Part shown: piece after piece, positions 1 through 64,000 of the stretch | Layout of the letters: each line of letters opens with the position of its first letter | Numbering within the stretch: position 1 is the first letter of the stretch | NCBI GenBank assembly: GCA_026415435.1 | Contig: JAOAHC010000020.1 | Coordinates: forward strand, 15,940 to 79,939 | Direction of reading: 5' to 3' | DNA: 64,000 nt | From: Clostridia bacterium | GTDB taxonomy: Bacteria; Bacillota; Clostridia; TANB77; CAG-465 | Notes under the pieces: model-generated | Seen by the model: the letters and a program-made list of their open reading frames with translations, nothing else | What the model was told of the DNA's origin: nothing | Database searches by the model: none | Position numbers and translations under genes: made by a program

Positions 1-671
1 TTTTTCAAATTCATCTCTGTGTATTCCACATATTTGTTAGTTTGGAGAGCTAATCCAAAAATCTTATATCCTTTTTCCTTTATAAGATAAAAAGTATCAT
101 CAATATTATAATTATCAATGTATACTATATTTACTCTTAAAATTGATCCCATTGTTGATCTTAAAGTTTTTTGTGAATAAACATCTGCTGTACCAGCTGT
201 ACATATAATAGTTTTTACTTTAAAGGCATCACATGTTCTAATAATTGTACCTAGATTACCTTGATCTTTTATTTTATCAAGTATCAATATATTAGAATCA
301 TTATTATTCATAAGTTTCTCAAAATTGATATTTGGTATTTCAAGAACTACTAAAACTCCCTGAGTAGTTACAGTATCAGTTGTATATTCAAAAATTTCTC
401 TTTTGAAATCATATACTTCAAGTCTTTTTTCTAAATATAATTTATTGATTCTTTCGTATATATTATTTCCTCTTTTTAAATTAATTAAAATATCATACGA
501 GCAGGCGATAAACTTAATGTTTACCGCCTTCTTTTCATATAAATCTAAAACTTCATCCACTACTTTTATTCCTTCTAAGTAAAATGCATTATGCTTCTGA
601 CGAAATTTTTTTTCATTTAAATTTTTTATAAATTTAACCTTATCATTAGATTTACTTACTATATTATTCAT
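1..671 (-). CDS. TrmH/SpoU-family RNA 2'-O-methyltransferase (N-terminal ~223 codons; 3' end runs off the left edge)
   Basis: Absent from the ORF track because it has no stop in the window. Hand translation from the ATG at 671 (GGAGAG RBS upstream) gives MNNIVSKSNDKVKFIKNL...ILDKIKDQGNLGTIIRTCDAF...LRSTMGSILRV, which matches SpoU-methylase motifs. I saw no in-frame stop down to position 1. Confidence 0.6.
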   Translation of the reverse strand, partial: MNNIVSKSNDKVKFIKNLNEKKFRQKHNAFYLEGIKVVDEVLDLYEKKAVNIKFIACSYDILINLKRGNNIYERINKLYLEKRLEVYDFKREIFEYTTDTVTTQGVLVVLEIPNINFEKLMNNNDSNILILDKIKDQGNLGTIIRTCDAFKVKTIICTAGTADVYSQKTLRSTMGSILRVNIVYIDNYNIDDTFYLIKEKGYKIFGLALQTNKYVEYTEMNLK

Positions 672-695
672 AATATAATCTCTCCAAATAATATG

Positions 696-1805
696 TTACT
701 GAGCTGTGTTTGTTGCGTTATTTTCAGTAGTTGTATTTGTTGTATTATTTGTGCTATTAGTAGTATCGTTAGTAGTGTTTTGCTTAACTCCTGTAATAGC
801 TTCAATAGTTTTTGATAAAATTTCTTTATTTATTTTTAAATTAGCATCTGTACTATATTTATCTATGCCTTGGCTAACATAGTCTTGTCTCTCACTTGCA
901 CTATTTGTTCTGCCATTTGCATTAATAGCTTCTAATTTTATTATATGGAAACCATAATCAGATTCAACTAAAGTCGCATATGTTTCGCCCGCTTTTAACG
1001 TTTTAACAGCATTAACATATGGTTCAACAGTTTTTGAGTCCATGTATACTTTATATTCGCCATCTTTTGCCTTAGTTCCTTCATCATCAGAGTTTTCTCT
1101 AACTAAAGTTACAATGTCTGATCCAGAAAGTATTTTATTTAAAATATCTTGAGCTTTAGCTTTTTTCTCAGCTATTTTGTCATCAGCTAGTTTTGCACCA
1201 GTTGAGCTATCAGTAGTTGAGATTAGTATTTGTCTTGTTACATATTCATTTAGATCTGCATCATCCCCATATGTTGTTTTAATATATTTTAGTATATCTT
1301 CACTACTTGCTTCATCTTGTAATTTTTGCATATATTGAGTTATTACGTAATCGTTATAATATATTTGTTTCATTTTAACAGGATCTATTCCTTTTTGAAC
1401 AAAAGAATCTATTTGTTCTTTATCTGAAAAAATATCATCAACTTTTGCCTTATTATCTACGCTAAGAGTAACACCTGCTTTTTTTGCTTTCATTAAAAGT
1501 ATTTTATCAATACCTGCTTTGTTAGCTATTTGTTCAGGTATTTGATCTGCTGGATAACCGTAATAAGTAAGAACTTGTTCAAACAATTTATAATAGATAG
1601 AATATTCTGCTTTAGTAACTTTACCGCCATCGAAAGTAACTACTGCTTCTAAATTTGATTTATAGTAGAAATACCCAAATATTGATCCAGCTATAATTAT
1701 AACTGCAGCTATTATACCAAATATTACTACTTTATCTCTACTCATTTTTCTTAATTCTTTTATTTCTACTTTTTTTAGAGCTTTCTCCATATCGTTCATA
1801 TTCAA
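696..1805 (-). CDS. PrsA-like peptidyl-prolyl isomerase (membrane-anchored, SurA_N-like plus parvulin domain)
   Basis: N-terminal TM anchor (VVIFGIIAAVIIIAGSIFGYFYY), a parvulin-type core (...DYGFHIIKLE...) and an Asn/Thr-rich tail. Its start overlaps the mfd stop by 4 nt. Confidence 0.7.
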   Translation of the reverse strand: MNMNDMEKALKKVEIKELRKMSRDKVVIFGIIAAVIIIAGSIFGYFYYKSNLEAVVTFDGGKVTKAEYSIYYKLFEQVLTYYGYPADQIPEQIANKAGIDKILLMKAKKAGVTLSVDNKAKVDDIFSDKEQIDSFVQKGIDPVKMKQIYYNDYVITQYMQKLQDEASSEDILKYIKTTYGDDADLNEYVTRQILISTTDSSTGAKLADDKIAEKKAKAQDILNKILSGSDIVTLVRENSDDEGTKAKDGEYKVYMDSKTVEPYVNAVKTLKAGETYATLVESDYGFHIIKLEAINANGRTNSASERQDYVSQGIDKYSTDANLKINKEILSKTIEAITGVKQNTTNDTTNSTNNTTNTTTENNATNTAQ

Positions 1806-4800
1806 TTCTCCTTTTTTTCTAATAACTTTCTTATTTTTTTAAGTGCTAATTGTACTGTAAACAGTATATCATTGTTTGCATTATTTGTCAATCTAAATTT
1901 AAGATTAGTAGGCTCAAAGACAATATAATCTTGTTTTTGTACTACCCTAGTTATATTTAACTTTCTACACTCATTTCTAACTTCAACTATCTTAATTAAG
2001 TTTTCAGTTTCTTTAGGTATGTTTCCAAATCTATCTAGTAACTCATCTATTATATTCATACTTTCTTCATTACTTTCAATATTAGAAATCTTTTGATATA
2101 TAGAAATCTTTTGAGTTATATCTGGTATATAATTATCGCTGATATACGCTGAAACATCTATATCAATTTTAACATCTTTTAATGCATCACTAAGATCTTC
2201 TTTTTTATCTCCAGCACCTAATTTTTCCTCATTTATTGCTCTTTCAAGCATTGCCAGATATAGCTCATATCCAACAGACGCCATATGCCCATGTTGCTCT
2301 TTACCTAAAAGATTACCTGCTCCACGAATTTCTAAATCTCTAAGAGCTATTTTAAATCCGCTACCAAATTCCGTAAAATCTTTTATTGCCTTTAATCTTT
2401 TTTCAGCTACTTCTGATATTTGCTTATTTTTCTCGTATGTTATATATGCATATGAAAGTCTATTCGATCTTCCAACTCTTCCTCTTATTTGATACAATTG
2501 AGCAAGTCCTAATTTATCAGCATTTTCAATTATAATAGTATTTGCATTAGGTATATCTATTCCAGATTCAAGTATTGTAGTACATACTATTACATCTAGC
2601 TCATGATTCATAAATTTTACCATTATATCTTCAATTTCATCAGGATCCATTTGACCGTGAGCATAAGCTACCCTTGCTTCACCAACCAGATTTCTCACTT
2701 TATTACATATATTTTCTATATTATCTACTCTATTATTAATATAAAATACTTGGCCATCACGTGCAAGTTCCTTTTCAATTGCCTCTTTAATTAAATCGTC
2801 ATTATACTCTAAAACATAAGTATGAACGGGTATTCTCTCCAGAGGTGGGGTAAACAAAGTACTCATTTGTCTTATTCCTATCATAGACATGTGTAATGTT
2901 CTAGGTATAGGTGTAGCAGTCATAGAAAGAACATCAATTGTTTCCTTTAAAGTCTTAATAGCCTCTTTTGCTTTAACTCCAAACCTGTGTTCTTCATCTA
3001 TTATTAAAAGTCCTAAATCCTTAAAAAATACATCTTTTGATAACAGCCTATGTGTACCTATTATAACATCTATATTACCATCAACTAGACCCTTTAATAT
3101 TTCTTTTTGCTCTTTTTTATTTCTAAATCTATTTAGCATTTCAACTCTTATGCCATAAGTTTCCATTCTATCTTTAAATGACTTATACTGTTGAAGAGCA
3201 AGTACAGTTGTTGGGACTAGATAAGCAACTTGTTTTGAATCCATAACAGATTTAAATGCTGCTCTTATTGCAACTTCTGTCTTACCATATCCTACATCAC
3301 CACACAGAAGTCTATCCATTGGTATTTCATTTTCCATATCAGACTTAACTTCAGTAAGAGCTGTCTTTTGATCATCAGTTAGTTCATATTTAAAATTATC
3401 TTCAAATTCATTTTGCCAAGGTGTATCAATTGAAAAACTATGTCCTCTAGTTTTGCTTCTTTTAGCATAAAGTGCAATTAATTCTTTAGCGATTTCTTGT
3501 ACATATGATCTAACTTTTGATTTAGTTTTAACCCATTCTTTACCGCCTAAAGAATTTAATTTTGGAACAAAATCATCATCACATAAGTATTTTTTAACAC
3601 TATCAAGTTGACTAATTGGTACGTATAATATACCATTATTTAAATATTCAATCTTAATATAGTCCTTTTGAATATTACCAACTTGAATTGCATCAATTCC
3701 CCTATATACACCTATACCATGATTTTCATGTACAACATAGTCTCCTACATTTAAGTCTTCAAATGAGTTAATTATTTGTCCACTTGTTTGTTTTTTCTTA
3801 GTTTTTTGAGTATTATATTCTACTCCACTTACTGGTTCACATATTACGCACAAATTAAAGTCTTCATATTCAAAACCACCAGATAAAACTCCAAATGTTA
3901 TATATACTTTAGATTCTTCTAATTCTTGAATAACACTTATATTTTCTATATATGTAACTTTAATTGCATTATCTATCAACTGATTTTTTATGAGTTCTAC
4001 TTTATTTAAACTTGGAAATACTAATAGTATTCTTTTATTAACTTTTTGCCATTTTTGGATATCTTGCATAAGTATATCCATTGAACCACGAAAAAAATTA
4101 ACTTCCCTTGAAATAAAGATATACTCTTTTCGCTTTGAATGCATAATTTTATCTGTGTTTATTCTTTCTAAGTACACGTTATTCATATTTTTTAAATTAG
4201 ATTCAATATCTTCAAAACTAGAATATTGAAATGCATACGGCAAGTAGATGTAGTTTTTTTCTCCGAGCATTTTTAATGTTTCAAAGTTTTCATAACATAC
4301 ATTTTTAGATTTTTGAATACATCTTACAGGCTCATCAATGTATACTGCATAATCCTCAATATATTCTAAAAAATATTCTGTACTTGGAACCAATAGTTCA
4401 AAATATTTATTAATAACTTCTTCAACATTACCTTCAGATAGTATGTTAATATCTTGATCTATTTGCTTTTTTAATTCACTATTAATATTTTCTTTTACAC
4501 CTAAATCATTTAATATATTTATTGTACTTTGTATATTCTCATTTAAAATAGGGAACTCGGAAGCATAATTTATGCTTAGATTATCCACATTTTCAACACT
4601 TCTTTGAGTAACAGGATCAAATGTACGTATGCTATCTATATCTTCTCCAAAAAGTTCTATTCTATATGGCTTTTCACTACTAGTAGGAAAAATATCAATA
4701 AGTCCGCCTCTAATGGCAAATTGACCTTTGCCATCTACATTACTGGCTCTTTTAAAACCCATCCTATCTAACTTTAAAACAAAGTCTTTTAAATTTATTT

Positions 4801-5236
4801 TAGAAGTCATGTCAACATTAATATCTAAATCAATATATGTTGATTTAGGCATCATCTTTTGAGTTACAGCATCAATAGTGGTAACAATAATATTGCTACC
4901 ACCTGAAATTATTTTATGAATTGCATATAGTCTTTGATTTTGTATTTCCCTACTTTGTACATCAACATCATAATATACTATGTCTCTTGCAGGAAAATAT
5001 ATTATTTCAATTTCACTATAAAATTTTAAATCTTGCATTATTTTTTTAGCTTGAGTATTATTGTTACAAATAATACACGCATTTTTACTACTATTAGCCA
5101 CTAAACTATATACTATATGAGCTTTTTGACTATCCGTAAGTCCTATTACACTAATATCTAGTTTATCTTTTTTTATATCTTCTAATAAACTATTATATTT
5201 TGTGTATTTAGTTAAATTAGCTATAAGTGGATTCAT
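1802..5236 (-). CDS. mfd: Transcription-repair coupling factor Mfd
   Basis: 1144 aa with helicase motifs GDVGYGKTEVA and DEEHRFGV, QLYQIRGRVGRS, and a CarD/TRCF-like central region (DYVVHENHGIGVY). Confidence 0.95.
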   Translation of the reverse strand: MNPLIANLTKYTKYNSLLEDIKKDKLDISVIGLTDSQKAHIVYSLVANSSKNACIICNNNTQAKKIMQDLKFYSEIEIIYFPARDIVYYDVDVQSREIQNQRLYAIHKIISGGSNIIVTTIDAVTQKMMPKSTYIDLDINVDMTSKINLKDFVLKLDRMGFKRASNVDGKGQFAIRGGLIDIFPTSSEKPYRIELFGEDIDSIRTFDPVTQRSVENVDNLSINYASEFPILNENIQSTINILNDLGVKENINSELKKQIDQDINILSEGNVEEVINKYFELLVPSTEYFLEYIEDYAVYIDEPVRCIQKSKNVCYENFETLKMLGEKNYIYLPYAFQYSSFEDIESNLKNMNNVYLERINTDKIMHSKRKEYIFISREVNFFRGSMDILMQDIQKWQKVNKRILLVFPSLNKVELIKNQLIDNAIKVTYIENISVIQELEESKVYITFGVLSGGFEYEDFNLCVICEPVSGVEYNTQKTKKKQTSGQIINSFEDLNVGDYVVHENHGIGVYRGIDAIQVGNIQKDYIKIEYLNNGILYVPISQLDSVKKYLCDDDFVPKLNSLGGKEWVKTKSKVRSYVQEIAKELIALYAKRSKTRGHSFSIDTPWQNEFEDNFKYELTDDQKTALTEVKSDMENEIPMDRLLCGDVGYGKTEVAIRAAFKSVMDSKQVAYLVPTTVLALQQYKSFKDRMETYGIRVEMLNRFRNKKEQKEILKGLVDGNIDVIIGTHRLLSKDVFFKDLGLLIIDEEHRFGVKAKEAIKTLKETIDVLSMTATPIPRTLHMSMIGIRQMSTLFTPPLERIPVHTYVLEYNDDLIKEAIEKELARDGQVFYINNRVDNIENICNKVRNLVGEARVAYAHGQMDPDEIEDIMVKFMNHELDVIVCTTILESGIDIPNANTIIIENADKLGLAQLYQIRGRVGRSNRLSYAYITYEKNKQISEVAEKRLKAIKDFTEFGSGFKIALRDLEIRGAGNLLGKEQHGHMASVGYELYLAMLERAINEEKLGAGDKKEDLSDALKDVKIDIDVSAYISDNYIPDITQKISIYQKISNIESNEESMNIIDELLDRFGNIPKETENLIKIVEVRNECRKLNITRVVQKQDYIVFEPTNLKFRLTNNANNDILFTVQLALKKIRKLLEKKEN

Positions 5237-5246
5237 TTTATTCTCC

Positions 5247-7277
5247 TTATATATTTTCTATTAACTTTAAAAATTCATCTAAAGATATAACTTTTACTCC
5301 TAAATCCTCTGCTTTTTTAAGTTTAGATCCTGCTGCTTCACCTGCAATTACCATGTCTGTTTTTTTAGATACAGAATTTGAAAATTTACCTGAATTAGTT
5401 TCAATTAATTTAACTATATCTTCTCTTGAATAATTATCAAATGAACCTGTTACAACAATACTCATAGAATCTAGTATATTAGATTTAACTTCTTTTTTAC
5501 TTGATTTTAAATTTACCCCTGCTTCTTGTAATTTTTCAATTATCTCTATAGTTTTAGGCTTTTTAAAAAATTCTACCACTGAAACAGCCATTATCTCACC
5601 AAAATCAGATAATTTTAATATATCTTCTACAGTTGCGTTTGAAATATCATATATATCGTTAAAGTTCTCGCTTAAAACTTGAGCCGATTTTTTCCCAATA
5701 TGTCTTATGCCTAGTCCAAATATTAGTCTTCCAAGTTCATTTTGTTTAGATTTTTCAATTGAATTAATTAAATTAGTAGCGGATTTTTTATCAAACCTGT
5801 CTAATTTTTCTATCATATCATACTCAATATAATAAATATCTGATATATCTTTTATATATCCAAGACTTATGAATCTGTCTACAATTGCTTCTCCAAAGCC
5901 AGTTATATCCATAGCATCACGAGAAACAAAATGTAAAATTGATCGATATATAAGAGCGGGACATTCGCTATTAGTACATCTAAGAGCTACCGTATTTTCA
6001 TCTTTTTCTAGCTCTTCACCACATACAGGACAATCAGTCGGAACATCAAACTCTCTTTCAATTCCGGTTCTTTTTGATGGTATTATCTCAGCTATTTCTG
6101 GTATAACATCACCAGCTTTTTGCACTATACATGTATCATTTATCTTTATGTCTTTTAACTTTAAATAATCAAAATTATGCAAAGTTGCCCTAGAAATAAG
6201 AGAACCTGCAACTCTAACCGGCTCTAATACCGCCATTGGAGTAACTTGCCCCGTTCTACCAACATTTACAATAATATCTAATATTTTAGTTTCTTTTTTT
6301 TCTGGTGGATATTTATATGCTACCGCCCATTTTGGTACTTTTGAAGTAGATCCAATCTCTTGTCTTAAATTTAAATCATTTATTTTTACTACAGCACCAT
6401 CAATATCAAAATCTAGATCTTCTCTAATTGTACCTATTCTCTTTATTTCTTCTAATACTTCAGTTACGCTTGTACAAACTTTACTATATGGTATAACATT
6501 TATACCTACATTTTTGCAATACACTAAACTTTCACTATGAGTATTAAAGGTTTTACTACTAGATTTTTGTACATTGAAAACATATATACTTAAATTTCTA
6601 GATTTCACTAGTTCGTTATTTAGTTGTCTTAACGTACCCGCAGCAGCATTTCTTGGATTAGCAAGTATAGCTTTACCTTCTTTTTCTAACTCACTATTAA
6701 TTCTTTCAAATTCTTTCCTCGGTAAATATACCTCACCGCGAACTTCAATAGTATCGCTAGTTTTTAATTCGTGCGGTATTGAAGCAATAACTTTCAAATT
6801 TTGTGTTACATCCTCTCCAATTACTCCATCACCTCTAGTTGAACCTACTTTAAGAATCCCATTTTCATATTCAAGAGAAACAGATAGTCCATCTACCTTG
6901 GTTTCAACTACGTATTCAAGATTTTGCCCATACTCTAAATTAAGCTTATTTACAAAATCCTCTACTTCCTCAAAACTAAACACATCCTGCAAACTCTGCA
7001 TAACAACATTATGTTTAACTTCCGAAAAAATATTTTTTATTCCAGACCCTACTTTTTGGGTAGGCGAAGTAGTCACTACATACTCAGGATGCAGTGACTC
7101 TAAATTTCTTAATTTTTGTGTTAATTTATCATACTCATAATCAGATATTTCAGGATCATCTAGCTGATGATATCTCATATTATGGTACTCTACTTGCTTT
7201 CTTAAATCTTCAATTTCTTTTTTTATATTTAAGTCAGCATTTCCAAAAAGGTCTATTTGTTCATTCTCATTATTCAT
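5247..7277 (-). CDS. ligA: NAD-dependent DNA ligase LigA
   Basis: 676 aa. Adenylation motif ETKVDGLSVSLEY, Zn-finger CPVCGEEL...C..SEC, an HhH region and a C-terminal BRCT (IVVTGSF...). Confidence 0.95.
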   Translation of the reverse strand: MNNENEQIDLFGNADLNIKKEIEDLRKQVEYHNMRYHQLDDPEISDYEYDKLTQKLRNLESLHPEYVVTTSPTQKVGSGIKNIFSEVKHNVVMQSLQDVFSFEEVEDFVNKLNLEYGQNLEYVVETKVDGLSVSLEYENGILKVGSTRGDGVIGEDVTQNLKVIASIPHELKTSDTIEVRGEVYLPRKEFERINSELEKEGKAILANPRNAAAGTLRQLNNELVKSRNLSIYVFNVQKSSSKTFNTHSESLVYCKNVGINVIPYSKVCTSVTEVLEEIKRIGTIREDLDFDIDGAVVKINDLNLRQEIGSTSKVPKWAVAYKYPPEKKETKILDIIVNVGRTGQVTPMAVLEPVRVAGSLISRATLHNFDYLKLKDIKINDTCIVQKAGDVIPEIAEIIPSKRTGIEREFDVPTDCPVCGEELEKDENTVALRCTNSECPALIYRSILHFVSRDAMDITGFGEAIVDRFISLGYIKDISDIYYIEYDMIEKLDRFDKKSATNLINSIEKSKQNELGRLIFGLGIRHIGKKSAQVLSENFNDIYDISNATVEDILKLSDFGEIMAVSVVEFFKKPKTIEIIEKLQEAGVNLKSSKKEVKSNILDSMSIVVTGSFDNYSREDIVKLIETNSGKFSNSVSKKTDMVIAGEAAGSKLKKAEDLGVKVISLDEFLKLIENI

Positions 7278-7328
7278 GATAAATATATCTCCTATGTTTA
7301 CAGTATTTAAAATATATTTATATTATAT

Positions 7329-7943
7329 TTATTTTTCAACATCTATATACTTACTAAATTTTATTACATAATCAACTAATGACCAGATCGTTGAAACTAC
7401 AACAAGACCTATTGTAACAGTCATAAATACATTTACAGCAAGTTCAAGAGCACCCATTTCTAATGATTTTGTTAAAAATAGCCCCATTGTATTTGAATTA
7501 AAGAATGCTACATTAACCAGAGCAAGTACTAAACCTATAAGTTGGGCAGATGTTTTAATCTTTCCACTTAAAGAAGCAGCTATTGTAACATTTCTGTCTG
7601 CTCCAAACATTCTTATTGAATTTGCAAAAAAGTCACGAAGTATTACTATTGCAGTAACATATGCAGGTATTACTCCAAGCCCTGTTAACATTATAAACCC
7701 TGCTGATATTAAAAGTTTATCTGCAAGTGGATCCATAATCTTTCCAAAGTTAGTAACTAAATCATATTTTCTTGAAATTTGGCCATCTACAAAATCAGTT
7801 ATAGCGGCAATTACAAATAATCCTAATGCCACATATTTTGCCCATGCTAAATTTGCAGGTAAGCACATAAATACTATAAATATTGGTACTAATACTATTC
7901 TAAGCATTGTTAATTTGTTTGGTAAGTTCATTTTTTTCAACAT
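7329..7943 (-). CDS. pgsA: CDP-diacylglycerol--glycerol-3-phosphate 3-phosphatidyltransferase
   Basis: CDP-alcohol phosphatidyltransferase motif DFVDGQISRKYDLVTNFGKIMDPLADK in a multi-TM protein. Confidence 0.85.
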   Translation of the reverse strand: MLKKMNLPNKLTMLRIVLVPIFIVFMCLPANLAWAKYVALGLFVIAAITDFVDGQISRKYDLVTNFGKIMDPLADKLLISAGFIMLTGLGVIPAYVTAIVILRDFFANSIRMFGADRNVTIAASLSGKIKTSAQLIGLVLALVNVAFFNSNTMGLFLTKSLEMGALELAVNVFMTVTIGLVVVSTIWSLVDYVIKFSKYIDVEK

Positions 7944-8003
7944 AAAAATCTCTCCTTCTATTATTACATATATAAATATAACTATTAATTAGTCATATTA
8001 TTA

Positions 8004-9425
8004 TCAATTTAACTTATTTACTAGCTCTTTAAAATGTTCTCCTCTATGTTCAAAACTTTTATACATATCAAAAGATGCACTAGCCGGTGATAATACGACT
8101 ATATCATTTTCACTAGCGATTTGATTTGCATAATCTACAGCTTGTTCCATTGAATCAACATTTACTATATCACATATTTCATTTATGCTTATTTTTCTAT
8201 TATTTACTTCATCATACACAGCTTTTGAAATTTTAGGCGCAGTTTTACCTAGTAAAATTAAGGTTTTTACTTTATCAATTATATATCCACCTAATTCATC
8301 ATATAGAAGGTTTTTATCATAACCACCCGCAATAAGTATTATCTTATTATCAAAAGATTTTAGTGCTGCAATTGTACTTGCCACAACAGTGGCTTTTGAG
8401 TCATTATACCATTTCACATTTCTATGATTTCTTACTAATTCCATTCTATGTTCAACACCAGCAAATGTAGTTATTACTTTCTTAATTGGCTCATATCCAG
8501 TTAAATGGAATATTGCACTAGCCGCTGCACATATATTTAATAAGTTATGTGTACCTGGAAGCTCAACTTCCTTAGTAGCACAAATAATCTCTTCTTTATT
8601 TTGTATATTTGAAATCAAATTATCATCTTTTACAAATATTCCATTAGTAACAACGCCATTAACACTGAAAAATCTTTTTTCAGATAAAATATTCTCCGTA
8701 TCCATTTCATTTATATATTCAGATGTATGTTCATCATCTAAATTAAAAATAATTATATCATTTTTAGATTGATATTTAAATATATTTGCTTTTGCATTAA
8801 TATACTCATTAAAATCTCTATGATAATCTAAATGGTTCTCTGCTATATTAGTTACAACTGATATATTTGGACTATTTTTCATTGTCATAAGCTGAAAACT
8901 ACTAAGTTCTAGTACAACAATATCAGTATTAGATATTTCATCTATTTTCGATAATAACGGTGTACCTATATTACCGCCAGTCCATACCTTATATCCTGCT
9001 TCATTTAAAAACTGTGATATAAGTGTAGTGGTTGTAGTCTTTCCGACACTTCCAGTTACACCTATTACTTTACATGGACAAAGTTCAAGTAAAAGCTCTA
9101 TTTCCGAAGTAACTATGACCCCTTTATTTATAGCATTTTCAATTTCAGGTAAAAATGGTTTTAAACCTGGAGAACGCAAAATATAATCATATTCATTAAG
9201 ATTTTCTAAATAATTTTGTCCTAAATTAAACTTAATGTCAAGACTCTTTAAATTATCACAACTTTCATCCAAAGTATCTCTTTTATCACATGCAGTTACA
9301 ATTGCTCCTAATTTAACCAAATACTCAATAGCAGGTATATTACTTACACCCACCCCTAAAACAGCAATTTTTTTATTTTTAATATCATCTTTGAAAGCTT
9401 GAAGCTTATCATTTATATAATTCAA
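8004..9425 (-). CDS. murD: UDP-N-acetylmuramoyl-L-alanine--D-glutamate ligase MurD
   Basis: Mur ligase P-loop GVTGSVGKTTTTTL, GGNIGTPLL, ELSSFQL, and a MurD-like N-terminal Rossmann segment (KIAVLGVGVSN). Confidence 0.85.
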   Translation of the reverse strand: MNYINDKLQAFKDDIKNKKIAVLGVGVSNIPAIEYLVKLGAIVTACDKRDTLDESCDNLKSLDIKFNLGQNYLENLNEYDYILRSPGLKPFLPEIENAINKGVIVTSEIELLLELCPCKVIGVTGSVGKTTTTTLISQFLNEAGYKVWTGGNIGTPLLSKIDEISNTDIVVLELSSFQLMTMKNSPNISVVTNIAENHLDYHRDFNEYINAKANIFKYQSKNDIIIFNLDDEHTSEYINEMDTENILSEKRFFSVNGVVTNGIFVKDDNLISNIQNKEEIICATKEVELPGTHNLLNICAAASAIFHLTGYEPIKKVITTFAGVEHRMELVRNHRNVKWYNDSKATVVASTIAALKSFDNKIILIAGGYDKNLLYDELGGYIIDKVKTLILLGKTAPKISKAVYDEVNNRKISINEICDIVNVDSMEQAVDYANQIASENDIVVLSPASASFDMYKSFEHRGEHFKELVNKLN

Positions 9426-9516
9426 AATATCACTCCCTAAGACCTACGTCTATTATATTATATTACAACTTTGATTGCAATAGTATTGAAAATATTTATA
9501 TATTTTTCTTATGCTA

Positions 9517-9567
9517 TAAAAATAAGCAGGACTTCAACTTCTATAGAAGATTAAAATCATGCTTATT
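9517..9567 (-). terminator. Putative rho-independent terminator after the giant surface-protein gene
   Basis: On the minus strand, AATAAGCA..(inner palindrome CTTCTATAGAAG)..TGCTTATT is followed by TTTTAT. It lies ~20 nt downstream of the stop at 9588. Confidence 0.45.
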
Positions 9568-9587
9568 AATAATATATTTAAATATAA

Positions 9588-10153
9588 TTATCTAATTAGA
9601 TTTATTGTAATATATCCATTGCCAACGTTAGCTCCGCTAGTACTAGATGTGTTTGCAGCAGATGAGTCAATATAAGATGTGCCCCCAACTCCTCCGTATA
9701 AGCACGCACCACCATTTCCTCCAGTATATCCGCCACCGGCCGCCACCGCCGCCATAGTTACTGCTCCATACATTTAATGCACCGCCGCCACCGGCCGCCG
9801 CCTAAACCACCAGCACCGCCACCAGAAGCTCCTGCTCCTCCAGCAAAACCTAGTGAATAACTTTTTCCACCTACACCTCCTGATAGTGCTGATGCTCCTG
9901 AGCTTAAGTAGCCACCACCGCCGCCGCCACCAGACCCTCCCATACTTTCTGTATAGTTTATAGCAGTTCCTCCACTACCAGTTCCTGATGCTCCGACAGT
10001 TCCATTTCCGCCACCACTAGATACTGAACCACCGCCGCCGCCACCAGCTACTACTAGAAGTTTTCCAGCTGATGTATTATATACATACGAAGCTCCGCCA
10101 CCGGCCTCCACCGCCAGACCCAGAATATGCCGACACATTTCCACCTTGGCCAC
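9588..10153 (-). pseudogene. Frameshifted 3' continuation of the giant surface-protein gene (rest of glycine-rich domain copy 2)
   Basis: Track ORFs 9758..10153 and 9588..9773 align residue-for-residue with copy 1 of the Gly-rich domain encoded at 10341..11078 (e.g. SYVYNT..LLVVAGGGGGGSV.SGGGNGTVGASGTGSGGTAINYT, GYTGGNGGAC.YGG.GGTSYIDSSA.N.SS.SG.N.GNGY). Relative to copy 1 there are +1 nt differences at 10098-10106, 9788-9796 and 9733-9741. Confidence 0.75.
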
Positions 10154-13100
10154 CGATTAATAGGCTTATTGTTTGTCCCTTTGTTAAAGCAAACTCACCT
10201 TGAATGTGTGCTCCATTTCCAGGTGTACTATATCCGCATGTTCCACCACTAGCCCCATCAACGCTAATCCTATATACTCCAGTAGTTGGTACTGTGAAAT
10301 TTTGAGCAATTTCCCTATATACAAATGAACGTGATGCAGATCCTGTGTATGTTATAGATACATACCCATTTCCAGAATTATTTCCACTTATGCTAGACAC
10401 ATTTGTAGCAGATGAATCAATATATGAAGTTCCACCAGATCCACCATATGTGCATGCTCCACCGTTTCCTCCGGTATATCCGCCGCCGCCACCGCCGCCG
10501 CCATAGTTGCTACTCCATACATTCAGCGCACCGCCGCCGCCGCCGCCACCGAATCCTCCAGTACCGCCTCCAGAAGCTCCAGCACCTCCGGTAGAGCCTT
10601 GTGAATAATTTTTTCCGCCTTGACCACCAGATAATGCTGACGAACCTGAACCTACATAACCGCCGCCGCCTCCGCCGCCAGATCCTCCCATACTTCCTGT
10701 ATAGTTTATTGCAGTTCCTCCACTACCAGTTCCTGATGCTCCGACAGTTCCATTTCCGCCACCACTGGCTACTGAACCACCGCCTCCGCCGCCAGCAACT
10801 AAAAGAAGAGTTCCTGTAGTGGTATTATATACATAACTTCCACCTCCTCCTCCGCCGCCGCCAGATCCTGAGTAAGCTGATACATTTCCACCTTGACCAC
10901 CAGCAATAATACTAATGGTTTGTCCCTGAACTAATCCAAATGTTCCTTCCATCAGTGCACCGTTTCCAGGTGAACTATATCCACATGTTCCACCAACAGC
11001 ACCTGCTGCTGTTATAATATACGTTCCAGTAACTGGAACCGTAAATGTTTGGCTACCTGCTGTATAGTTAAAACTACTAACCTCATCTATAACTGAGACT
11101 GTCCTTACAACCTGTGTTGCAGCATTGCCTGCATTATCTGTTACATTATACGTTACAGAATAAGTACCTTTAACATTTGCATTAACATTGCTAACCACTT
11201 GAATATTTGTGGTTATGTTACCATCAATATTATCACTTGCTGTTGCTCCTTCATCCACATAAATGCTACCAACTGTAACTCCTGCTGGATTACTACCTAT
11301 AATTATTATTATAGGTTTGGTATTATCTAAATTAAATATATTACTATTAATTATTGTTGTATTATTAGCTGTATCTTTTGCTAGTATCCATAAATAGTAA
11401 CTACCTGTTACACCTGCTGGGCTTGTTATTAAGCTACCATTTGTAAAGCTTGTCGTAAAACTTGCCTCAGATGGTGCAGTTAAACTTGTTGTCCATTGAT
11501 ATTTTAAACTACTATTATTAATTGAAACATTATCACTCACAGTTACTGTCGTATTCCTACTTTTTGCATATGTTGTATTTCCGTTACTTCCAAATGCAAC
11601 TGTAGGTAGTGCTTTATCTATATTAGTTATTGTTAAACTTGATTGTGTTGCTTGATTTCCTGCTACGTCATTTCCTTTTGCTAGTATTGTACCATTTGCG
11701 CTCATAACAACTGCTGCTGTGTAGTTATTCCATGTTGATCCACCATTAGTACTATATTGTTTTGTTGTTAATTCTGCTGGATATGTTATTGTTACTGTTA
11801 CATTACCATTTGTCCATGCTGTTGTACTTGGACTTAAAGTTATAGTACCAACTGTTTTTGTAGTTATTGTTACCATATTAGATACTGTGCTATTTCCTGC
11901 ATTATCCGTCGCTCTTATTTTACATTGATAAGCAGTTCCACTTGTTAGACCACTAAATGTATATCCCACTGCATTTGTAGCTGCTGTCCACGTTGTTCCA
12001 TTATCTTTTGAGTATTCGTATGCATTTGTTTTTAATGCACTTCCTCCAGTATCACCAGAAGCCTGTACTATCACTGTTAAACTTGATGTAGTTTCTGTTC
12101 CTGTGCTTCCTACTGTCACTGTAGGTGCTGTTTTATCTATATTCGATATTGTTAAGCTTGATTGCGTTGCTTGGTTTCCTGCTACGTCATTTCCTTTTGC
12201 TAGTACTGTTCCGTTTGCTGTCATTGTTATTGCTGCTGTGTAGTTATTCCACGAACTTCCACCATCTATACTATATTGTTTTGTTGTTAGTTCCGCTGGA
12301 TATGTTATTGTTACTGTTACATTTGAATTTGTCCACGCTGCTGTACTTGGTGACAATGTTATATTTCCTACACCTTGTGTACTTATTGCTACTGCTGTTG
12401 ATATTGTACTGTTTCCTGCATTATCTGTTACCCTTACCTTACATTGATATGTTCCACTTGTTAGTCCTGTAAAGTTATATGTTGTAGCAGATGTTGACGC
12501 TGTCCATGTTGTTCCATTATCTTTACTATATTCATATGCACTTGCTTTTAATGCGCTTCCTCCAACATCTGATGCTGTGGCATTTACTGTCACACTTGAT
12601 GTTGTTACTCCTCCACTTACTGCTGTTACTGTTGGAGCTGTTTTATCTATATTTGTTATTGTTAAGCTTGATTGTCCACTTTGATTTCCTGCTACGTCAT
12701 TTCCTCTTGCAAGGACAGTTGTGTTTGAACTAACCAATATATCTCCTGTATATGCTACCCATGTACTTCCACCATTTATACTATATTCTTTTGTACTCAT
12801 ATCTGCTGGATATGTTATTGTTACTGTTATATCTGAATTTGTCCATCCTGTAGGCGAAGATACTATTGTTGGATTTGAAGGTGCTACTTTATCTATATTT
12901 GTAACACTATATGTATATACTGTACTATTTCCTGCATTATCTGTTGCAATAAAATTATATTCTCCATTTTGTGTAGCTATATATGTAGATTGACTTTGCG
13001 TAGTTTTAGTATTATCAGGATTAGTTATTTCTTTTATTCCAGAACTTATAGATGGGAATGTAGACGGAATTATTGCATATTTTAAATCCACATATTCTAT

Positions 13101-15590
13101 ATTATATCCTGGTGTTCCATGCGGTACATTTATCTGTATCCATGGTCTAAGTCCACTAGAATAGTTTGAAGTTATTTGATATATTCCACTAAATTCTTTA
13201 TATCCAATTCCTATGCTATTCATTGTAAATTGTAATCCTGTTCCTGTTACCCATGTTGGGGCAGCGGCAGTTGTTGTATATGAAAATCCTGCACATGTTG
13301 TAACGTTTCCATCTACGTATGAATTTACTTTTACTTTACCACTAACATAGAATCTAGCTCCGACATAATTATTTCCTGCTGGGAACTGGCTACCTCCTCC
13401 AATTACACTAAATCCTGCTGTTGGGAATGTATCTCTTGCTGTTGCTATTGTGCTACTAGAGTTATAGTAATAAACTGCATCACCTGCATCAAATGTTAAG
13501 GTTACATTTTGATTTGTTTGAGCTGTAGTACTAGGTGCTATATTACCCATTGGTGTAATCTTATCTATATTTGATATTGTTAAGCTTGATTGCGCAGCCT
13601 GATTTCCTGCTACATCATTTCCTCTTGCTAGTATTGTTCCATTTGCACTCATGACTACTGCTGCTGTGTAGTTATTCCACGAACTTCCACCATCTATACT
13701 ATATTGTTTTGTTGTTAGTTCTGCTGGATATGTGATTGTTACTGTTACGTTTGCATTTGTCCAGTTTGTTGTACTAGGTGACAATGTTATATCTCCAACA
13801 CCTTGTGTACTTATTGATACTGCTGTAGAAATCGTTGCATTTCCTGCATTATCTGTCACTCTTACTTTACATTGATATGTTCCACTTGTTAATCCTGTAA
13901 AGTTATATGTTGCTGCAGATGTTGCTGCTGTCCATGTTGTTCCGTTATCTTTTGAGTACTCGTATGCACTTGCTTTTAGTGCACTTCCACCTGCATCAGA
14001 GGCTGTTGCATTTACTGTTACACTTGATGTTGTTACTCCTCCACTTACTGCTGTTACTGTTGGAGCTGTTTTATCTATATTTGTTATTGTTAAGCTTGAT
14101 TGTCCACTTTGATTTCCTGCTACGTCATTTCCTCTTGCTAATACTGTTCCATTTGCTGTCATTGTTATTGCTGCTGTATAGTTATTCCATGTACTTCCAC
14201 CATTTATACTGTACTCTTTAGTTGTTAGTTCTGCTGGATATGTTATTGTTACTGTTACATTTGCATTTGTCCACGCTGTAGTACTTGGATTTAGGGTTAT
14301 ATCACCTATTCCTTGGGTACTTAAAGCTACTACGTTTGATATTGTTACATTTCCTGCGTTATCTTTTACTCTTACTTTGCACTCATATATTCCACTTGTC
14401 AGCCCTGTAAAGTTATATGTTGCCGCACTTGTTGCTGCTGTCCATGTTGTTCCGTTATCTTTTGAGTATTCGTATGCATTAGTCTTTAGCGCACTTCCTC
14501 CTGCATCTGAGGCTGTTGCATTCACTTTTACGCTTGATGTTGTTGTTCCACCACTTGCTGCTGTTACCGTAGGTGCTGTTTTATCTATAACAGTTACATC
14601 TAATGTACTTTGTGTACTTTCTGTACCTAGATAATTTATTCCTTTTGCATATATTGTTTTATTCTCACTTATTGTAATTGGCCCTGTATAGTTTTGCCAT
14701 GTAGCTCTATTATCTATACTATACTTCTTCTGAGCACTTTCTGGTGAATATGTTATTGTTACTATTACATCACTATTTGTCCAGTTTGTTATATCTGGTA
14801 TTATTTCAGGAGCCACTGGTGCTACATTATTTACTTCAAATTCACTTGAAAGTAATTCTTCTTCCTGATATACATTACCTTCATCTCTTACAGCATTTTT
14901 ATTTAATTTTATTTTATACATTCCATCTGTAAGTGAAGCTGTGTCTACAACTATTTTTGATGTTATTTCTGTTTCTTCACTATTTTTATTTGTTGTTATC
15001 GTTAGTACATTATTTATTTCTTCATTTTCTGAGTTTAATAGCTTTATTTTACTACTTATACCCATGTCAATTAATTTATATTTTGAAGTATATTTAACTT
15101 CGTATTCTACATCTACTCCACTTCTTACTATTAACTCAGATGGGTCTGTTACTTCAACTTTCGGTTCTGCATGTATTGCCTCTATCATTATTTCTTCTGC
15201 CCAAATTTTCTCATTACTATTTGTTCCTGTATATACTAATTCTCCATTTATTATTTCTACCAAACCATCATATTTTGTTGTTTTTTTTAATATTGGTATA
15301 ATATCTTTTATTGTTTTATCGGTATATACTTGTCCATCGTATTCTACTGAATCATTATCTGCTTGTAATGTTTTGCTTTGGTATTCACCCAAAGTTTCTC
15401 CATACTTACCTGCATGATACAATGAAAGTTCTGATTCCATATTTTTCAAAACATCTTTAAACACTGCCTCATTTGCAACATTTATGGGATTATTTTGGTT
15501 TATTGTTAATATTACTGCTGTCGCCATTATTATAATAATTATTATTGTCAGTATCAACACTATTAGTGATATACCACTTTTTTTTTTCAT
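10077..15590 (-). CDS. Giant secreted/cell-surface repeat protein. It has an N-terminal signal-anchor, alternating Ig/FN3-like modules, a DUF5011-type Ig domain and a C-terminal glycine-rich domain. It is truncated by a frameshift inside a second Gly-rich copy.
   Basis: 1837-aa ORF. The N-terminus is MKKKSGISLIVLILTIIIIIIMATAVIL. Modules (..TNANVTVTITYPAELTTK.YSI.GGS.WNNYTAA.. / ..DKTAPTVTA.SGG.TTSSV.VNATASDAGGSALK..AYEYSKDNGTTWTAA..) recur about 5 times. Residues ~1425-1500 resemble DUF5011 (YVDEGATASDNIDGNIT...GTYSVTYNVTDNAGNAA). Residues ~1505-1750 are Gly-rich. Confidence 0.85.
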   Translation of the reverse strand: MKKKSGISLIVLILTIIIIIIMATAVILTINQNNPINVANEAVFKDVLKNMESELSLYHAGKYGETLGEYQSKTLQADNDSVEYDGQVYTDKTIKDIIPILKKTTKYDGLVEIINGELVYTGTNSNEKIWAEEIMIEAIHAEPKVEVTDPSELIVRSGVDVEYEVKYTSKYKLIDMGISSKIKLLNSENEEINNVLTITTNKNSEETEITSKIVVDTASLTDGMYKIKLNKNAVRDEGNVYQEEELLSSEFEVNNVAPVAPEIIPDITNWTNSDVIVTITYSPESAQKKYSIDNRATWQNYTGPITISENKTIYAKGINYLGTESTQSTLDVTVIDKTAPTVTAASGGTTTSSVKVNATASDAGGSALKTNAYEYSKDNGTTWTAATSAATYNFTGLTSGIYECKVRVKDNAGNVTISNVVALSTQGIGDITLNPSTTAWTNANVTVTITYPAELTTKEYSINGGSTWNNYTAAITMTANGTVLARGNDVAGNQSGQSSLTITNIDKTAPTVTAVSGGVTTSSVTVNATASDAGGSALKASAYEYSKDNGTTWTAATSAATYNFTGLTSGTYQCKVRVTDNAGNATISTAVSISTQGVGDITLSPSTTNWTNANVTVTITYPAELTTKQYSIDGGSSWNNYTAAVVMSANGTILARGNDVAGNQAAQSSLTISNIDKITPMGNIAPSTTAQTNQNVTLTFDAGDAVYYYNSSSTIATARDTFPTAGFSVIGGGSQFPAGNNYVGARFYVSGKVKVNSYVDGNVTTCAGFSYTTTAAAPTWVTGTGLQFTMNSIGIGYKEFSGIYQITSNYSSGLRPWIQINVPHGTPGYNIEYVDLKYAIIPSTFPSISSGIKEITNPDNTKTTQSQSTYIATQNGEYNFIATDNAGNSTVYTYSVTNIDKVAPSNPTIVSSPTGWTNSDITVTITYPADMSTKEYSINGGSTWVAYTGDILVSSNTTVLARGNDVAGNQSGQSSLTITNIDKTAPTVTAVSGGVTTSSVTVNATASDVGGSALKASAYEYSKDNGTTWTASTSATTYNFTGLTSGTYQCKVRVTDNAGNSTISTAVAISTQGVGNITLSPSTAAWTNSNVTVTITYPAELTTKQYSIDGGSSWNNYTAAITMTANGTVLAKGNDVAGNQATQSSLTISNIDKTAPTVTVGSTGTETTSSLTVIVQASGDTGGSALKTNAYEYSKDNGTTWTAATNAVGYTFSGLTSGTAYQCKIRATDNAGNSTVSNMVTITTKTVGTITLSPSTTAWTNGNVTVTITYPAELTTKQYSTNGGSTWNNYTAAVVMSANGTILAKGNDVAGNQATQSSLTITNIDKALPTVAFGSNGNTTYAKSRNTTVTVSDNVSINNSSLKYQWTTSLTAPSEASFTTSFTNGSLITSPAGVTGSYYLWILAKDTANNTTIINSNIFNLDNTKPIIIIIGSNPAGVTVGSIYVDEGATASDNIDGNITTNIQVVSNVNANVKGTYSVTYNVTDNAGNAATQVVRTVSVIDEVSSFNYTAGSQTFTVPVTGTYIITAAGAVGGTCGYSSPGNGALMEGTFGLVQGQTISIIAGGQGGNVSAYSGSGGGGGGGGSYVYNTTTGTLLLVAGGGGGGSVASGGGNGTVGASGTGSGGTAINYTGSMGGSGGGGGGGYVGSGSSALSGGQGGKNYSQGSTGGAGASGGGTGGFGGGGGGGALNVWSSNYGGGGGGGGYTGGNGGACTYGGSGGTSYIDSSATNVSSISGNNSGNGYVSITYTGSASRSFVYREIAQNFTVPTTGVYRISVDGASGGTCGYSTPGNGAHIQGEFALTKGQTISLLIGGQGGNVSAYSGSGGGGRWRSFVCI
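11607..14807 (-). repeat. In-frame tandem coding repeats (~0.53 kb two-module units) with a unique ~0.66 kb insert (about 12891-13550)
   Basis: Long near-identical DNA stretches recur, e.g. ttatctatatttgttattgttaagcttgattgtccactttgatttcctgctacgtcatttcctcttgc at ~12643 and ~14081. The protein repeats span residues ~262-680 and ~900-1328. Confidence 0.85.
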
Positions 15591-15791
15591 AAATTACCTA
15601 TCCTTCTTTGTACATAATACTTACTTATGTATTGCATATACAAATTGTATTATATACTACTTTTTTTGTCAATATTTTTGCTTAAAACAACTGCCTAGTC
15701 ATATTAAAATAATATAGAAGTAATATAGTTGAAATATTTATGAAATATTGTTATATGCTTAAGATTTTATAGTATTTACCTAATATAAATT

Positions 15792-15852
15792 TACAAAAAA
15801 ACAAATAGAGATTAAAATTACATTTTTTTGTAAAATCAATCTCTATTTGTTT
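15792..15852 (-). terminator. Rho-independent terminator after the DUF1540 gene
   Basis: Minus-strand stem AAACAAATAGAGATT / AATCTCTATTTGTTT followed by a T7 run, 10 nt downstream of the stop at 15862. Confidence 0.6.
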
Positions 15853-15861
15853 AGAATTTAA

Positions 15862-16170
15862 TTATGTTTTTATTGAACTTTTTTCTTCTTCATTTAAGTC
15901 ACCAATATATAAGTAACTCGAACATAACGTCTCATCTTCTGCTACTTTACTTCCCCTTGGCCCGCATGGTGCAACCTGTATTTTATCCAATCTACAAGTA
16001 CTATCATCTATGCAATTGTGAGTACAATTTGTAACATTACATTCTATTCTTTGACTATATTTTCCACTATATTTTTTGTATAGTCCTTCATCATTTAGTT
16101 CATACTTATCTCTATCTTTTTCTTTATAGTTATCTTCATTTCTATCTTTATTTTCTTTCATAAAAATCAC
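15862..16170 (-). CDS. DUF1540-like Cys-rich small protein
   Basis: CNVTNCTHNCIDDSTCRLDKIQVAPCG...TLCSSY matches the DUF1540 pattern (C.V..C.HN....C.A..I.V) common in spore formers. Confidence 0.55.
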   Translation of the reverse strand: MIFMKENKDRNEDNYKEKDRDKYELNDEGLYKKYSGKYSQRIECNVTNCTHNCIDDSTCRLDKIQVAPCGPRGSKVAEDETLCSSYLYIGDLNEEEKSSIKT

Positions 16171-16221
16171 CCATTATTATTTTGTGAATTTTTAGAAGAA
16201 ATATAATTAATTTTGATAATT

Positions 16222-17850
16222 TTATTTTTTTATCTTATCTCTTAAACTTCTGTGATAATTTATAGTAAATCTATGAATTTCGTCTTGAAGAAATGTGATA
16301 AACTTTATTATTTTTTTATTGCTATCTGAAAATTCTATTTCATTTAAATTTGAATCTAAAAGCCCTTTTGTTCTATGTTTATCATTTTTTACCATGCCAT
16401 ATACATTAACGCCTTCATCTATTTCTTTTAAAGCTTTTTTAGCCGCAATAACCTGAGTTTTTCCGCCATCTATTAATATTAAATCAGGTAGTGGCCAATC
16501 TTGCGTGTGTTTTAGTCTTCTAGACAAAATCTCATAAATACACATAGGATCATTTTGTTCCAAAGTACTTTTTATTTTAAATTTTCTGTACATTTTTTTA
16601 TTTAACTTTCCATCTTCAAATCTAATCATACAACCTACAATATATGAATTTCTTAAATTAGAAATATCATAACACTCTATTGAATTTAAATCTGGAATAT
16701 TTAGCAACTCGGATAAATCTTGCATTACATTATTTTTATTTTCTTCAATATTTATTCTTATATTATTTTCCACCATCTCAATTAGCTTTAATTTTTCTCC
16801 ACGTTTTGGTATTAATACTTGTGTTTTAGTATTTTTATATTCTATAAAAAATTCTTCAATTGTCTTTATAGCTTGTTCACCATCTAATTTTATATATATC
16901 TTTTTTGGCACGTCTTCATTATTCAAATAATATTGTGTTAGTATTTGTAATAAAATATCTTGAATCTCAGATTTATCAACATCATTTACTTCAATATTAT
17001 CATGTAAAACTATTTTATAGTCTCTAATTTTAAACACTTGCACATGTAAAGCTTCTTTTGAATACACATATCCAAAAATATCTGTACTACTTTCATTTAA
17101 ATTGGCAACATTTTGCTTTTCACTTATATTGTTAATATCAACTAATCTCTGCTTTAACATCTGTGCTTTTTCAAAATCTAATTTTTCTATGCATTCGTCT
17201 ATTTGTGATTTTATAATATCTTCTATTTGTCTAGTTTTACCTTGTAAAAATAATATTACTTGATCTATCATTTTTCTATATTCATCTCGCTTTATATCAT
17301 TTGCACAAGGAGCTAAACATCTTCCAATATGATAATATAGACATGGTTCAACTTTTCTTTTTTCTAGATTATATTTACATCTTTTAATAGGGAAAATTTG
17401 TTTTATTACTGATAAAACATCTCTCATAGATTTAACGTTCGTATATGGTCCAAAATATATTGCTTTATCGTCTTTTTTACTTCTAGTTATATAGATTATA
17501 GGGTACTTCTCATTAACTGTTATTTTTATATATGGATATGTCTTATCATCTTTTAACATTACATTAAATTTAGGATTGTTTTGTTTAATATAGTTACATT
17601 CTAACACAAGTGCTTCTACTTCATTTTTTGTAACAATGTATGTTATATTATGAACTAAGGATACCATCTTTTTTATTCTTTGCGATTTAGAATTTTTTTG
17701 AAAATATTGTCTTACTCTTTTTCTTAAACTTATAGCTTTACCCACGTAGATTATTTTATCTTCTACGTCACGCATCATATATATTCCTGGCTCAAATGGT
17801 ATTTTAGTAATTATGTCTTTTATTTTTTTTAATCTTTCTTCTTCACTCAT
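16222..17850 (-). CDS. uvrC: Excinuclease ABC subunit C (UvrC), short form ending right after the RNase-H-like endonuclease domain
   Basis: GIY-YIG motif (PGIYMMRDVEDKIIYVGKA...LRKRVRQY), a UVR domain (FEKAQMLKQRLVDI), and C-terminal DISN...IDGGKTQV...QDEIHRF. It is 542 aa, about 60-70 aa shorter than typical UvrC. Confidence 0.85.
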   Translation of the reverse strand: MSEEERLKKIKDIITKIPFEPGIYMMRDVEDKIIYVGKAISLRKRVRQYFQKNSKSQRIKKMVSLVHNITYIVTKNEVEALVLECNYIKQNNPKFNVMLKDDKTYPYIKITVNEKYPIIYITRSKKDDKAIYFGPYTNVKSMRDVLSVIKQIFPIKRCKYNLEKRKVEPCLYYHIGRCLAPCANDIKRDEYRKMIDQVILFLQGKTRQIEDIIKSQIDECIEKLDFEKAQMLKQRLVDINNISEKQNVANLNESSTDIFGYVYSKEALHVQVFKIRDYKIVLHDNIEVNDVDKSEIQDILLQILTQYYLNNEDVPKKIYIKLDGEQAIKTIEEFFIEYKNTKTQVLIPKRGEKLKLIEMVENNIRINIEENKNNVMQDLSELLNIPDLNSIECYDISNLRNSYIVGCMIRFEDGKLNKKMYRKFKIKSTLEQNDPMCIYEILSRRLKHTQDWPLPDLILIDGGKTQVIAAKKALKEIDEGVNVYGMVKNDKHRTKGLLDSNLNEIEFSDSNKKIIKFITFLQDEIHRFTINYHRSLRDKIKK

Positions 17851-18110
17851 AAATTACAATCACATGCTTTCATAATTAATTTAAATTAAATGTAATTAAT
17901 ACATTCTTAATATATATTTTAACATATTTTTATCATATTTAAAACTATATTTAAACTAAATTTTAAATTGAAAAAACTACAATTGTTTTCACCATACTTT
18001 TTTACAATTTACATTGTCTTTTTATGCGACCAATTTTCCTTCATATCTAGGCATTTGTGTTGTAAAATACTAGTGCCACCAAAACCATATTTGTTGTAGA
18101 AGGGGGTGAA

Positions 18111-18126
18111 TTGTACAATGTACATA
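18111..18126 (+). repeat. 16-nt direct repeat TTGTACAATGTACATA, copy 1 (two TGTACA palindromes)
   Basis: An exact copy is at 18287..18302. This copy overlaps the start codon of the small ORF. Confidence 0.8.
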
Positions 18127-18249
18127 ATTATGTATGTGCTATTTTTGATTTTATTAATTTTTCCATGTATCTTTTTTCTTAAAACCCACAGTATTGACAT
18201 TAACATTACAATTGAAAAAGTACCTGGAAAGAAAAGAACCAAAAAGTAG
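18118..18249 (+). CDS. Small hydrophobic peptide (43 aa) with a Lys/Arg-rich tail; type-I-toxin-like or small membrane protein
   Basis: Too short for the ORF track. Strong SD AGGGGGTGA (18101-18109) lies 8 nt before the ATG. Translation: MYIIMYVLFLILLIFPCIFFLKTHSIDINITIEKVPGKKRTKK. A strong terminator starts 5 nt after the stop. Confidence 0.45.
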   Translation: MYIIMYVLFLILLIFPCIFFLKTHSIDINITIEKVPGKKRTKK

Positions 18250-18253
18250 CAAA

Positions 18254-18289
18254 AAATCACGGTGGCAGACACCGTGATTTTTATTTTTG
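18254..18289 (+). terminator. Rho-independent terminator (bidirectional shape) after the small ORF
   Basis: AAATCACGGTG-GCAGA-CACCGTGATTT followed by TTATTTTTG, with an A-run upstream. Confidence 0.7.
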
Positions 18290-18302
18290 TACAATGTACA
18301 TA
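18287..18302 (+). repeat. 16-nt direct repeat TTGTACAATGTACATA, copy 2
   Basis: Exact copy of 18111..18126, located just after the terminator. Confidence 0.8.
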
Positions 18303-18371
18303 TATTATACTAAATATAGTATAATACTATTATTTATAAATGTCAATATTTAATACAATTTTTAAGTAAAA

Positions 18372-18737
18372 TTAAGATACTTTATTATCTACACTTTCTT
18401 CTTTGATTAATATAACTTTTTTGTCATTTAAAGTGTCCACATTTAATTTTGAATTATATATAGCCACAGTAGAAGATATTATAAAGTTTTGTAGCTGCTG
18501 AAGTTGAAATTTTTCTTCACACATAAATATAGTATGATTAATGAGTTGACACCACCGTTTAGACAGCATATCATTACATGCGTACATTACAATAAATTTT
18601 TCTCTTTTGAATGCAAACACATTAATGTTGTATCCCAGATTTTCAATACTACAAACAAAATAATAAATTTCTTTATTTAATTCATTTGATGATTTTGCCC
18701 GATTTGCATTTTTCTTTAAAAAACTAATCGTATTCAT
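18372..18737 (-). CDS. Hypothetical protein (121 aa)
   Basis: ORF with a GGTGAG-type RBS. No motif recognised. Confidence 0.5.
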   Translation of the reverse strand: MNTISFLKKNANRAKSSNELNKEIYYFVCSIENLGYNINVFAFKREKFIVMYACNDMLSKRWCQLINHTIFMCEEKFQLQQLQNFIISSTVAIYNSKLNVDTLNDKKVILIKEESVDNKVS

Positions 18738-18846
18738 AGTCTCACCTCTATAGTTATAAATTTGGTTTATTATGATTATACAATATAATATACAACATTA
18801 TGTTTACTTTGTCAATCATTTAAATGAATTTCAAATATTATATACT

Positions 18847-20313
18847 CTACTTATCAAGCTCAAACCAGAAAGTACTACCTTTTGATTCTTCACTTTGTGC
18901 ACCAAATCTTCCTGCATGTTTTTTTAATATATTTTTTACTATAGAAAGTCCAAGTCCAGTGCCCACTTTAGCAGTTTTATGAAACTCTCCTGTCTTATAG
19001 TATCTATCCCAAATATATTCTAGCTTTTCTTTAGTAATTCCGCAACCATTATCCACAATTTCCACTTTCACAGTTTTATTTTCAGAATTATCATAAATAT
19101 TTATTGTTATTTTTTTATTTTCCTCAGAATAATTAACAGCATTTATTAGTAAATTATATATAACTTGTTCAATTTTGGTCTCATCAGCGTTTACATTTAC
19201 TACTTCATTAGCGTTTAAAATAAATTCATACCCCTCTTTTTCATAAAGGCTTTTAAATCCGTGTAATATATTTTTTACTTTCTCAGTTATATTAAAATCT
19301 TTTTTTATTATCTCAAATACTCCTGATTCTAATTTTGATAAATCCATCATATCCTCTATAAGTCTAGTAAGCCTGTCTGTTTCATCTATTATAACCTGCA
19401 GATGCTCTTCTCTTTTTTCTTTATTATTACCAGATAAGTCTTTTATCATTTCAGAGTATGCTTTTATCATAGTAAGTGGTGTGCGTAAATCATGAGATAC
19501 ATTGGCTATAAGCTCTTTTCTTAACTTATCTGTTTTTGACAACTCAGTTGTTGCATAGTTCAGAGTAGTAGCAAGATTATCTATTTCTGTATAGTCACCT
19601 TTTTCAAATATCACATTATAATTACCGGTTGCTAATTTTTTTGCTGATTCATTCATATTTAAAATCGGAGCAGATAATTTTTTTGATATAAATATTGATA
19701 TGACAAATGAAAGTATAAGAGAAATTATTGTTACATATATTAATTGAATCTGTAATACTGATATAGTTGAGTCTATTGGATCTATTGAATCTAGCATAAC
19801 TAAGCATACATCACTTTTAGGAATTAGAGTGGCATATACAAACATCTGACTTTTATACTTTGTAAATTGTGAAGTATAGCTTATCTTTCCATTTTTACTT
19901 TCTAGAACATCTTTTATTAAAGATTTAGTATTTATCGCTAAATCTGTTCTAATAATCCTAGCTCCATTTCCCACCATCTGAGATGTATATATAATTCTTC
20001 CATTTATGTCTAGTAAAATAACATTAACAGAATTTTTATATGCTATTTCATCGACTTTATCAGTGAAGTTACCATTATTAAATTCTAATTCAATATCATT
20101 TGCTAGCCTTACTACTTGTCTTTTTTTCATAGTAGAATAGAAGCTTTGTAGGAAAAGCACTTGTATCAGCCAAAGCAAAATAAATATAACAACTGCGAAT
20201 AACAGAAAATATATACAAATCCTGTATTTTAAGCTTTTAAAATCTATATTATTTTTAATATTTTTAATTTTACATATTACATCATTCATTAATTTTTTCT
20301 CCATACTCTTCAA
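18847..20313 (-). CDS. Sensor histidine kinase (two TM segments, HAMP, HisKA, HATPase_c)
   Basis: H-box SHDLRTPLT, N-box NLLINAVNY, G-boxes DNGCGI and GTGLGLSIV. Overlaps the upstream response-regulator gene. Confidence 0.9.
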   Translation of the reverse strand: MKSMEKKLMNDVICKIKNIKNNIDFKSLKYRICIYFLLFAVVIFILLWLIQVLFLQSFYSTMKKRQVVRLANDIELEFNNGNFTDKVDEIAYKNSVNVILLDINGRIIYTSQMVGNGARIIRTDLAINTKSLIKDVLESKNGKISYTSQFTKYKSQMFVYATLIPKSDVCLVMLDSIDPIDSTISVLQIQLIYVTIISLILSFVISIFISKKLSAPILNMNESAKKLATGNYNVIFEKGDYTEIDNLATTLNYATTELSKTDKLRKELIANVSHDLRTPLTMIKAYSEMIKDLSGNNKEKREEHLQVIIDETDRLTRLIEDMMDLSKLESGVFEIIKKDFNITEKVKNILHGFKSLYEKEGYEFILNANEVVNVNADETKIEQVIYNLLINAVNYSEENKKITINIYDNSENKTVKVEIVDNGCGITKEKLEYIWDRYYKTGEFHKTAKVGTGLGLSIVKNILKKHAGRFGAQSEESKGSTFWFELDK

Positions 20314-20989
20314 ATTTATATCCTACACCTCTTACTGTAACAATATAATCTCTATATATGCCCATGTTATTTCTAAGCATTTTTATATGAGTGTCTACTG
20401 TTCTGTCATCTCCAAAAAAATCATATCCCCATACTTCATTTAATATTTTCTCTCTAGATAAGGCAATATTTTTATTTATAACTAAGTAAACTAACAATTC
20501 ATATTCCTTTGGAGTTAGTTCTACTTTATGTTTATCAACAAAGACGTTTCTTGCTAACATATCAATTACAAGTCCATCAAAAATATATTTTTTTCTAAAA
20601 GTATCATTTTCTTGAATTGATTTTGCCTTTCCCTTCCTATTAATAACCACATTTACTCTAGCCATCACCTCTTTTGGACTAAAAGGTTTCACGACATAGT
20701 CATCTATTCCTAGTTCAAAACCAAACAGTTTATCATATTCTTCTGATCTTGCAGATAACATTATTACAGGAATGTCTTTTACTTTCTTTATCTCTTTTAC
20801 GGCCATAAATCCATCTAATTTTGGCATCATTATATCCATTATTATTATATCAAAATCCTCGTTTTTGCATTTCACAATTGCGTCCATTCCATTAGAAACT
20901 TCAGATACTTCATAGTTTTCAAATTCAGCATATTCTCTTATAACATTCCTAATTTTTTCTTCATCATCTACTATTAGAATTTTAGACAT
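20282..20989 (-). CDS. OmpR-family response regulator
   Basis: Receiver domain (ILIVDDE...DIIIMDIMMPKLDG...K) plus a winged-helix domain (LTPKEYELL...TVDTHIKMLR...VRGVGYKF). Confidence 0.9.
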   Translation of the reverse strand: MSKILIVDDEEKIRNVIREYAEFENYEVSEVSNGMDAIVKCKNEDFDIIIMDIMMPKLDGFMAVKEIKKVKDIPVIMLSARSEEYDKLFGFELGIDDYVVKPFSPKEVMARVNVVINRKGKAKSIQENDTFRKKYIFDGLVIDMLARNVFVDKHKVELTPKEYELLVYLVINKNIALSREKILNEVWGYDFFGDDRTVDTHIKMLRNNMGIYRDYIVTVRGVGYKFEEYGEKINE

Positions 20990-21122
20990 ATATTACCTCC
21001 ATGATATTATTTTGTATATTATATAATTTATATGTGATAGATGTGTGACGCTTTTATTTATATTTAATGACAATTAATTAAACCCCATAACTTAAACTAT
21101 TCAGTTACAGGGTTTGTAAAAT

Positions 21123-22835
21123 CTATTTATTTTTTTGCATTTCCGCAAATCTTTTAATCTTGAGAGTGGTAGTTTTTTCAAACTCATCTTTCTTTATTTC
21201 AAGTTTTTTAACCGCTTTATATGACACTAGCTCTCTATTTATTTTCTTTATTTCTTCCCAAATAATTTTATGTATTTCTTCATCACTTGGCCTTATTGAT
21301 CCATATGTCTCACTAATATATTCTTCATCTAATGTTACTTTTGCAGCAACAGTTATATCAGTATCGTCATCCGCAGATTCATATCCATAAACCATTGACT
21401 CTGATATAATAGGAATTCTATTGATTAGAAATTCTATTTCTTCTGGGAATATTTTTTTACCGTTTTTAGTAACAATCATATTTTTTATCCTTCCAGATAT
21501 AATCAAGTTACCGTTTTTATCAAAATATCCTAAATCTCCTGTATAGAACCAACCTTTTTTTAATACATTATTAGTCTCCTCTTCATTTTCATAATATCCA
21601 AGCATAACATTTTGCCCTTTTATCATTATTTCTCCAGAAGAATCTCCTTCATTTAAGTCAATTCTAACTTCTACTCCTTCTACAGCTTTACCTACAGTTC
21701 CAATAGCATTATGTTGCGGATCAGTTGCAGTAGCAAGAGGTGAAGTTTCCGTAAGACCGTATCCTTGAACAAAATTGAATCCGTATGATTCTATTTCTTT
21801 TACTATTTTATCATCTATAGGTGCTGCACCACAGAAAAAATATTTTAAATTGCCACCAAAATTATCTTGTATTTTTTTAAATATAATTCTACGAATGTCA
21901 ATGCCAAATTTATTTAATCCCGTTGCAACTTTTGAAAGAGAATTTACAAGCTTTTCTTTACCTGTTTCTTTTATAGCTTTTTTTAACTTTTTATTTATAT
22001 TCTCTACCAATATAGGGACAGCTACAACTACAGAAGGTTTAGTTTCTTGCATATTTTTCACAACATACTTTAACCCTTCACATATTGCTATACTCGCCCC
22101 ACCTGCAATAGAATTTAAGTATGTAATCATAAACTCATATGTATGATGCATTGGTAATACTGAAAAAAATCTTAAGTCTTTAATATCAGGCAAAAGAAAT
22201 GCACATGAATATATATTGGCAGTTAAATTTCTATGACATAGCATAACTCCCTTAGACTTTGCTGTAGTACCAGAAGTAAACAGTAATATTCTAAATTCAT
22301 CTTTATCTACTTTCATATCTATATATCTTGTATTTCCAGTATCAATTAATTCTTTACCTTCTTCTACAAGCATGTCAAAAGAATAACTAGTTTCATCACT
22401 TGCCTCTTTATCCATCTCAATATATATAAAATTTGAAGGAAGTTTTTCTCTTAATGATTCAATTAACTCTTTTTTCTTACTAGAATAAACTAAAACTTCT
22501 GTTTTTGAACGTTCAATTAAATTTAAAATTTCATTTGCAGGAAGTTCTTTATCTAGTGGTACAATTATTCCTGCACCACATACAGTAGCCATATATGTTA
22601 CAAACCATTTATAGCTATTTTCACCAATTACAGCTACTCTCTTATTTATAACATTAAGTTTTTCAGTAAGTGCAGTACCAAAAGCATATATATCTTCAAC
22701 AACTCTGTCATATTTAATCTCCTTGTATTCCCTTGTTTTGATATCTTTTTCTAAAAATGCAATTCTATCTTTGTACATTTTGCACCTTACAGTAAGAATA
22801 TCTTTTAACGTTTCTAATCTTTCTACCTTACTCAT
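21123..22835 (-). CDS. Long-chain fatty-acid--CoA ligase (AMP-dependent synthetase)
   Basis: AMP-binding motif LLFTSGTTAKSKGVML, plus GYGLTETS, YYTGDLGYFD and KNGKKIFPEEIE. Confidence 0.85.
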   Translation of the reverse strand: MSKVERLETLKDILTVRCKMYKDRIAFLEKDIKTREYKEIKYDRVVEDIYAFGTALTEKLNVINKRVAVIGENSYKWFVTYMATVCGAGIIVPLDKELPANEILNLIERSKTEVLVYSSKKKELIESLREKLPSNFIYIEMDKEASDETSYSFDMLVEEGKELIDTGNTRYIDMKVDKDEFRILLFTSGTTAKSKGVMLCHRNLTANIYSCAFLLPDIKDLRFFSVLPMHHTYEFMITYLNSIAGGASIAICEGLKYVVKNMQETKPSVVVAVPILVENINKKLKKAIKETGKEKLVNSLSKVATGLNKFGIDIRRIIFKKIQDNFGGNLKYFFCGAAPIDDKIVKEIESYGFNFVQGYGLTETSPLATATDPQHNAIGTVGKAVEGVEVRIDLNEGDSSGEIMIKGQNVMLGYYENEEETNNVLKKGWFYTGDLGYFDKNGNLIISGRIKNMIVTKNGKKIFPEEIEFLINRIPIISESMVYGYESADDDTDITVAAKVTLDEEYISETYGSIRPSDEEIHKIIWEEIKKINRELVSYKAVKKLEIKKDEFEKTTTLKIKRFAEMQKNK

Positions 22836-23018
22836 AACAACACCTCATAAATATGTATATATTATATATTTATTATTATTTATTGTCAATATACAAACAA
22901 AATGTTACAAATACTAACCTTTTTAAGCAAGTAAAAAGCTTGTCTGATTCTCGTAACAAAATTATTTTTTTTTCATACCATATATTAGTATAGATTTTCT
23001 ATACTTTAAGGGTGAAAT

Positions 23019-23264
23019 ATGAAAGCAAAAATGTTAATTTCAAAAGTACTATGCAATCCATTCATTTGGTTATACTTTATATCAATTTTATTTATATTTA
23101 TAATATCATTGAATACTGTTACTCACAGCAATTTATTTGTTTATATTGGACTTTCTATTACAGGATTTTTAACCATAATTGGTATATGCACAAGCCCTGT
23201 ATGTAAAACAGCTCAGTCTGCTGTAGACCGTAACAAAAATAAAAGTGAAGGTAAAGTTGATTAA
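23019..23264 (+). CDS. Small two-TM membrane protein, divergent holin-like paralogue
   Basis: RBS AAGGGTGA. CNPFIWLYFISILF...GLSITGFLTIIGICTSP parallels the downstream holin-like protein. Confidence 0.4.
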   Translation: MKAKMLISKVLCNPFIWLYFISILFIFIISLNTVTHSNLFVYIGLSITGFLTIIGICTSPVCKTAQSAVDRNKNKSEGKVD

Positions 23265-23265
23265 A

Positions 23266-23547
23266 ATGGGTGAAAGATTTAAAAACCCAATTTTATGGGG
23301 AAGTATACTATCTACTATCTGCTTAGTACTTTCAGCAGTTGGTATTATCAACATTTCTGATGCAACACTAAATACTATTATAAACTCGGTTTTATCTATA
23401 CTTGCATTAATTGGTGTCATTAATACTCCTACAAAAAATATAAACTACATTGAATATGATGCTATAGATAATGGTTCAGATACTGATAATAATAACTTAC
23501 TTGATAATTTAGATCAAAATGACAACGAAAATACCTCTGAGAGTTAA
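23266..23547 (+). CDS. Phage-holin-family (phi-LC3/Phage_holin_1-like) membrane protein with an acidic tail
   Basis: RFKNPILWGSILSTICLVLSAVGI...IINSVLSILALIGVINTPT resembles the RFKNP..W...holin family. I prefer the ATG at 23266 over the track's GTG at 23245. Confidence 0.55.
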   Translation: MGERFKNPILWGSILSTICLVLSAVGIINISDATLNTIINSVLSILALIGVINTPTKNINYIEYDAIDNGSDTDNNNLLDNLDQNDNENTSES

Positions 23548-23576
23548 AAAAAGTGGGTAAAAACCCACTTACATAA

Positions 23577-24095
23577 TTAATTATCATCATTATCATCATC
23601 TTCTTCAATATCATCAACATATTCTTTATAGTCTGAATCATTAATATTGTTTTGATCACTATATGATGATGATTTATTTATACTATCTTTTGTACTTTTT
23701 CTTGATTTCTCCATAGTTTTTTCTATAAAATTACTTGCTTTGTTTATAAAATCGGGGACAAGCTCAATTATTTTGTCCACTGGTGTACTTCCATTGACAG
23801 TAAGTAATCTTACATTAGAATCTTTAACTATTAGAAATGCTACTGGTGATATATTCACACCTGCACCACTTCCTCCACCAAACGGTAGTTTTGCTTCTTC
23901 TGAATACTTATTTAATTTATTTGTATTAAACTCGCTTCCTCCTGCTGCATATCCAAAACATACTTTTGAAACTGGTATAATTACTGAACCGTCTGGAGTT
24001 GTAACAATATCTCCTACAATAGTATTTACATCAATCATACTTTCTAGTGATGTCATTGAAGTCATCATCAGACTTTCTATTGGATGTTCTGCCAT
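23577..24095 (-). CDS. ytfJ: Sporulation protein YtfJ (GerW family) with an acidic C-terminal extension
   Basis: MAEHPIESLM...MIDVNTIVGD...TPDGSVIIPVSKV.FGYAAGGSEF...LPFGGGSGAGVNISPVAFLIV matches YtfJ/GerW. Confidence 0.8.
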   Translation of the reverse strand: MAEHPIESLMMTSMTSLESMIDVNTIVGDIVTTPDGSVIIPVSKVCFGYAAGGSEFNTNKLNKYSEEAKLPFGGGSGAGVNISPVAFLIVKDSNVRLLTVNGSTPVDKIIELVPDFINKASNFIEKTMEKSRKSTKDSINKSSSYSDQNNINDSDYKEYVDDIEEDDDNDDN

Positions 24096-24813
24096 CTTTA
24101 TCTTCCACCTTTCTACTTAAATATTTTATTTTTAATAATATATAAAATATTTTTAAACTTACAAATATATTATTTGTAATTCTGAATTTTAATATACTAT
24201 TAAAATTTAATTTATATAATTCATTACTTGTATATACTTTATAATATAAGTGTCTTAGATCAAATTTTTCAATATTTTTATTAATATACATACATAAAAT
24301 TGTATTTATAGTAACAGCTGTATAGCTATTTATTATTGGGTTTGATAGATTTATACCAAAGTCTAAATAGAATCTTTCATAACTTAAACTTCTCAATATT
24401 TCCTCTATCTCTTTTCTACTTAAACGTGATTTTACTAATTTATAATAACCTAAAGCTTCCCTAAATATTCCGTATACTCCATCAAATATATATTTATAAT
24501 TAGACGTATCACTATTATTTTCATTAATTTCTTTTGAATTTTGTCTTATATTAGTATCTTTATTATTTATATCATTACTACCTTCTTCATTTATTTTGTC
24601 TTTTTTATTTTTCTTTTTCATATTCATCTTTAGAATAGGAATGTAGTAAAATATTTTTAATAATAAATAATTATCCGGATCCTCTTCAACATCAGAAGAT
24701 TTTCTATTGCTATTTATTTTTTTTGAGCTTATTCCATAATTTATATAAACTCTAATAGGTATAAAAATAAGTAAAATAATAAGAATAACTACAATTATTA
24801 ATACTATTTTCAT
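24031..24813 (-). CDS. YtfI-like (DUF2953-type) membrane protein
   Basis: N-terminal TM segment. It lies immediately upstream of and overlapping ytfJ, as in the B. subtilis ytfI-ytfJ pair. Sequence similarity is judged only loosely. Confidence 0.4.
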   Translation of the reverse strand: MKIVLIIVVILIILLIFIPIRVYINYGISSKKINSNRKSSDVEEDPDNYLLLKIFYYIPILKMNMKKKNKKDKINEEGSNDINNKDTNIRQNSKEINENNSDTSNYKYIFDGVYGIFREALGYYKLVKSRLSRKEIEEILRSLSYERFYLDFGINLSNPIINSYTAVTINTILCMYINKNIEKFDLRHLYYKVYTSNELYKLNFNSILKFRITNNIFVSLKIFYILLKIKYLSRKVEDKDGRTSNRKSDDDFNDITRKYD

Positions 24814-24925
24814 AATATCACCGTTTATATAATTTGTAGATTTTAAAATATTATTAAGTCATTTACAATATTTGACTTTTAAAGCTAATAGAAGTTAATT
24901 TGTTTTATATAAATTAATTATAAGG

Positions 24926-24956
24926 CTAAAATAAAACCGCCCAATTAGGCGGTTTT
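24926..24956 (-). terminator. Rho-independent terminator (bidirectional)
   Basis: AAAACCGCC-CAATTA-GGCGGTTTT flanked by A/T runs, directly after the stop at 24960. Confidence 0.7.
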
Positions 24957-24959
24957 ATT

Positions 24960-25487
24960 TTAATATTGTTTGGCCTGCTCCACGTATAAACATGGTATTC
25001 CTAGCCATTCTAAGTAAATGCTTTGATCTCTGTTAGATGTATGTACTACAATTCTCTTTCCCATTAGCTTATACTTATAGGCAATACTTACTATTGACAA
25101 CTTTTCTGGTATATACCTATTTGTAACTTTAATTGCTAAAGGATCTGATTCGAAAACTACTTTACCATGCAACATTCCGTCATGTATAGAGCATTTTACA
25201 GAATAGAGCCTTTTGTAGGTTCTAGCATCAATATTTTCACTTTCTAGTTTTTTTGTGAGAATCTCAAAACAATAATGCGGAACAACTTCTATCTTATTTT
25301 CAAGAAGATAGTAATATATATTTGTATTGAAATATACAGACGCGTCTCTCAATACATATTGATTATCATCTTTAGTTTTTTCTGAATTTACCCGTAGTAA
25401 GGTGTTCTTAATGTTTTCAATTAGTTCTTTTACTCTAAATCCTTTTGAAAATAATCCGAATTCTGCTTCATAATTTAAGTTTAACAT
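24960..25487 (-). CDS. Hypothetical protein (175 aa)
   Basis: Clean ORF with its own terminator. No motif recognised. A TGTCGAA heptamer lies ~95 nt upstream (25582-25588). Confidence 0.5.
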   Translation of the reverse strand: MLNLNYEAEFGLFSKGFRVKELIENIKNTLLRVNSEKTKDDNQYVLRDASVYFNTNIYYYLLENKIEVVPHYCFEILTKKLESENIDARTYKRLYSVKCSIHDGMLHGKVVFESDPLAIKVTNRYIPEKLSIVSIAYKYKLMGKRIVVHTSNRDQSIYLEWLGIPCLYVEQAKQY

Positions 25488-25608
25488 ATGTAGTCCCCTT
25501 TACTTTAAAATTTCAAAATAATTCAAAAACTTATTACTCACAATATTTTATCATACAACAAATGAGAATTATAGATAAATTTGTCGAAAGTAAAGAAATT
25601 ATAAAAAT

Positions 25609-26373
25609 TTATAGTTTTAAATGTATTTTATCATAAGGAATAGTTACACTAAATTCGCCTGCAACATATGGTGCAATTTGATATTTTTCAAAAAATATTA
25701 ATAATCCTGTTGATGTAAACACAAAATTTCTAAAATTTTCTGTTGTTGGTTTTGTTCCTTCTTTTAACATTTCTTCCATTTGAATTTCTTTTAATATATC
25801 ATTTTTTAATAATTCCTTATATGTATATTCTGATAGTTCTACTAATAGAGACCTATTATCCTTTATTAAATCTTCTAACCCTATTATCTTTTTATTTTTT
25901 TTATCATATGAGATAGTGTGGAAAAATGATGCTGGATGTGCTCCACCAGAATACTGAGTTATATAAAACACATATGATACATAGTCTATATAGTTATATA
26001 CATTAAACCTTACTTCAAAAGAAGCTTTTATATTTAATCCTTTAAGATAATTTACGTCAATAAAACTTTCAAAATCTTTTTTATACTCAGATATAATCCT
26101 TGTTATTTCTTTATTTAAATCATTGTACTTTGTTACCGGATAGTATATTGATACATCAGTAATTTCTGTGCTTTCTTCTTTTTTTTGAACAACATAATCA
26201 TCTTTATTTACAGCAACACTCAAACTTTTCATTTCGTCATTATTTATTTTTGTACTCACTTGAACTGATATATTTTCAACATATCTATTTGCAAAATATG
26301 CAGAAAATAAAAAAAATATAAATATAGTAAGTATAAGTATGTATTTTAGTATTTTATTCAACTTTATCACCAA
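25609..26373 (-). CDS. DUF3298/DUF4163-domain (RsiV/PdaC C-terminal-like) membrane-anchored protein
   Basis: N-terminal TM segment. ...YSGGAHPASFFHTISYDKKNKK... and ...IAPYVAGEFSVTIPY are typical of DUF3298. Confidence 0.65.
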   Translation of the reverse strand: MVIKLNKILKYILILTIFIFFLFSAYFANRYVENISVQVSTKINNDEMKSLSVAVNKDDYVVQKKEESTEITDVSIYYPVTKYNDLNKEITRIISEYKKDFESFIDVNYLKGLNIKASFEVRFNVYNYIDYVSYVFYITQYSGGAHPASFFHTISYDKKNKKIIGLEDLIKDNRSLLVELSEYTYKELLKNDILKEIQMEEMLKEGTKPTTENFRNFVFTSTGLLIFFEKYQIAPYVAGEFSVTIPYDKIHLKL

Positions 26374-26420
26374 TACATTATATTACTCACATTACATTTA
26401 TATTTTTATTTGCTTGTACT

Positions 26421-26828
26421 TTATTTATTTTTTAATTCAAATGGTGTATTTAAAAAATCTATTAATTTCTTTTCAATAACTTCTCCATTTTTTTCTAAAA
26501 CGATTTTTATACCTTTACACATATCTAGCATATATTGTAAACATACACCACATGGGGCTATATTTTCATCTAATTTATCACTACTAGTAGCTCCACCTAC
26601 AACTGCTATTTTTAGAAAATCTCTTTCACCATTTGAAATAGCATTTTGTACAGCTACCCTCTCGGCACAGTTACTTAATCCAGGTATAGTATTTTCTTCT
26701 ATATTACATCCTATATATACTCTATTTGAAGAAGCTAGAAGTGCAGCACCTACACTATAATTTGTATAACTTACATATGCGTTTTTGCGCGCTTCTTTAG
26801 CCAGATTTATTAATTCTTCGTTTGACAT
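26421..26828 (-). CDS. cdd: Cytidine deaminase
   Basis: Zn-binding motifs CAERVAV and PCGVCLQ; 135 aa. Confidence 0.9.
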   Translation of the reverse strand: MSNEELINLAKEARKNAYVSYTNYSVGAALLASSNRVYIGCNIEENTIPGLSNCAERVAVQNAISNGERDFLKIAVVGGATSSDKLDENIAPCGVCLQYMLDMCKGIKIVLEKNGEVIEKKLIDFLNTPFELKNK

Positions 26829-26842
26829 TTTACTACCTCATT

Positions 26843-27943
26843 TTAAGTTAATTTAACATTATCTCCAAGAGGAACTACTTGAAAATATGTTATTCCATCA
26901 TTTAATATAATTTCATTTCCATCTTTATCATAAATATATGTTTTAGTCCCCATATTACCTTTTTGCCAAGTTATTTCAATATACTTACCATCTGTAAGAT
27001 AGTATCCTTTACCTGTTTTACCTAATATATCTAATTCTTGTCTACCTTTGTTTTCAGTATCACTTAAAAAGTAATTATTTGCCTGAATTATTATTATATT
27101 CTTTGCAAAATATTGTGTTTTTGTTTCTCTATCAACATCTTTTATTCCCCTCATTGATCTTAAGAAAACTTTGTTCTGCACATCATATTCATAAGAAACA
27201 TTGTGTAAGTCAGAATATTTTAGATATACATTTGCAACAGGTATTCCATATTTTAAATCATATTCTTCGGCTTGATATTTATATAAGGATTCCTTGTTAG
27301 ATATTGTTAGATATTTTTTATCGCTTGCTAGGTTTTTAAGATTTTCTATACTAGTATATGCATTATGATATCCTGATCCTACTCTCCAAAATGCCTTACC
27401 ATCTGATGTTACACCATTTATATTATTTACATCATTACTCAAAATCGTACTTTGAGCTTTAGGACTCCAACCATAGTGACTATATATAGCATTATTTTCC
27501 ATAGCATAATATACAAAATAATGTCTAGAACTTCTTACCGGTCCAATTTTTTTGGTAGATGCACCTTTATATAGAGCCAACATTCTACTTTCTCCACCCT
27601 CTATTATAACTTCATAAATCATATAAGCATCTGCTAATCCAGAATGCGGCCATGCTGGCTTTTCATTATCTATCATAACTGCAATTGTTCTGTCATCACC
27701 TTTAAACGTTTGAACTTGTTTTGGCAATTCTTTAACAGGCTCTTCATCTACACTATTTGAAGATTTGTCTGAATTTGAGTTTATATCGGAACCTACAATA
27801 TTTTTTGTATCTTTCATATTAAATACAAATTTTATATAGTATACTGCTGATATTGATAATATAGAAATTACAAATATTATGGCAATTATTATTAAAATCT
27901 TTTTAGATTCTATATTCTTACCATTTTCTATAGCTTTTCTCAT
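26843..27943 (-). CDS. DUF3048-domain (YerB-like) secreted or anchored protein
   Basis: TM anchor, then ...IAVMIDNEKPAWPHSGLADAYMIYEVIIEGGESRMLALY...GPVRSSRHYF, typical of DUF3048. Confidence 0.7.
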   Translation of the reverse strand: MRKAIENGKNIESKKILIIIAIIFVISILSISAVYYIKFVFNMKDTKNIVGSDINSNSDKSSNSVDEEPVKELPKQVQTFKGDDRTIAVMIDNEKPAWPHSGLADAYMIYEVIIEGGESRMLALYKGASTKKIGPVRSSRHYFVYYAMENNAIYSHYGWSPKAQSTILSNDVNNINGVTSDGKAFWRVGSGYHNAYTSIENLKNLASDKKYLTISNKESLYKYQAEEYDLKYGIPVANVYLKYSDLHNVSYEYDVQNKVFLRSMRGIKDVDRETKTQYFAKNIIIIQANNYFLSDTENKGRQELDILGKTGKGYYLTDGKYIEITWQKGNMGTKTYIYDKDGNEIILNDGITYFQVVPLGDNVKLT

Positions 27944-27970
27944 ATATATTCCCCTTTTTAAATAATATTT

Positions 27971-28756
27971 TTATCTGAAAAATTTAAATATGTCCATTAG
28001 AATTATTTGATATACTATAAGAACTATTAATATTCCCATAAGGGCACTTAATACCATATATATTGGTCGTGTTTTTGTATTTTCAATTTTAATTTGAGCT
28101 ATTAAAATACTTAATATAAATGAAGTTGCTCCTACAAAAAGACTACCAGTTATAAGATAAACATATGTTGTAAGCGCAAAGGCTACTGAAACTCTTGCAC
28201 TTGGAAAAGAAGAAGAATAATTTTCATTTTTTGAAAATACCCCTTTTAATATAACTGCAAGCATTACTATAGCAAATATAATTGTAAAAAGTATATATAA
28301 TCTAGAATTTAATATATTTGATATAACACTATTTGTAGCAGCATATAATTTGTCAACAAAAAGGAAATATGAAACTATTACAGCTACAACAGCCGAAATA
28401 AATACACCTCCGGCAGCTATATCTTTTGCAGCTTTGGCTCTTTCATCATATTTATCTGTTACCATATCTACTATATACTCAACAGTAGAATTAATCATCT
28501 CTGAAAATATAACAAATCCAATAGTTAGGCATAGACATGCAAACTCAGTTTTAGTAAAATCAAAAAACAAACTTCCTATTAAAACAAACAGACCAATTAT
28601 ATAATCTAGTCTTAAATTCCTTTCAGTTTTAAAAGCTCTAATTACTCCATCTATTGCATGTCCAAGTGCAGTATAAAAATTTTTATTTTTAGTGTGCTTT
28701 AGTTCTTCTAGATTTTTTTCTCTCATTTCATCTTTAACTTGTTTTTTAATTGACAT
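27971..28756 (-). CDS. dgkA: Diacylglycerol/undecaprenol kinase (DgkA family) fused to an extra polytopic C-terminal half (possibly a degenerate PAP2)
   Basis: DAGK_prokar motifs: HAIDGVIRAFKTERNLR, SEMINSTVEYIVDMV, AKDIAAGGVFISAV. The C-terminal ~130 aa contains SFPSARVSVAFALTTY, which resembles PAP2 motif 2 but lacks the His. Start taken at MSIKKQ (the track lists 28768). Confidence 0.75.
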   Translation of the reverse strand: MSIKKQVKDEMREKNLEELKHTKNKNFYTALGHAIDGVIRAFKTERNLRLDYIIGLFVLIGSLFFDFTKTEFACLCLTIGFVIFSEMINSTVEYIVDMVTDKYDERAKAAKDIAAGGVFISAVVAVIVSYFLFVDKLYAATNSVISNILNSRLYILFTIIFAIVMLAVILKGVFSKNENYSSSFPSARVSVAFALTTYVYLITGSLFVGATSFILSILIAQIKIENTKTRPIYMVLSALMGILIVLIVYQIILMDIFKFFR

Positions 28757-29303
28757 TTTCCAACACAACTCCTACCTTACTTAAAACACTTTCTTCTACT
28801 TTTCTCATTATATTTTTATCTTCTTCATTTTCATGATCATATCCAACTAAATGACAAATACCATGTGTAATCATATATAATAGTTCTCTGACAATACCCG
28901 TTTCATAATTGATTGATTGTTCATATATTACATCTAAACATAGTATGATATCACCTAAATCAAGCTCATTTAAGTGTTTTCTACTTTTCTTATCATCGAG
29001 TCTTAATTCTTCTAGTTCATTTCTAGAGAATATAGGGAAAGAAAGTACATCCGTTACTTTATCCATTTCTCTATACTCCCTATTTAAATTTTTAATTTCT
29101 TCTTTACTTGCAGTTTCAATCGAAATATATATTTTTTCTGTAACTATTTTTTCATACTCAATAAGAGTGTCTGCAATTATCATTATTTTGGCTTTAATAC
29201 TATTTTCTATATCTGCATCACTATTTAACTTAGATGATAAAAAGTTATATATTTCATCATCAATATTTAAATGTAAATTATTATCATCCTTGGTTTGAAT
29301 CAT
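28746..29303 (-). CDS. ybeY: rRNA maturation endoribonuclease YbeY
   Basis: HGICHLVGYDHENEED metal-binding motif. Confidence 0.9.
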   Translation of the reverse strand: MIQTKDDNNLHLNIDDEIYNFLSSKLNSDADIENSIKAKIMIIADTLIEYEKIVTEKIYISIETASKEEIKNLNREYREMDKVTDVLSFPIFSRNELEELRLDDKKSRKHLNELDLGDIILCLDVIYEQSINYETGIVRELLYMITHGICHLVGYDHENEEDKNIMRKVEESVLSKVGVVLENVN

Positions 29304-29305
29304 AA

Positions 29306-30490
29306 TTAATTACTCCTCTCTACGAATTTTCCTATTTCTTCATTTATTGTATATGTCTTAATATATTTTATACCTTCTCCAGTATCAATAACTTGATCTT
29401 GTTCTTTAACATAAGACGCATTTTTTAAAGTTAGTATAATTTTATCTATAAAATTTCTTGCATCTACATTTGCTGTATATAGTAAATCATCTTTTGTATA
29501 CTTAACTTGTTTTTCAATATATTGCTCACATTTGTATAAATCAAATGATATTTCTTTTCCAAATATCTTAATGTTTTTACTACTCTTAGTTATATCATAT
29601 TTTTTATTTTTATTCAAATAGTTTAACATATTTTCTTTATTATTTACTGAAATACCTATGGCATATCTATTGGAGTTTGTGTACTCTTTTATGACAGTTT
29701 CATATTTATATTCTTTATCAAAAATATATTCATTATTTACTCTTATTAAGCCCTTTGCATGAACATATACAGGATCCATAACTTTACTTGTAATTATTCC
29801 TTCTATTAATACATAGTTTTCTTCTATGTAGCTACCTTCTTTATATTTAGCAGTTCCATTTTCTGCAATGATTTTTGTTACAACTCCGGATTTGTCTGCT
29901 ATAATGTTACCCGGAATATTAATATTTAATTTATCTTTATCCGCAACTACTACCTTTTCTACCACCTCAATATTAGCATTTGTTCCATTTATAGATATTC
30001 CAGCCCATGACAGATCTGGTATCTTGGCTCTAAGTGAATTTATTATTTCACCTTTTGAAAGACCTATTTTACTCCTACCTACATATAGTCCACTATTTTT
30101 CAATTCTTCTATTATTTGTTCTTTACTAACAGCAGAATTACCGGTAACATTTATTTTCCATACAAATGAAGAAAATACTATTGAGAATATAATCAGTATT
30201 ATAAACAAAGCAATAAATACCCTTTTTTTTCTGTACTTAAAGAATTTAAAATATATACCTTTTTTATCCTTAATTTTAACCCTACATTTTGTTTTTTTTG
30301 CTATTGGCTTTAACTTCTTAAAATCAGAAATATATATTTTAAATCTTATTACACCCTCAACTATTTGTCGTATATCCCATATTTTAACATTATTTATTTT
30401 GCACAAATTAATGAATCTCTCTGTAAAAAAACCTTCTACTTGTACAGTTAAAATACCTGTAGCCTTTTTTATACTATTGCTAATACCCAT
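29306..30490 (-). CDS. yqfD: Sporulation protein YqfD
   Basis: 394 aa with a central TM segment. Typical yqfC-yqfD-ybeY-dgkA-cdd order, although the usual phoH/yqfF genes are absent. Confidence 0.8.
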   Translation of the reverse strand: MGISNSIKKATGILTVQVEGFFTERFINLCKINNVKIWDIRQIVEGVIRFKIYISDFKKLKPIAKKTKCRVKIKDKKGIYFKFFKYRKKRVFIALFIILIIFSIVFSSFVWKINVTGNSAVSKEQIIEELKNSGLYVGRSKIGLSKGEIINSLRAKIPDLSWAGISINGTNANIEVVEKVVVADKDKLNINIPGNIIADKSGVVTKIIAENGTAKYKEGSYIEENYVLIEGIITSKVMDPVYVHAKGLIRVNNEYIFDKEYKYETVIKEYTNSNRYAIGISVNNKENMLNYLNKNKKYDITKSSKNIKIFGKEISFDLYKCEQYIEKQVKYTKDDLLYTANVDARNFIDKIILTLKNASYVKEQDQVIDTGEGIKYIKTYTINEEIGKFVERSN

Positions 30491-30491
30491 A

Positions 30492-30833
30492 TTACACTCC
30501 TTTATAATTTAAGCTATATATTTCTCCTTGTATTATTAAATCTGAATCTGTTATTTCCTTAATATCCAGATCTTTACCATCAACAACAATATCTGTGTTA
30601 AATGCCTTTATTTTTATATAATTATCGTAATAATCCATTATTTGTTTATATCCTTCTATTAAAACTCTCCTATTTTCAATAACGGTAATTTTTGTAGAAT
30701 TAGTAACTAATTCTTTTGGAATCTCGAAAAATTCTGAAAATGTATCAAGTAGTTTACTTGTTTTGTTTTTACTATTTATATCTTTAATTATACTTTTATA
30801 CCATTTCTTTTTCTCAGTCTTACTAATCTTCAA
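30492..30833 (-). CDS. yqfC: Sporulation protein YqfC (YabP/YqfC family)
   Basis: ...ITVIENRRVLIEGYKQIMDYYDNYIKIKA...LIIQGEIYSLNY is typical of YabP/YqfC. Confidence 0.8.
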   Translation of the reverse strand: MKISKTEKKKWYKSIIKDINSKNKTSKLLDTFSEFFEIPKELVTNSTKITVIENRRVLIEGYKQIMDYYDNYIKIKAFNTDIVVDGKDLDIKEITDSDLIIQGEIYSLNYKGV

Positions 30834-30955
30834 TTAAATCACTCCTTTTACATTATATTAATTCTTAATATTTTTATGAGTTTAAGGGTTCCAATTATTT
30901 TGTATTTTACTGTTAATTTTGTAAAAATAATATATAAATTAATTGTCTTTTATTG

Positions 30956-30984
30956 TTGACATTTATAAAATTATGTAGTATATT
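30956..30984 (+). promoter_or_regulatory. Sigma-A-type promoter for the agrA/agrC-like operon
   Basis: TTGACA (30956-61), a 17-nt spacer, then TATATT (30979-84), ~36 nt upstream of the ATG at 31021. Confidence 0.5.
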
Positions 30985-31020
30985 ATAAGTGTAAAAAAAT
31001 GGAATTCGAGGTATTAGTAT

Positions 31021-31698
31021 ATGATAAGAATAGGTATGTGCGATGATGAAATAATTACTATAAAATCTATTGCCAAAATAATTGAATCGAGAATAATAGA
31101 ATATGATTTTGATGCCGAGATTACAACTATAACTGACGATCAAGACAAAATATATGAATTAATAAAAAATAATGCTATAGACGTGCTAATATTAGATATT
31201 GACTTTGGAAATAACAAAAGAAATGGTCTAGAATTTGCCCACGAACTACGAAAAATCAATAAAGATTTTTATCTTGTTTTTTTATCTGCTCATCCGAGAT
31301 ATATGCATGTTTCCTTTGTTAATAAAACTTTTGACTATTTAGTCAAACCAATACATCCTAATGCAATTGCTGAGTTTGTATTTAGATTAAAAGAAGAATT
31401 TCAGCAAAATAAAAAGATGTTTTTACATGTAAACAAATCATTATCGATAAGAACTGATGATATTTTCTATATTGAAAAGCAAGGTAATAAAGCTTTAATA
31501 TATACCAGTACTACAATATACACAATGATAAATAATAGTCTTGATAGATTATTAGATATATTACCTAACAATTTTAGAAAATGCCACAGATCATACATTA
31601 TAAATGAAGAAAAAATACTTAGTATTGATAAAAAAAACGGCAATGTTTGCCTTGGGAAAGATGTATACTGCCCCATAAATATAAAGTATTTGATATAA
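31021..31698 (+). CDS. LytTR-family response regulator (AgrA-like)
   Basis: Receiver domain (IRIGMCDDE...LILDIDF...) plus a LytTR domain (DDIFYIEKQGNKALIYT...CHRSYIIN). Confidence 0.85.
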   Translation: MIRIGMCDDEIITIKSIAKIIESRIIEYDFDAEITTITDDQDKIYELIKNNAIDVLILDIDFGNNKRNGLEFAHELRKINKDFYLVFLSAHPRYMHVSFVNKTFDYLVKPIHPNAIAEFVFRLKEEFQQNKKMFLHVNKSLSIRTDDIFYIEKQGNKALIYTSTTIYTMINNSLDRLLDILPNNFRKCHRSYIINEEKILSIDKKNGNVCLGKDVYCPINIKYLI

Positions 31699-31734
31699 CT
31701 GCTATTTTAGTTAATTATTTTTAGGGGGATTTTT

Positions 31735-33048
31735 ATGTTAAATTTAGTTTTAAATGTTTTCAGTATACTTATCCAAGCATTGGCATGTGGATATTTTATT
31801 GAATCTATTACTCAAATTGGGACTATAAACAAATATGATAAAAATAAAAGATTGATAATTTATTTATCTTTGCTTTTACTGGTTTCTGTTAATAGATTTA
31901 TTGCATTCCCGTATAATACGATAATATCAATAGTATATCAATTTTTCCTTGTTAGCTTTATTTTAAAAGTTAAACCTATAAAATCATTATTCTTTTCAAT
32001 AATATTTTTTGTGGTTTTATCAATACTAGAAATTGTATGTGTATACCTTTTTATGATAATATTTAATCAAAATGGTGAGGAATTATTAAAATTGCCTGTA
32101 TACTACAATTTAGTAATTGTAATGCATAGTGTTTTACTTATGTTTATAACCTATCTGATAAATACTTTTGCAAACAAAAAGGAATTCTTCAAAAACTTTT
32201 TCATTGGAATTAACTTAAAGCAAATTAGATTTTTTCTAATTGTATCATCAATTTGTATAATACCACAAATAATTATATTTGCACTTAATAGATATAATTA
32301 TTCAATACCATTTCTAATACTTAACTCGATACAAATGATAATCTTTTGTTTATTAATATTTACATATATTAAAAGGTCTGCTGAATATGAAAAAACACAA
32401 AACGAATTAACAATATCGGAGTTACATAATAAAACAATGGTTAGCATGGTAGATGGTGTTAGAATACTAAAGCATGACTACAACAATATTATTCAAGCAA
32501 TGAGTGGATATGTTTCAACAAAACAATATGACAAACTTGAAGAACATATATCAAAAGTTTTAAAAGAGTGTAATGCAATAAATACTACATCAACAATAAC
32601 ACCAGAATTATTTAATGAACCTGCCATATATGGAATTGTTGGAGCTAAATATTTTATAGCTATTGAAAAAGAAATAACAGTGGATGTAAGTATAGGAATA
32701 AATATATCAGAGATTAATTTTCCAATGCCTGAGCTTTCTAGAATATTAGGTATATTACTCGATAATGCTATTGAAGCAACATGTAAGGTACCTAGCAAAC
32801 ATATAAAAATTGAGTTTAAATATGATCAAAGAAAAAATGCTGATGTAATCAAAATATATAATACATTTGATACTACAATTAAAATAGATTTAGAAAAAAT
32901 ATTTAATAAAGATTTTTCAACTAAAGAGATAAAGTCTGGAATAGGTTTATGGGAAGCAAAGAAATTGGTAAACAAAACTAAAAATGCTCAAATATATGCA
33001 ACTATTGAAAAAGATAAGTTTGTACAAAATATAATAGTTGAGAGATAG
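31735..33048 (+). CDS. AgrC-like GHKL sensor histidine kinase (6-7 TM sensor plus HATPase_c_5)
   Basis: Polytopic N-terminal half. H-box-like KHDYNN, N-box LLDNAIEA, and G-box SGIGLWEAK. Confidence 0.85.
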   Translation: MLNLVLNVFSILIQALACGYFIESITQIGTINKYDKNKRLIIYLSLLLLVSVNRFIAFPYNTIISIVYQFFLVSFILKVKPIKSLFFSIIFFVVLSILEIVCVYLFMIIFNQNGEELLKLPVYYNLVIVMHSVLLMFITYLINTFANKKEFFKNFFIGINLKQIRFFLIVSSICIIPQIIIFALNRYNYSIPFLILNSIQMIIFCLLIFTYIKRSAEYEKTQNELTISELHNKTMVSMVDGVRILKHDYNNIIQAMSGYVSTKQYDKLEEHISKVLKECNAINTTSTITPELFNEPAIYGIVGAKYFIAIEKEITVDVSIGINISEINFPMPELSRILGILLDNAIEATCKVPSKHIKIEFKYDQRKNADVIKIYNTFDTTIKIDLEKIFNKDFSTKEIKSGIGLWEAKKLVNKTKNAQIYATIEKDKFVQNIIVER

Positions 33049-33073
33049 TTGATTTAGAATAAATATAGAAATT

Positions 33074-33102
33074 AAAATGAGGTGTTTTTGACACCTCATT
33101 TT
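33074..33102. terminator. Bidirectional terminator shared by the convergent agrC-like and agrD genes
   Basis: AAAATGAGGTGT-TTTTG-ACACCTCATTTT lies between the stops at 33048 (+) and 33153 (-). Confidence 0.7.
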
Positions 33103-33152
33103 AGATTAATTTCAATTTATCAAAAATCAACTATTTTTTAATTAAAATAGGG

Positions 33153-33266
33153 CTATTTTTTTATCAAGCATCTTGGTGCTTTTGGTTGATGGAATAACAA
33201 TACGACGCAACTGTTAGTTGATGATCTTGCATATGATTCTACTATTTTTTTCAATAATTTTTTCAT
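33153..33266 (-). CDS. agrD: AgrD-type autoinducing-peptide precursor (37 aa)
   Basis: Too short for the ORF track. SD AAAGGGGGG lies 6 nt before the ATG. Translation: MKKLLKKIVESYARSSTNSCVVLLFHQPKAPRCLIKK. It has an amphipathic leader, a Cys followed by hydrophobic residues, then the HQP..P motif seen in clostridial AgrD. It is downstream of agrB on the same strand. Confidence 0.75.
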   Translation of the reverse strand: MKKLLKKIVESYARSSTNSCVVLLFHQPKAPRCLIKK

Positions 33267-33486
33267 ATAATTCCCCCCTTTTTATATGATATATATCTTC
33301 TAAATTTTTGTTTAATATAACTGTCTAAATATTACTTATACTATTTTGGTAAATATTTAACATTAAAATTATATTTCAAACTATTTCATGAACTTTAAAT
33401 AACATTATAATAACATGTAATTTAGAAGATTATATTTTTTATATATAAGAACAATTCCTAGGTTAATCATCCTTATTATAACTTTG

Positions 33487-34125
33487 TTAATTGCCTATAA
33501 GATCTTTAAATTCGTCTGATTCATAACTGTACTTACACCTTAAAAATCTATACACAGGCTTAGTAGTCATTATATTTATAAATAATAAAACATAAATTAT
33601 CATTTCTTTATATTCCATATTTTTTACAAATAAAATAAACACTAAATATATTAAGTTTATTGATATGAAAGCAAATATTTTTAGTTTCTTTCTTTGTTCT
33701 TTATTAATAATAGGTATTTCTTCAGTATCAGCAGGTGCTATTTTATAAATAACATATACCGATAATATATAATTTAAGATATATAGTATAACTAGTACAA
33801 TATTACTTATATAAGTTACTTTAGCAAGTAATATAGATCCTATCAGATATAGCGTTGAATATATGAAACATTCTATATTTGTTCTTGCATGTGCTCCTCC
33901 AACAAATGTTTTATATACTAAATTAATGAGAAACACCACACCAAGTTGAGGCAATATATTTAAAAAATATGCTATTATTATTATTGCTGTAAATTTAGGT
34001 ATATCTTCTACTATTCTCTTTACTCCAAATAAAAGAATTTCTCTTTTTTCTTCAGATACTTCTTCATCTTTTATAAGTACATTATCCAAAAAATAATTAC
34101 TTATTTTTTCAACCATATCTATCAC
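33487..34125 (-). CDS. agrB: AgrB-family accessory gene regulator (AIP-processing membrane peptidase)
   Basis: 212-aa polytopic protein. ...FGVKRIVEDIPKF...TFVGGAHART matches the AgrB pattern (G.H in the conserved region), and it is adjacent to agrD. Confidence 0.8.
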   Translation of the reverse strand: MIDMVEKISNYFLDNVLIKDEEVSEEKREILLFGVKRIVEDIPKFTAIIIIAYFLNILPQLGVVFLINLVYKTFVGGAHARTNIECFIYSTLYLIGSILLAKVTYISNIVLVILYILNYILSVYVIYKIAPADTEEIPIINKEQRKKLKIFAFISINLIYLVFILFVKNMEYKEMIIYVLLFINIMTTKPVYRFLRCKYSYESDEFKDLIGN

Positions 34126-34280
34126 CTAACATCTTGTTTTAATTATACTTTATAATTTAATAATAATTTATTATATATTATAATTTATTTCCTTTTTTAT
34201 TTAAATTATCATTAAAGTATTATTTTATAAAAAATATAAACTTTTCATGTCATATTATATAATATTTCACAGAATAATTT

Positions 34281-34302
34281 TACATATTTTAAAAAATATG
34301 TA
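34281..34302. promoter_or_regulatory. Perfect 22-bp palindrome, candidate operator in the agrB/peroxiredoxin divergent promoter region
   Basis: TACATATTTT-AA-AAAATATGTA, ~110 nt upstream of the prx ATG (34412). Confidence 0.3.
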
Positions 34303-34411
34303 GAAAATATATCATATTACTATTAAATCATATTTATAACTACAAATTTTGCTTTGTTTGTAACATTTATATATATATATCATAACATATGAATAAAGGA
34401 GGGTTTTTTTA

Positions 34412-34611
34412 ATGGAAAAAAACAATAATTATATGCAAACTGATAATAACTTAATACAAATATCAGATGGTGGCATTGTAGGAAAACCTATTGGAATTGG
34501 TGATAACGCACCTAAATTTAGTGCTCAAACTACATTCGGTATGATAAATTTAGATGATTACAGAGGAAAGTGGCTTATATTTTTCTCACATCCAGGTGGT
34601 TTTACACCTGT
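34412..34611 (+). pseudogene. 1-Cys (Prx6-type) peroxiredoxin, 5' fragment interrupted by an integrated element
   Basis: ...GDNAPKFSAQTTFGMINLDDYRGKWLIFFSHPGGFTPV, after which the frame reads into element DNA (GTLLLNLLVKSTVYPH*). The canonical continuation CTTEF is found at 40896 onward. Confidence 0.85.
34603..34611. repeat. attL core TACACCTGT (shared 9-mer at the element boundary)
   Basis: An identical 9-mer occurs at 40886..40894. Both lie in the prx reading frame (..ACA CCT GT.). Confidence 0.75.
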
Positions 34612-34635
34612 AGGAACGCTGCTGTTGAATTTATT

Positions 34636-34689
34636 AGTAAAAAGTACAGTTTATCCTCATTAATTTGAGTTTAAACTGTACTTTTTACT
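34636..34689 (-). terminator. Terminator closing the element's cargo operon (bidirectional hairpin)
   Basis: AGTAAAAAGTACAGTTTA ... TAAACTGTACTTTTTACT (18-bp arms), 16 nt downstream of the stop at 34705. Confidence 0.7.
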
Positions 34690-34704
34690 AATTAACATAT
34701 ACCT

Positions 34705-35175
34705 TTATATTCTGGTAACCTCTATTATAGTAATTTTGCAACCATTGAAATCAACAGTTTCATTAACTTTTTTACCAATAAGTACTTGCGGAATAGGTGC
34801 GTCACAAGATAATATATTGTTATCAATATCACCTTCTCCACTTCCAAGAATATCATATTCTACAATATCACCTTCAAAATTAATTTTTATTCTAGAACCC
34901 ATTATAACAGTTTCACCATCAAAATTGATATATTCAGGCATTTCTTCGATCACAATGCAATTATTGTATTTTTCCCATAGATCTTGCTTTTTCTTAGGTA
35001 ATTCGTACATCGATTTCACTCTTAATGCCATAAAATCAGGATTTTCTCTTAAATCATTATCCATCTTTACGCTTTCACCCATTTTTAAATTTGTTTTTGT
35101 TATCTCTTCATCAATATTTAAATATTCTTTATGTAGCTTTTCCTTACCATTTCTTGTTATATAATATTTCTTCAT
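34705..35175 (-). CDS. GreA/GreB-family transcript-cleavage factor paralogue (element-borne)
   Basis: YYITRNGKEKLHKEYLNI..., a coiled-coil tip motif D41-L-R-E44-N (GreA has D41/E44), and a C-terminal domain VIMGSRIKINFEGDIVEYDILGSGEGD...ILSCDAPIPQVLIGKKVNETV. Confidence 0.75.
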   Translation of the reverse strand: MKKYYITRNGKEKLHKEYLNIDEEITKTNLKMGESVKMDNDLRENPDFMALRVKSMYELPKKKQDLWEKYNNCIVIEEMPEYINFDGETVIMGSRIKINFEGDIVEYDILGSGEGDIDNNILSCDAPIPQVLIGKKVNETVDFNGCKITIIEVTRI

Positions 35176-35642
35176 ATTCCCTCCTTCTGTATATTACAAC
35201 TATTTTGCTCCTCCCTTAATATTGTTCTTGCCTTAACAAGTATTTTACCATAATTATTTTGACCTGTTTTATTAGGTCCACATCCCCAATATTCCTCTTT
35301 AACCGTATCCTCCACTATCTCCTCTTCTCCTGTATCTAATAATTTTTCTAGTATATTTGGATTAGCTCTGAATTTTAGCAAGACCCCTTCAAGCATTATT
35401 TCTTGTTTTACTTTATCCCAGTCTTCTCTTATTTTATTATTTCTATCTCTGCCAATATTAGAAGCTTCTTTAGGTGTTTCTGCATCAAGTATTTCTTGCT
35501 TAATTTCGCATTCGATAACTTTGCTATATTGATAAAAATGTTCATTTGTCTTAAAAAATATATCTTCCTTATAGAAACCATGAGATGAGTATGTAGCTAG
35601 ATATCCAAGTGGTCCAAACTCTTTATAAAAATGTATTGCCAT
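35172..35642 (-). CDS. NADAR (YbiA/DUF1768) family protein
   Basis: IHFYKEFGPLGYL...FKTNEHFYQYSK...EDWDKVKQEIMLEGVLLKFRANPNILEKLLDTGEEEIVE....EYWGCG.N.TGQNNYGKILVKAR matches the NADAR signature. Confidence 0.8.
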   Translation of the reverse strand: MAIHFYKEFGPLGYLATYSSHGFYKEDIFFKTNEHFYQYSKVIECEIKQEILDAETPKEASNIGRDRNNKIREDWDKVKQEIMLEGVLLKFRANPNILEKLLDTGEEEIVEDTVKEEYWGCGPNKTGQNNYGKILVKARTILREEQNSCNIQKEGI

Positions 35643-35644
35643 AG

Positions 35645-37306
35645 CTATTTTCTCCTTTGCCCTGGTATTAAATAGTCATATTTTAAATTTTCTGTATCAA
35701 GAGTCTCATTACCCTTACTCAAATTTATCTTTTTTCTGAACTCAACTTGCCCATTTTCAGCTGAAGTAGCTGAAAGATTAAGTTTTTCTATTACAATACT
35801 GTCCTCATAATCACAACTTAATCTCCATGCGTATCCTTCCATAGTCATTGTACTGTTATGTGACCCATAATTTCTTTCATGGTTTGGAGTTAATGGCTCA
35901 TTTTCCTTATATGTCAGTCCCTCAAACTCCTTTAGCGCCCTGCCAAGATTACATATTATACCTGTATCGATCGTAAAATCAGGATCAAAAAACAAACTTG
36001 CTGAATAACCTGATTCTTGCAAAGCATCCACATAAGAATCTATCATTGGCAATAATTCTAAATTAATATAGTTTGATTTTTCCTCATTATTTACTTTTAA
36101 ATAATTATCTGCATGCTTCCTGCACAATTCTAATACATTATACACATCTTCCCAAGTTGCTGAATCAAATTTATCTAAACTCCCAATTTTAAATAATCTT
36201 TTATATTCAAAAATTGCATTAAGGAAGAATCTCTCCGTTATTATATACCCTGGTCTTTCCCTTTGACTAGTTTTAGGATATACATTTATTCCATAATTCC
36301 CGTTTTCTGTAAGTCTTGGTCCTATTGAATAATATATTCCATCAGAATTGCAGAGCATATAAACTTCTGATAATTTGTATTTTGAAAGCCCCTTGAGTAT
36401 AAATTTATGAGCTATTCTTTGTACTTCCTCTTTATTTCTAGGACTTTCGTATAGACTTATCTCATAAAAATATATCGGTGTTTCTGTTAATTTTATTAAA
36501 TGATCATATGGATCAGCTATCTTTGATATATAAATATTAACACTTTTGTTTTTTGATATATACATATGATTATTAGCACATATAACTGTATGTTCTAGTA
36601 CATTAATATCATAAACTTCACAATTTTTTACTAAAGGTTTATATCTAAGTTCAACACACATCTGTCTACTACCACTACCATATCTATCATAATATGGCCT
36701 GTATAGTGATAAAAAATTAGCAATGTCTTTTGAATAATCATGTCTACTATATTGTGCGCTACCATCATTACACCAACCTTTTGCATAAGGAGTAAATGAT
36801 AATCTAACCCCTGCAAGAGTATCAATTAGAGTATTATTGATTTTTTTGTGCATATCATTTAATTCTTTATTATATCGACTGTATCCAACAGTTGAAATTC
36901 GTGTTTTTACTCCTAACTCATTATATACCAATGCTAAAAATTTATCAAGATAAAAGTAGTTTCCAATATCATTGTCAAGGTATGAAAATATAACACCATT
37001 TCTATGTTCATTTCTATCCCAAACAATAAGAGGAAATTCGAAGTTTCTTTTCAAAGTCTCATACTTTATGGCTGCAATTACATTTCTTTGTCTCTTTTCA
37101 GTCCAATATTCTGTCTTTGTACCAGCCAATTTACTGCATATCTTGCATGAATTTAAACATCCGATTTGTGGTTGAAAGTGCCTTACTTTTGAAAAAAAGC
37201 TATCCGGCAAACTTTCAAGCTCTGCCGCTATTTTCCGCCTCTCATTGTAATCTTCCTCACTTATACCTTGTTCTTCATCTGACAATAAATATTCAAAATA
37301 TAACAT
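35645..37306 (-). CDS. 553-aa protein with an N-terminal CX3CX2C motif (divergent radical-SAM-like) and a ~300-aa C-terminal region of unknown function
   Basis: QIGC50LNSC54KIC57S, followed by segments with radical-SAM-like strand patterns (GVIFSYLDND, TRISTVGYS, GVRLSFTPY). The canonical GGE motif is absent and nothing is recognised in the C-terminal half. Confidence 0.45.
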   Translation of the reverse strand: MLYFEYLLSDEEQGISEEDYNERRKIAAELESLPDSFFSKVRHFQPQIGCLNSCKICSKLAGTKTEYWTEKRQRNVIAAIKYETLKRNFEFPLIVWDRNEHRNGVIFSYLDNDIGNYFYLDKFLALVYNELGVKTRISTVGYSRYNKELNDMHKKINNTLIDTLAGVRLSFTPYAKGWCNDGSAQYSRHDYSKDIANFLSLYRPYYDRYGSGSRQMCVELRYKPLVKNCEVYDINVLEHTVICANNHMYISKNKSVNIYISKIADPYDHLIKLTETPIYFYEISLYESPRNKEEVQRIAHKFILKGLSKYKLSEVYMLCNSDGIYYSIGPRLTENGNYGINVYPKTSQRERPGYIITERFFLNAIFEYKRLFKIGSLDKFDSATWEDVYNVLELCRKHADNYLKVNNEEKSNYINLELLPMIDSYVDALQESGYSASLFFDPDFTIDTGIICNLGRALKEFEGLTYKENEPLTPNHERNYGSHNSTMTMEGYAWRLSCDYEDSIVIEKLNLSATSAENGQVEFRKKINLSKGNETLDTENLKYDYLIPGQRRK

Positions 37307-37310
37307 GATG

Positions 37311-37877
37311 CTACCCCCCTGATAAATTAAAGTATAATTCTCTTATATTTTCATCAATATCCGTTTCATTATTATTAAAATAAATAACATTTTCTAATAA
37401 AGCACCAAACTCTTGTAAAAATTTGTTTTTAGTATCAGTATCATCTAATACCTTATCCAATATTGATTTACCTCTTTCGGTGATTCTAGATTGTCTTAAT
37501 TCCTCCTCCACAGATACAAAAATTGTAAGATCCGGTTTTAAAATTTCATGCCCCATTATATTGTAATCTAAATTTACATTTAGTCCCGCGACTCTGTGTG
37601 AAACAACAGTATCTATTAAATACCTTACACAATATACATTATTATTTTTATAATCAAAATTATTTTTTATATAATCTGACATGTATACCACTGAAGACAA
37701 ATAATATAAATAATGGGCCATTTGCGAACATTTTCTAACATCTTTATCGATTAAATCCCGACTAGAATATTCTAAACTAGGTGTTTTTACTAATATTGAG
37801 TTTTCATCCATTTTGTGTAACTTCTCTGCTATTGTACTTGTTCCCGATCCATCCAATCCTGTTATAACAGTAAGCAT
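37311..37877 (-). CDS. Thymidylate/dNMP-kinase-like P-loop protein with a non-canonical Walker A (GLDGSGTST)
   Basis: MLTVITGLDGSGTSTIAEKL..., PDLTIFVSVEEELRQSRITERG (a Tmk-like strand plus lid Arg). Start set at the ATG at 37877, preceded by AAAGGAGGAGA (the track lists an upstream start at 37931). Confidence 0.6.
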   Translation of the reverse strand: MLTVITGLDGSGTSTIAEKLHKMDENSILVKTPSLEYSSRDLIDKDVRKCSQMAHYLYYLSSVVYMSDYIKNNFDYKNNNVYCVRYLIDTVVSHRVAGLNVNLDYNIMGHEILKPDLTIFVSVEEELRQSRITERGKSILDKVLDDTDTKNKFLQEFGALLENVIYFNNNETDIDENIRELYFNLSGG

Positions 37878-37990
37878 ACAGCTCTCCTCCTTTTTAAATT
37901 TAAATAAGATAATCAACAACATGATGTACATTATATACTGATTTCTTTGCGATATTTGTCGAATTATAAATTTGTGTGTAAAATAATAAC

Positions 37991-39574
37991 TTAAGAATTA
38001 ATTATTTTGTCAATATTTATCCTAAGATGAACCTCTATACTTTTATCCTTATAAACATATATTTTATCTACTAATAAAATTAACAAATATCTGTCTATTT
38101 CTCCTCTATCTATTATGCTATTTAATATATCTAATACTGTTTTTTTTGAATCATTTGCTACTTTAACATTGTTTTTCTTAATGTTTAGTATGTTATTTTC
38201 TATATTAATTAAATTTTGTTTTTTATTCATTTCTAACTCTTCATATACATTTTCAATTAATTGTTTTTCTTGTATTAATTTTTGCTTTGATAAATCTTTT
38301 ATTTTTTGATTAATTAAAATTTTAAGTTCATTCTTTAAAAGATTTTTTCTTTTAATTAAATCTAATATATATTTGTCTTCATTATTTGTTTTTTCATCAA
38401 TTATTAAAATATTACTTAAAATATCAATATAATGTTGTTTAAAAACTTTAATAAATTCAACTAATTGTATTTTTATATAGTTTTCATGTATTTCTCCGCA
38501 AGAACATCTTGAAGATCCATATTTTATATAGTTAATACATGAATACCCTACTATTTTTATATTTTTAGCTCTTTTTATTTTTCTCCCTGACATACAAGAT
38601 CCACATTCCCCACATCGTATTAATCCACTAAATAAATATTCTGTTTTATTCTTATTATCATTATATATTTTTTTATTTTTACTATCTCTTAACTTTTTAG
38701 CTAACAAAAAATCATCTATAGATATAATTTGTTCATGGTGATTTTCAAATCTATAATTTTGCTCTTTTGGAAGTAGCTTTGAACGTCCTCTTATTGATTG
38801 AACTGCTTTTTTATGAGTAATTAAAGTACCAGTATATATTTCATTATCTATTATTTGTTTTATCATATATGTACACCATGTTGGTTGTATTTTATGTTTA
38901 TATATTTTTCCTTCTTGTTCAAATTTTTGGCTATAATATAAAGATGGAGTCGGATAACCTTTTTCATTTAACATTTTACAAATTTGAACGTATCCAAATC
39001 CTTCCTTAATGTACAATTCAAATATGTACTTTATTATATGTTTTACTTCATCATCAACAATAAGTTTAGTTTTATCTTTTGGATCCTTAATATATCCAAA
39101 ATATTTTCCCATTATGAGCCTACCAGATTTTTGTCTACTATGCATACTTGATTTGACTTTACGTGATATGTCCTTTACATACTTTTCATTGTACCAAGTA
39201 GTTATACCTATAGTATCATTTTGATCTGCTTGAAGATTGTATATTCCACCCGAATCATGTAAAACTATTAGATTTTTCCCACTTTCTTTTAAATCATCTA
39301 GAAATACTAGAGTTCTGCCGTTATTTCTTCCTACTCTTGACATGTCCTTAACAACAATTGTATCTACTAATCCAGTTTCAATATCTTCTAACATTTCATT
39401 CCATGCCGGTCTATCAAACTTATACCCTGAAACATTGTCATCAATGTAAAATTTTCTTACATTTAAATTCTGAGAATTAGCATATTCTAATATCATATTT
39501 TTTTGCTCTTCTATGCTAGAAAAATTATCTAAATTATCATCTCTGCTTAATCTACAATAACCTACCAAATTCAT
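37991..39574 (-). CDS. Large serine recombinase (resolvase domain, recombinase domain, zinc ribbon, coiled coil)
   Basis: MNLVGYCRLSRDD (catalytic Ser), DDNVSGYKFDRPAW, VVKDMSRVGRN, Zn ribbon CGECGSCM...YSCINY...SRCSC, and a Lys/Glu-rich coiled coil. Confidence 0.9.
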   Translation of the reverse strand: MNLVGYCRLSRDDNLDNFSSIEEQKNMILEYANSQNLNVRKFYIDDNVSGYKFDRPAWNEMLEDIETGLVDTIVVKDMSRVGRNNGRTLVFLDDLKESGKNLIVLHDSGGIYNLQADQNDTIGITTWYNEKYVKDISRKVKSSMHSRQKSGRLIMGKYFGYIKDPKDKTKLIVDDEVKHIIKYIFELYIKEGFGYVQICKMLNEKGYPTPSLYYSQKFEQEGKIYKHKIQPTWCTYMIKQIIDNEIYTGTLITHKKAVQSIRGRSKLLPKEQNYRFENHHEQIISIDDFLLAKKLRDSKNKKIYNDNKNKTEYLFSGLIRCGECGSCMSGRKIKRAKNIKIVGYSCINYIKYGSSRCSCGEIHENYIKIQLVEFIKVFKQHYIDILSNILIIDEKTNNEDKYILDLIKRKNLLKNELKILINQKIKDLSKQKLIQEKQLIENVYEELEMNKKQNLINIENNILNIKKNNVKVANDSKKTVLDILNSIIDRGEIDRYLLILLVDKIYVYKDKSIEVHLRINIDKIINS

Positions 39575-39774
39575 TTAATATTAATCTCTCTTTCTAATAA
39601 GGTGGTCATATTCTTTTTAGCATCTTCCCTACCACTTATAAATAAGGTTATTTTTCCATATTTTAGTTTAATTTTTTCCACATTTTCCACTATTTTAAAG
39701 TTTTTTAACTCATCACTAATTAAAAAAACTTGCACTAATTTATCTTTATTATGTTTAAAAACTTTAACTTTCAT
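39571..39774 (-). CDS. Hypothetical 67-aa protein translationally coupled to the recombinase (possible directionality factor)
   Basis: AGGTGA RBS. Its stop overlaps the recombinase ATG (ATGA). No motif recognised. Confidence 0.45.
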   Translation of the reverse strand: MKVKVFKHNKDKLVQVFLISDELKNFKIVENVEKIKLKYGKITLFISGREDAKKNMTTLLEREINIK

Positions 39775-39884
39775 AAGTTAAATCACCTAATAAATAACTA
39801 TGATATAATTAAGTTTTTATACATGTTTAAGGAACCCAATATATATTCACTCTACAGATATATGAAATGGGATATAACCGTATA

Positions 39885-39927
39885 AAAAAGATTATATTAT
39901 AAATAATTTTTAATATAATCTTTTTTT
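39885..39927 (-). terminator. Terminator between the 275-aa gene and the recombinase operon
   Basis: AAAAAAGATTATATTA ... TAATATAATCTTTTTT, flanked by A/T runs. Confidence 0.6.
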
Positions 39928-39968
39928 CTTTTTATTTGCATATAAAGAAATTAATCAAAATTTAAGTA

Positions 39969-40796
39969 CTAAAATAAATTTACAATAAATTTTACAACAA
40001 CATCTCCTATAATTCCCCAAAATAAAATACCCATGAACGGTAATATAATAAATTTCACCCACCATTTATTGGTAAACATTTCTAGAAATCCATATGGGGT
40101 AAATCCGTATAAATCTTTCCAATTGGAATTTGTTTTTAAAGTATTCTCGTGTGCCCTTTCAATTATATTTGCAATACAATCTACTTTTCTCAAAGTAGAC
40201 CTATGTAACTTAATATATTCGTGATTTTCAAAAGCATCCGCTTCCTCCTGCCCATTAAGAAAATCTTTATTACTTATATTATTTTTCTTTATTAGACTTT
40301 CAAATCTAGGATGGTTTATATAGTTCACACCATATTTTGCTATTAGAATACGTGCTAAATCTATTTTATTTTCATCTTCAAGTGTATATATTTCATAATC
40401 TATCCTTTTACCTCTATTTAAAACTCTATATCTGAATAGTATTGCATCAAATCCATAATGTACATCTCTCATGTTCAAATGTATCCATATATACTTTCTA
40501 TTCTTTTTTAAAAATTCTAAGAATTCTTGTAACATTTCTCTTTCAAGTTCATCATAGTGATTTATTATTTCCTCAAGTTTTATTCCTTTCAATTCAGCCT
40601 GCATGTGTATTGAAAAAGATTTTGTTTGACCAGTTTTCAAAAAACGCACAGCTATACATGTTATTCTTGAAGATTTACTACCCATATCTTTATAGAAGCT
40701 CTCACATGAATAGTGAATTATCAAATACTTATCCTCATTTTGAAATATCTCCTCTAAAACTTTAATTGTATTCTTATGTTTTTTTAATCTCTTCAT
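39969..40796 (-). CDS. Hypothetical 275-aa protein with a C-terminal TM anchor (element-borne)
   Basis: C-terminal WWVKFIILPFMGILFWGIIGDVVVKFIVNLF. The N-terminal domain has faint DnaQ-like spacing (IIHYSCESF ... WIHLNMRDVHYGFDAI), not enough for a call. Confidence 0.45.
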   Translation of the reverse strand: MKRLKKHKNTIKVLEEIFQNEDKYLIIHYSCESFYKDMGSKSSRITCIAVRFLKTGQTKSFSIHMQAELKGIKLEEIINHYDELEREMLQEFLEFLKKNRKYIWIHLNMRDVHYGFDAILFRYRVLNRGKRIDYEIYTLEDENKIDLARILIAKYGVNYINHPRFESLIKKNNISNKDFLNGQEEADAFENHEYIKLHRSTLRKVDCIANIIERAHENTLKTNSNWKDLYGFTPYGFLEMFTNKWWVKFIILPFMGILFWGIIGDVVVKFIVNLF

Positions 40797-40885
40797 ATTT
40801 TACCTCACAGAATAATTAATTATACCATAATTTGTCATATTTTTCAATATGTACTAGCTAATTATACATTCTACAGCAACTATTC

Positions 40886-40894
40886 TACACCTGT
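40886..40894. repeat. attR core TACACCTGT
   Basis: Identical to 34603..34611 and followed by TTGCACTACTGAATTT (C-T-T-E-F). Confidence 0.75.
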
Positions 40895-41492
40895 TTGCAC
40901 TACTGAATTTATTTCTTTTGCTAAATATTATCCTGAATTTATGAGAAGAAATACATATTTACTAGGTCTATCTGTAGATAGCATACCTTCAAATCTTGCT
41001 TGGGTATACAATATATACAGAAATACTGGTATTCAAATACCTTTCCCTATAATTTCGGATAGAGATATGAAAGTTTCTAAAGCATTTTCAATGATTTCAG
41101 ATAACTCTGATAATTTTCACAATATAAGAAATGTATATATAATTGATCCTAATCAAAAAATTAGAGCTATATTGCAGTACCCCCCAACAACTGGAAGAAA
41201 TATAGCAGAAATTTTGAGAATTTTAGAGGCTTTACAATTAACTGATCAAGATAATGTAGCTACACCTGCAAACTGGTTACCAGGGCAACCTGTAATTTTA
41301 CCTTATCCTCAAACATACGACGAATTAATTGAAAGAGCTAAAAATCCTGCAGGATATAACTGTGTTGATTGGTATTTATGTTTTAAACAAGAACTCCCAA
41401 CTCAAAAAAACATGGTAAATATACCAAACTTTCCGCAAGTAGAATGTACAAATGCATATTCTTTTAATCAACCTGTTAATATGATGGTATAA
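40887..41492 (+). pseudogene. 1-Cys peroxiredoxin, 3' fragment (from ..TPVCTTEF onward)
   Basis: The frame is open from ACA CCT GTT TGC ACT ACT GAA: TPVCTTEFISFAKYYPEFMRRNTYLLGLSVDS...AWVYNI...IPFPIISDRDMKV...RNVYIIDPNQKIRAIL.YP.TTGRNI.EILRIL.ALQ...ATPANW.PG. It is in frame with the 5' fragment once 34612..40894 is removed. Confidence 0.85.
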
Positions 41493-41512
41493 ATTTTTAA
41501 GGAGGAATTTTT

Positions 41513-41707
41513 ATGGATAATAGTATGTGTAACACTGACAACAAATGTGTAAATAAAGGATTTAATTTATTTGGAGGAAATTGCACTTGTATAATAATTA
41601 TTATTGTTATATTATTTGTATTCTTCTGTTTATGTGGAAATAAAAACAAAAACTGTAATCCTAGTTGTAATGATAATAATTTTAATTGTAACTACGATAA
41701 TGTGTAA
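41513..41707 (+). CDS. Small Cys/Asn-rich membrane protein (64 aa), co-oriented just downstream of prx
   Basis: AAGGAGG RBS. MDNSMCNTDNKCVNKGFNLFGGNCTCIIIIIVILFVFFCLCGNKNKNCNPSCNDNNFNCNYDNV, with 11 Cys and one TM segment. Confidence 0.5.
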   Translation: MDNSMCNTDNKCVNKGFNLFGGNCTCIIIIIVILFVFFCLCGNKNKNCNPSCNDNNFNCNYDNV

Positions 41708-41777
41708 TAGAATACATAGCATTAATACAAATAAAAAAACAATTGAGCTTACTTATGTAAGTTCAATTGCTTTATAT

Positions 41778-44700
41778 TTATTCAAATAGATTCATGATAT
41801 CCTCTTTAGATAATTTATTAATAAATGTTTCTTCTGTGCTTAACATATTTTCTGTAAGTTTAGACTTTTTCTCTTGAAGTTCATTTATTTTTTCTTCAAT
41901 GGAATCTTTTGTTATTAATTTATATACTTGCACATTATTTTTTTGACCGATTCTGTAAGCTCTATCTGTAGCTTGATTTTCAGCAGATAAATTCCACCAT
42001 GGGTCATAATGAATAACCACATCAGCTCCAGTAAGATTTAGCCCAGTTCCACCAGCTTTAAGAGAAATCAAAAATACATCTATATTTTCATTTGTATTAA
42101 AGTCGTTTACTAGCTGCATCCTCTCCTGCACTTTCGTACTTCCAGTAAGCTTATAATAATTTATTTTTTCCTTTTTGAACTCTTTTTCTAGTATTTCAAA
42201 CATTGAAGTAAACTGTGAAAATAACAAGACTTTATGACCGCTTTCTGTTGCATCTTTTACTATTTCAATACATTGATTTAATTTGCTACTCTTTCCATTA
42301 TAATTATCAATAAATAGAGATGGATGACAGCATATTTGTCTAAGCCTAGTAAGTATAGCAAGTATTTTAATTTGACTCTTTTCAAACCCATTACTATTTA
42401 TTTCATCTTGCAGATCCTGTTTTGCCTTCATAAGATGTGAAAAATATATTCTTTTTTGTTCATCATCCATTTCATTATTTAATATAGTTATTGTTTTATC
42501 TGGCAATTCAGTTAAAACTTCTTTTTTCAATCTTCTTAATATAAATGGTTGTATCAGGGTCTTTAATCTGTCTAATTTTTCACCATCTTCTTCCTTTACT
42601 ATTGGCATTTCATAATTTGATTTGAACTTTGAATAGTTGAAAAGATATCGTGGCATAACATAATCAAAGATTGACCATAACTCTGAAAGAGAGTTTTCTA
42701 TCGGTGTACCTGTTAAAGCAAATCTTGTTTGAGCGTTTATACTTTTTAGTGCTATAGCATTTTGAGTACTACTATTTTTTATATATTGGGCTTCATCAGC
42801 AATTATATATTTAAATATATAATTTTTTTCTTTATATATGTCAATATCTCTTTTTAGTAAATCATATGAAGTCACAATTAAATCATACTTATCAATTAAA
42901 TCTATTTTTTGCTTTCTTTCCTCTAATTTTCCATTTATAACTAACGTGGATATATTTGAGCTAAACTTTTTAATTTCGTTTTCCCAATTAAGAGTAAGTG
43001 AGCTTGGACATACAACTATACTAGTCTTTTTATCTTCTTTTGAATTATTAACATAATCTGATATAATTGCAATAATTTGAAGTGTTTTTCCAAGTCCCAT
43101 ATCATCTGCAAGTATGCCTCCAAAATTATATTCATCTATTATTTTTAACCATTTATATCCTATTTTCTGATAATTTCTTAAAACATTTTCAAACTCAGTT
43201 GGTAAGATTATTTTTTCATCAAATTCTCTATCAAGAGTCTTATTTATAATATTTTTATAATTATAATTTCTTGTTATTTGAGTATTCTTAATATTATCCA
43301 ACAACTTTTCTAAATATATGCTTCTATATATAGGAACATTTATTTCTCCAGATGATAATTCTTTGTAATCTAAATCCATACCATCAACTAGATTATCTAT
43401 GAAAGCTATGTCAGAATTTTCTTCAAGTTTTAAGAAACTTCCATCCTTTAACCTATGATATTTTTTCTTTATATTATACTTTTTTAGTATATCTTTTAAT
43501 TCTGATCTATCAAAATCAAAGCCACTAAGTTCAATATTTAATAAGTTGTTTTCAATTTTTACACCTATATTACCAAGCTTTGCCTGTCTAATTTGCTTTG
43601 ACTTAAATTCATCTGAAACCATAACTTGATATTTATTTGTATACTCATTTACCCCTGAATTTAAAAAATCATATATTTTATCATCATCTTTTAAAACAAG
43701 TATGTTCTTTTGTTTATCTTGTTCAAATCCAGTCTTACTAAATGTCACATACGCTCTTTTTTCTTGAACTATATTTCTTACTATTGTTAACTCCTCAGAT
43801 TTTTCATATGGATTAAACTCTATTTCTCCATAACAAAATTTTATATTTGCTTCTATATTATGTTTTGAGTTATAATCTAAATATATTTTTACAAATAAAT
43901 CTTGAGGTATATATTTTTCAATTTCTGTATTCTTAAATTCATCTAAATTAATGTTATTTTTTATTTTTGGAACCACTAAAGAAAATAGTGATGAAAGATC
44001 ATCTTTTCTAAATGTTATTTCATTAGTTTGATTCTGACTGTATATGTCTAATATTTTTATAGTATTTTTTGAAAAACCTTCACTACATCTGTATAAATTA
44101 TTATCAACGAATAGATATGCATGGTAATCTGTTTTATACATCTCATACTTAATAGGAGTTTCATTAATTAAACCGTATTCTGTTTCATTTAATTTCTTTA
44201 TATTAAATTTTATCTCGGGTTCCCCGTCTAAAAATGTGTAGTCTTGAGTATAGTGGTATCTTTCAATTTTAACATTACTATTTACTAAAATATTAAATAA
44301 TTCATCAAAAGATATTGAATCTAACTTTATACTTGAAACTCCAAGAACTTTTTGTTGAGATCCATAATAATTATATCTGACAGTTGTATTATCATTAGCA
44401 TATTTAATAATTTTAGAATATTTTAATATAAATCTCACTAATTCTTGAGATGATTCATCAAAACTACCCATATTATGAATAAATTCTAGCTTTGATCCAT
44501 ACTTATATACTTTATTTTTTTCAACATTGTCCATAAATTCAACTAGATCTTTTATTTTATATTGTTGCTTTAATCCTACGCTAAATTCAACTTTTACTTT
44601 ATCCTCAAATCTATCAAAAATTAATTGAGGTACTACTTTTACGTTACCATTTTTAATTTCAGTATATTCATTTATTATATCTACGTTATCTTCTGAATCT

Positions 44701-45128
44701 ATATCATTAAACAAATTTAGAATTCTCAAGCTATCTTGATATTTTCTTTCCATATATATCTTGTTTAAGTCTTCGCTTGAAGTATTATTACTATTTTTTT
44801 GTGGTATTAACATGCGTTTTGCATACTCTTTATTTTCATTAAATTCTATTATAGTTGCTACTATATGTTTACAATAATAGTAATTTGTATCATAATATGG
44901 GCATGCACATTTAAAGTCTTCTATTTTGCCTTCTTCTACTAATACCAAAATATTATATGATGAGGTACTGCCCTTTACTCTAGAATATAGCTTAAAATTT
45001 AAATCATCTTTATATTCTATTTTATATATATTGACTCTTCCTTGATTAACATATGTACGTGCTCTTGATAATAAAGATAGATCCATATTATCTTCTAAAA
45101 ATTTAATTATACTATCATTAACTAACAT
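41778..45128 (-). CDS. SNF2-family helicase with an N-terminal SWIM zinc finger (YwqA/RapA-like)
   Basis: SWIM motif CACPYYDTNYYYCKHIV. SNF2 motifs LADDMGLGKT, DEAQYIKN, LTGTPIEN and QATDRAYRIGQ. I prefer the ATG at 45128 (AAGGTGG RBS) to the track's TTG at 45212. Confidence 0.85.
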   Translation of the reverse strand: MLVNDSIIKFLEDNMDLSLLSRARTYVNQGRVNIYKIEYKDDLNFKLYSRVKGSTSSYNILVLVEEGKIEDFKCACPYYDTNYYYCKHIVATIIEFNENKEYAKRMLIPQKNSNNTSSEDLNKIYMERKYQDSLRILNLFNDIDSEDNVDIINEYTEIKNGNVKVVPQLIFDRFEDKVKVEFSVGLKQQYKIKDLVEFMDNVEKNKVYKYGSKLEFIHNMGSFDESSQELVRFILKYSKIIKYANDNTTVRYNYYGSQQKVLGVSSIKLDSISFDELFNILVNSNVKIERYHYTQDYTFLDGEPEIKFNIKKLNETEYGLINETPIKYEMYKTDYHAYLFVDNNLYRCSEGFSKNTIKILDIYSQNQTNEITFRKDDLSSLFSLVVPKIKNNINLDEFKNTEIEKYIPQDLFVKIYLDYNSKHNIEANIKFCYGEIEFNPYEKSEELTIVRNIVQEKRAYVTFSKTGFEQDKQKNILVLKDDDKIYDFLNSGVNEYTNKYQVMVSDEFKSKQIRQAKLGNIGVKIENNLLNIELSGFDFDRSELKDILKKYNIKKKYHRLKDGSFLKLEENSDIAFIDNLVDGMDLDYKELSSGEINVPIYRSIYLEKLLDNIKNTQITRNYNYKNIINKTLDREFDEKIILPTEFENVLRNYQKIGYKWLKIIDEYNFGGILADDMGLGKTLQIIAIISDYVNNSKEDKKTSIVVCPSSLTLNWENEIKKFSSNISTLVINGKLEERKQKIDLIDKYDLIVTSYDLLKRDIDIYKEKNYIFKYIIADEAQYIKNSSTQNAIALKSINAQTRFALTGTPIENSLSELWSIFDYVMPRYLFNYSKFKSNYEMPIVKEEDGEKLDRLKTLIQPFILRRLKKEVLTELPDKTITILNNEMDDEQKRIYFSHLMKAKQDLQDEINSNGFEKSQIKILAILTRLRQICCHPSLFIDNYNGKSSKLNQCIEIVKDATESGHKVLLFSQFTSMFEILEKEFKKEKINYYKLTGSTKVQERMQLVNDFNTNENIDVFLISLKAGGTGLNLTGADVVIHYDPWWNLSAENQATDRAYRIGQKNNVQVYKLITKDSIEEKINELQEKKSKLTENMLSTEETFINKLSKEDIMNLFE

Positions 45129-45355
45129 ATTCGCCACCTTAAAAAACATATTACAATATAATTGGCAACACATTTTAATTTTAATTATATCATTTTTCTT
45201 TGAATATTTCAATTAAAATTTTCATTTTTTTATTATTTAGTAAATAATTGACAAAAGGTATTTTTATATACAAAATATACTTTATTTTTAAAATGTAATT
45301 TTTTAATATATTATTTTATTAGTAATTGATGTAAAATATTTGTGAAGTGAATTTC

Positions 45356-45535
45356 ATGGGTATAAAATTAGACTATAACAAGAAGAAAGTAACAGCTGGA
45401 TACAAAACAATATACTTAAGAAATGATATAATTGAGGCTATAGACAAAATAGCAGAAGAAAATAATACATCTTTTAACAATATAATTGTGAATATGGTAG
45501 AATATTGTTTAAAGGAAAATTTTAATAATAATTAA
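45356..45535 (+). CDS. Small ribbon-helix-helix-like (CopG/Arc-type) protein
   Basis: KTIYLRNDIIEAIDKIAEENNTSFNNIIVNMVEYCLKE fits a strand-helix-helix pattern. The start is uncertain (the track lists 45347). Confidence 0.35.
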   Translation: MGIKLDYNKKKVTAGYKTIYLRNDIIEAIDKIAEENNTSFNNIIVNMVEYCLKENFNNN

Positions 45536-45540
45536 ATCTA

Positions 45541-45592
45541 AAAAGCGTATTCCTAATATTATTACTTATATTAATACTAGGAATACGCTTTT
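45541..45592. terminator. Bidirectional terminator between the RHH-like gene and spo0A
   Basis: AAAAGCGTATTCCTA ... TAGGAATACGCTTTT (15-bp arms). Confidence 0.7.
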
Positions 45593-45662
45593 ACAGCATA
45601 AAAAACACCTTATATTTATTAACGCTATTAATAAACACAAAGTATTTGTTAAAATTCACTAC

Positions 45663-46475
45663 TTAAGCTTTCACAGCAGCTTTATCTTCTAATCTGATTT
45701 TGTCTGCAATCATAGCTATAAATTCAGAATTTGTAGGCTTTCCTTTGTTTGAATTTACTGTATATCCAAAAATTTTATCATGCATTTCAATTTGCCCTCT
45801 GTTCCAAGCAACCTCAATAGCATGTCTTATTGCTCTTTCTACTCTTGATGGAGTAGTATTAAATCTACTAGCTAAGTTTGGATAAAGAGTTTTTGTTACA
45901 GCGTTTATTATTTCTTCATTTTTTACTGCAGCCAAAATAGCCTCACGTATATATTGATATCCTTTAATATGTGCAGGTACACCAACATCATGAATCATAT
46001 TAGTTACTCTAACTTCTAAATTTGTACTAGTAAATCCAGAGCTTGAAGAATTTTTAGCATAATATACAGGTTGACTTGAAGATATATAACTATTGTCACT
46101 TTCTTTTAAATCTCTCAATCTTTCAACCAGTGTTGCCATATCGAAAGGTTTTACAACATAATATGTAGCTCCTAAAGCTATAGCTTTTTGAGTTATTTTC
46201 TCTTGTCCAATAGCAGACATTATTATTGTAAGAGGTTTTTCTTCTTTCAAATCTCTCAACATTTCTTCTAATACTGTAAGACCATCTTTTTCAGGCATTA
46301 TTATATCTAATAGCAATACATCTGGTTTCTTCTCTTTAATTAATTCCAAAGCATTTTGTCCATCGTATGATATAGATATGACTTCCATATCTGATTGTGA
46401 ATCAATATACATTGCAAGTATTTTTACAAATTCTCTATTGTCATCAACTATCATTACCTTCATTTTACTTTTCAT
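45663..46475 (-). CDS. spo0A: Sporulation master regulator Spo0A
   Basis: Receiver domain ([11 protein letters not shown]...[14 protein letters not shown]) plus the Spo0A-specific C-terminal domain ([15 protein letters not shown]...[18 protein letters not shown]). Confidence 0.95.
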
Positions 46476-46571
46476 TAATTCCTCCTAACATTCACCAAAA
46501 TAGTATGTCTCAATTATATATAATTTTTTTGAAAAAATCAAGCGTTTTTGTTATATTTTACCAACGACTTT

Positions 46572-46578
46572 TGTCGAA
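46572..46578 (+). promoter_or_regulatory. 0A-box-like heptamer TGTCGAA upstream of spo0A
   Basis: Exact match to the TGTCGAA consensus, ~100 nt upstream of the spo0A ATG. It sits within CGAC-TTTT-GTCG dyad symmetry. Confidence 0.4.
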
Positions 46579-46732
46579 TATAGCAATTTATATTCTTTTT
46601 TTTAAGATTATATCATATACATTCTTATTTTTTAAAAAATATATTCATTATTGTAGTAGAATTAATATAAAAAATGGAAAATTATAAGAATTAGAATAAG
46701 TAAAACTGAAGAATAAGAAATTCAGTATACAA

Positions 46733-46768
46733 AACAGGGATATATGTTAATTATTTCCCTGTTTTTTT
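46733..46768. terminator. Hairpin terminator downstream of the 111-aa gene (T7 run on plus, T4 on minus)
   Basis: AACAGGGA-(15 nt)-TCCCTGTT followed by TTTTTTT. A second small hairpin ACTGAA..TTCAGT lies at ~46705-46727. Confidence 0.5.
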
Positions 46769-46843
46769 ACTATTATCTTGATAATATTGTGAATGTTATT
46801 GTAATATTTAAAATAATTTTAAGTTTATTTAGCTTATAAATTA

Positions 46844-47179
46844 TTAAGTTACAATATATGGAACAGCTGCCCTTTCAGCCACAGATAAAGCTAAATATGC
46901 AGATTCTGTGATTTGTTGATTTACCCAATCTGGTGTTCCTAATGCATCATTCCAATACCAGTATGAGCTAGTTGCAGTTACATATGCATAATCGGCTAAA
47001 GATGCTGATGGATATGCTGTTGTTAATGCTTCACTTGTAGCAAATTCCCCTTTATAAGTTTCTATGGCAGCAGCTGGTAACTGAGAAACAGGAACCTTAC
47101 CAGTACCATCTAATGTTGCAATACCATCTGCTACGCCTTGTTTGGACTGAAACAATTCATAACTTAATGCACTTGCCAT
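46844..47179 (-). CDS. Orphan small protein resembling a phage tail-fibre N-terminus (111 aa)
   Basis: AAGGAGG RBS before the ATG at 47179. KQGVADGIATLDGTGKVPVSQLP is a motif common in phage tail-fibre and structural proteins. ...YAYVTATSSYWYWNDALGTPDWVN. By eye it is more GC-rich than its flanks. Confidence 0.55.
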   Translation of the reverse strand: MASALSYELFQSKQGVADGIATLDGTGKVPVSQLPAAAIETYKGEFATSEALTTAYPSASLADYAYVTATSSYWYWNDALGTPDWVNQQITESAYLALSVAERAAVPYIVT

Positions 47180-47476
47180 TTTTAAATCCTCCTTTATGGC
47201 ATTACAATCCATAATATACATGGATTATATTTAATAAATTTACACAATTTTTTATAATTATCTTCCGTTATTAATATGAATTCCATAAAAATTTCTCCCA
47301 ACGAATTCTATTAATAAATATTAATAAATTACTAATATTTATTAATATATCTTATGTTTTATTTTTATATTTGTTGACTACCTGTCCAATTATATTAATT
47401 AAAAGCAATTATATATAAAATACATAAATAAAATTTGTTTGATTCTATTTATGTATTCACCAATTTTTTAAATAAT

Positions 47477-47935
47477 CTAACTAAAGTTAAGTTGTACCAA
47501 AGATAATACATCAGTTCCACTCGAAACACTCTGAAGGCTTTTTCCTATTTCTTTATAATTATCTGTGAAGAGTACTATAGGCGTTGAACTTAATTGATAC
47601 ATTCTACCAGAAGTATCACTTACACCACACCAATATCCTAAACTAGAATTTAAACCATTTTTCAATAACACTTGTGCTTTCCCAGATGTTATAACTTTTA
47701 CTGGTGATCCATTTTGAATACCATCTTCATAAATTATTCCTATTGGCATAGAAGAATTGGCTGGAGCAATATCAACCCCATTAGATACTGTCGTTGAAGA
47801 AATTACAATTGTTCCCTTAACACTAGTACCTGTATTATTAATAAATGTTTCGTAAACTCCTCCCTCTGGCGTAAGTCCAATAGTTCCATTACCTAATCTA
47901 TTTGAAAATAAATCATAACTAACTGTTCCACTCAT
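47477..47935 (-). CDS. Orphan small protein (152 aa), loosely DUF2190/capsid-decoration-like
   Basis: GAGGTGA RBS before the ATG at 47935. MSGTVSYDLFSNR...KGTIVISS...MPIGIIYEDGIQNGSPVKVITSGKAQVLLKNG. The family call is weak. Confidence 0.4.
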   Translation of the reverse strand: MSGTVSYDLFSNRLGNGTIGLTPEGGVYETFINNTGTSVKGTIVISSTTVSNGVDIAPANSSMPIGIIYEDGIQNGSPVKVITSGKAQVLLKNGLNSSLGYWCGVSDTSGRMYQLSSTPIVLFTDNYKEIGKSLQSVSSGTDVLSLVQLNFS

Positions 47936-48126
47936 AATTATCACCTCAAAATAATATTCATAGTTTTTATATATTTAATATAATTATATTCTACTTCTAT
48001 TTATTAATTACAGATAAATAAATAATTGCACAAGACTAGTTACTTCTTTTAACTTAATCTTGTACAATTATAAATATATTTTTAATTATCAATTTAGTTT
48101 CTTTTAATGTTGTATTTTTAATAATT

Positions 48127-48339
48127 CTACACCTTATATTCTAAAATATCTCCTGGCTGACATTCTAAAGCTTTACAAATTGCATCTAAAGTTGATAATC
48201 GTATAGCTTTTGCCTTTCCATTTTTTAATATAGAAATATTAGCCATTGTTATCCCTATTTTCTCTGAAAGTTCTGTTACACTCATCTTTCTTTTAGCCAG
48301 CATAACATCAATATTAATTATAATAGCCATCTCACTCAC
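48127..48339 (-). CDS. XRE-family HTH transcriptional regulator (YozG-like, 70 aa)
   Basis: VMLAKRKMSVTELSEKIGITMANISILKNGKAKAIRLSTLDAICKALECQPGDILEY. Coupled to the upstream DUF2975-like gene, with a 1-nt gap. Confidence 0.85.
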   Translation of the reverse strand: MSEMAIIINIDVMLAKRKMSVTELSEKIGITMANISILKNGKAKAIRLSTLDAICKALECQPGDILEYKV

Positions 48340-48340
48340 C

Positions 48341-48820
48341 TCAAACCGTTAAATCATTTTCTGCTTTTATATCTATTGCATTTTTTAATAACTTTTTGAG
48401 AACAGCAGTAAATACCGCAATAACAATTGAAGCAATAATAATAACTAAGTTAAGTGCTGCTACACCTGGTGCATCCTCAACTTCTGCTATAAAAAAGAAG
48501 AATGGAATAATTATAATATACATTATACTAATTGTAATTGCACATTTTTCTATAATATTTAAAGCGTTAACGGATAATTCTGAGAAAGCTTTATTGTTAT
48601 CAATATATTGTAAAAGTTTTAAAGTCTGATATAGTGCACAGTAAAATGGTATTGCTGTTAAGTATAAATAGAATAAGAATATATATTGTATAAAATATGA
48701 TAACGTCCTATTTTCTACCGATACAACAGTTCCATAAAGTAAAAAAACACACAATGAAAGAACCATAATCCCTACAATAAAAACAACTGCCTTTAAAAAT
48801 AATGTTGAACCTTGTTTCAT
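48341..48820 (-). CDS. DUF2975-like four-TM membrane protein
   Basis: A polytopic protein immediately upstream of a YozG-like HTH gene, which is the classic DUF2975 pairing. Start set at the ATG at 48820 (AGAGGTG RBS). Confidence 0.6.
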   Translation of the reverse strand: MKQGSTLFLKAVVFIVGIMVLSLCVFLLYGTVVSVENRTLSYFIQYIFLFYLYLTAIPFYCALYQTLKLLQYIDNNKAFSELSVNALNIIEKCAITISIMYIIIIPFFFFIAEVEDAPGVAALNLVIIIASIVIAVFTAVLKKLLKNAIDIKAENDLTV

Positions 48821-49043
48821 AAAAAACACCTCTTACTTATTATAGGCATATTTTAACACAGTATTTATCGTTTGTCAATAAATATTTATTATTTTGAATT
48901 ATATATATCTCTATTACACTTGATAAGATGCTAAATTTTAGATTGTTTTAATTTTAACTCCCCGCAAAAAGAGTATACCACACTAGTAACACTCTTTTAT
49001 AACCATTATGACAATCTTTTATTATTTTATAATTAATTAAATT

Positions 49044-50060
49044 CTAAAATCTTTTTATTTTAACTGCATTTCCTTTTTCTAATAGTTCTATGTGATTTAA
49101 TGCCTTACCTGTTCCTATAGCAACACAAGAAACTGCGTCTTCTGCAACTGTAACTGGTATACCTGTTCTTTCTTGAAGTAGCTTGTCTAAACCGTAGATA
49201 AGTCCGCCGCCACCAGTTATAACTATTCCTTTTTCCGATATATCTGCTGAAAGCTCAGGTGGGGTTTCCTCTAGTACAAGATGTACACCTTCTATTATCT
49301 GTTCTGCACATTCCTTTAATGCCTCTAACATTTCTTCAGAATTAGTTTCAACTTCAACTGGAAGTCCAGACGTAAGATCTCTACCCTTAATTTTCATTCT
49401 CTCCGTTACTGTTTTAGGATACATACAACCTATATTTATTTTTATTTCTTCAGCCGTTCTTTCTCCTATTATAACATTATACTTTCTCTTTATGTATTTT
49501 ATAATTGCGTCGTCAAATTTATCTCCTGCAACTTTTAATGATTTGCTTTTTACAGACCCGCCTAAAGCTATTACAGCGATATCAGCGGTACCACCACCAA
49601 TATCCACTATCATTGTTCCATGTGGTTTACAAATATCAACATTTGCTCCAATTGCTGCAGCAATTGGTTCTTCTATTAAATATACTCTTCTTGCTCCTGC
49701 ATGATTTGCAGCATCAATAACAGCTTTTTTTTCAACTTCCGTAACGCATGACGGAACGCATATCATTATTCTTGGAGAAAAAACAAATTTGCCGCACACT
49801 TTATTTATAAAATACTTTAACATTTTTTCTGTTATAGTATAATCCGATATAACCCCATCTTTTAATGGTCTTATAGCAACAATATTCCCTGGTGTTCTTC
49901 CAAGCATCTTTCTTGCCTCTTCACCTACTGACAAAACCTCGTTAGTATCTTTATCAATTGCAACAACAGAAGGCTCACGTAAAACTATGCCTTTTCCTTT
50001 TACATAAACTAATATCGTTGCAGTTCCTAAATCTATACCAATATCTTGACCAAATAACAT
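49044..50060 (-). CDS. mreB: Rod-shape-determining protein MreB/Mbl
   Basis: DIGIDLGTATILVY, EPSVVA, VYLIEEPIAAAIGA, MIVDIGGGTADIAV, IVITGGGGL. Confidence 0.9.
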   Translation of the reverse strand: MLFGQDIGIDLGTATILVYVKGKGIVLREPSVVAIDKDTNEVLSVGEEARKMLGRTPGNIVAIRPLKDGVISDYTITEKMLKYFINKVCGKFVFSPRIMICVPSCVTEVEKKAVIDAANHAGARRVYLIEEPIAAAIGANVDICKPHGTMIVDIGGGTADIAVIALGGSVKSKSLKVAGDKFDDAIIKYIKRKYNVIIGERTAEEIKINIGCMYPKTVTERMKIKGRDLTSGLPVEVETNSEEMLEALKECAEQIIEGVHLVLEETPPELSADISEKGIVITGGGGLIYGLDKLLQERTGIPVTVAEDAVSCVAIGTGKALNHIELLEKGNAVKIKRF

Positions 50061-50261
50061 ATATTACCCCCAAGCTATTTATTTTCTGTTACAATTATAT
50101 TACATTTTCGTTGCATTTGCAATATATTAAGACAATTTTTATATATTATTTTATTACTTGTTTATGTTGTTTTTTGAGATTGCCTATTTGTATAATTTGT
50201 GGTATACTATATTTATAACAAACAGATTAAATAATCTCTTTTATTAAGGAGGGTACTACTT

Positions 50262-50561
50262 ATGAATAACTATTTAAGTATGAATTGCACTGATACAGAA
50301 AATTTAATTAAAGACTTGAAAGAAAGTATAGACAAAAGTAGATTATATTTACCGATTAGTTTAGTATCATCACTCCTTAGTTATTTACCTCCAAGTGCGG
50401 GATATAGTTCATTTGAGTGTATTCCAGGCATAGTCATTACAATTTTATACATTCCCGAAAATGATATGTATCTTGCCGTACAGGTGTCTAAAACAAATGA
50501 ATATTATGATAATCATGAGAATTTACTAAAGAAAACCCTTAATTATTTAGTTATGAATTAA
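50262..50561 (+). CDS. Hypothetical protein (99 aa)
   Basis: Strong AAGGAGGG RBS. No motif recognised. Confidence 0.45.
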   Translation: MNNYLSMNCTDTENLIKDLKESIDKSRLYLPISLVSSLLSYLPPSAGYSSFECIPGIVITILYIPENDMYLAVQVSKTNEYYDNHENLLKKTLNYLVMN

Positions 50562-50647
50562 ATATAAAAAATGAAGAACATTGACTTTGCAACTGCAATT
50601 TCAATGTTCTTTTCTTATTTTTGATTATATTTAAATTCAAATGCATA

Positions 50648-51106
50648 TCAATTATTTAATATATATATTGAATAATTAAGTATCCCAGCAAATATTAACC
50701 ACAATAAGTATGGTATTTGTAATAACGCTACCTTTGGTTTTATTTTGTAAAATAATACTATCATATATATAACCGTAACTAACAATAATATAAGCCATAT
50801 TAGCGCAAGTAATCTAAGTTGCAATCCAAAAAATATATAACTCCATATCACATTTATAAATAATTGTATGAAATATACATTCAGTGCTCTTTTAGTGTTT
50901 TTAGAACCACTCTCATATATCATATATGCTGATATTCCCATTAAAACATAAAGTATCGTCCACATAATTGGAAATATGTATGAAGGTGGAGCAAAACTGG
51001 GTTTTGTCAAGTTATTATATATATCAAAATCACCTAGAAATGATCCTAAAAAACCTATAAACAAAGTTCCAAAAATAAATAATAATAACTCTTTTATCTT
51101 TATCAT
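50648..51106 (-). CDS. tspO: TspO/MBR tryptophan-rich sensory protein
   Basis: KPSFAPPSYIFPIMWTILYVLMGISAY...WSYIFFG...PYLLW. Start set at MIKIKE (AGGTGA RBS). Confidence 0.85.
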   Translation of the reverse strand: MIKIKELLLFIFGTLFIGFLGSFLGDFDIYNNLTKPSFAPPSYIFPIMWTILYVLMGISAYMIYESGSKNTKRALNVYFIQLFINVIWSYIFFGLQLRLLALIWLILLLVTVIYMIVLFYKIKPKVALLQIPYLLWLIFAGILNYSIYILNN

Positions 51107-51155
51107 ATAATCACCTATATAAATAATATGCATATGAATCAATAATTTATGATTT

Positions 51156-54100
51156 TTAAACCATTTTTATTGAAATAATCTTAGATATACCATATTCTTG
51201 CATTGTTACACCATAAACCGATGAAGCTACTTCCATAGTACCTTTTCTATGTGTTATAACTATAAACTGTGTATCTTTTGAGTATTTCTTTATATACTCA
51301 GCAAATCTATGAACATTTACATCATCCAAAGCTGCCTCTATTTCATCTAAAATACAAAAAGGAGGTGACTTAATCTTAAGTATTGCAAATAGTAAAGCTG
51401 TTGCAGTTAAAGCTCTTTCACCACCAGAAAGTAGCATCATACTTTGAAGTTTTTTACCAGGTGGCTGAACCTCGATATCAATTCCACTTTCTAATATATT
51501 AGATTCATCACTAAGTTTAAGCTCTGCCCTACCACCACCAAATAATTCTTTGAAAGTACTACTAAAGTTTTCATTTATAACTTTGAAATTTTTAGAAAAT
51601 TGCTGTTTCATAATACTAGTCATATTTGCAATTAGATTCTCAAGTTTTATTTTTGTTTCTTCCAAATCATTTTTTTGAGTAGATATAAAATCATATCTTT
51701 CTTTTGTGGTTTTATATTCTTCTATTGAGTCTACGTCAACACTTCCTAATTCTTTTATCTCTTTTCTTATCTTCTCTGCTTTTTTATCAATATTTTCATC
51801 TTCTATTTCTGTTATATTTAACGATTCTAAATGTTGCTTTGCACTTGAAATAGTGTACTCATACTCATTCCACATCATATTCTTAAGATTTTCTATTTCA
51901 ATATCAAATTTAACTTTTTTATTTTCAACCTTTGAAACTTCTTCTTTTATTTTGTTAACTTTGTTCACACTTTGAAGCATTTTAAGCTCCAATATGTCCT
52001 GCTTTTCTGCACATTCAGATTTTTCTTTTCTTAAATTCTCAGAAATATTTGTATATTCTTCCTTAAACTCAATTATTTGTTCGATTTCTTGATTTAATTT
52101 GTTAACTACAAATTTATTATTTTCTATCTCACTATTATATATTTCTATCTGTTGTTTCTTTTTACCAATAGCAACCTCAAAATTAGAAATATCTTGATCT
52201 ATTTTAAGTTTCATTTCTTCTATTGCAATTACACTTTCATCAAATGAAGAAAGTGAGATCTTTAGATTAACTATATCTTCATTTAAATAATTTATATTCT
52301 TTTCTTTTTCTTTGTTAAACCTAACATATTCATCTATTACTAATTGCTTTTCATTAATACTTCCATCTATATTTTGGATTTCAGCATTATTTTTTTCAAT
52401 AGTTTGCTCAAACCTCTGATTCTCATCTATAAGTTTAACTTTTAGTTCATTATTTAATTCTTTAGATTTTTCAAGTCTACTTATTTCACTCAAAATATTT
52501 TGATATTTCTCATTTAGAGTTGCTAATTCAATTTTTAAAGCATCAAAAACCTCTTTACTACTAATAAGTTCATCTTGAATAGTTTTAATGCTTAAATCAT
52601 GATTATGAACCTCACTAGTTATTTTTACAAGCTCCTTTTCGTAAACTTCAATGTCAGATTTTAGTTTTAGTATCTTCTCACTTCTACCAATAAGTCCTGT
52701 AGTCTTATTAGATACATGTCCTCCTGTCATACTTCCAGTTTGTGATATAAGTTCACCCGATAAAGTAACAATTTTTACACTGTTTTTAGTTTTTTTAGCA
52801 ATCTCGACCGCATTATCTATATTGTCAACTATAATTGTCTTATTTAATGCTAAACCTATTACATTTTCATACTTCTTATCATATTTAACAAGATCCGTAG
52901 CAAGCCCTAAAAATCCAGTAAGGTTCTTATACTTTTCATCACTATCATTTTCATACTTTTTAATTAAGTTAATAGGCAAAAAAGTAGCTCTACCATATGA
53001 ATTTTGTTTTAAATAATTTATCAGATTTTTAGCATCAGTTTCTGTTTCTACAACTATATTTTGAACATATCCGCCAAGAGCTATTTCAATAGCATATTCA
53101 TATTTTTCAGAAGTTGAAATAAGGCTTGCAACGGTTCCATAAACTCCCATAAGTTTAGATGATTTAGAATAATCTAAAACACTTTTAACACTTTTATAAT
53201 AACCTTCATTTTCATGTTCTAAATTATTTAAATAATTATATTTAGATTTTAAGGTCATTATTTCTTGTTTTAGTTCTTGTTCTTTCTTAGAAATCTCTAT
53301 TCTATTTATATTATAACTACTAATTTCTTCTTCTTTTGTTTTGATTATTATCTCATATTTTTTAAGCTCAGAGTTTTTCTTTAATATATCTGAACTTAAA
53401 TCATCTTTTTGAGTATTAATGCTATCTTTTTGATATATATTTTTATTTTCGCTACTAGATATGTTTTCTATTTGTTTTAAATTAGCATTAATGGTCGCAG
53501 TATAACTGCTATTTTTTAATCTTAGTTCATTTTTTAACTCATTGAGTTTCTCAACTTCATTTTTTAAATTTTCCTTTTGAAGCTCTTTTTCATCCATTGA
53601 ACTTAATATACTATTTAGTTCTTGTGTTTTTTCTGATAACTCCGTTTCAAATCTAATTTTATTTTGACTCAAACTTTCTTTTTTTTCTAATCTTTTTTTA
53701 ATTTCATCTCTAAGAAGAGCTATGTTTTCAGTATCTTGATTAATTTCTAAACCAAGTCTCTCAATATTTAATTTATTGTTTGAAGTTTTTTCATTAGTAA
53801 GATTTATATTATAGTTTAATCTATCTAATTCATTTTCCATTTCATAATATTTAGTTTGGTTTTCTTCTAATTTATTTAATATTTCATCTAGTCTTTCTTT
53901 AATATTTAATTTTGCCTTTTCAAGTTCTATTGCAGTATCTTCTTCTAACTTTTGATCATTTTGTAATGTTTCAATTAAATCATTTAATTCACTTAACTTT
54001 TCAGCATTTTGTTTAACATTCTTTAAAAATAATTTTACATCAAGTAATTTTAAATTTTCTTTAAGATTTAAATATTTTTTTGCAACACTTGCTTTTTGTT

Positions 54101-54716
54101 CCAATATTCCAATATTTTTTTCAATTTCAGTCAAAACGTCGTTTACTCTTGATAAGTTTACATTAGTATTTTCAAGTTTTCTTGATGATTCATCTTTTCT
54201 AGTCCTATACTTTACTATACCAGAAGCCTCTTCAAAAATCGCTCTACGTTCTTCAGATTTACTAGATAATATCTCGTCAATCTTACCTTGACTTATTATG
54301 CTATATCCATCTTTTCCTATACCAGTATCCATGAAAAGCTCTTGAATATCTTTAAGTCTACAATCAGAATTATTTATATAGTATCCACTCTCACCAGTTC
54401 TATATAATCTTCTAGTTAATACAACTTCGCTATATTCAACAGGTAAGACATTATCCGAATTATCTAAATATAGACTAACCTCAGCAAAGCCAACTCTTTT
54501 TCTGTTTTCAGTACCTGAGAATATGACATCTTCCATTTTAGAGCCACGCAGTGACTTTATACTTTGTTCACCTAAAACCCATCTAATTGCATCCGAAATA
54601 TTACTCTTTCCACTACCATTAGGGCCCACGATTGTAGTAATACCATTTAAAAATTCTACACTTGTTTTATCTGCAAAGGATTTAAATCCTTGTATTTCTA
54701 TCTTTTTTAATTGCAT
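51156..54716 (-). CDS. smc: Chromosome segregation protein SMC
   Basis: 1186 aa. Walker A GPNGSGKSN, long coiled coils, a hinge (GVYGTVASLI...), signature LSGGERALTA, and Walker B FCILDEIEAALD. Confidence 0.95.
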   Translation of the reverse strand: MQLKKIEIQGFKSFADKTSVEFLNGITTIVGPNGSGKSNISDAIRWVLGEQSIKSLRGSKMEDVIFSGTENRKRVGFAEVSLYLDNSDNVLPVEYSEVVLTRRLYRTGESGYYINNSDCRLKDIQELFMDTGIGKDGYSIISQGKIDEILSSKSEERRAIFEEASGIVKYRTRKDESSRKLENTNVNLSRVNDVLTEIEKNIGILEQKASVAKKYLNLKENLKLLDVKLFLKNVKQNAEKLSELNDLIETLQNDQKLEEDTAIELEKAKLNIKERLDEILNKLEENQTKYYEMENELDRLNYNINLTNEKTSNNKLNIERLGLEINQDTENIALLRDEIKKRLEKKESLSQNKIRFETELSEKTQELNSILSSMDEKELQKENLKNEVEKLNELKNELRLKNSSYTATINANLKQIENISSSENKNIYQKDSINTQKDDLSSDILKKNSELKKYEIIIKTKEEEISSYNINRIEISKKEQELKQEIMTLKSKYNYLNNLEHENEGYYKSVKSVLDYSKSSKLMGVYGTVASLISTSEKYEYAIEIALGGYVQNIVVETETDAKNLINYLKQNSYGRATFLPINLIKKYENDSDEKYKNLTGFLGLATDLVKYDKKYENVIGLALNKTIIVDNIDNAVEIAKKTKNSVKIVTLSGELISQTGSMTGGHVSNKTTGLIGRSEKILKLKSDIEVYEKELVKITSEVHNHDLSIKTIQDELISSKEVFDALKIELATLNEKYQNILSEISRLEKSKELNNELKVKLIDENQRFEQTIEKNNAEIQNIDGSINEKQLVIDEYVRFNKEKEKNINYLNEDIVNLKISLSSFDESVIAIEEMKLKIDQDISNFEVAIGKKKQQIEIYNSEIENNKFVVNKLNQEIEQIIEFKEEYTNISENLRKEKSECAEKQDILELKMLQSVNKVNKIKEEVSKVENKKVKFDIEIENLKNMMWNEYEYTISSAKQHLESLNITEIEDENIDKKAEKIRKEIKELGSVDVDSIEEYKTTKERYDFISTQKNDLEETKIKLENLIANMTSIMKQQFSKNFKVINENFSSTFKELFGGGRAELKLSDESNILESGIDIEVQPPGKKLQSMMLLSGGERALTATALLFAILKIKSPPFCILDEIEAALDDVNVHRFAEYIKKYSKDTQFIVITHRKGTMEVASSVYGVTMQEYGISKIISIKMV

Positions 54717-54991
54717 ATTTTTCTCCTTAAAATATGGTTTATAACTATAAAAGAGATTATATTACAAAATATACAAAAAATCAATAATTTAAGTTATTAT
54801 AGTGCTAAAGATTTCGCTAATAAATCACCTTATTATAGCTTTTTATAACTAGTATTTGGAATAAAAAATAAAATAACATCCTGTTATTTACTATTTTTTG
54901 TAAATATATTGAACTAAGTCCTTTTTTGTAGTATAATTAAGTTGTATCAAATTACCTTTTAAAAATTACTATTTTTAAAGGAGGATTCTGT

Positions 54992-55258
54992 ATGTATATT
55001 AACAATATAAGTACAAATGATACAGAAGAAAATATAAAAGTTGGGTCATATTTGATTGTTGAGATTTCGATTAATGGTCAAGTTGAACCGCCTTGCGAAT
55101 TACACGTTGTAGATAAACCATTAGGATCATACTTAGAGGATAATGAAGCTTCTATAAATGGTACTATGGTAAAATCACTCATAGATAAAAAAAGTGACAC
55201 TATATATTATTCTATAGGAGAAAATAAGTTTGTTGTTAGATTACTAGCTATTCATTAA
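54992..55258 (+). CDS. Hypothetical 88-aa protein, loosely GreA C-terminal-domain-like
   Basis: AAGGAGG RBS. IKVGSYLIVEISINGQ...ELHVVDK...ASINGTMVKSLIDKKSDT resembles the pattern V.GS.V....e..y.IV....IS..SP...AL.GKK.GD. Weak. Confidence 0.35.
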   Translation: MYINNISTNDTEENIKVGSYLIVEISINGQVEPPCELHVVDKPLGSYLEDNEASINGTMVKSLIDKKSDTIYYSIGENKFVVRLLAIH

Positions 55259-55326
55259 CAGCATAATTTTCTTCATGATAGCAAAAAACTAAAAGTAATA
55301 AATTTACTTTTAGTTTTTTCTACTTC

Positions 55327-56619
55327 TTAAGATTCTGTATTCATAAAATCTTTTAATTTTTTACTTCTACTTGGATGTCTTAGTTTTCTTAATGCTTTTG
55401 CCTCAATTTGCCTTATTCTTTCACGAGTAACCATAAATTCTTTTCCCACTTCCTCAAGAGTTCTCATTCTTCCATCTTCTAGTCCAAATCTTAACTTTAG
55501 AACTTTAGCTTCCCTTGGAGTAAGAGTAGTCATTACATCTTCAATATGTTCTCTTAAAAGTGCATCAGCAGCTTGTTCAGACGGAGATGGTGCATCCTCA
55601 TCTGGTATAAAGTTACCTAAATTACTTTCTTCCTCCTCACCTACTGGTGTTTCCAAAGATATCGGTTCTTGTGCAACCTTTAATATTTCTCTTACTTTAT
55701 CAACTGACATTTCAAGTTCAGAAGCTATTTCTTCTGGTGTAGGTTCCCTACCCAAAACTTGAAGTAAATGTCTAGATGTACGTATTAATTTATTTATAGT
55801 TTCTACCATATGTACAGGTATTCTTATAGTTCTTGCTTGATCAGCAATAGCTCTTGTTATAGCCTGTCTTATCCACCAAGTAGCATATGTACTAAACTTA
55901 TATCCTCTTGACTGATCAAACTTATCTACTGCTTTTATAAGTCCAAGATTTCCTTCTTGAATTAGATCTAAAAGGTGCATTCCTCTACCTATATATCTTT
56001 TAGCAATACTAACAACTAGTCTTAAGTTAGATTCTACCAATTCTTTTTTTGCCTGCTTATCTCCTTGAAGCATCTTTTCCGCCAAAACATTTTCTTCTTC
56101 AAATGTAAGAAGCTTTATTTTACCTATTTCTTTTAAAAACATTCTTACAGGATCATCAACATTTATATTTTCAACAAATGACATATCACTTATATCTTCA
56201 AGTAAAATATCTTTTTCTATCTCACTTAAGTCTTCTAAATTAGGTTCTATATCTAGTTCAGACATAGTTCCAATACCCTCTAATGGAATCTTCTTTATAA
56301 TTGCTTCTTCATCTAAATTTCCTATATCAAAATCATCTAAATCAGTTTCTTCCTCTTTTGAAGTTTCAATTAAATCAATATTTTCTCTTTTACCTTCTTC
56401 TTTTTGTTCATCAATTAATATCTCCAAATTTACTTTTGCAAGTTCATCATAAAGTTTAGCAACTTGTTCCGGTGTATATTCATTTCCACCCAAAAAATCA
56501 ACTACTTCTTTGTATGTTACTTTATTTTTTTCCACAGAATTCTTAACAAAATCTTTTATTTTCTCATCGTTTACTTTTATTTTGCTTTTAGATTTTTTTT
56601 CTTCCTCTTTATTCATCAA
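55327..56619 (-). CDS. rpoD: RNA polymerase primary sigma factor (SigA/RpoD)
   Basis: Acidic region 1, then [69 protein letters not shown]. Confidence 0.95.
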
Positions 56620-56642
56620 TAATCCTCCGTTCGATATTTTTT

Positions 56643-58457
56643 CTATTTTAATTTTGATAACTCTAGTATAATCTGATTTAATTCAAATTGCAATACCTCT
56701 TCCTCATCTTTTGTAATATTTTGTCCAATTCTTTGAATAATTTCATCTCTTCTTAGTCTAAACTTCTCTTTTTTCTTATTACTTAATATATCATTTAACA
56801 TTTTAACTTTATCTACATTACTAATATCTAGATACATTACTTCTGTTAGTTCTTTTATTTGTTCTTCACTTCTCAATCTACTAAGTATATCTATCTTATT
56901 AATATCAAAATTTTTACTAATCCCAATTATAGTATTATATAGATCTTTTACGCTTTCATCCTCAATTTCTTGTACAGATATACTTTCAAAAATTTGTTTT
57001 TGAATTTTTAAATCTTTACTTAGAAGTAATGCTATAATATACTGTTCTTGTCTTTTCCTTACACTAGAGCCTATATGTATCTTTTTATTTAAAAGTGAGG
57101 TATCTATAACTTCGTTCTTACTATCATTTTTATTAAGCCTTTTTTCAATTTCTTTTAATATAGGCCCTCTACCAATTTTATATTTTTCACTAATTTTATC
57201 TATATAGATATCTCTTTCTATATTATTTTCAATTTTAGATAATATATTTGCTGTTTGAGTTAAAAATTTAATTTTTGAATCAATATTATTTAAATCCAGT
57301 TCTTTTTCAAGTTTTGATACCTTAAATTCAACTAATGAAATACTATTATTTACGCAATGCTGAAATCTTTCAACTCCATATTTATTAATATATTCATCTG
57401 GATCTTTTGCATCTTCTTTATCTAACTTTAATACTTTAACATTTAAACTTTTATCTGTTAATATATCTAGTCCTCTAAGAATTGCTTCTTGTCCTGCACT
57501 ATCTTGATCATAAGCAATAATTATTTTATCGGTAAATCTCTTAAGTAATCTTGCTTGTGATTCAGTAAGTGCAGTTCCTAACGAAGCTACAACATTGTTT
57601 ATATTGTTCTTATGAAGAGATAATGCATCCATGTATCCTTCCACCATAATTATGCTTTCAAGATTCTCTTTTTTTGCAAAATTTAGCGCATATAGATTTT
57701 TTCCTTTAGAATAAATTTCATTCTCAGGAGAATTAACGTATTTTGGAAGTGAGTTATCTAACACTCTACCTCCAAAACCAATTACTCTATCCCTTATATC
57801 AAATATAGGAAAAATAAGTCTAGAATCGAATCTATCATAGTGTTTTAATGAACCTGCCTTTTCTATAATTATTCCTGATGCAAAAATTTCTTCACTACTA
57901 TATCCTTTGTTTTTTAAATAATCAAATAGAGGAATAGTCCCTCTTCCAAAACCAACGCCAAATTTTCTTATTACATTCTTATCAAATTTTCTTTTTATAA
58001 TATAGTCTTTAACTAAATTAGTTTTTTCTTCTAATTTTTCTACCAGAGCTTCATGATAATAAAGTGCAGCATCCTTATTTAACTTATACAACACTTCTTT
58101 TAAATCCTTTTTAACCTCTTCTTTATTATTTGAAAAACTCGTCTTAATCTCATATTTTGATGTATCTACATGTGCTCTATTTGCAAGAAAAAGAACGCTT
58201 TCCCAGAAATCTAATTTTTCTAGTTTCATTATGAAGGAAATAACATTTCCTCCTTCTGAACATCCAAAGCATTTAAAAATTTGCTTGTCCATAGACACAA
58301 TAAAAGAAGGTGTCTTTTCTCTATGAAATGGGCATAATCCTGTATAATTTCGCCCGCTTTTTTTTAGAGTAACATATTCTGATACTACTTCAACGATATC
58401 ATTTTGAGATATTACTTCATCAATTAATTCGTCTGAATAATATGCCAATGTATTCAC
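56643..58457 (-). CDS. dnaG: DNA primase DnaG
   Basis: Zn finger [11 protein letters not shown]...CFGC, a TOPRIM region (IMVEGYMD...[11 protein letters not shown]), and the dnaG-rpoD operon order. Confidence 0.95.
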
Positions 58458-58484
58458 CTTCTCCTATTTTATATTTTTAAAAAT

Positions 58485-59711
58485 CTATGCCTTTAATAAT
58501 TTTATTCTTTCTTCTCTATTTAAATATATATTTGAAGTATTAACAATTACTATAAGTATTAATAATACTGTAAAAATTCCTTGGTATACTTGAATATTTA
58601 AATTAGTACTACAGTACATCCCCACAGATAAAATAAACAATAATTTAACTATTGTAGATTTTGTATCATATTTTCTTCTTAAAATAATATTTAATATTTC
58701 AATTAAAATAATATAACTAAATATTATTAAATAATATATTTTAGAAGTAGAAACAAACAATTGTAGCTTTGACATCATATTCGTCAAGTCAAAATCTAAA
58801 TTTATATACTCTAAACTGTTATTTAAAATACTACTTAGTGTTTCACTTGGTATATATTTAATAGAAACATATCCTACTAATAAAGTTAATACTAATGTAA
58901 TGATTATCAAAACTACAGCTATAAATAACTTTTCAATATTTATTCTTTCAATCTTATAAAGTACGTCTCTTTTAGTTATATTTACTTTTTGAATTAATTT
59001 TCTTGAAAAATTAATATGTGTTTTATCCAAATTATATGTTATAGCAAATAGAATAATTAAAAGTGTTAAATATACGTATAAACTTACACCAAATATTACA
59101 CTAATACCCATAAAAATTCCGCACACTACTGCTAATCTAATATATTTTCTAGTTTTAAGTCCTTGTTGTTTTAGCTCATCTATAAGCTTTTGCAAAAATA
59201 GCAATGTTAAACAACAAAACATTATAACTAATCCAGAACCTATATACATATTTGTATCATAAATATTATTTGTTATCAATGCATAAAGTGTAACTGCCAG
59301 TATAGAAAGTATATCACTTTTAGAAACATTAAAAACTATTTTTTTAATTGTAATAGATGTAGCTATATATATTATCAAAATTGCAAGTAGTTCTATCTTA
59401 GTAAAACTAGTTAATAAATTTCTTAATATTAATATCTTACAAGTAATTACTGTTACAACAATATATATATATCTATATATCATTGATATCGATTTATCTA
59501 TTTTTTGTTTATATAATTTGTTTTTTATATATACATATATAGATACTAAAATCAGAACTAGAATAGGATAAACTATTCTGTCAAATCTAAATTCTGATTT
59601 TGTGACAGAAGTATTATTTATCATTGTTAATATGTCTAAACCATTTAACAATAATATTAATGCTATAAATATTACTACTACTATACTACGTGAAATTTTA
59701 CTAATACTCAT
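58485..59711 (-). CDS. Polytopic integral membrane protein (408 aa, ~10-11 TM), function unknown
   Basis: Hydrophobic throughout. It lies between dnaG and a sugar-nucleotidyltransferase gene, so a glycan polymerase or ligase-type role is possible but unsupported. Confidence 0.5.
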   Translation of the reverse strand: MSISKISRSIVVVIFIALILLLNGLDILTMINNTSVTKSEFRFDRIVYPILVLILVSIYVYIKNKLYKQKIDKSISMIYRYIYIVVTVITCKILILRNLLTSFTKIELLAILIIYIATSITIKKIVFNVSKSDILSILAVTLYALITNNIYDTNMYIGSGLVIMFCCLTLLFLQKLIDELKQQGLKTRKYIRLAVVCGIFMGISVIFGVSLYVYLTLLIILFAITYNLDKTHINFSRKLIQKVNITKRDVLYKIERINIEKLFIAVVLIIITLVLTLLVGYVSIKYIPSETLSSILNNSLEYINLDFDLTNMMSKLQLFVSTSKIYYLIIFSYIILIEILNIILRRKYDTKSTIVKLLFILSVGMYCSTNLNIQVYQGIFTVLLILIVIVNTSNIYLNREERIKLLKA

Positions 59712-59757
59712 GTTTAACTACCTTCTATATCTAACACTATTACATTTCATTCTACAA

Positions 59758-60495
59758 TTATTTTTTACTATAAAGTTCATTAACATATGCTAAAGAATCA
59801 TGTGTACCAACATCATAACAATGACCTTCAAATATGTATGCATAAGTAGGTATTTTTTTATGCAAATATGCTATAAAGTTTCCTGGTGCATCAGCTGAAT
59901 TTCCTTCTTCAATATATTTTTTAAATTCAGGTAATACCTCCCTAGGATATATATATTCAGCATATACAGCAAAATCACTCTTTGGTTCACTAGGTTTCTC
60001 TTCAAATCCTATAATTTTTTTATCATCATTAATTTCTGCAATTCCAACTCTTTTTAGAAGTTCTTTATCTTCTTCTTCTCTAACACAAACAACTGGTGCC
60101 TTTTTCTCATTATAGAAATCAACAAAACTTCTAAGTGTAAATGTAAATAAATTATCGCCTGCAATTACTAATATATCATCATCAATTTTAGATTCCTCAA
60201 TAGTATATATTATATCACCTATTCCACCTAATCTGTTTTCATTTGTTGTTGTTCCATCATTTATAACCGTTATCGGTTTTATATTATTTTTAGAATTTGC
60301 CCAATTTCTAAAATGCTCTGTATATTTTGCGTTTGTTACTAAATATATTGAATCTACCTCATTTAATGAATTAACCTCATCAAGTATATAATCAAGTAAT
60401 GGTCTTTTTCCAACTTCTAATAATGCTTTTGGAAAATTCTCCGTAAGAGGATAAAGTCTAGTAGCATATCCCGCACATAATAAAATACATTTCAT
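59758..60495 (-). CDS. Sugar-phosphate nucleotidyltransferase family protein
   Basis: N-terminal signature MKCILLCAGYATRLYPLTENFPKALL.VG.RPLL, and VIAGDNLF. Confidence 0.8.
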   Translation of the reverse strand: MKCILLCAGYATRLYPLTENFPKALLEVGKRPLLDYILDEVNSLNEVDSIYLVTNAKYTEHFRNWANSKNNIKPITVINDGTTTNENRLGGIGDIIYTIEESKIDDDILVIAGDNLFTFTLRSFVDFYNEKKAPVVCVREEEDKELLKRVGIAEINDDKKIIGFEEKPSEPKSDFAVYAEYIYPREVLPEFKKYIEEGNSADAPGNFIAYLHKKIPTYAYIFEGHCYDVGTHDSLAYVNELYSKK

Positions 60496-60626
60496 TTGTT
60501 TCTCTCCTTTAATTTAACAATTTCAGCAAAAGCTGTCTATACGACGACATTATATCACAAAAAAAAGGATATTTCAAGTATATATTTTGGTAAAATTTAA
60601 TATAGTTTTACATAATAAAAAGAAAT

Positions 60627-60654
60627 TGAAGGATTAAAATATTTTAATCCTTCA
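60627..60654 (-). terminator. Rho-independent terminator (perfect 28-nt palindrome)
   Basis: TGAAGGATTAAAAT/ATTTTAATCCTTCA, followed on the minus strand by a T-rich tract, 15 nt after the stop at 60669. Confidence 0.6.
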
Positions 60655-60668
60655 CATATTTATACTAT

Positions 60669-60926
60669 TTAACTTACCTCCCTAAGCCATGGAATGCATT
60701 TATCACAAAGATGTTTTTGTACAGAGGTCATTTCATCTAATTTAAATACAAGTTCAATATCGTTTAGTCTTGTATTCTCGTCAGCAACCAATATACATCC
60801 AAAGTATTCTGATATTATTGTACAACTGTTTCTTTTAGCAAAGTATAACATAATCGTACATATACTTTCTAAATCTTCTTGTTCTCTAATAAGAATAATA
60901 TTACCATCCCTGATTTTTGTTATCAT
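60669..60926 (-). CDS. Hypothetical protein (85 aa)
   Basis: ORF with its own terminator. No motif recognised. The antisense ORF 60694..60951 is disfavoured. Confidence 0.4.
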   Translation of the reverse strand: MITKIRDGNIILIREQEDLESICTIMLYFAKRNSCTIISEYFGCILVADENTRLNDIELVFKLDEMTSVQKHLCDKCIPWLREVS

Positions 60927-61048
60927 ACAAAACTCCTTTAAGACAAAATAATATCTTATTAAATGTTTTTAATCTGTTATTATTATATCACACTCCTCAA
61001 GTTATGTATACATAGTTTAAAACTTTTTTGGTTATTTTATAGTATTAA

Positions 61049-61083
61049 TTAAAAAAGGATCACGGTTAATACCGTAATCCTTT
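61049..61083 (-). terminator. Rho-independent terminator after the 281-aa gene
   Basis: Minus strand AAAGGATTACGG-TATTA-ACCGTGATCCTTT followed by TTTTAAT. Confidence 0.65.
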
Positions 61084-61097
61084 GGAATTCTATTTTA

Positions 61098-61943
61098 TTA
61101 TACTGCATCAAGTTCACTTATTTTTTGTTCGAACTCTGCAATTCTTTGTTCTGTTTCATATTGTTCAATTCTATTTAACGCATACAGATATTTTCTTTCT
61201 TGCGATAATAACGCTTGATATTCATCATTCCAGTCTTCATGACCTTTCAAGCTTCTATGAACATTATTTAATTTTTCTTCTAAAACAAGTTTAACAGGGT
61301 TTAATAGCTCACCACTTTTATCTACTTTAATGCCACCATCAACCATATGTGTTAATACTTCAGCAAAGATTCTCTCGCCTTGTACATTAATTCCACTTTC
61401 AGAACCATCATAAAGTATATTTATAACTTTATTAACTTGATTAATACCTGCCTTTGAAAATATTGTATCAACTCTTGAATCAATAAATTGACTATTTTCA
61501 CCAAATATTTCTTGCCCTTTTATAAATAAATCAACATTATTTTGTATTATTCTTGCTTGTTCAATAGGTAATTCAGCTGTAGCAATTTTAAGAGCATGTC
61601 TATCATAATATTTTCTAAAAGCACTATTACACATTTCCGGAGTTTCTGAATATGGTTTGAAAAATTGAGCATAACCTCTTAAAACCTCATGTTGTGTCTT
61701 ATCTCCACTAACATTTTGTCTAATATCTTCAACATTTTCTCCAAAATACGCCGAAACTTTGTGATCTATAGCATCAAGTTCATATTTTTGTGGTTCACTA
61801 ATACTATCCATTTCTACATTTTGATTTGCTGATTGCAATAATAAGTATTCATTCTTAGTAGCAAAAATATTTCCGAAAAAAGACTTAACCGAGCCCATAT
61901 CTTCTAAAAATAATTGCCACTCATTTTTTAAAAATTCAAACAT
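61098..61943 (-). CDS. Hypothetical protein (281 aa)
   Basis: Clean ORF with an RBS (AAGAGGTG) and a terminator. No motif recognised. Confidence 0.5.
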   Translation of the reverse strand: MFEFLKNEWQLFLEDMGSVKSFFGNIFATKNEYLLLQSANQNVEMDSISEPQKYELDAIDHKVSAYFGENVEDIRQNVSGDKTQHEVLRGYAQFFKPYSETPEMCNSAFRKYYDRHALKIATAELPIEQARIIQNNVDLFIKGQEIFGENSQFIDSRVDTIFSKAGINQVNKVINILYDGSESGINVQGERIFAEVLTHMVDGGIKVDKSGELLNPVKLVLEEKLNNVHRSLKGHEDWNDEYQALLSQERKYLYALNRIEQYETEQRIAEFEQKISELDAV

Positions 61944-62105
61944 AACAACACCTCTTTTGTATATAAATAATATAATCTATTATTTCATCTAAAATTATAC
62001 AAAATTTATCGAAAAAAAGCAATGACAATAACATAATATTTATATTACATTTTCGTTACATTGCTTTTAAATTAATATTATAAAATTTTTGAGATGCCTA
62101 TATTA

Positions 62106-62417
62106 CTAAGTATATTTATCCATAAGACTTTGTATATTTTCTTTTGTTATAAATCCTGTGTGTCTATCAATTGCCTTACCAGATTTAAAAATAATTAATG
62201 TAGGTATTGCATCAACGGCATATTTTCTCACTATATTTGGAGAATTGTCGACATTTATACTTGCAATATTATATCCTGCCCTACTACTTGATATTTCTTC
62301 TAATATAGGTTTTAGCTTCATACATGGTCCACACCAATCTGCACAAAAGTCTACTAAAATAGTACCTTTATTATTTAGAACAATTTCTGAAAAATTAGTT
62401 TCATCTACATATTTCAT
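62106..62417 (-). CDS. trxA: Thioredoxin
   Basis: WCGPC active site; 103 aa. Confidence 0.9.
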   Translation of the reverse strand: MKYVDETNFSEIVLNNKGTILVDFCADWCGPCMKLKPILEEISSSRAGYNIASINVDNSPNIVRKYAVDAIPTLIIFKSGKAIDRHTGFITKENIQSLMDKYT

Positions 62418-62427
62418 ACTAGCCCTC

Positions 62428-62907
62428 CTATTGTTTTGAATAAACTAACATATCTTTATATGGAAAAGTAGACAATGCCCCATATTCCCATATATATATT
62501 TGCATATATCCAAGTCTATTTAAAATTTGTATAGCAGTCTTACTTCTTGCTCCACTTGCACAGTATACCATTAGATACTTATTAATATCTGGCTCTATGC
62601 TAAAAATTACATGTTCCAATTCCTCAACAGGTATATTTATAGCATTTCTTATATGCATTGTATCATACTCTTGTTTACTTCTCACATCTATTAATAATAC
62701 ATTACTAGATAATATCATATTACGCGCTTGTTCTTTAGAGACTAACTTAAAGGTGGTTCTACTTGGTACAGAACCAAAAATTGATCTTACATTTCTGGAA
62801 ATATTTGACCTTGTATTAAATATTTTATTAATTCCTAACCTATTATTTTGCCTTATACCATTATTATTTCCGAATAATCCTACTCGTATATTATCAAAAA
62901 AAGACAT
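62428..62907 (-). CDS. Rhodanese-domain sulfurtransferase-like protein
   Basis: LIDVRSKQEYDTMHIRNAINIP... and the active-site loop YCASGARS. Confidence 0.8.
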   Translation of the reverse strand: MSFFDNIRVGLFGNNNGIRQNNRLGINKIFNTRSNISRNVRSIFGSVPSRTTFKLVSKEQARNMILSSNVLLIDVRSKQEYDTMHIRNAINIPVEELEHVIFSIEPDINKYLMVYCASGARSKTAIQILNRLGYMQIYIWEYGALSTFPYKDMLVYSKQ

Positions 62908-63050
62908 AAGCTATACCCTCTTTCTTTATAGTATAACTTATGCCATTTTTGTTTATTTTATGAATGTTAATTGTAATATATTGTTTAATCTTACATGTAT
63001 TTTACTAATATTTTTTTAAAAAGTAATTAGTGGTTTTTATATTTAAATTA

Positions 63051-64000
63051 TCACTTTAAATATAGTGCTATGCGAAAACCATTATAATCCGCCGAAAAGC
63101 TTGCACTACCTGATTCACGAGTAGATGCTGTACCTCCTGAAGAATTACCTTGGCTGATATATGATCCACCTCTAACAATAAATGAACTAGAATATTTTTC
63201 ACTCGTCCATTCACATAAATTGCCTCCTAAATCATAAATATTCTTAGCACTATTTCTACTAGTCGCTCCTGTATTTAATAATCTAGCTTCATAGTAGCCT
63301 TTGGTGCCCGTTGTTGGATAATCATATGTAAATGTATCATAGTAATAATTTCCCCACCCCTGACCAAAGGTTACATTTATTCCAGAGTTAGCTATCCACT
63401 TCATAACCGTATCCCATTGGGATCCAGTTGCAAGATTTGTTCCAAGGAGAGTTGTATTATATCCACATCTTGAAGCCATGTTTTCTGAATATGTTTTAGC
63501 ATCCGAGTAATTTATATAATTCCATAAGTATCCATTATATGTTGAATTTCTTGTTGATGACCAATTAGTTGTTGTTATATTTGTGCTTTTTTTACTTGCT
63601 GGACGTATATTTCCTCCATTATAATCAAATACAGATTCATATCTTGCAATATAAAATCCTTTGTATGTATTAGTTATATTATTTACATTAAAATCACCTG
63701 GCATTGTATCATCAGCTGTACTTGTATATGATATTAATGTATTGCACCATTTTGCATATGGTACATTAGTTCCATCTACCGGTACCCATACAAATTGATT
63801 ACCATTTGGATCTTGTATTACTAATCCTTTATCCCAATCCGTAGATACATTATTCCAATTTGCCACTGCAGTATTTACTGGCCTAAATCCTGCTGGTATT
63901 ACTGGATTATTATATGTTGGTAGTTGTCCATTTATAGTTGAGTGTACTGTAAGAGGTGTACCCGGACTTGCTTCCGTTCCTGCTGCGCTTGATTGTTGGT
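63051..64000 (-). CDS. Formylglycine-generating-enzyme (SUMF1/FGE-sulfatase) domain protein; 5' end beyond the window
   Basis: ...WDTVMKW..., NIYDLGGNLCEWTSE, RGGSY, YNGFRIALY. The frame stays open upstream of the track's GTG (63866) to position 64000 (..NNPVIPAGFRPVNTAVANWNN..). Confidence 0.7.
   Translation of the reverse strand, partial: QQSSAAGTEASPGTPLTVHSTINGQLPTYNNPVIPAGFRPVNTAVANWNNVSTDWDKGLVIQDPNGNQFVWVPVDGTNVPYAKWCNTLISYTSTADDTMPGDFNVNNITNTYKGFYIARYESVFDYNGGNIRPASKKSTNITTTNWSSTRNSTYNGYLWNYINYSDAKTYSENMASRCGYNTTLLGTNLATGSQWDTVMKWIANSGINVTFGQGWGNYYYDTFTYDYPTTGTKGYYEARLLNTGATSRNSAKNIYDLGGNLCEWTSEKYSSSFIVRGGSYISQGNSSGGTASTRESGSASFSADYNGFRIALYLK

Follow-up and report, generated by a model that had tools for sequence, protein, structure and literature searches.

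A non-phage large serine recombinase element splits a 1-Cys peroxiredoxin gene in a spore-forming Clostridia bacterium: a plausible case of an intervening element excised in sporulation

The genes that spore formers rebuild by excising integrated DNA form a short list, which currently comprises sigK, spsM, spoVFB, spoVR, gerE, and yabG. Skin elements in sigK are known from Bacillus subtilis (SpoIVCA) and from Clostridium difficile (CD1231 together with CD1234, a recombination directionality factor, RDF). SPβ in spsM, vfbin in spoVFB, vrin in spoVR, and yin in yabG also interrupt mother-cell genes that are rebuilt through excision by a large serine recombinase (LSR); in the case of yin, excision depends on the growth phase. 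Finally, gin (GirC and GirX), located in gerE of Bacillus cereus ATCC 10987, is a non-phage element with an LSR and a ~6.5-kDa partner RDF (PMC5595907).

Here we describe an element that interrupts a 1-Cys peroxiredoxin gene (prx) in a 64-kb stretch of DNA from a Clostridia bacterium (contig JAOAHC010000020.1); this whole stretch is referred to as the window, and all coordinates are window positions. As in gin, where a gene of the σK period is rebuilt precisely (PMC5595907), a 9-bp core is found at both junctions and at the centre of an inverted attP, and precise excision would rebuild a gene that may likewise belong to the σK period. By contrast, gerE encodes a transcription factor while the interruption described here falls in an enzyme active site, gin carries three recombinases, and the window element has a small ORF that is translationally coupled to its LSR; moreover, sporulation-specific excision and RDF activity were shown experimentally for gin, whereas both are predictions for the window element. 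Skin and the prx elements described below are alike in occupying one conserved target gene across divergent Firmicutes, in being present or absent depending on the strain, and in a pattern of variable size (2.6-48 kb for skin), no common cargo, and a recombinase near the edge. However, skin is prophage-derived and interrupts the regulator σK, thus gating the whole late programme, whereas prx is a downstream structural or enzymatic gene, and the C. difficile skin element has a constitutive LSR and encodes its RDF in a gene of its own under σE/SpoIIID control. SPβ, vfbin, vrin, and yin share with the window element the LSR-mediated split of a gene, which in their case excision rebuilds, but are prophages or prophage-like, whereas no phage structural genes are seen in the window element.

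The split gene and the ends of the element

The 5' fragment of prx (34412..34611, + strand; codons 1-67, …HPGGFTPV) ends in one copy of the core, and the 3' fragment (40895..41492, + strand) runs from CTTEF… to the stop codon. As an earlier sequence-only reading of this DNA had described, the left ORF reads ...FSHPGGFTPV, followed by GTLLLNLLVKSTVYPH*, and the right side resumes in frame with the Prx active site (...STPVCTTEFISFAKYY...). Removal of 34612..40894 in silico gives a 265-aa 1-Cys peroxiredoxin (Prx) ORF with FTPVCTTEF across the joint, matching the ~265-aa Prx6-type ORF which that reading had anticipated and representing the intact ORF expected of a gene-intervening element after excision. 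The rebuilt protein shows the features of a Prx6/CotE-type 1-Cys peroxiredoxin, including an AhpC-TSA fold (Pfam, 1.8e-28), the PVCTTE peroxidatic motif, and a 1-cysPrx_C domain (7.3e-12), and scores 267 bits against NCBIfam NF009668, above the cut-off of 211; in an 11-sequence alignment, residues F64-T65-P66-V67-C68-T69-T70-E71-F72, which span the joint, are invariant.

The core, TACACCTGT, was also correctly placed by the earlier reading; it occurs at 34603..34611 (attL, + strand) and 40886..40894 (attR, + strand) and nowhere else in the window, while shuffled sequence contained a mean of 0.25 matches, with two matches reached in 4 of 100 shuffles. The element, counted with one core copy, spans 6,283 bp (34612..40894). 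The inverted arms noted inside the junctions are real, as 17 of 22 flanking positions of the rebuilt attP are complementary around a central CC and any other centre gives at most 11; in the related loci L004, L008, and L011 the corresponding values are 15-17 of 22, with at most 12 for the next-best centre, so that this symmetry (15-17 of 22) is seen in four independent elements. The predicted crossover is this symmetry centre, i.e., the CC (34607-34608 in the left core copy) of the Pro codon within F-T-P-V-C, which precedes the catalytic Cys codon by two. Thus, prx is indeed split, but not exactly at the catalytic Cys codon as first proposed; the boundary appears to lie there since the core common to both junctions extends through the Val codon. 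Excision is predicted to yield a restored attB junction reading …GGTTTTACACCTGTTTGCACT… and an attP junction reading …CTATTCTACACCTGTAGGAACG….

The ~40-50-bp attP with imperfect inverted arms and a non-palindromic centre, along with hybrid attL and attR sites that have a short core in common, is as expected for an LSR element. The only PHROGs families matched by the element are those of an integrase and a kinase plus two whose function is unknown, with no phage structural, replication, or lysis genes. Accordingly, 34612..40894 is best read as a non-phage integrative element of a conserved family driven by an LSR, and the proposal of a 6,283-bp serine-recombinase element that would restore prx upon precise excision is supported. 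Identity as a prophage was rejected based on the lack of such phage genes by PHROGs and on the closest viral LSRs being at most 35% identical. GC content does not differ between insert (27.0%) and window (27.5%). An inverted repeat with 30-nt arms that are 90% complementary (34630..34695) separates the prx 5' fragment from the end of the cargo operon, immediately inside attL, and looks like a bidirectional terminator.

The recombinase, its partner ORF, and related elements

The LSR (527 aa; 37991..39574, - strand) carries Resolvase, Recombinase, and Zn_ribbon_recom domains (PF00239, 1e-24; PF07508, 1.2e-19; PF13408, 2.1e-11) and matches the PHROGs integrase family phrog_95 (2.3e-84); no relatives with >35% identity were found in IMG/VR or among GenBank phages. 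Its best NCBIfam models are XisF, which acts on the fdxN element in Anabaena heterocysts, another case of developmentally regulated excision in a terminal cell type, and SCCmec CcrB/CcrC; with 93.9 versus 375 and 86.5 versus 900 bits (cut-offs), respectively, membership in either family was rejected. A 67-aa ORF (39571..39774, - strand) overlaps the LSR start codon by 4 nt (ATGA), which confirms the coupled arrangement reported earlier, and homologous ORFs of 66-71 aa are found at the LSR start in each of five relatives (L003, L004, L005, L008, and L011). This conserved partner is a candidate RDF. RDFs share no sequence signature, and an AF2 single-sequence model of the 67-aa protein was unusable (pLDDT 42). 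It counts against programmed excision that an element which also needs to integrate would not usually translate an RDF constitutively together with its integrase.

All five LSR relatives that were looked up (46-56% identity) are located inside a split prx at the same CC and codon, with variable cargo. The L004 element is just 2.7 kb long and contains nothing besides the LSR, the small ORF, and a ParE module; sizes elsewhere are 7.0 kb (L011), 8.6 kb (L008), and, for L003, no less than ~12 kb, as the locus sequence obtained does not reach its far end. The elements fall into two attP sub-families with one common crossover dinucleotide. This LSR clade targets the same prx codon in spore-forming Clostridia, and the family is large and apparently undescribed. 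Split prx genes of this type are likely to be mis-annotated as pseudogenes or truncated peroxiredoxins. With a minimal element of 2.7 kb, both attP sub-families, and a further LSR lineage that uses a different motif, the family provides natural replicates for studying how LSRs choose their targets, how RDFs evolve, and what a split gene costs in fitness, and its LSR/attB pairs, which recognise sequence conserved in peroxiredoxins generally, may interest genome engineers.

A search for intact prx in related genomes, as the earlier reading had suggested, was successful. L002 carries an intact prx in a syntenic arrangement (YbeY-YqfD-YabP-LytTR-HK-AgrB-prx-small ORF; 65% identity to the window), and L013 represents a clean empty site for the sister elements L008 and L009, with alignment blocks whose overlap is precisely the 15-bp core; for the window itself, the empty site is represented solely by the L002 orthologue at this 65% identity. 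It is conceivable that the two prx fragments are separate paralogue remnants or an assembly chimera, with the 9-bp repeat there by chance, and the shortness of the repeat would fit, though nothing further does. The in-frame joint restores an invariant 9-residue motif, at least six independent contigs, which come from different samples, show the same architecture, a palindromic attP can be rebuilt from the two ends of the element, and a related element has an empty-site counterpart; we thus consider this explanation refuted, with a vanishingly small probability of being correct.

A far more serious alternative, which we consider quite possible even if somewhat below an even call, is that the element is an ordinary integrative (defence) island that uses Prx active-site DNA as a broad-host-range attB, knocks out a dispensable prx that then slowly decays, and excises sporadically, for transfer or loss, without a link to sporulation. 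The attB is wholly contained in the best-conserved ~45 bp of prx, and NASHLAW, another conserved motif of this gene, is cut by a second, unrelated LSR (31% identity), as would be expected for a choice that maximises host range; presence/absence polymorphism between empty and occupied loci at 92-96% nucleotide identity points in the same direction. On the other hand, the presence of two unrelated LSR lineages in the same gene also speaks against an ordinary island, as several unrelated recombinases in prx would fit mother-cell genes serving as safe sites, and the 2.7-kb L004 element has no transfer functions and looks vertically kept.

Promoters, excision, and evolution of the interrupted gene

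The host sporulates, as previously proposed, judging from Spo0A (45663-46475; Spo0A_C, 1.8e-44) and YqfD (29306-30490; 8.6e-82), which mark it as an endospore former and are both encoded in the window. A σK-type promoter motif, AC-N16-CATAACATA (34363..34389, + strand), starts 49 nt upstream of the prx ATG; of 9 independent prx loci, 7 have the σK-type motif AC-N16/17-CATAnnnTA ahead of the gene, compared with a motif density of 9.4e-5 per nt-strand and with none of the regions upstream of 49 other long ORFs in the window. C. difficile cotE, which encodes a Prx-chitinase, is σK-dependent with a mapped σK promoter (PMC3789822). CotE and the window Prx belong to the same Prx subfamily, and the CotE-like Prx-GH18 architecture occurs in two homologues (P0041 and P0090) with ~59-61% identity to the window Prx; the latter, however, lacks a chitinase domain, ends in a short C-terminal tail, and is accompanied by a Cys-rich mini-ORF that is separate from it, and while CotE is a coat protein, a coat role of the window Prx is a prediction. 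The mini-ORF, which the earlier reading had also placed after prx, encodes a 64-aa Cys-rich hydrophobic protein (41513..41707, + strand) that is a conserved operon partner of prx, with homologues after prx in L004, L002, and L042; in L008, L011, and L013 its position is taken by ORFs with DUF1540, a domain of the exosporium protein CdeA and a predictor of endospore formers. A terminator-like hairpin (41740..41769, + strand; a 13-pair stem followed by a T-run) closes the operon. With its σK-type motif, the σK dependence of cotE, and Cys-rich or DUF1540 partner ORFs, all of which indirectly support a coat-type protein made in the mother cell, prx looks like a late mother-cell gene.

Biology similar to that of skin, gin, and yin seems the most likely given the σK-type promoter, the relationship to CotE, and the Cys-rich mini-protein after prx, and we consider an element excised from a coat-type prx in the mother cell to be plausible, at about an even call. 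By this mechanism, the attB of the family would be the ~45 bp that encode the invariant Prx active-site motif HPGxFTPVCTTEF. The LSR would have recombined a palindromic attP (…TTCTACA-CC-TGTAGGAA…) with this attB at the CC of the Pro codon, leaving hybrid attL and attR sites that both contain TACACCTGT. The element would then stay integrated in the germ line, where it would supply accessory defence-like cargo, until excision in the terminal mother cell by the LSR, presumably aided by the coupled 67-aa protein as RDF, restored the 265-aa prx and allowed a coat peroxiredoxin to be made late in sporulation. The ordinary-island explanation sits less easily with a target that has a conserved σK-type promoter and with the excision during sporulation of the LSR elements studied in mother-cell genes (skin, SPβ, and gin).

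Several observations count against sporulation-coupled excision. No recognisable σE- or σK-type promoter precedes the 67-aa ORF and LSR in the window, where only weak σA-like matches were found; an AC/ATA-N-CATA motif is absent before the 67-aa ORF, with a σE-like match only in L005 and L011. A search for the junction of the excised element came back empty, with no attP junction or excised circle among public assemblies (JGI metagenome contigs and IMG/VR). The LSR of the second insertion site is frameshifted in L005 and L006, from two samples, and the element is missing from L002 even though L002 is closer to the window host than is L004. The missing sporulation promoter and the frameshifted LSR would also be consistent with an ordinary island.

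The interrupted Prx of the window and of L004 each deviate at 5 of 77 highly conserved columns, which places them in the top 4% of 237 intact homologues, as compared to 0 of 77 for the intact L002 Prx. In relative-rate tests, 24-31 Prx changes were specific to the window and 6-15 to L002 (χ² 4-14), whereas six flanking host proteins were symmetric (158 versus 144 changes); the two deep-branching interrupted alleles evolve 2-4 times faster than the intact syntenic orthologue, which suggests relaxed constraint, counts against sporulation-coupled excision, and favours an ordinary island. The LSR is also more conserved than Prx between L008 and L011 (85% versus 75%), suggesting horizontal spread, again in line with an ordinary island. 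By contrast, slow decay of a dispensable gene is less readily reconciled with the rebuilt prx of the window, L004, L008, L009, and L011, all of which are full-length with the catalytic motif intact; between the window and L004, LSR divergence (52.5%) is similar to host-protein divergence (45-68%), yet both prx genes are still open. Under pure neutrality, the lack of a stop codon is only mildly improbable (P about 0.2 for 18 changes), and the joint probability for the window and L004 is about 0.02-0.03, indels not yet counted.

The alternatives posed by the earlier reading, intervening element or mobile island, thus each hold in part and are not mutually exclusive. A proposal that joins them, which we put forward tentatively as falling just short of an even call, is that cotE-like prx is a safe-harbour landing pad for accessory or defence islands across spore-forming Clostridia, with the cargo shed from mother-cell DNA by the LSR and its translationally coupled mini-RDF at the σK stage, which would restore the coat peroxiredoxin; at least two unrelated LSR lineages may park variable cargo in prx active-site codons, including in abundant gut lineages. 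If true, non-phage intervening elements that are excised in development would here form a class that is both widespread and undescribed. If excision is sporulation-coupled, coat-type peroxiredoxin would be a new and apparently very common target of programmed DNA rearrangement, and compact non-phage defence-like islands would use the terminal mother cell as a cost-free excision site.

Accessory gene and cargo

Next to attR, the element encodes an accessory protein of 275 aa (39969..40796, - strand; phrog_8766, 1.3e-76), which is hydrophobic at its C-terminus, of unknown function, and 37% identical to Streptococcus prophage ORFs. It is preceded by the best σA-type promoter of the region (40819..40847, - strand; TTGAAA-17-TATAAT with an upstream TG, 11 of 12 matches). 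The cargo includes a divergent GreA/GreB-like protein (156 aa; 34705..35175, - strand; Pfam GreA_GreB, 1.3e-12), which at 61.8 bits is below the 139-bit cut-off of NCBIfam greA, and a NADAR-domain protein (156 aa; 35172..35642, - strand; Pfam NADAR, 1.5e-30), which at 71 bits is below the cut-off of the NCBIfam model 'NADAR family anti-phage protein'. A dTMP-kinase-like P-loop kinase (206 aa; 37311..37931, - strand; Pfam Thymidylate_kin, 1.8e-12) is also encoded. PADLOC identified no complete defence system in the element, only single-component matches for the kinase (PDC-M51B, 4.3e-23; VakA, 4.9e-14) and the NADAR protein (PDC-M42C, 3.8e-16), and none for the 553-aa, GreA-like, and 275-aa proteins. 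Related elements carry varying cargo, including ToxN, Abi_2, HEPN/NTase, ParE, and kinase/NUDIX/HIT genes, and such variable defence-type cargo is also what an ordinary island would be expected to carry.

Cargo resembling phage defence, a strong σA promoter at the element edge, and a reversible LSR insertion in the gene for a stress-defence enzyme could also indicate a regulatory switch, in which excision responds to a cue that is not sporulation, for instance oxidative stress or infection by a phage, and restores peroxiredoxin activity on demand. Active lysogeny by Listeria phage A118 in comK, a reversible LSR split of a host gene with excision on a physiological cue, provides a model, although A118 is a functional phage that responds to intracellular growth and re-integrates. 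We consider such a switch improbable, as neither a regulator nor an operator that responds to stress was identified in the element, the promoter of prx resembles a σK-type rather than a vegetative one, and vegetative excision would mean loss of the element from the lineage unless it re-integrated.

The largest cargo gene (35645..37306, - strand) encodes a 553-aa protein without a Pfam match. With 185 relatives in a set of 1.84 billion representatives, its family is rare; a CX3CX2C motif (C50, C54, and C57) is conserved in it. Among 30 family members, 4 weakly match Radical_SAM, and one is fused to NADAR. The best fold matches of its AF2 model are radical-SAM enzymes, although these are weak (E about 0.1, probability 0.85-0.97, about 195 columns); the N-terminal ~200 aa may thus resemble radical-SAM proteins, and the 553-aa protein, linked as it is to NADAR and a nucleotide kinase, is a candidate for a new defence module. 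The AF2 model of this protein is structurally confident (pLDDT 93.8), yet the protein falls outside classified families.

The interrupted gene and its attachment sites

The 9-bp core TACACCTGT is found at 34603-34611 and again at 40886-40894, with no third copy in the window (0.25 copies expected in shuffled sequence). The left open reading frame of prx, the 1-Cys peroxiredoxin (Prx) gene split by the element, starts at 34412 and reads ...FSHPGGFTPV followed by 16 unrelated codons, and the right-hand frame reads ...STPVCTTEFISFAKYY... across the junction. Removal of 34612..40894 (6,283 bp) in silico yielded a 265-aa ORF with AhpC-TSA and 1-cysPrx_C domains; the rebuilt protein passes NCBIfam model NF009668 (267 bits, with a cut-off of 211 bits), and all residues of F64-T-P-V-C-T-T-E-F72, which spans the joint, are invariant in an alignment with ten intact homologues. 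The sequence-only reading had claimed that the same 9-mer sits at both junctions and that prx becomes uninterrupted upon deletion of the insert, and both claims were borne out.

With regard to the recombination sites, the rebuilt attB (i.e., the intact prx target) of the window is GGTGGTTTTACACCTGTTTGCACTACTG, and attP (i.e., the joined element ends) is CAACTATTCTACACCTGTAGGAACGCTG; the ends join as ...AACTATTCTACA-CC-TGTAGGAACGCT..., with 17 of the 22 flanking positions complementary about the central CC, in agreement with the inverted arms previously noticed inside the junctions. Any other symmetry centre in this attP gives at most 11 complementary positions. The central CC makes up positions 1 and 2 of the Pro codon of F-T-P-V-C, and crossover is thus predicted two codons before that for the catalytic Cys. 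The initial description of prx as split exactly at the Cys codon therefore stands only in that the shared core reaches this codon; the apparent break there reflects the 9 bp common to both junctions. The attB half-sites lie wholly inside the DNA for the invariant motif HPGxFTPVCTTEF, and in each of the four elements for which both junctions are available (window and relatives L004, L008, and L011), the symmetry centre is the same Pro-codon CC. Insertion, and potential precise excision, is by a large serine recombinase (LSR) mechanism.

The attP sites group into sub-family A (window, L003, and L004), with arms containing TGTAGAAT, and sub-family B (L005 and L008-L012), with arms containing TGGGGAAATA and a shared core of 15-16 bp. 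All genes of sub-family B elements are oriented as prx, and at their left ends (L008, L011, and L005) a conserved HTH_36 protein of 146 aa and an ORF of 97-101 aa adjoin the prx 5' fragment. In sub-family A, the small ORF and the LSR gene are opposite to prx, as are all element genes in the window. An inverted repeat at 34630-34695 (30-nt arms, 90% complementary), located directly inside the left junction, attL, could serve as a terminator both for the cargo operon and for transcripts arriving from the prx promoter.

A family of elements at prx

LSR homologues are numerous (3,168 at E <= 1e-30), and in all five contigs selected through such homologues (P0122, P0124, P0126, P0203, and P0137, which are 56, 51, 47, 46, and 47% identical to the window enzyme, respectively), the LSR gene lies between fragments of a peroxiredoxin gene. 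The element in L004, which shares the host synteny of the window, measures 2,700 bp and carries a 66-aa ORF, the LSR gene, a ParE toxin-antitoxin pair, and nothing else. Larger elements are found in L008-L010 (8.6 kb, with kinase, cyclase, NUDIX, and HIT genes) and L011-L012 (7.0 kb, with FAD oxidoreductase and AAA_14 ATPase genes); L005-L007 represent a complex locus with ToxN, Abi_2, and HEPN/NTase genes, in which element ends are not delimited. Homologues of the small ORF (66-71 aa) abut or overlap the LSR start throughout the elements examined. The anatomy of the element and the target specificity across the family are firmly established.

Intact prx genes are found in related genomes. The closest intact homologue of the window Prx (P0002, 65% identical) is encoded on contig L002, where an uninterrupted prx is located in the same neighbourhood as in the window (DAGK, YbeY, YqfD, YabP, LytTR regulator, kinase, AgrB, prx, small ORF). 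The window host lacks a close relative among sequenced genomes; in GTDB species-representative genomes, a scan for close relatives of Prx gave only a single distant locus (L001, 61%), with no same-species empty attB. For the sister elements in L008 and L009, contig L013 provides the empty site: it encodes a contiguous Prx (P0259) with 98% identity to the L008 protein as reconstituted, its nucleotide sequence aligns with L008/L009 to the left and to the right of the element (92-96% identity), and the overlap between the two aligned blocks is precisely the 15-bp core. This clean presence/absence polymorphism confirms site-specific insertion for the family.

Comparisons between split loci indicate both residence and movement. 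Window and L004 are 52.5% identical in LSR, 54.3% in Prx, and 45-68% in six host proteins, which is compatible with long co-residence, yet L002, whose relation to the window host is closer, has no such element. Between L008 and L011, LSR (85% identical) is more conserved than Prx (75%), suggesting lateral movement. The family therefore is both mobile and persistent, like skin.

L008 and L009 show 100% identity over the whole stretch between the beginning of the locus and the final base of the core (11657/11658), which takes in the prx 5' fragment and the entire element, and past this base identity falls to 93-94%; this breakpoint, exactly at the att crossover region, is a recombination or assembly breakpoint. 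L008 also carries two NUDIX genes, a left-flank copy (1742-2143) being approximately 90.6% identical to an in-element copy (8309-8788), and L013 lacks the left flank of L008 beyond approximately 170 nt upstream of prx; this flank may itself be another variable island.

In L005 and L006, prx carries two interruptions, one at FTPV|C and one at the NASHLAW motif. The element at the latter site (L005 12786-17417, also in L006; 4.6 kb) carries Abi_2, an NTase fragment, inverted arms AAAGTTACCAA, and its own, unrelated LSR, which is only approximately 31% identical to the enzymes at FTPV|C. In two independent samples, a +1 frameshift breaks this second LSR gene (L005, L006 15756-17370) into a 66-aa piece with the catalytic RLSRED region and, in a different frame, the other 479 aa. 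The NASHLAW element is thus probably immobilised and prx irreversibly split in the L005/L006 lineage, so that a probably irreversible split is tolerated in at least one lineage.

Element content and comparison with known elements

The window represents an ordinary spore-former chromosome encoding Mfd, LigA, UvrC, SMC, SigA, DnaG, MreB, Spo0A, and YqfD; the last two agree with the earlier claim of a sporulating host. The insert is not compositionally foreign, as its GC content (27.0%, with 27.5% for the window) equals that of the flanks, and two 1144-aa ORFs outside it (1802-5236 and 41778-45212), considered as possible duplicates, are unrelated (Mfd and an SNF2 helicase).

All element genes are on the minus strand and encode a divergent GreA-like protein (34705-35175), a NADAR protein (35172-35642), a 553-aa protein (35645-37306), a dTMP-kinase-like protein (37311-37931), the 527-aa LSR, the 67-aa ORF, and a 275-aa protein (39969-40796). 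As had been read from the sequence, the LSR gene is coupled to the 67-aa ORF, a candidate recombination directionality factor (RDF), which overlaps its start; the AF2 model of this ORF, built without an alignment, was discarded (pLDDT 42). The first four genes represent cargo. The kinase matches PADLOC candidates PDC-M51B and VakA, and the NADAR protein matches PDC-M42C as well as, below cut-off, the NCBIfam family "NADAR family anti-phage protein"; no complete known defence system was found in the cargo. The 553-aa protein, which has no annotation, is a member of a rare family (185 relatives among 1.84 billion representatives) with a conserved CX3CX2C motif (C50, C54, and C57); weak Radical_SAM matches occur in 4 of 30 members, and one family member is a fusion with NADAR. 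The confident alignment-based AF2 model of the 553-aa protein (pLDDT 93.8) gave radical-SAM proteins as top Foldseek folds (AprD4, EpeE, BtrN, and phage radical-SAM proteins), albeit weakly (E approximately 0.1, approximately 195 columns), consistent with a radical-SAM-like protein; the C-terminal approximately 350 aa had no fold matches, and the family profile matched only spurious designer-repeat proteins among PDB sequences. The cassette is a plausible candidate for a new nucleotide-directed defence module or a nucleotide-modifying module. The 275-aa protein belongs to an uncharacterised family (phrog_8766), and its gene is located behind the strongest σA-type promoter of the region (40847-40819, minus strand), at the edge of the right junction, attR, with an AT-rich hairpin after the gene. 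This protein is 37% identical to Streptococcus prophage ORFs located approximately 3 kb from one end of their records.

As judged by gene content, the element is not a phage: PHROGs matches were confined to the integrase, the kinase, and two families of no known function, and the closest LSRs in IMG/VR and GenBank phages are at most 35% identical. The element is therefore closer in character to gin, a non-phage element that intervenes in gerE of B. cereus and has a 6.5-kDa RDF (GirX), than to skin or SPβ. The pattern of the prx-element family also matches that described for skin elements, which have sizes of 2.6 to 48 kb, a recombinase near the edge, and no shared cargo. Interrupted genes in the searchable literature on intervening elements include sigK, spsM, spoVFB, spoVR, gerE, and yabG, and no example of a peroxiredoxin target was found there; prx adds a new, apparently widespread target to the gene-intervening elements of spore formers.

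prx as a candidate mother-cell gene and the question of programmed excision

Several lines of evidence, indirect but coherent, suggest that prx would be a late mother-cell gene. The motif AC-N16/17-CATAnnnTA precedes prx in the window, L002, L003, L004, the L008/L009/L013 group, L011, and L040; in most loci it starts 49-55 nt before the ATG, and in the L008/L009/L013 group the distance is 98 nt. L042 misses the motif by one base, and the L001 upstream region has no match. Its density over all loci (9.4e-5 per nt-strand) corresponds to a chance of approximately 0.7% per 75-nt upstream window, and it is absent from all 49 upstream regions of other long ORFs in the window. The motif matches the σK consensus; C. 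difficile σK promoters have AC at -35 and a -10 element common to σE (PMC3789822), and cotE, whose product is a coat protein joining peroxiredoxin and chitinase, depends on σK and has a mapped σK promoter (PMC3789822). Homologues of the window Prx include Prx-GH18 fusions (P0041 and P0090). The small Cys-rich ORF noted after prx in the window is kept throughout the relatives, as a DUF1540 protein in sub-family B and as a fused tail in P0040; DUF1540 is a domain of the exosporium protein CdeA and among the Pfam families that best predict endospore formers.

Whether the element is excised in the mother cell in a programmed manner we regard as about an even bet. Such excision is favoured by the σK-type target, by two LSR lineages having converged on a single gene, by minimal elements that are kept vertically, by conservation of the partner ORF, and by the precedent of comparable studied elements; faster evolution of split alleles, the absence of a recognisable sporulation promoter, and the decayed sister recombinase argue against it. 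In the window, L003, L004, and L008, the region before the small ORF showed no σE/σK-type motif, and a σE-like match is present only in L005 and L011, which are near-identical there. The window carries only weak σA-like sites upstream of the 67-aa ORF, and σ70-like sites overall do not exceed shuffle expectation in number. A strict pattern for the excised-circle attP of the abundant sub-family had 0 matches in JGI metagenomes and IMG/VR; a relaxed arm-only pattern had 7, all of them lacking the Prx core and hence due to chance.

With regard to constraint, deviations are found at 5 of the 77 highly conserved columns in the reconstituted window Prx and at 5 in that of L004, which places both in the top 4% of 237 intact homologues; the intact L002 Prx has 0 deviations at these columns. 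Tajima relative-rate tests identified, depending on the outgroup, 24-31 window-specific versus 6-15 L002-specific substitutions (χ² 4.1-14.2), and 28-43 versus 8-16 for L004 versus L002; six flanking host proteins are symmetric (158 vs 144), so that split alleles evolve faster. Open frames in both lineages argue against long-term pseudogenes: in neutral simulations with substitutions only, the probability of no stop was approximately 0.20 with 18 amino-acid changes and 0.12 with 25, giving a joint probability of approximately 0.02-0.03, which would be lower with indels. Recent or partial relaxation of constraint on split prx may be compatible with these open frames. Among L008, L009, and L013, dN/dS is approximately 0.06, a figure that mixes evolution before and after insertion.

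Finally, an agr-like module (AgrB, a SpoB_a/HATPase kinase, and a LytTR regulator) is located directly upstream of the prx operon in the window (31021-34125), L002, L004, and L040, and is kept across hosts with 45-68% protein identity. In L040, from a metagenome sample of the Hadza/Nepal fibre study, AgrB-kinase-LytTR synteny accompanies an intact 304-aa Prx (P0040; 3001-3915) with a very Cys-rich C-terminal tail that replaces the separate mini-ORF; here, the σK-type motif begins 49 nt upstream of the prx ATG and SpoIID is encoded close by.

Follow-up and report, generated by a model that had tools for sequence, protein, structure and literature searches.

A conserved gene module joining a divergent radical-SAM-like protein and a NADAR N-glycosidase, with Tmk-like and GreA-family partners, on a serine-recombinase island

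Organization of the locus

Four tightly packed open reading frames (ORFs), g1 to g4, lie in this order on the minus strand at positions 34705-37877 of the window, the whole 64,000-nucleotide stretch of DNA analysed here (Table 1). The coordinates were rechecked in the sequence, and the four ORFs described in an earlier note on this DNA were all found in their places. Their junctions were likewise read as that note had given them, namely TAG-catc-ATG between g1 and g2 (4-nt gap, 37311/37306), TAG-ct-ATG between g2 and g3 (2-nt gap, 35645/35642), and an ATGA overlap of g3 and g4 (35175/35172). A longer g1 ORF starting at 37931 is disfavoured. Homologues begin at the Met equivalent to the start at 37877, which is thus the supported one. 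A sequence scan of the region just upstream of g1 gave no convincing sigma-70 promoter, so the operon may be co-transcribed with the recombinase gene. The terminator proposed earlier after g4 is only partly borne out: a hairpin is present just past the g4 stop, but its arms are longer than the 18 bp described, and a consensus terminator scan gave no call. Its position at the extreme edge of the island would also suit a role in recombination, and this hairpin is regarded as a putative terminator and/or recombination-site element.

The operon is the main cargo of a bounded island of 6.3 kb, the insertion of which splits a 1-Cys peroxiredoxin gene within its FTPVCTTE codons. The recombinase gene, the paired crossover cores and the split host gene together confirm the proposed location on a serine-recombinase island. 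The protein of phage family phrog_8766, also carried as cargo, has no Pfam match and is missing from all 65 loci with a g2 homologue considered below.

Table 1. Features of the island and its four-gene operon (positions in the window)
Feature	Position	Strand	Remarks
Crossover core TACACCTGT, left copy	34603..34611	.	Island boundary, inside split peroxiredoxin gene
AT-rich hairpin	34630..34695	.	30-nt arms, 90% complementary, 6-nt loop
g4, GreA-family paralogue, 156 aa	34705..35175	-	GreA_GreB C-terminal domain, 1.3e-12
g3, compact YbiA-type NADAR N-glycosidase, 156 aa	35172..35642	-	Pfam NADAR, 1.5e-30
g2, divergent radical-SAM-like protein, 553 aa	35645..37306	-	C50-x3-C54-x2-C57
g1, Tmk-like P-loop protein, 188 aa	37311..37877	-	Pfam Thymidylate_kin, 1.3e-12
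Shine-Dalgarno sequence AAAGGAGGAGA	37883..37893	-	5 nt upstream of g1 ATG (37877); read from sequence
Large serine recombinase	37991..39574	-	Resolvase, Recombinase and Zn_ribbon_recom domains
275-aa protein, hydrophobic C-terminus	39969..40796	-	phrog_8766, PHROG match 1.3e-76
Crossover core TACACCTGT, right copy	40886..40894	.	Island boundary

Properties of the four proteins

The g2 protein has no match in Pfam, NCBIfam, PADLOC or PHROGs, and nothing was found among PDB sequences at E<=10. Its family is small, with 207 representatives among 1.84 billion proteins, and no member was found in phage or viral collections, a neutral result that leaves no arms-race signal. C50, C54 and C57 are invariant residues, and the CX3CX2C motif is kept in 48 of 49 diverse family members, 25 of which weakly match Pfam Radical_SAM (PF04055), and no other family recurs. 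With the AF2 model (pLDDT 91.2), Foldseek returned no match below E 0.07. Radical-SAM/Fe-S enzymes nevertheless account for seven of the ten top BFVD matches, all at E >= 0.07, and the matches include sugar- or nucleotide-modifying radical-SAM enzymes (AprD4, BtrN and viperin-like enzymes). In the predicted structure, the Cys motif lies in a partial barrel built from the N-terminal ~220 aa, whereas the C-terminal ~330 aa, integrated with this barrel, match no known fold, in keeping with the large region that could not be placed before. The motif, the profile matches and the Foldseek list agree with the radical-SAM-like character first suggested, and neither profile nor structure searches assigned the protein to a characterised family. 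We read g2 as a divergent branch of radical-SAM enzymes and the founding member of an undescribed family.

The g3 protein is clearly a NADAR/YbiA protein, as had been recognized. Besides its Pfam match, it scores 108.5 bits against TIGR02464 (cut-off 73.7) and aligns with E. coli YbiA (2B3W) at 2.8e-19. The profiles DS32_2 and PDC-M42C are matched weakly, the former under its cut-off, and comparison revealed no DarG1-type N-terminal DNA-binding extension.

The degenerate, kinase-like nature ascribed to g1 holds across its relatives. Its Walker A motif (GLDGSGTST) is non-canonical with Thr in place of Lys, and DRY is replaced by VRY; both changes are seen in the alignment with yeast Tmk (1TMK), and the P-loop Thr occurs in at least 95% of 33 aligned homologues. 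The NCBIfam dTMP-kinase score stays under the cut-off (43.7 against 83.25), and the best profile is that of a PADLOC defence-candidate gene (PDC-M51B, 3.8e-23; VakA, 4e-14). Lacking the catalytic P-loop Lys, g1 may not supply substrate, and with the DRY Asp also absent, a CMPK2-like substrate-supply role is doubtful.

The g4 protein can be aligned end to end with E. coli GreA (1GRJ), although it falls under all NCBIfam GreA/GreB cut-offs. The tip DNDLRENPEF is invariant in the 31 homologues aligned, all of which keep the acidic D41/E44 pair. The close homologues examined all lie inside g2 clusters, one of them adjoining a canonical greA. We regard g4 as a dedicated GreA-family paralogue. We know of no described Gre paralogue that serves a metabolic or defence operon. 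The literature searches gave only computational mentions, of TPR-GreA/B-PIN conflict systems (PMC9503650).

Distribution, fusions and sister loci

The linkage was counted over 65 species-level genomes or loci with a g2 homologue. A NADAR gene is found beside g2 in 61 of them, a kinase-like gene in 33 and a Gre paralogue in 30, while two loci (L059 and L060) hold g2 without NADAR. The quartet was thus recovered elsewhere: 22 of the 65 genomes, from Clostridia, Negativicutes, Bacilli and others, hold all four genes, and in the same order. The module is present in many gut bacteria, often as fused genes, and natural fusions comprise kinase::rSAM (g1 with g2 in P0076), rSAM::NADAR, NADAR::rSAM, NADAR::Gre and rSAM::NADAR::Gre. 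The shared order and the fusions, which tie in all four proteins, support the earlier view of a single functional unit. Owing to its near-obligate presence and its fusion to g2 in both orders, NADAR appears to act in consecutive catalysis rather than in side-product clean-up.

In about half of the loci, both Gre and the kinase are absent, and their place is taken by a LysR regulator together with a NADAR::DHH fusion; a LysR gene lies directly upstream in 32 loci. Such sister loci further add CYTH, NUDIX (as a fusion), an aminotransferase and a DHH protein closest to family II pyrophosphatases. The aminotransferase, inserted in 6 of the 65 loci, is optional and an exception to the hydrolase trend among the module enzymes. 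Distant members of the g2 family adjoin dNK and AAA_17 kinases or lie in biosynthetic-looking clusters with ATP-grasp, PhyH, GNAT/FemAB and aminotransferase genes. Some loci occupy core chromosomal settings, beside greA or after secY, and some have serine recombinases or relaxases and Mokosh-, DRT-, dynamin- or NACHT-like neighbours; across 99 neighbouring proteins, defence genes are only modestly enriched. Transporter or efflux genes show no consistent linkage to the g2 loci. As anticipated, no known system was matched: g2 and g4 have no PADLOC match, and literature searches returned no description of the combination of radical-SAM, NADAR, kinase-like and Gre proteins.

Proposed function and alternative explanations

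The module is considered a conserved, previously undescribed nucleotide-chemistry unit with g2 and NADAR as its core and g1 and g4 as recurrent partners. Its most likely function is nucleotide-analogue chemistry, either making or removing, coupled to RNA polymerase (RNAP) rescue. The viperin-like model of the earlier note is a plausible hypothesis, and we tentatively favour an accessory, horizontally mobile antiviral or antagonistic module, viperin-like in its logic and with built-in RNAP protection (probability about 0.36). In such a module, g2 would generate a radical from SAM at a [4Fe-4S] cluster and with it convert the sugar moiety of a nucleotide, or of a small molecule derived from one, with g1 as a nucleotide binder or atypical kinase acting as specificity subunit. 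NADAR would perform a consecutive step on the same molecule by cleaving a ribosyl-nitrogen bond, and the product or an intermediate would be a nucleotide analogue that blocks the RNA 3' end once incorporated. The Gre paralogue would then enter the secondary channel of the host multisubunit RNAP and stimulate cleavage of the blocked end. Host transcription would then be spared, but not that of polymerases on which Gre cannot act, for example single-subunit phage RNAPs. CYTH, PPase-like DHH and NUDIX proteins of sister loci, together with NADAR, may hold the self-toxic pool low.

This antiviral reading draws on the operon anatomy, the radical-SAM signature of g2, the small-molecule (YbiA) type of NADAR and the nucleotide theme of the partners (Tmk-like g1, dNK, AAA_17, CYTH, PPase-like DHH and NUDIX). 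The RNAP link is suggested by the invariant Gre tip, the Gre fusions and the restriction of this Gre clade to g2 clusters. Moreover, the clean-edged island, the mobility- and defence-type neighbours of some loci and the PADLOC profile of g1 are consistent with accessory cargo, and aminotransferase, ATP-grasp, PhyH and GNAT genes would fit analogue tailoring. Against it stand the degenerate g1, the modest defence enrichment, the core chromosomal settings of some loci and the 32 upstream LysR genes, an arrangement typically seen in inducible operons for catabolism or detoxification. Additionally, NADAR is near-constant whereas Gre and kinase are often absent, and an N-glycosidase that constant would destroy a nucleotide terminator product unless tightly controlled.

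Several of these points would suit a sanitation or resistance module, a somewhat unlikely but serious alternative, which dismantles a non-canonical nucleotide poisoning RNAP, either an exogenous nucleoside-analogue antibiotic originating in the gut community or an NTP damaged in the cell itself. The phosphates would be stripped by phosphoanhydride hydrolases, NADAR would cut the ribosyl-nitrogen bond, g2 would act radically on the remnant, and the Gre paralogue would proofread transcripts already containing the analogue. Nearly all recurrent enzymes besides g2, g1 and Gre are indeed nucleotide-bond hydrolases (NADAR, NUDIX, CYTH and PPase-like DHH). The LysR genes and core-genome contexts agree with it, a degenerate kinase fits a binder over an activator, and resistance genes are typically found as the sole cargo of such small serine-recombinase elements. 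The N-glycosidase YbiA serves in damage control (PMC11543638), and GreA is known as a transcription fidelity factor (PMC6027873). However, a radical-SAM enzyme as universally conserved detoxification core has little precedent, no transporter gene is consistently linked, and the distant relatives lie in biosynthetic-looking clusters. Such biosynthetic neighbours would also suit an improbable radical adenosylation, in which g2 attaches the 5'-deoxyadenosyl radical to some acceptor molecule or simply yields inhibitory 5'-deoxyadenosine, NADAR removes the base, and the module makes a small metabolite or cofactor with Gre and the kinase-like protein as regulatory add-ons. Parallels are known in MqnE followed by the nucleosidase MqnB, and in HpnH followed by the nucleosidase HpnG and the aminotransferase HpnO. 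The almost universal coupling of rSAM and N-glycosidase, fused in both orders, and the six aminotransferase loci, recalling HpnO, point the same way. Nevertheless, the NADAR substrates known so far have the ribosyl group linked to an exocyclic amine and are not N9 purine glycosides, and the invariant catalytic Gre tip, the Gre-enzyme fusions and the CYTH, NUDIX and PPase-like partners would be left unexplained.

Quite improbable is a toxin-antitoxin or abortive-infection system, in which g2 would be a toxin that, upon infection, modifies nucleic acid or a vital nucleotide pool by radical chemistry, NADAR the antitoxin that reverses or removes this change, as DarTG1 or DS-32 would suggest, and Gre a factor relieving RNAP stalled at lesions. 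DS-32 is a validated NADAR and PRTase system, and the antitoxin of DarTG1 is a NADAR protein (PMC11543638). The weak DS32_2 and PDC-M42C matches of g3 and the mobile island are in line with such a role. Yet g3 is of the YbiA type without the DarG1 extension, it would be unusual for a toxin and its antitoxin to be covalently fused in both orders, L059 and L060 keep g2 without NADAR, and the partners that hydrolyse nucleotide phosphates suggest that small molecules are involved. That unrelated genes were merely juxtaposed on a mobile element, for which nothing speaks beyond the general possibility, is vanishingly improbable: recurrence in dozens of genomes together with gene fusions places the arrangement far beyond chance, and the Gre clade was restricted to g2 clusters among the close homologues examined. 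Fortuitous adjacency is effectively refuted by co-occurrence and fusions.

Comparison with known systems

The island resembles Tn4451/Tn5397-type elements of Clostridia in its single large serine recombinase, short core, small cargo operon and insertion inside a gene, but its cargo is the module and the phrog_8766 gene rather than a known resistance gene. The MqnE/MqnB (futalosine) and HpnH/HpnG/HpnO (hopanoid side chain) pathways likewise combine a radical-SAM enzyme with an N-glycosidase and, optionally, an aminotransferase. The proteins belong to unrelated families, NADAR being no nucleosidase of the MTAN/PNP type, and Gre, kinase, CYTH, NUDIX or DHH partners are not known from these pathways. 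A comparable logic is that of the early pathway of puromycin and 3'-amino-3'-deoxyadenosine (Pur10, the aminotransferase Pur4 and the NUDIX protein Pur7, which clears RNAP-inhibiting 3'-amino-3'-dATP), where a sugar-modified NTP poisons RNAP, self-protection relies on a NUDIX protein or phosphohydrolase, and tailoring on an aminotransferase. The oxidising enzyme there is NAD-dependent rather than radical-SAM, neither NADAR nor Gre is known to take part, and an aminotransferase is found in only a few of the present loci.

Among GreA/GreB and the secondary-channel paralogues Gfh1, Rnk and DksA, g4 is alignable with E. coli GreA from end to end and keeps the tip (DLRENPDF against DLKENAEY in GreA), but it scores below family cut-offs, resides in, and is sometimes fused to, an enzyme operon, and co-exists with canonical greA. 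DarTG1 (DarT1 with its NADAR antitoxin) and DS-32 share an accessory or defence NADAR beside a nucleotide- or nucleic-acid-modifying enzyme, which here is radical-SAM-like instead of an ADP-ribosyltransferase or PRTase. Compared with DarG1 and DS32_2, g3 is compact, exceeds the TIGR02464 but not the DS32_2 cut-off, and has no N-terminal DNA-binding extension. Prokaryotic viperins (pVips), which adjoin nucleotide kinases, and vertebrate viperin with CMPK2 likewise pair a radical-SAM gene with one of the nucleotide-kinase family in an accessory and mobile setting, and a weak structural likeness is seen in the viperin-like enzymes among the g2 Foldseek matches. However, g2 is no viperin homologue and matches neither pVip nor any other PADLOC profile, its 553 aa include an integrated ~330-aa extension of unknown fold, and its kinase-like partner is without the P-loop Lys. 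To our knowledge, viperin systems include neither NADAR nor a Gre paralogue, whereas the module described here combines a near-obligate NADAR with a Gre paralogue of its own.

Organization of the operon and its island

The Tmk-like P-loop gene (g1), the 553-aa putative radical-SAM gene (g2), the NADAR gene (g3) and the GreA-family paralogue (g4) form a module that is real, conserved and not previously described. As the earlier note had it, the four ORFs are packed on the minus strand, and reading of the sequence places 4 nt between g1 and g2 and 2 nt between g2 and g3, and shows g3 and g4 overlapping at ATGA. A terminator had also been claimed after the last gene; an AT-rich hairpin is present 3' of g4, with 30-nt arms that are 90% complementary, but a consensus terminator scan gave no call. 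Since this hairpin was not called as a terminator and a promoter scan found no strong sigma-70-like promoter immediately upstream of g1, readthrough from the recombinase gene is possible, and the operon may also be transcribed in this way. No riboswitch or other RNA family was detected around the operon by an Rfam scan of 30-46 kb.

Features of the operon, the island and its surroundings in the window
Feature	Position	Strand	Basis
g1 (188 aa, from ATG after AAAGGAGGAGA)	37311-37877	-	ORF listing and direct reading
g2 (553 aa)	35645-37306	-	ORF listing and direct reading
g3 (156 aa)	35172-35642	-	ORF listing and direct reading
g4 (156 aa)	34705-35175	-	ORF listing and direct reading
AT-rich hairpin	34630-34695		
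Large serine recombinase	37991-39574	-	Resolvase, Recombinase and Zn_ribbon domains
275-aa protein, phrog_8766	39969-40796	-	full-length PHROG match, 1.3e-76
Inverted repeat	39884-39926		
Promoter-like site	40847-40819		
Island junction cores, TACACCTGT	34603-34611 and 40886-40894		
Split 1-Cys peroxiredoxin gene	34412-34611 / 40886-41492		
N-terminal part of AhpC/TSA peroxiredoxin ORF	34412-34663	+	domain match
C-terminal part of peroxiredoxin, including 1-cysPrx_C domain	~40887-41492		domain match
Agr-type quorum-sensing locus	31021-34125		
SNF2-family helicase (1144 aa)	41778-45212	-	

The island carrying the module has the features of a large-serine-recombinase integrative element, namely a recombinase with three domains, a split target gene and a short core at both ends. 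It is 6.3 kb long and interrupts the 1-Cys peroxiredoxin gene exactly inside the FTPVCTTE active-site codons. Joining the two junctions reconstitutes GGFTPVCTTEF, the peroxidatic-Cys motif, and excision at the shared core would, judging from the sequence, yield an intact peroxiredoxin gene. Besides the four module genes and the recombinase, the island contains a 67-aa ORF and a 275-aa phage-family protein with a hydrophobic C-terminus. The region's best promoter-like site stands in front of the gene of the latter, which showed no linkage to the module in other genomes. The near-perfect inverted repeat separating this gene from the 67-aa ORF that precedes the recombinase (21-nt arms, 95% complementary, 1-nt loop) could be a terminator, a regulatory site or a recombination site.

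The GC content of the island is 27% versus 26% in the flanks, and the host is a low-GC endospore former with Spo0A, YqfD and an Agr locus nearby. The Agr-type locus adjoins the island on the left and comprises a LytTR response regulator, a GHKL histidine kinase and AgrB. To the right of the split peroxiredoxin lies a SWIM-zinc-finger SNF2-family helicase with a bacterial SNF2_assoc domain. Two 1144-aa ORFs of the window were considered as relatives of each other and set aside as unrelated, their equal length being coincidental; the ORF at 1802-5236 looks like Mfd.

A probable new radical-SAM family

Radical-SAM enzymes bind a [4Fe-4S] cluster and cleave SAM reductively; the three Cys of a CX3CX2C motif are the cluster ligands, and the last of them usually follows a hydrophobic or aromatic residue. 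The CX3CX2C noticed earlier in the 553-aa protein withstands comparison: GC[LF]NxCx[IF]CS does not vary among 20 close homologues or at 65/65 genome loci, and CX3CX2C is kept in 48 of 49 family members at 21-47% identity, typically as GCxNxCxFCSQ. Moreover, 25 of these 49 diverse members match PF04055 Radical_SAM, at best with 1.1e-4; any other Pfam family is matched by one member at most. The support is transitive for the window protein, which has no Pfam match at E<=1, PF04055 included, and none in NCBIfam, PADLOC or PHROGs. The proposed radical-SAM character of the 553-aa protein is therefore carried by its motif and by the PF04055 matches of its relatives, but not by a direct profile match of its own. 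With the motif and these matches among the 49 members as the decisive sequence evidence, g2 is assigned to a probable new, uncharacterised radical-SAM family. Additionally, when 1.84 billion representatives were scanned exhaustively with HMMER, 207 proteins matched, every one of the g2 family; a PDB profile search with the family alignment gave no match even at E<=10, and local HMM searches with N- and C-terminal g2 profiles found no matches among 775 ORFs of the loci and the window.

Radical-SAM proteins are also marked by a core in the form of a partial (beta/alpha)6 TIM barrel. The AF2 model of g2 is confident (pLDDT 91.2), with strands and helices alternating over residues 41-222. The structure search suggested in the earlier note, run with this model in Foldseek, returned nothing below E 0.07 from PDB or BFVD. 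Above that value, 7 of the top 10 BFVD matches are radical-SAM or Fe-S oxidoreductases (probability 0.16-0.72, the best four 0.54-0.72; ~190-230 aligned columns), and the highest-probability PDB matches, AprD4, BtrN and viperin-like enzymes, are all radical-SAM proteins.

The C-terminal ~330 aa of g2 carry the invariant motifs FTIDTGIICNLGRA and NEPLTPxHERNYG. Conserved residues of the protein also include D111, D113, S143, H153, R168, D194, E219, R221, N320, Y325, R349, D447 and N453. When the last 318 aa (35645-36601) were modelled alone, pLDDT fell to 62 versus ~91 in the full-length model, and the loss was greatest across the segment holding these motifs. In the models, the C-terminal region evidently packs on the barrel and forms no separate domain, and the FTIDTGIICNLGRA / NEPLTPxHERNYG segment probably lines the active site. 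An auxiliary Fe-S cluster formed by C217, C452 and C498 was dropped as a candidate, as conservation of C452 and C498 does not extend to the wider family.

The plasmid search for g2 yielded a single fragment, on a Streptomyces globosus plasmid (locus L066, 7980-9133). This 172-aa 'hypothetical protein', followed by a NUDIX gene, matches only g2 residues 413-497 (42% identity) and may represent the C-terminal motif sub-domain, either as a remnant or in stand-alone form.

Partner proteins

Thymidylate (dNMP) kinases are recognized by a Walker A GxxGxGK[ST] with its catalytic Lys, plus DR[YH]. The g1 protein belongs to this fold family (PF02223 1.3e-12, 48 bits, above the cut-off of 27; yeast Tmk 1TMK, 6e-5) and falls below the NCBIfam dTMP-kinase cut-off (TIGR00041). 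Both motifs are altered: its Walker A is GLDGSGTST, with a Lys to Thr change kept in at least 95% of 33 homologues, and VRY occupies the place where DRY is expected. The earlier description of a degenerate Tmk-like gene is thus upheld. The best profile match of g1 is the PADLOC defence-candidate gene PDC-M51B (3.8e-23), with VakA next.

The assignment of g3 to the NADAR/YbiA family proved equally sound, with PF08719 at 107 bits (cut-off 35.1), TIGR02464 at 108.5 bits (cut-off 73.7) and E. coli YbiA 2B3W at 2.8e-19; by sequence it is a compact YbiA-type NADAR.

GreA/GreB factors combine an N-terminal coiled coil with a globular C-terminal domain, and in E. coli GreA the acids at the coiled-coil tip are D41 and E44. 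The g4 protein matches PF01272 (1.3e-12) and, weakly, PF03449 (0.048), and it aligns over its full length with E. coli GreA (1GRJ), the alignment covering residues 6-141, its tip DLRENPDF lying opposite DLKENAEY. The tip, DNDLRENPEF, is kept at 95% or more in 31 homologues and also in NADAR::Gre fusions, in agreement with the D41-x-x-E44 noted earlier, and the Gre paralogue is predicted to be catalytically intact. It lies far below the NCBIfam GreA/GreB cut-offs (best TIGR01462, 61.8 bits against 139). In one widespread metagenomic lineage (L085, 2333-6320), the order kinase-g2-NADAR-Gre stands directly upstream of a canonical greA with both Pfam domains, so that the paralogue and the housekeeping factor are adjacent. 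Because of the missed cut-off and this arrangement, g4 is regarded as a paralogue and not as the housekeeping GreA.

Linkage and genomic context

A word-indexed search retrieved 429 g2 homologues, and linkage was counted in the 65 species-level genomes where the family was located. These span Clostridia, Lachnospiraceae, Bacilli/Mollicutes-like MAGs, Erysipelotrichaceae, Veillonella, Selenomonadaceae, a Saccharibacterium and Lonepinella. Carriers available in culture are Veillonella tobetsuensis ATCC BAA-2400 and Lonepinella sp. MS14434. A NADAR accompanies g2 at 61/65 loci, a kinase-like gene at 33/65 and a Gre paralogue at 30/65. The co-occurrence search advised in the earlier note found the complete quartet in 22/65 genomes; overall, the evidence for linkage is unusually strong, and chance adjacency of the four genes is excluded. 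Fusions also occur, with NADAR::DHH at 22/65 loci, NADAR::Gre at 5/65 (e.g. Veillonella tobetsuensis ATCC BAA-2400) and g2::NADAR at 3/65. Among the 429 homologues, natural fusions include Tmk::g2 (P0076), g2::NADAR (P0080 and others) and g2::NADAR::GreA_C (P0099), and distant members show NADAR::g2 (P0126, P0165, P0129) and g2::NUDIX (P0161).

Two main architectures are seen. Type A has the order kinase-g2-NADAR-Gre, with a ~197-aa CYTH-like protein (PF01928 in 9/17 members; PDB 1YEM, 1.4e-4) often coming next; type B is LysR-g2-NADAR::DHH; and loci intermediate between them have an inserted class I/II aminotransferase. The nearest relatives of the DHH partner are family II inorganic pyrophosphatases. 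An NrnA-like nanoRNase degrading Gre cleavage products was considered for this partner and rejected, as among PDB structures it is related to family II Mn-dependent inorganic pyrophosphatases and not to NrnA, GdpP or RecJ. NADAR is missing from the Saccharibacteria and Lonepinella loci, where the kinase and Gre are retained. At the NADAR-less locus of Lonepinella sp. MS14434 (L060, 4992-5957), a 321-aa protein without a Pfam match occupies the kinase/LysR position directly upstream of g2. A divergent g2 clade from metagenome contigs, obtained with a one-clade alignment and cited from loci of 35 to 70% GC, has as neighbours a dNK kinase, an AAA_17 kinase with a SpoU methylase, an ATP-grasp protein, PhyH with an acyltransferase, and GNAT/FemAB.

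The search with g4 gave only 54 close homologues, many apparently on contigs shared with g2 homologues. Three further homologues checked singly were all inside g2 clusters, the first adjoining a canonical greA, the second immediately following secY and the third beside a NACHT/pentapeptide protein. As every g4 homologue examined lies in a g2 cluster, this Gre clade appears dedicated to the module. Adenylate kinase is usually found after secY, where the ribosomal-protein cluster ends; at one locus (L088, 800-6420), the module takes that place, and its last gene codes for a stand-alone DHH protein nearest to family II pyrophosphatases.

A set of 99 neighbours of type-A loci includes serine recombinases (3), relaxases (2), Mokosh-like (2), DRT-like (2) and UvrD/GajB-like (2) genes, with ordinary housekeeping genes interspersed. 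The triple fusion g2::NADAR::Gre (P0099, 846 aa; L082, 1-8541) adjoins two genes for dynamin-like GTPases, and this pairing recalls defence loci of the dynamin type. The g2 family was not found in INPHARED phage genomes or IMG/VR contigs.

Functional interpretation and significance

Taken by sequence, the core of the module is a probable new radical-SAM family together with a YbiA-type NADAR, and the P-loop-degenerate Tmk-like protein and the Gre paralogue are recurrent companions, sometimes fused to it. The set of partners (kinase-like, NUDIX, CYTH, PPase-like DHH and NADAR) suggests that the substrate is a nucleotide or a nucleotide-derived small molecule, and we infer that this chemistry is linked, through the Gre paralogue, to the RNAP secondary channel. 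The best single model, with a probability of roughly one in three (about 0.36), is that the module makes a nucleotide analogue blocking RNA 3' ends, that Gre-stimulated transcript cleavage would protect RNAP, and that NADAR and the phosphohydrolases would control the analogue pool. It stays close to the analogue-producing kinase and radical-SAM module of the earlier note. The strongest rival, rather unlikely in its own right, reverses the chemistry into sanitation or resistance, the module removing such a nucleotide instead of making it; LysR regulators, an accessory set consisting entirely of hydrolases, the degenerate kinase and the core-genome contexts speak for it. A logic of radical adenosylation in which NADAR removes the base seems improbable, and so, to a slightly greater degree, does a toxin-antitoxin-like reading.

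Beyond the analogue-producing model as such, it is possible, though rather unlikely, that the module represents a new class of nucleotide-based immunity or antagonism, in which the g2 family would make an RNA-3'-end-blocking nucleotide while the RNAP of the producer would be protected by a dedicated Gre paralogue in the secondary channel, sometimes fused to the enzyme, and by NADAR, as the N-glycosidase controlling the toxic pool. If true, this would be the first transcript-cleavage factor serving a small-molecule weapon as its immunity component, and there is a real chance that the module is categorically new with Gre in such a role. In common gut/rumen Firmicutes, Veillonella, Saccharibacteria and Pasteurellaceae, the module would establish a hitherto unknown radical-SAM family and, probably, a nucleotide transformation that is also new. 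Furthermore, its Gre factor would be the first such paralogue hard-wired, even fused, to an enzyme pathway, which implies chemistry aimed at, or done at, the RNAP secondary channel. A producer could provide a new antiviral or antibacterial chain-terminating nucleotide, comparable to ddhCTP from viperin; a sanitiser would offer a new way to shield transcription from nucleotide analogues and bear on nucleoside drugs in the gut. NADAR roles would be extended past DarTG and riboflavin damage control. These hypotheses are directly testable in vitro, including in-vitro transcription for the Gre idea.

Comparison with known systems

Full-text literature searches found no paper combining the components of the module and none linking ddhCTP with Gre factors. 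The PADLOC check proposed earlier identified the module with no system: no PADLOC-DB v2.0.0 system had all its core genes matched, g2 and g4 were without any match, and the matches of g1 (PDC-M51B, VakA) and g3 (PDC-M42C) are components of different candidate systems. Prokaryotic viperins (pVips) produce 3'-deoxy-3',4'-didehydro-NTP chain terminators. The module differs from viperin systems in that g2 falls outside the viperin family: it matched no PADLOC model of any kind at E<=1, HMMER found its own family only, and its Foldseek matches to viperin-like structures are weak (E ~0.5 to 0.8, TM 0.2-0.35). Ophion (rSAM+PHP+PRTase) is a different and unrelated system.

The NADARs associated with the ADP-ribosyltransferase DarT1 (DarG1-type) are marked by an N-terminal DNA-binding extension (PMC11543638). 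In contrast, g3 is 156 aa long and begins at the YbiA core, without such an extension, and the operon contains no DarT-like gene. The module differs from DarTG and from DS-32, which the DefensePredictor paper identifies, in two respects, its partner enzyme being of another kind and its NADAR of another subtype.

Follow-up and report, generated by a model that had tools for sequence, protein, structure and literature searches.

A divergent radical-SAM-like protein paired with a NADAR domain in the cargo of a serine-recombinase element

What kind of enzyme is a 553-amino-acid clostridial protein that carries a radical-SAM-like cysteine motif and little else that can be recognized, and what might it do for its host? 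We addressed this question within the window, by which we mean the whole stretch of 64,000 nucleotides that was analyzed. The gene neighborhood is more informative for this protein than its sequence motifs, and the preliminary description of the locus was made outside that context. The target gene is paired with a NADAR gene and travels as mobile cargo together with a Gre factor and a kinase-like protein, and for that reason the locus looks like a nucleotide-modifying, probably antiviral, system. We give an even chance to the reading that the protein belongs to a radical-SAM subfamily not described before and is the central enzyme of a nucleotide-centered, probably antiviral system that is likewise undescribed. 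The features on which the argument rests are collected in Table 1.

Table 1. Features of the target gene, its cassette and the surrounding element, in window coordinates
Feature	Position	Strand	Basis
Left ACACCTGT core (attL side), within split peroxiredoxin gene	34604..34611	.	Junction reconstruction
GreA-like transcript-cleavage factor, 4-bp overlap with NADAR gene	34705..35175	-	PF01272 1.3e-12
NADAR-domain protein (N-glycosidase family), constant partner	35172..35642	-	PF08719 1.5e-30; TIGR02464 108 bits versus 73.7 cut-off
Divergent radical-SAM-like target gene, 553 aa	35645..37306 (including stop codon)	-	ORF from ATG; 429 homologs; AlphaFold2 pLDDT 93.4
Family-specific region, residues 223-553 (β-rich module, long helices, C-terminal β module)	35648..36640	-	Separate model, pLDDT 90.7
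Predicted alternating β/α partial-barrel core (β1-β5), residues ~41-222	36641..37186	-	DSSP on model; Foldseek; PF04055 in relatives
Codons of C50-x3-C54-x2-C57, putative [4Fe-4S] cluster-binding loop	37136..37159	-	A1 alignment; divergent relatives; local pLDDT 67
dTMP-kinase-fold protein, atypical P-loop GLDGSGTST	37311..37931	-	PF02223 1.8e-12; PADLOC PDC-M51B 4e-23, VakA 5e-14
Large serine recombinase of the cassette-carrying element	37991..39574	-	Resolvase, Recombinase and Zn_ribbon_recom domains
67-aa ORF of the element, overlapping the recombinase start	39571..39774	-	ORF; no family match
275-aa element protein, phage-related family	39969..40796	-	phrog_8766, E = 1.3e-76
Right ACACCTGT core (attR side)	40887..40894	.	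Element spans 6,283 bp

The cysteine triad and the predicted fold

The target gene has a Shine-Dalgarno sequence, GGGGGG, that lies within the end of the upstream gene. Residues 47 to 58 read QIGCLNSCKICS in the ORF translation, confirming the CX3CX2C pattern claimed for this segment and assigning it to C50, C54 and C57. With 11 cysteines among 553 residues (about 2%), such a pattern would by our own arithmetic arise by chance about 0.004 times per protein. The triad is invariant among 36 close homologs (alignment A1) and CX3CX2C recurs in 66 of 67 divergent relatives that share 22 to 62% identity, usually in the form C-x-N-x-C-x-F-C, with an aromatic residue preceding the third cysteine. It is also the sole set of cysteines conserved across the wider family, some members of which have just three or four cysteines in all. 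An auxiliary Fe-S cluster was considered and rejected, as C217, C452 and C498 are invariant in close homologs only and are lost in the wider family.

Three downstream segments that the preliminary description had singled out as possible radical-SAM strands, GVIFSYLDNDIG, TRISTVGYS and GVRLSFTPY, proved to be highly conserved and to coincide with strands 105-107, 134-139 and 164-171 of the structural model. Among their residues, Y109, D111, D113, G141, R168 and S170 are near-invariant across the family. The canonical GGE motif is indeed missing, as had been stated; the β2 segment instead reads (F/Y)LDNDIG, and its conserved Y109, D111 and D113 may serve as functional stand-ins for GGE.

The AlphaFold2 model of the full-length protein is of high confidence (pLDDT 93.4, pTM 0.90), and pLDDT drops to 67 at the cluster loop, as is expected for a loop modeled without its cluster. 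DSSP assigns strands β1 to β5, alternating with helices, to the N-terminal half of the model. Foldseek searches against PDB and BFVD placed radical-SAM enzymes as the best and only neighbors, weakly and over about 190 to 200 N-terminal columns (E of 0.01 to 0.3; TM on the target of 0.27 to 0.48). They include biotin synthase, viperin-like enzymes, AprD4 and phage radical-SAM proteins (PDB 8vdw, 9dfw, 9dgw and 6fd2). The top BFVD match has a probability of 1.00, and nothing in either library reached E < 0.001 with the full model. The separate model of residues 223 to 553 found no fold match in PDB (best E = 0.67, TM of about 0.1). Strand 445-450 (FTIDTG) is formed in the full-length model only and is absent from the separate C-terminal model, and it probably rejoins the barrel. 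The statement that residues ~260 to 553 are free of recognizable motifs was likewise borne out, with no match in Pfam, NCBIfam, PADLOC, PHROGs, PDB sequences or folds. If the subfamily is confirmed, so large a domain with no PDB fold match would mean that substrates are recognized in a new way, and the radical chemistry may be new as well.

At the level of sequence, even with E-values up to 1 allowed, the target matched nothing in Pfam, NCBIfam, PADLOC or PHROGs. The radical-SAM model PF04055 did not match the target or 35 close homologs even at E up to 10, and the Pfam scan gave noise only. Among the 67 divergent relatives, 9 matched PF04055 individually (E of 1e-4 to 1e-2), and it is the only recurring non-fusion Pfam family found there; two of these relatives, when examined, scored 15 to 18 bits against a cut-off of 29.5 and covered profile positions 2 to 98. 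Neither the single protein nor profile A1 found anything among PDB sequences, and the N-terminal-only profile A4 gave insignificant matches only, including the RlmN cluster loop at E ~1. The wide profile A2 matched the designed propellers 'Cake' and 'Scone', which were rejected as a repeat-inflated DGxYYAI hairpin because each individual stretch has E > 100. All links of the target to the radical-SAM superfamily thus lie below threshold, in sequence and structure alike.

These sub-threshold links bear on a basic alternative, that the protein performs no SAM-radical chemistry and that its triad instead coordinates zinc, or an Fe-S cluster of structural or redox function, on a TIM-like scaffold devoted to other chemistry. 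The missing GGE, the lack of a PF04055 match for the target, Foldseek E-values that are all above 0.01 and an hhalign probability against viperin of only 2 to 3% speak for it. We nevertheless judge it improbable, since a CX3CX2C motif directly after β1 of a β/α barrel, its third cysteine preceded by an aromatic residue, is the defining radical-SAM signature and here the only conserved cysteine set, since PF04055 is the only recurrent weak Pfam match among relatives, and since radical-SAM enzymes are the top fold neighbors in two independent libraries. The new radical-SAM subfamily that had been suggested for this gene is supported by the triad, the β/α N-terminal half, the fold neighbors and the PF04055 matches of relatives. 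If confirmed, it would be a radical-SAM branch missed by current profile libraries.

Cassette partners and mobile context

The target has 429 homologs (211 clusters at 50% identity). Clustered at 90% identity, the family comes to about 430 groups of sequences, most of them from gut Firmicutes. Its taxonomic spread is patchy, taking in Clostridia, Bacilli, Veillonella, Muribaculaceae, Saccharibacteria and Pasteurellaceae. No homolog was found in IMG/VR and the phage collection, and the plasmid collection yielded no more than a truncated remnant, carried by two Streptomyces plasmids.

The most constant feature of these loci is the NADAR gene, which accompanies the target in 59 of 61 genome loci, lying within 150 bp downstream in 56 and fused to it in 3. 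Natural fusions join the target to NADAR, to NADAR plus GreA, or to a thymidylate-kinase-fold protein (P0076). The partner NADAR surpasses the cut-off of NCBIfam TIGR02464 ('riboflavin biosynthesis intermediates N-glycosidase') and matches PADLOC PDC-M42C at E = 4e-16. No ADP-ribosyltransferase (ART) domain was found beside NADAR in the Pfam-annotated neighborhoods, so the composition of a DarT-NADAR toxin-antitoxin system was not seen there. Other genomes encode the Gre factor as part of a fusion with NADAR, either alone or together with the target, and its acidic tip, DNDLRENP(D/E)(F/Y), is intact in 35 of 36 partners, the exception being poorly aligned. The gene for the dTMP-kinase-fold protein adjoins the target in 34 of 61 loci, and in all 36 such proteins that were compared the Walker-A lysine is replaced by threonine. 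In a distant branch of the family a NUDIX domain adjoins the target or is fused to it. The accessories that are swapped between loci comprise the GreA-like factor, the dTMP-kinase-fold protein, CYTH, a DHH fusion, NUDIX, an aminotransferase (in 5 loci) and LysR.

With respect to known defense systems, the target matched none of the 5,027 PADLOC models and fits no validated system. The PADLOC candidate systems PDC-M51 and PDC-M42 are matched by the partners alone, and their full component sets were not present. The names 'VakA', 'PDC-M51' and 'DS-32' were not traceable in the searchable texts, and the literature search found nothing relevant on a radical-SAM protein paired with NADAR, GreA, DHH or CYTH.

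The cassette genes in the window are separated by gaps of at most 4 bp or overlap, which marks them as a tight four-gene operon. A serine-recombinase element of 6,283 bp, inserted into a peroxiredoxin gene whose flanking halves match AhpC-TSA/1-cysPrx_C in Pfam, carries the operon as its sole non-mobility cargo, which fits an accessory, defense-type function. Joining the sequence in silico at both ACACCTGT cores gives an intact 263-aa peroxiredoxin containing FTPVCTTEF. An alternative junction core, TGAATTTATT, was rejected, as it is out of frame and ACACCTGT restores the reading frame. Elsewhere in the window, a GC-rich stretch at 10 to 14 kb was considered as rRNA and rejected; Rfam found nothing, and the stretch holds a large repeat-rich protein gene. 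Related cassettes in other genomes adjoin defense genes, namely BREX with a dynamin-like gene, nSTAND3 with YobI, and TIR with Peptidase_U49 (Lit-like) and a Schlafen-like gene, and there is little conserved flanking synteny around the cassettes. As a compact integrative element of 6.3 kb, the copy in the window offers a natural, portable unit for heterologous testing.

A different setting is seen for other copies. In 24 to 32 loci (type B), about half of the genome loci, the gene immediately upstream has the same orientation and encodes a LysR regulator, and in locus L072 the cassette stands among genes for PBP, MurG, FtsW and acetate kinase. LysR, together with at least one locus among cell-wall and housekeeping genes, suggests regulated metabolism. 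One could envisage a LysR-regulated metabolic, salvage or damage-control pathway that has no role in immunity. The radical-SAM protein and NADAR, with or without DHH, would process one of the cell's own nucleotide or cofactor intermediates, such as a ribosylamine of the riboflavin or pterin type, and the mobile and defense contexts would be incidental. The TIGR02464 score of the NADAR and the aminotransferases are in keeping with such a pathway. We consider it unlikely, if credible, as the family is patchily distributed in a way that suggests horizontal transfer, with scant flanking synteny, the copy in the window makes up the entire cargo of an integrative element, several copies lie within defense islands, and a metabolic pathway offers no easy explanation for a dedicated Gre factor. 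The TIGR02464 score and the lack of homologs in the phage and IMG/VR collections nevertheless count against defense.

The set of accessories also recalls the biosynthesis of secreted nucleoside-type antibiotics or toxins, such as 3'-amino nucleosides of the puromycin type. The pathway would combine a radical enzyme with an aminotransferase, a kinase-fold protein and either a NUDIX protein or a phosphoesterase, and Gre, with its conserved tip, would provide self-resistance for the producer's RNA polymerase. This we regard as very improbable: the cassettes are very small (2 to 5 genes) and show no recurrent transporter or exporter, and the aminotransferase is absent from most copies.

A candidate nucleotide-centered mechanism

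In the reading that we prefer, a new radical-SAM subfamily within a nucleotide-centered system, a single [4Fe-4S] cluster would be held by C50, C54 and C57 in the loop after β1 of a partial β/α barrel, and the insertion and extension of residues ~223 to 553 would presumably form the substrate pocket. Gene linkage and fusions mark the target and a hydrolase of nucleotide derivatives as functional partners, the hydrolase being NADAR in the branch of the window and NUDIX in the distant branch, and the remaining members of these compact cassettes all handle either nucleotides and triphosphates (TMK-fold, CYTH, DHH and aminotransferase) or RNA polymerase (Gre). Obligate coupling to NADAR or NUDIX, together with Gre, CYTH, DHH and the lysine-less TMK-fold protein, points to an uncharacterized nucleotide-derived metabolite tied to transcription. 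By a logic akin to that of viperin with its kinase, the target would most likely modify a nucleotide or nucleotide-like substrate by radical chemistry, and the product, or a form of it processed by NADAR, would then disturb the nucleic acid synthesis of an invader. The Gre factor, at the secondary channel of the host RNA polymerase, would either excise a terminating residue or deliver the effect. Two points sit uneasily with parts of this scheme. The 'kinase', judged by its P-loop, has no Walker-A lysine, which would argue against a viperin-like supply model, and the fusion of a biosynthetic enzyme to a hydrolase that destroys its product would be awkward unless NADAR acts in sequence with the target.

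A more specific version holds that the locus encodes a new chemical antiviral immunity, in which the radical-SAM protein of novel architecture and NADAR would generate a nucleotide-derived poison of RNA synthesis, and the cassette Gre would selectively proofread or rescue the host multisubunit RNA polymerase by transcript cleavage. We think it quite unlikely in this precise form. If it were true, no earlier immunity system would have had a self-protection factor for RNA polymerase built in, and the C-terminal module of 330 residues would represent a novel fold for substrate binding. The gene linkage itself opens two wider ideas to direct testing, that bacterial nucleotide effectors directed at RNA polymerase may exist beyond ddhNTPs, and that Gre-type factors may serve as recruited components of immunity or delivery.

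The same partners could instead form a nucleic acid modification and reversal pair. Here the radical-SAM protein would modify RNA or DNA, as an enzyme of the RlmN/Cfr type or another base-modifying enzyme, NADAR would strip a ribosyl-type adduct, and Gre would deal with RNA polymerase that the modification, in template or transcript, has brought to a halt. NADARs are reported to reverse base ADP-ribosylation of nucleic acids (PMC12945103). The loop 'QxGCxNxCxFCS' is similar to the one in RlmN, which supplied the sole radical-SAM match, though an insignificant one, among PDB sequences, and alignments show many conserved arginine, lysine and aromatic residues in the C-terminal region of the target. 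However, the RlmN match has an E of ~1, no ADP-ribosyltransferase or nucleic acid-binding domain was detected in the cassettes, and CYTH, NUDIX, TMK-fold and DHH point to small nucleotides rather than polymers, which makes the pair a distinctly unlikely explanation.

Comparison with known systems

With canonical radical-SAM enzymes (PF04055; biotin synthase, AprD4 and RlmN) the target has in common the CX3CX2C loop after β1 and, by its predicted structure, an alternating β/α core. It differs in having 'YLDND' in place of GGE at β2, in a large insertion and extension of novel-looking fold, and in scoring under every curated threshold, and no auxiliary-cluster cysteines are conserved in its family.

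The partner is a bona fide NADAR domain, as are the YbiA-type and DarT-associated NADARs. Unlike known NADARs, it is not linked to an ADP-ribosyltransferase and not fused to riboflavin biosynthesis enzymes, but is coupled or fused to the radical-SAM-like target, to GreA or to DHH. The cassette Gre shares the Gre C-terminal domain and the acidic tip DxxE with GreA and GreB; in contrast to them, it is a dedicated accessory copy, located in the cassette or fused into it, and reaches 62 bits against an equivalog cut-off of 139.

Viperins and pVips produce 3'-deoxy-3',4'-didehydro-NTP chain terminators. Like them, the target is a putative radical-SAM-type enzyme, in many loci linked to a gene of the NMP-kinase fold, and is found on mobile elements and in defense islands, and viperin-like 9dfw and 9dgw are among its best fold neighbors (TM of 0.35 to 0.38 on the target). 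That the target is not simply a pVip, as was noted at the outset, holds on the absence of a PADLOC match and on hhalign. The N-terminal family profile gave a probability of 2.2% with human viperin and of 2.9% with a viperin profile of low diversity, built from a search that gave only vertebrate viperins among the matches listed, and the alignments covered the cysteine loop alone, to which the likeness in sequence is confined. The target, without GGE, has 553 aa including a 330-aa region that lacks a fold match, whereas viperins have ~300 to 360 aa. An obligate partner, NADAR or NUDIX, and a Gre factor set its cassettes apart from viperin systems, which have neither, and its kinase-fold partner has no Walker-A lysine.

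The Ophion defense system of Gammaproteobacteria consists of the radical-SAM protein OpnA, the PHP phosphoesterase OpnB and the phosphoribosyltransferase OpnC; its authors describe the radical-SAM domain and propose interference with nucleic acids (bioRxiv 10.1101/2025.09.30.679545). PHP and PRTase domains are absent from the window and the related cassettes, where the partners are NADAR, DHH, Gre, TMK-fold and CYTH, and OpnA is described as a radical-SAM-domain protein whereas the target matches no Pfam model. Both systems nonetheless bring together a radical-SAM enzyme, a phosphoesterase and an enzyme of N-glycosidic-bond chemistry.

A conserved Fe-S-type cysteine triad on a radical-SAM-like core

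The preliminary description of the 553-aa target protein was right about its open reading frame and its cysteine motif. The gene reads from an ATG, its ribosome-binding site (GGGGGG) lies within the final codons of the upstream gene, and residues 47 to 58 (QIGCLNSCKICS) hold C50-x3-C54-x2-C57. By our own arithmetic, such a motif has a chance expectation of about 0.004 in a 2%-Cys protein, but its conservation is the stronger evidence. Among 5.8 billion proteins searched, 429 homologues emerged, nearly all of 540 to 560 aa and none with a Pfam domain or an informative name. The three Cys are invariant in an alignment of 36 homologues at 50 to 62% identity, as are about 85 further positions distributed from one end of the protein to the other, the C-terminal half not excepted. 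Exhaustive profile searching of 1.84 billion cluster representatives yielded only 211 clusters at 50% identity, a modest and coherent family. The triad, usually C-x-N-x-C-x-F-C, is found in 66 of 67 full-length members at identities down to 22%, some of which have just 3 or 4 Cys in total. Since C217, C452, and C498 are conserved only in close relatives of the target, nothing points to an auxiliary cluster.

The target matched nothing in Pfam, NCBIfam, PADLOC, or PHROGs at E values up to 1, and none of 36 close homologues matched PF04055 even at E values up to 10. In the suggested PF04055 search, the protein itself gave no match; 9 of 67 distant relatives matched individually at E values no higher than 0.01, the lowest being 1e-4. 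For two of these members the matches were inspected, and they covered profile positions 2 to 98 at 15 to 18 bits, below the cutoff of 29.5. True fusions aside, PF04055 was the only recurrent family among these relatives. Searches of PDB sequences with the protein and family profiles gave nothing significant; the sole radical-SAM match was the RlmN cluster loop (E of ~1), and "Cake" propeller matches were rejected as repeat artifacts. The AlphaFold2 model (pLDDT 93.4, pTM 0.90) alternates strands and helices in residues ~41 to 222, with the Cys loop directly after the first strand. The segments previously proposed as strands beta2 to beta4 are strands in this model (105-107, 134-139, and 164-171), and the beta2 segment carries a conserved YLDND in place of the canonical GGE, whose absence had been pointed out. 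In Foldseek comparisons, the best PDB neighbors were radical-SAM enzymes (biotin synthase 8vdw, viperin-like 9dfw and 9dgw, and AprD4 6fd2) and the majority of top-scoring BFVD matches were annotated as radical-SAM or Fe-S oxidoreductase proteins, all aligning over ~190 to 200 columns, but no match in either database fell below an E value of 0.001. The PF04055 matches in relatives, the strand/helix core, and the Foldseek neighbors all point to the radical-SAM superfamily. We consider the target likely to be a SAM-radical enzyme, which favors the earlier alternative of a new radical-SAM subfamily.

The C-terminal region proved as unassignable as first described, with no library match at E values up to 1 and no PDB fold match by Foldseek for residues 223 to 553 (best E, 0.67; TM, ~0.1). 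Modeled separately, these residues form a confident fold (pLDDT 90.7) that has a beta-rich module and two long helices and ends in a further beta module. Polar residues conserved across the family include N320, G323, Y325, R349, R359, and N453, and the motifs FTxDTGxIxNxGR and TPxxER are also conserved. A strand at 445-450 is seen when the full-length protein is modeled but not in the separate model; it probably returns to the N-terminal sheet, in which case residues 223 to 440 would be a barrel insertion.

Partner genes across loci

Genetically, and through fusions also physically, the target has an obligate link to a nucleotide-derivative hydrolase, in most loci NADAR (N-glycosidase family). 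Among 61 full-length loci from species-representative genomes, NADAR is present in 59, lying no more than 150 bp downstream of the target in 56 and fused to it in 3; a TMK-fold gene occurs in 34, a GreA-like factor in 29, and a long NADAR fusion without GreA in 23. Natural fusions join the target to a thymidylate-kinase-fold protein (homologue P0076), to NADAR (P0080 and others), and to NADAR plus GreA (P0099). The loci fall mainly into two arrangements. Type A loci, mostly from Clostridia and including the window, are laid out as TMK-fold protein, target, NADAR, and GreA, often followed by a ~200-aa protein. Type B loci, mostly from Bacilli, Mollicutes-like, and Erysipelotrichaceae genomes, have a LysR-family regulator immediately upstream of the target and a fusion of NADAR to a DHH phosphoesterase (the three tabulated loci and ~20 others), with neither a Gre nor a kinase-fold gene. 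This ~200-aa product is a CYTH (triphosphate-tunnel) domain of divergent sequence whose profile matches PDB 1yem (E = 1e-4) and which Pfam mostly misses (PF01928 in 9 of 17 members); its gene follows the GreA-like gene in 26 loci, but the element in the window lacks it. Five loci contain a class I/II aminotransferase. In a distant branch (~30% identity), NUDIX adjoins the target in place of NADAR, and distant members include a truncated target remnant on Streptomyces plasmids.

The Gre partners retain DNDLRENP(D/E)(F/Y), aligning with the catalytic acidic tip of E. coli GreA. All 36 TMK-fold orthologues examined carry TGLDGSGT(S/T)(S/T), with Thr at the Walker-A Lys position, and VRY replacing DR(Y/H); judging from these motifs, they may not be conventional kinases. 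A ~800-aa protein directly follows the GreA-like gene in two loci that both lack the kinase-fold gene; it combines nSTAND3 with pentapeptide repeats in L073, has no Pfam match in L075, and could be an extra cassette component or an adjoining system. One cassette has another nucleotide-metabolism neighbor, a dCMP/cytidine deaminase gene just upstream of the kinase-fold gene.

Every accessory works either on nucleotides or triphosphates or on RNA polymerase. The target would radically modify a nucleotide-like substrate, NADAR or NUDIX would act on that substrate or its product, and the outcome would bear on transcription, with the Gre factor either rescuing host RNA polymerase, e.g., by excision of a terminating residue, or mediating the effect via the secondary channel. 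We lean toward a nucleotide as the substrate; the Gre-rescue idea seems improbable.

The window cassette and its mobile element

Every gene at 34705-40796 is on the minus strand, in the order 275-aa protein, 67-aa ORF, large serine recombinase, dTMP-kinase-fold protein, target, NADAR, and GreA-like factor, the last four overlapping or lying no more than 4 bp apart. Two halves of a peroxiredoxin gene flank the block, and an 8-bp core, ACACCTGT, occurs twice. Joined at the cores, the halves read in frame as an intact 263-aa peroxiredoxin that carries the active site FTPVCTTEF, the split falling exactly in the catalytic-Cys codon region. Because this joining restores the peroxiredoxin, the cassette is cargo of a 6,283-bp serine-recombinase integrative element, and the host is without this peroxiredoxin unless the element excises. 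The 275-aa protein, whose final ~35 residues are hydrophobic by eye, is not beside the cassette in other loci.

Just left of the split gene lies what we take, by eye, to be an agr-like quorum-sensing set (31021-34125). Farther off is a GC-rich stretch (36 to 42% GC, versus ~27% for the window), rejected as rRNA for want of an Rfam match; its repeat-rich gene encodes several near-identical ~175-aa units and a Gly-rich C-terminal part, and the product looks like a surface protein.

Features of the window and of target homologue loci (L numbers) in other genomes or plasmids
Location	Position	Strand	Feature
Window	10077-15590		Repeat-rich gene, 1,837 aa
Window	31021-31698		LytTR-type response regulator, presumed by eye
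Window	31735-33048		Membrane histidine kinase, presumed by eye
Window	33487-34125	-	AgrB-like membrane protein, presumed by eye
Window	34412-34663		Peroxiredoxin gene half
Window	34604-34611		Core
Window	35645-37306	-	Target, 553 aa
Window	37311-37931	-	dTMP-kinase-fold protein; Thr for Walker-A Lys, same in partners of L001-L070
Window	39969-40796	-	275-aa protein at element's far end; matches phrog_8766, an uncharacterized phage family (E = 1e-76)
Window	40887-40894		Core
Window	40887-41492		Peroxiredoxin gene half
Window	41778-45212		1,144-aa ORF right of peroxiredoxin, presumably (by eye) SWIM-zinc-finger SNF2-family helicase-like
L001	9695-10297		CYTH
L003	11046-11636		CYTH
L069	1361-1963		CYTH
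L038	7627-8940		NADAR-DHH
L045	7639-8931		NADAR-DHH
L072	11647-12945		NADAR-DHH
L073	12608-14995		~800-aa protein
L075	12607-15012		~800-aa protein
L074	8806-9198		dCMP/cytidine deaminase
L076	7594-8133		NUDIX
L077	3647-4144		NUDIX
L078	187-1295		NUDIX

Defense, metabolism, and known systems

We see the case for an antiviral role of the type A cassette as evenly balanced. Counted for defense were the carriage of the window copy as mobile-element cargo, an IS element adjoining locus L001, and serine recombinases near four other loci. Neighbors in other loci include BREX with dynamin-like GTPases, nSTAND3 with YobI ATPases, and TIR/SEFIR, Lit-like Peptidase_U49, and Schlafen-like genes; partner proteins match PADLOC candidate models, and the family is patchily distributed among taxa, extending to Veillonella, Muribaculaceae, Saccharibacteria, and Lonepinella. 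A metabolic function instead of defense would accord with the LysR control in type B, the housekeeping neighborhood of type B locus L072, the window NADAR passing a riboflavin-intermediate N-glycosidase model, and the lack of target homologues in phage collections.

The searchable literature yielded no description of a radical SAM protein coupled to NADAR, Gre, CYTH, or DHH, and we rate the target as representing a new radical-SAM subfamily that carries a new domain and is central to an undescribed cassette. The closest functional analogy is viperin/pVip with its kinase. The target is not simply a pVip by sequence, as had been argued from its size: hhalign with human viperin and a vertebrate viperin profile aligned the Cys loop alone, at a probability of 2 to 3%. 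Ophion, which combines radical SAM, PHP, and PRTase (bioRxiv 10.1101/2025.09.30.679545), is parallel to the cassette in concept and differs from it in parts.
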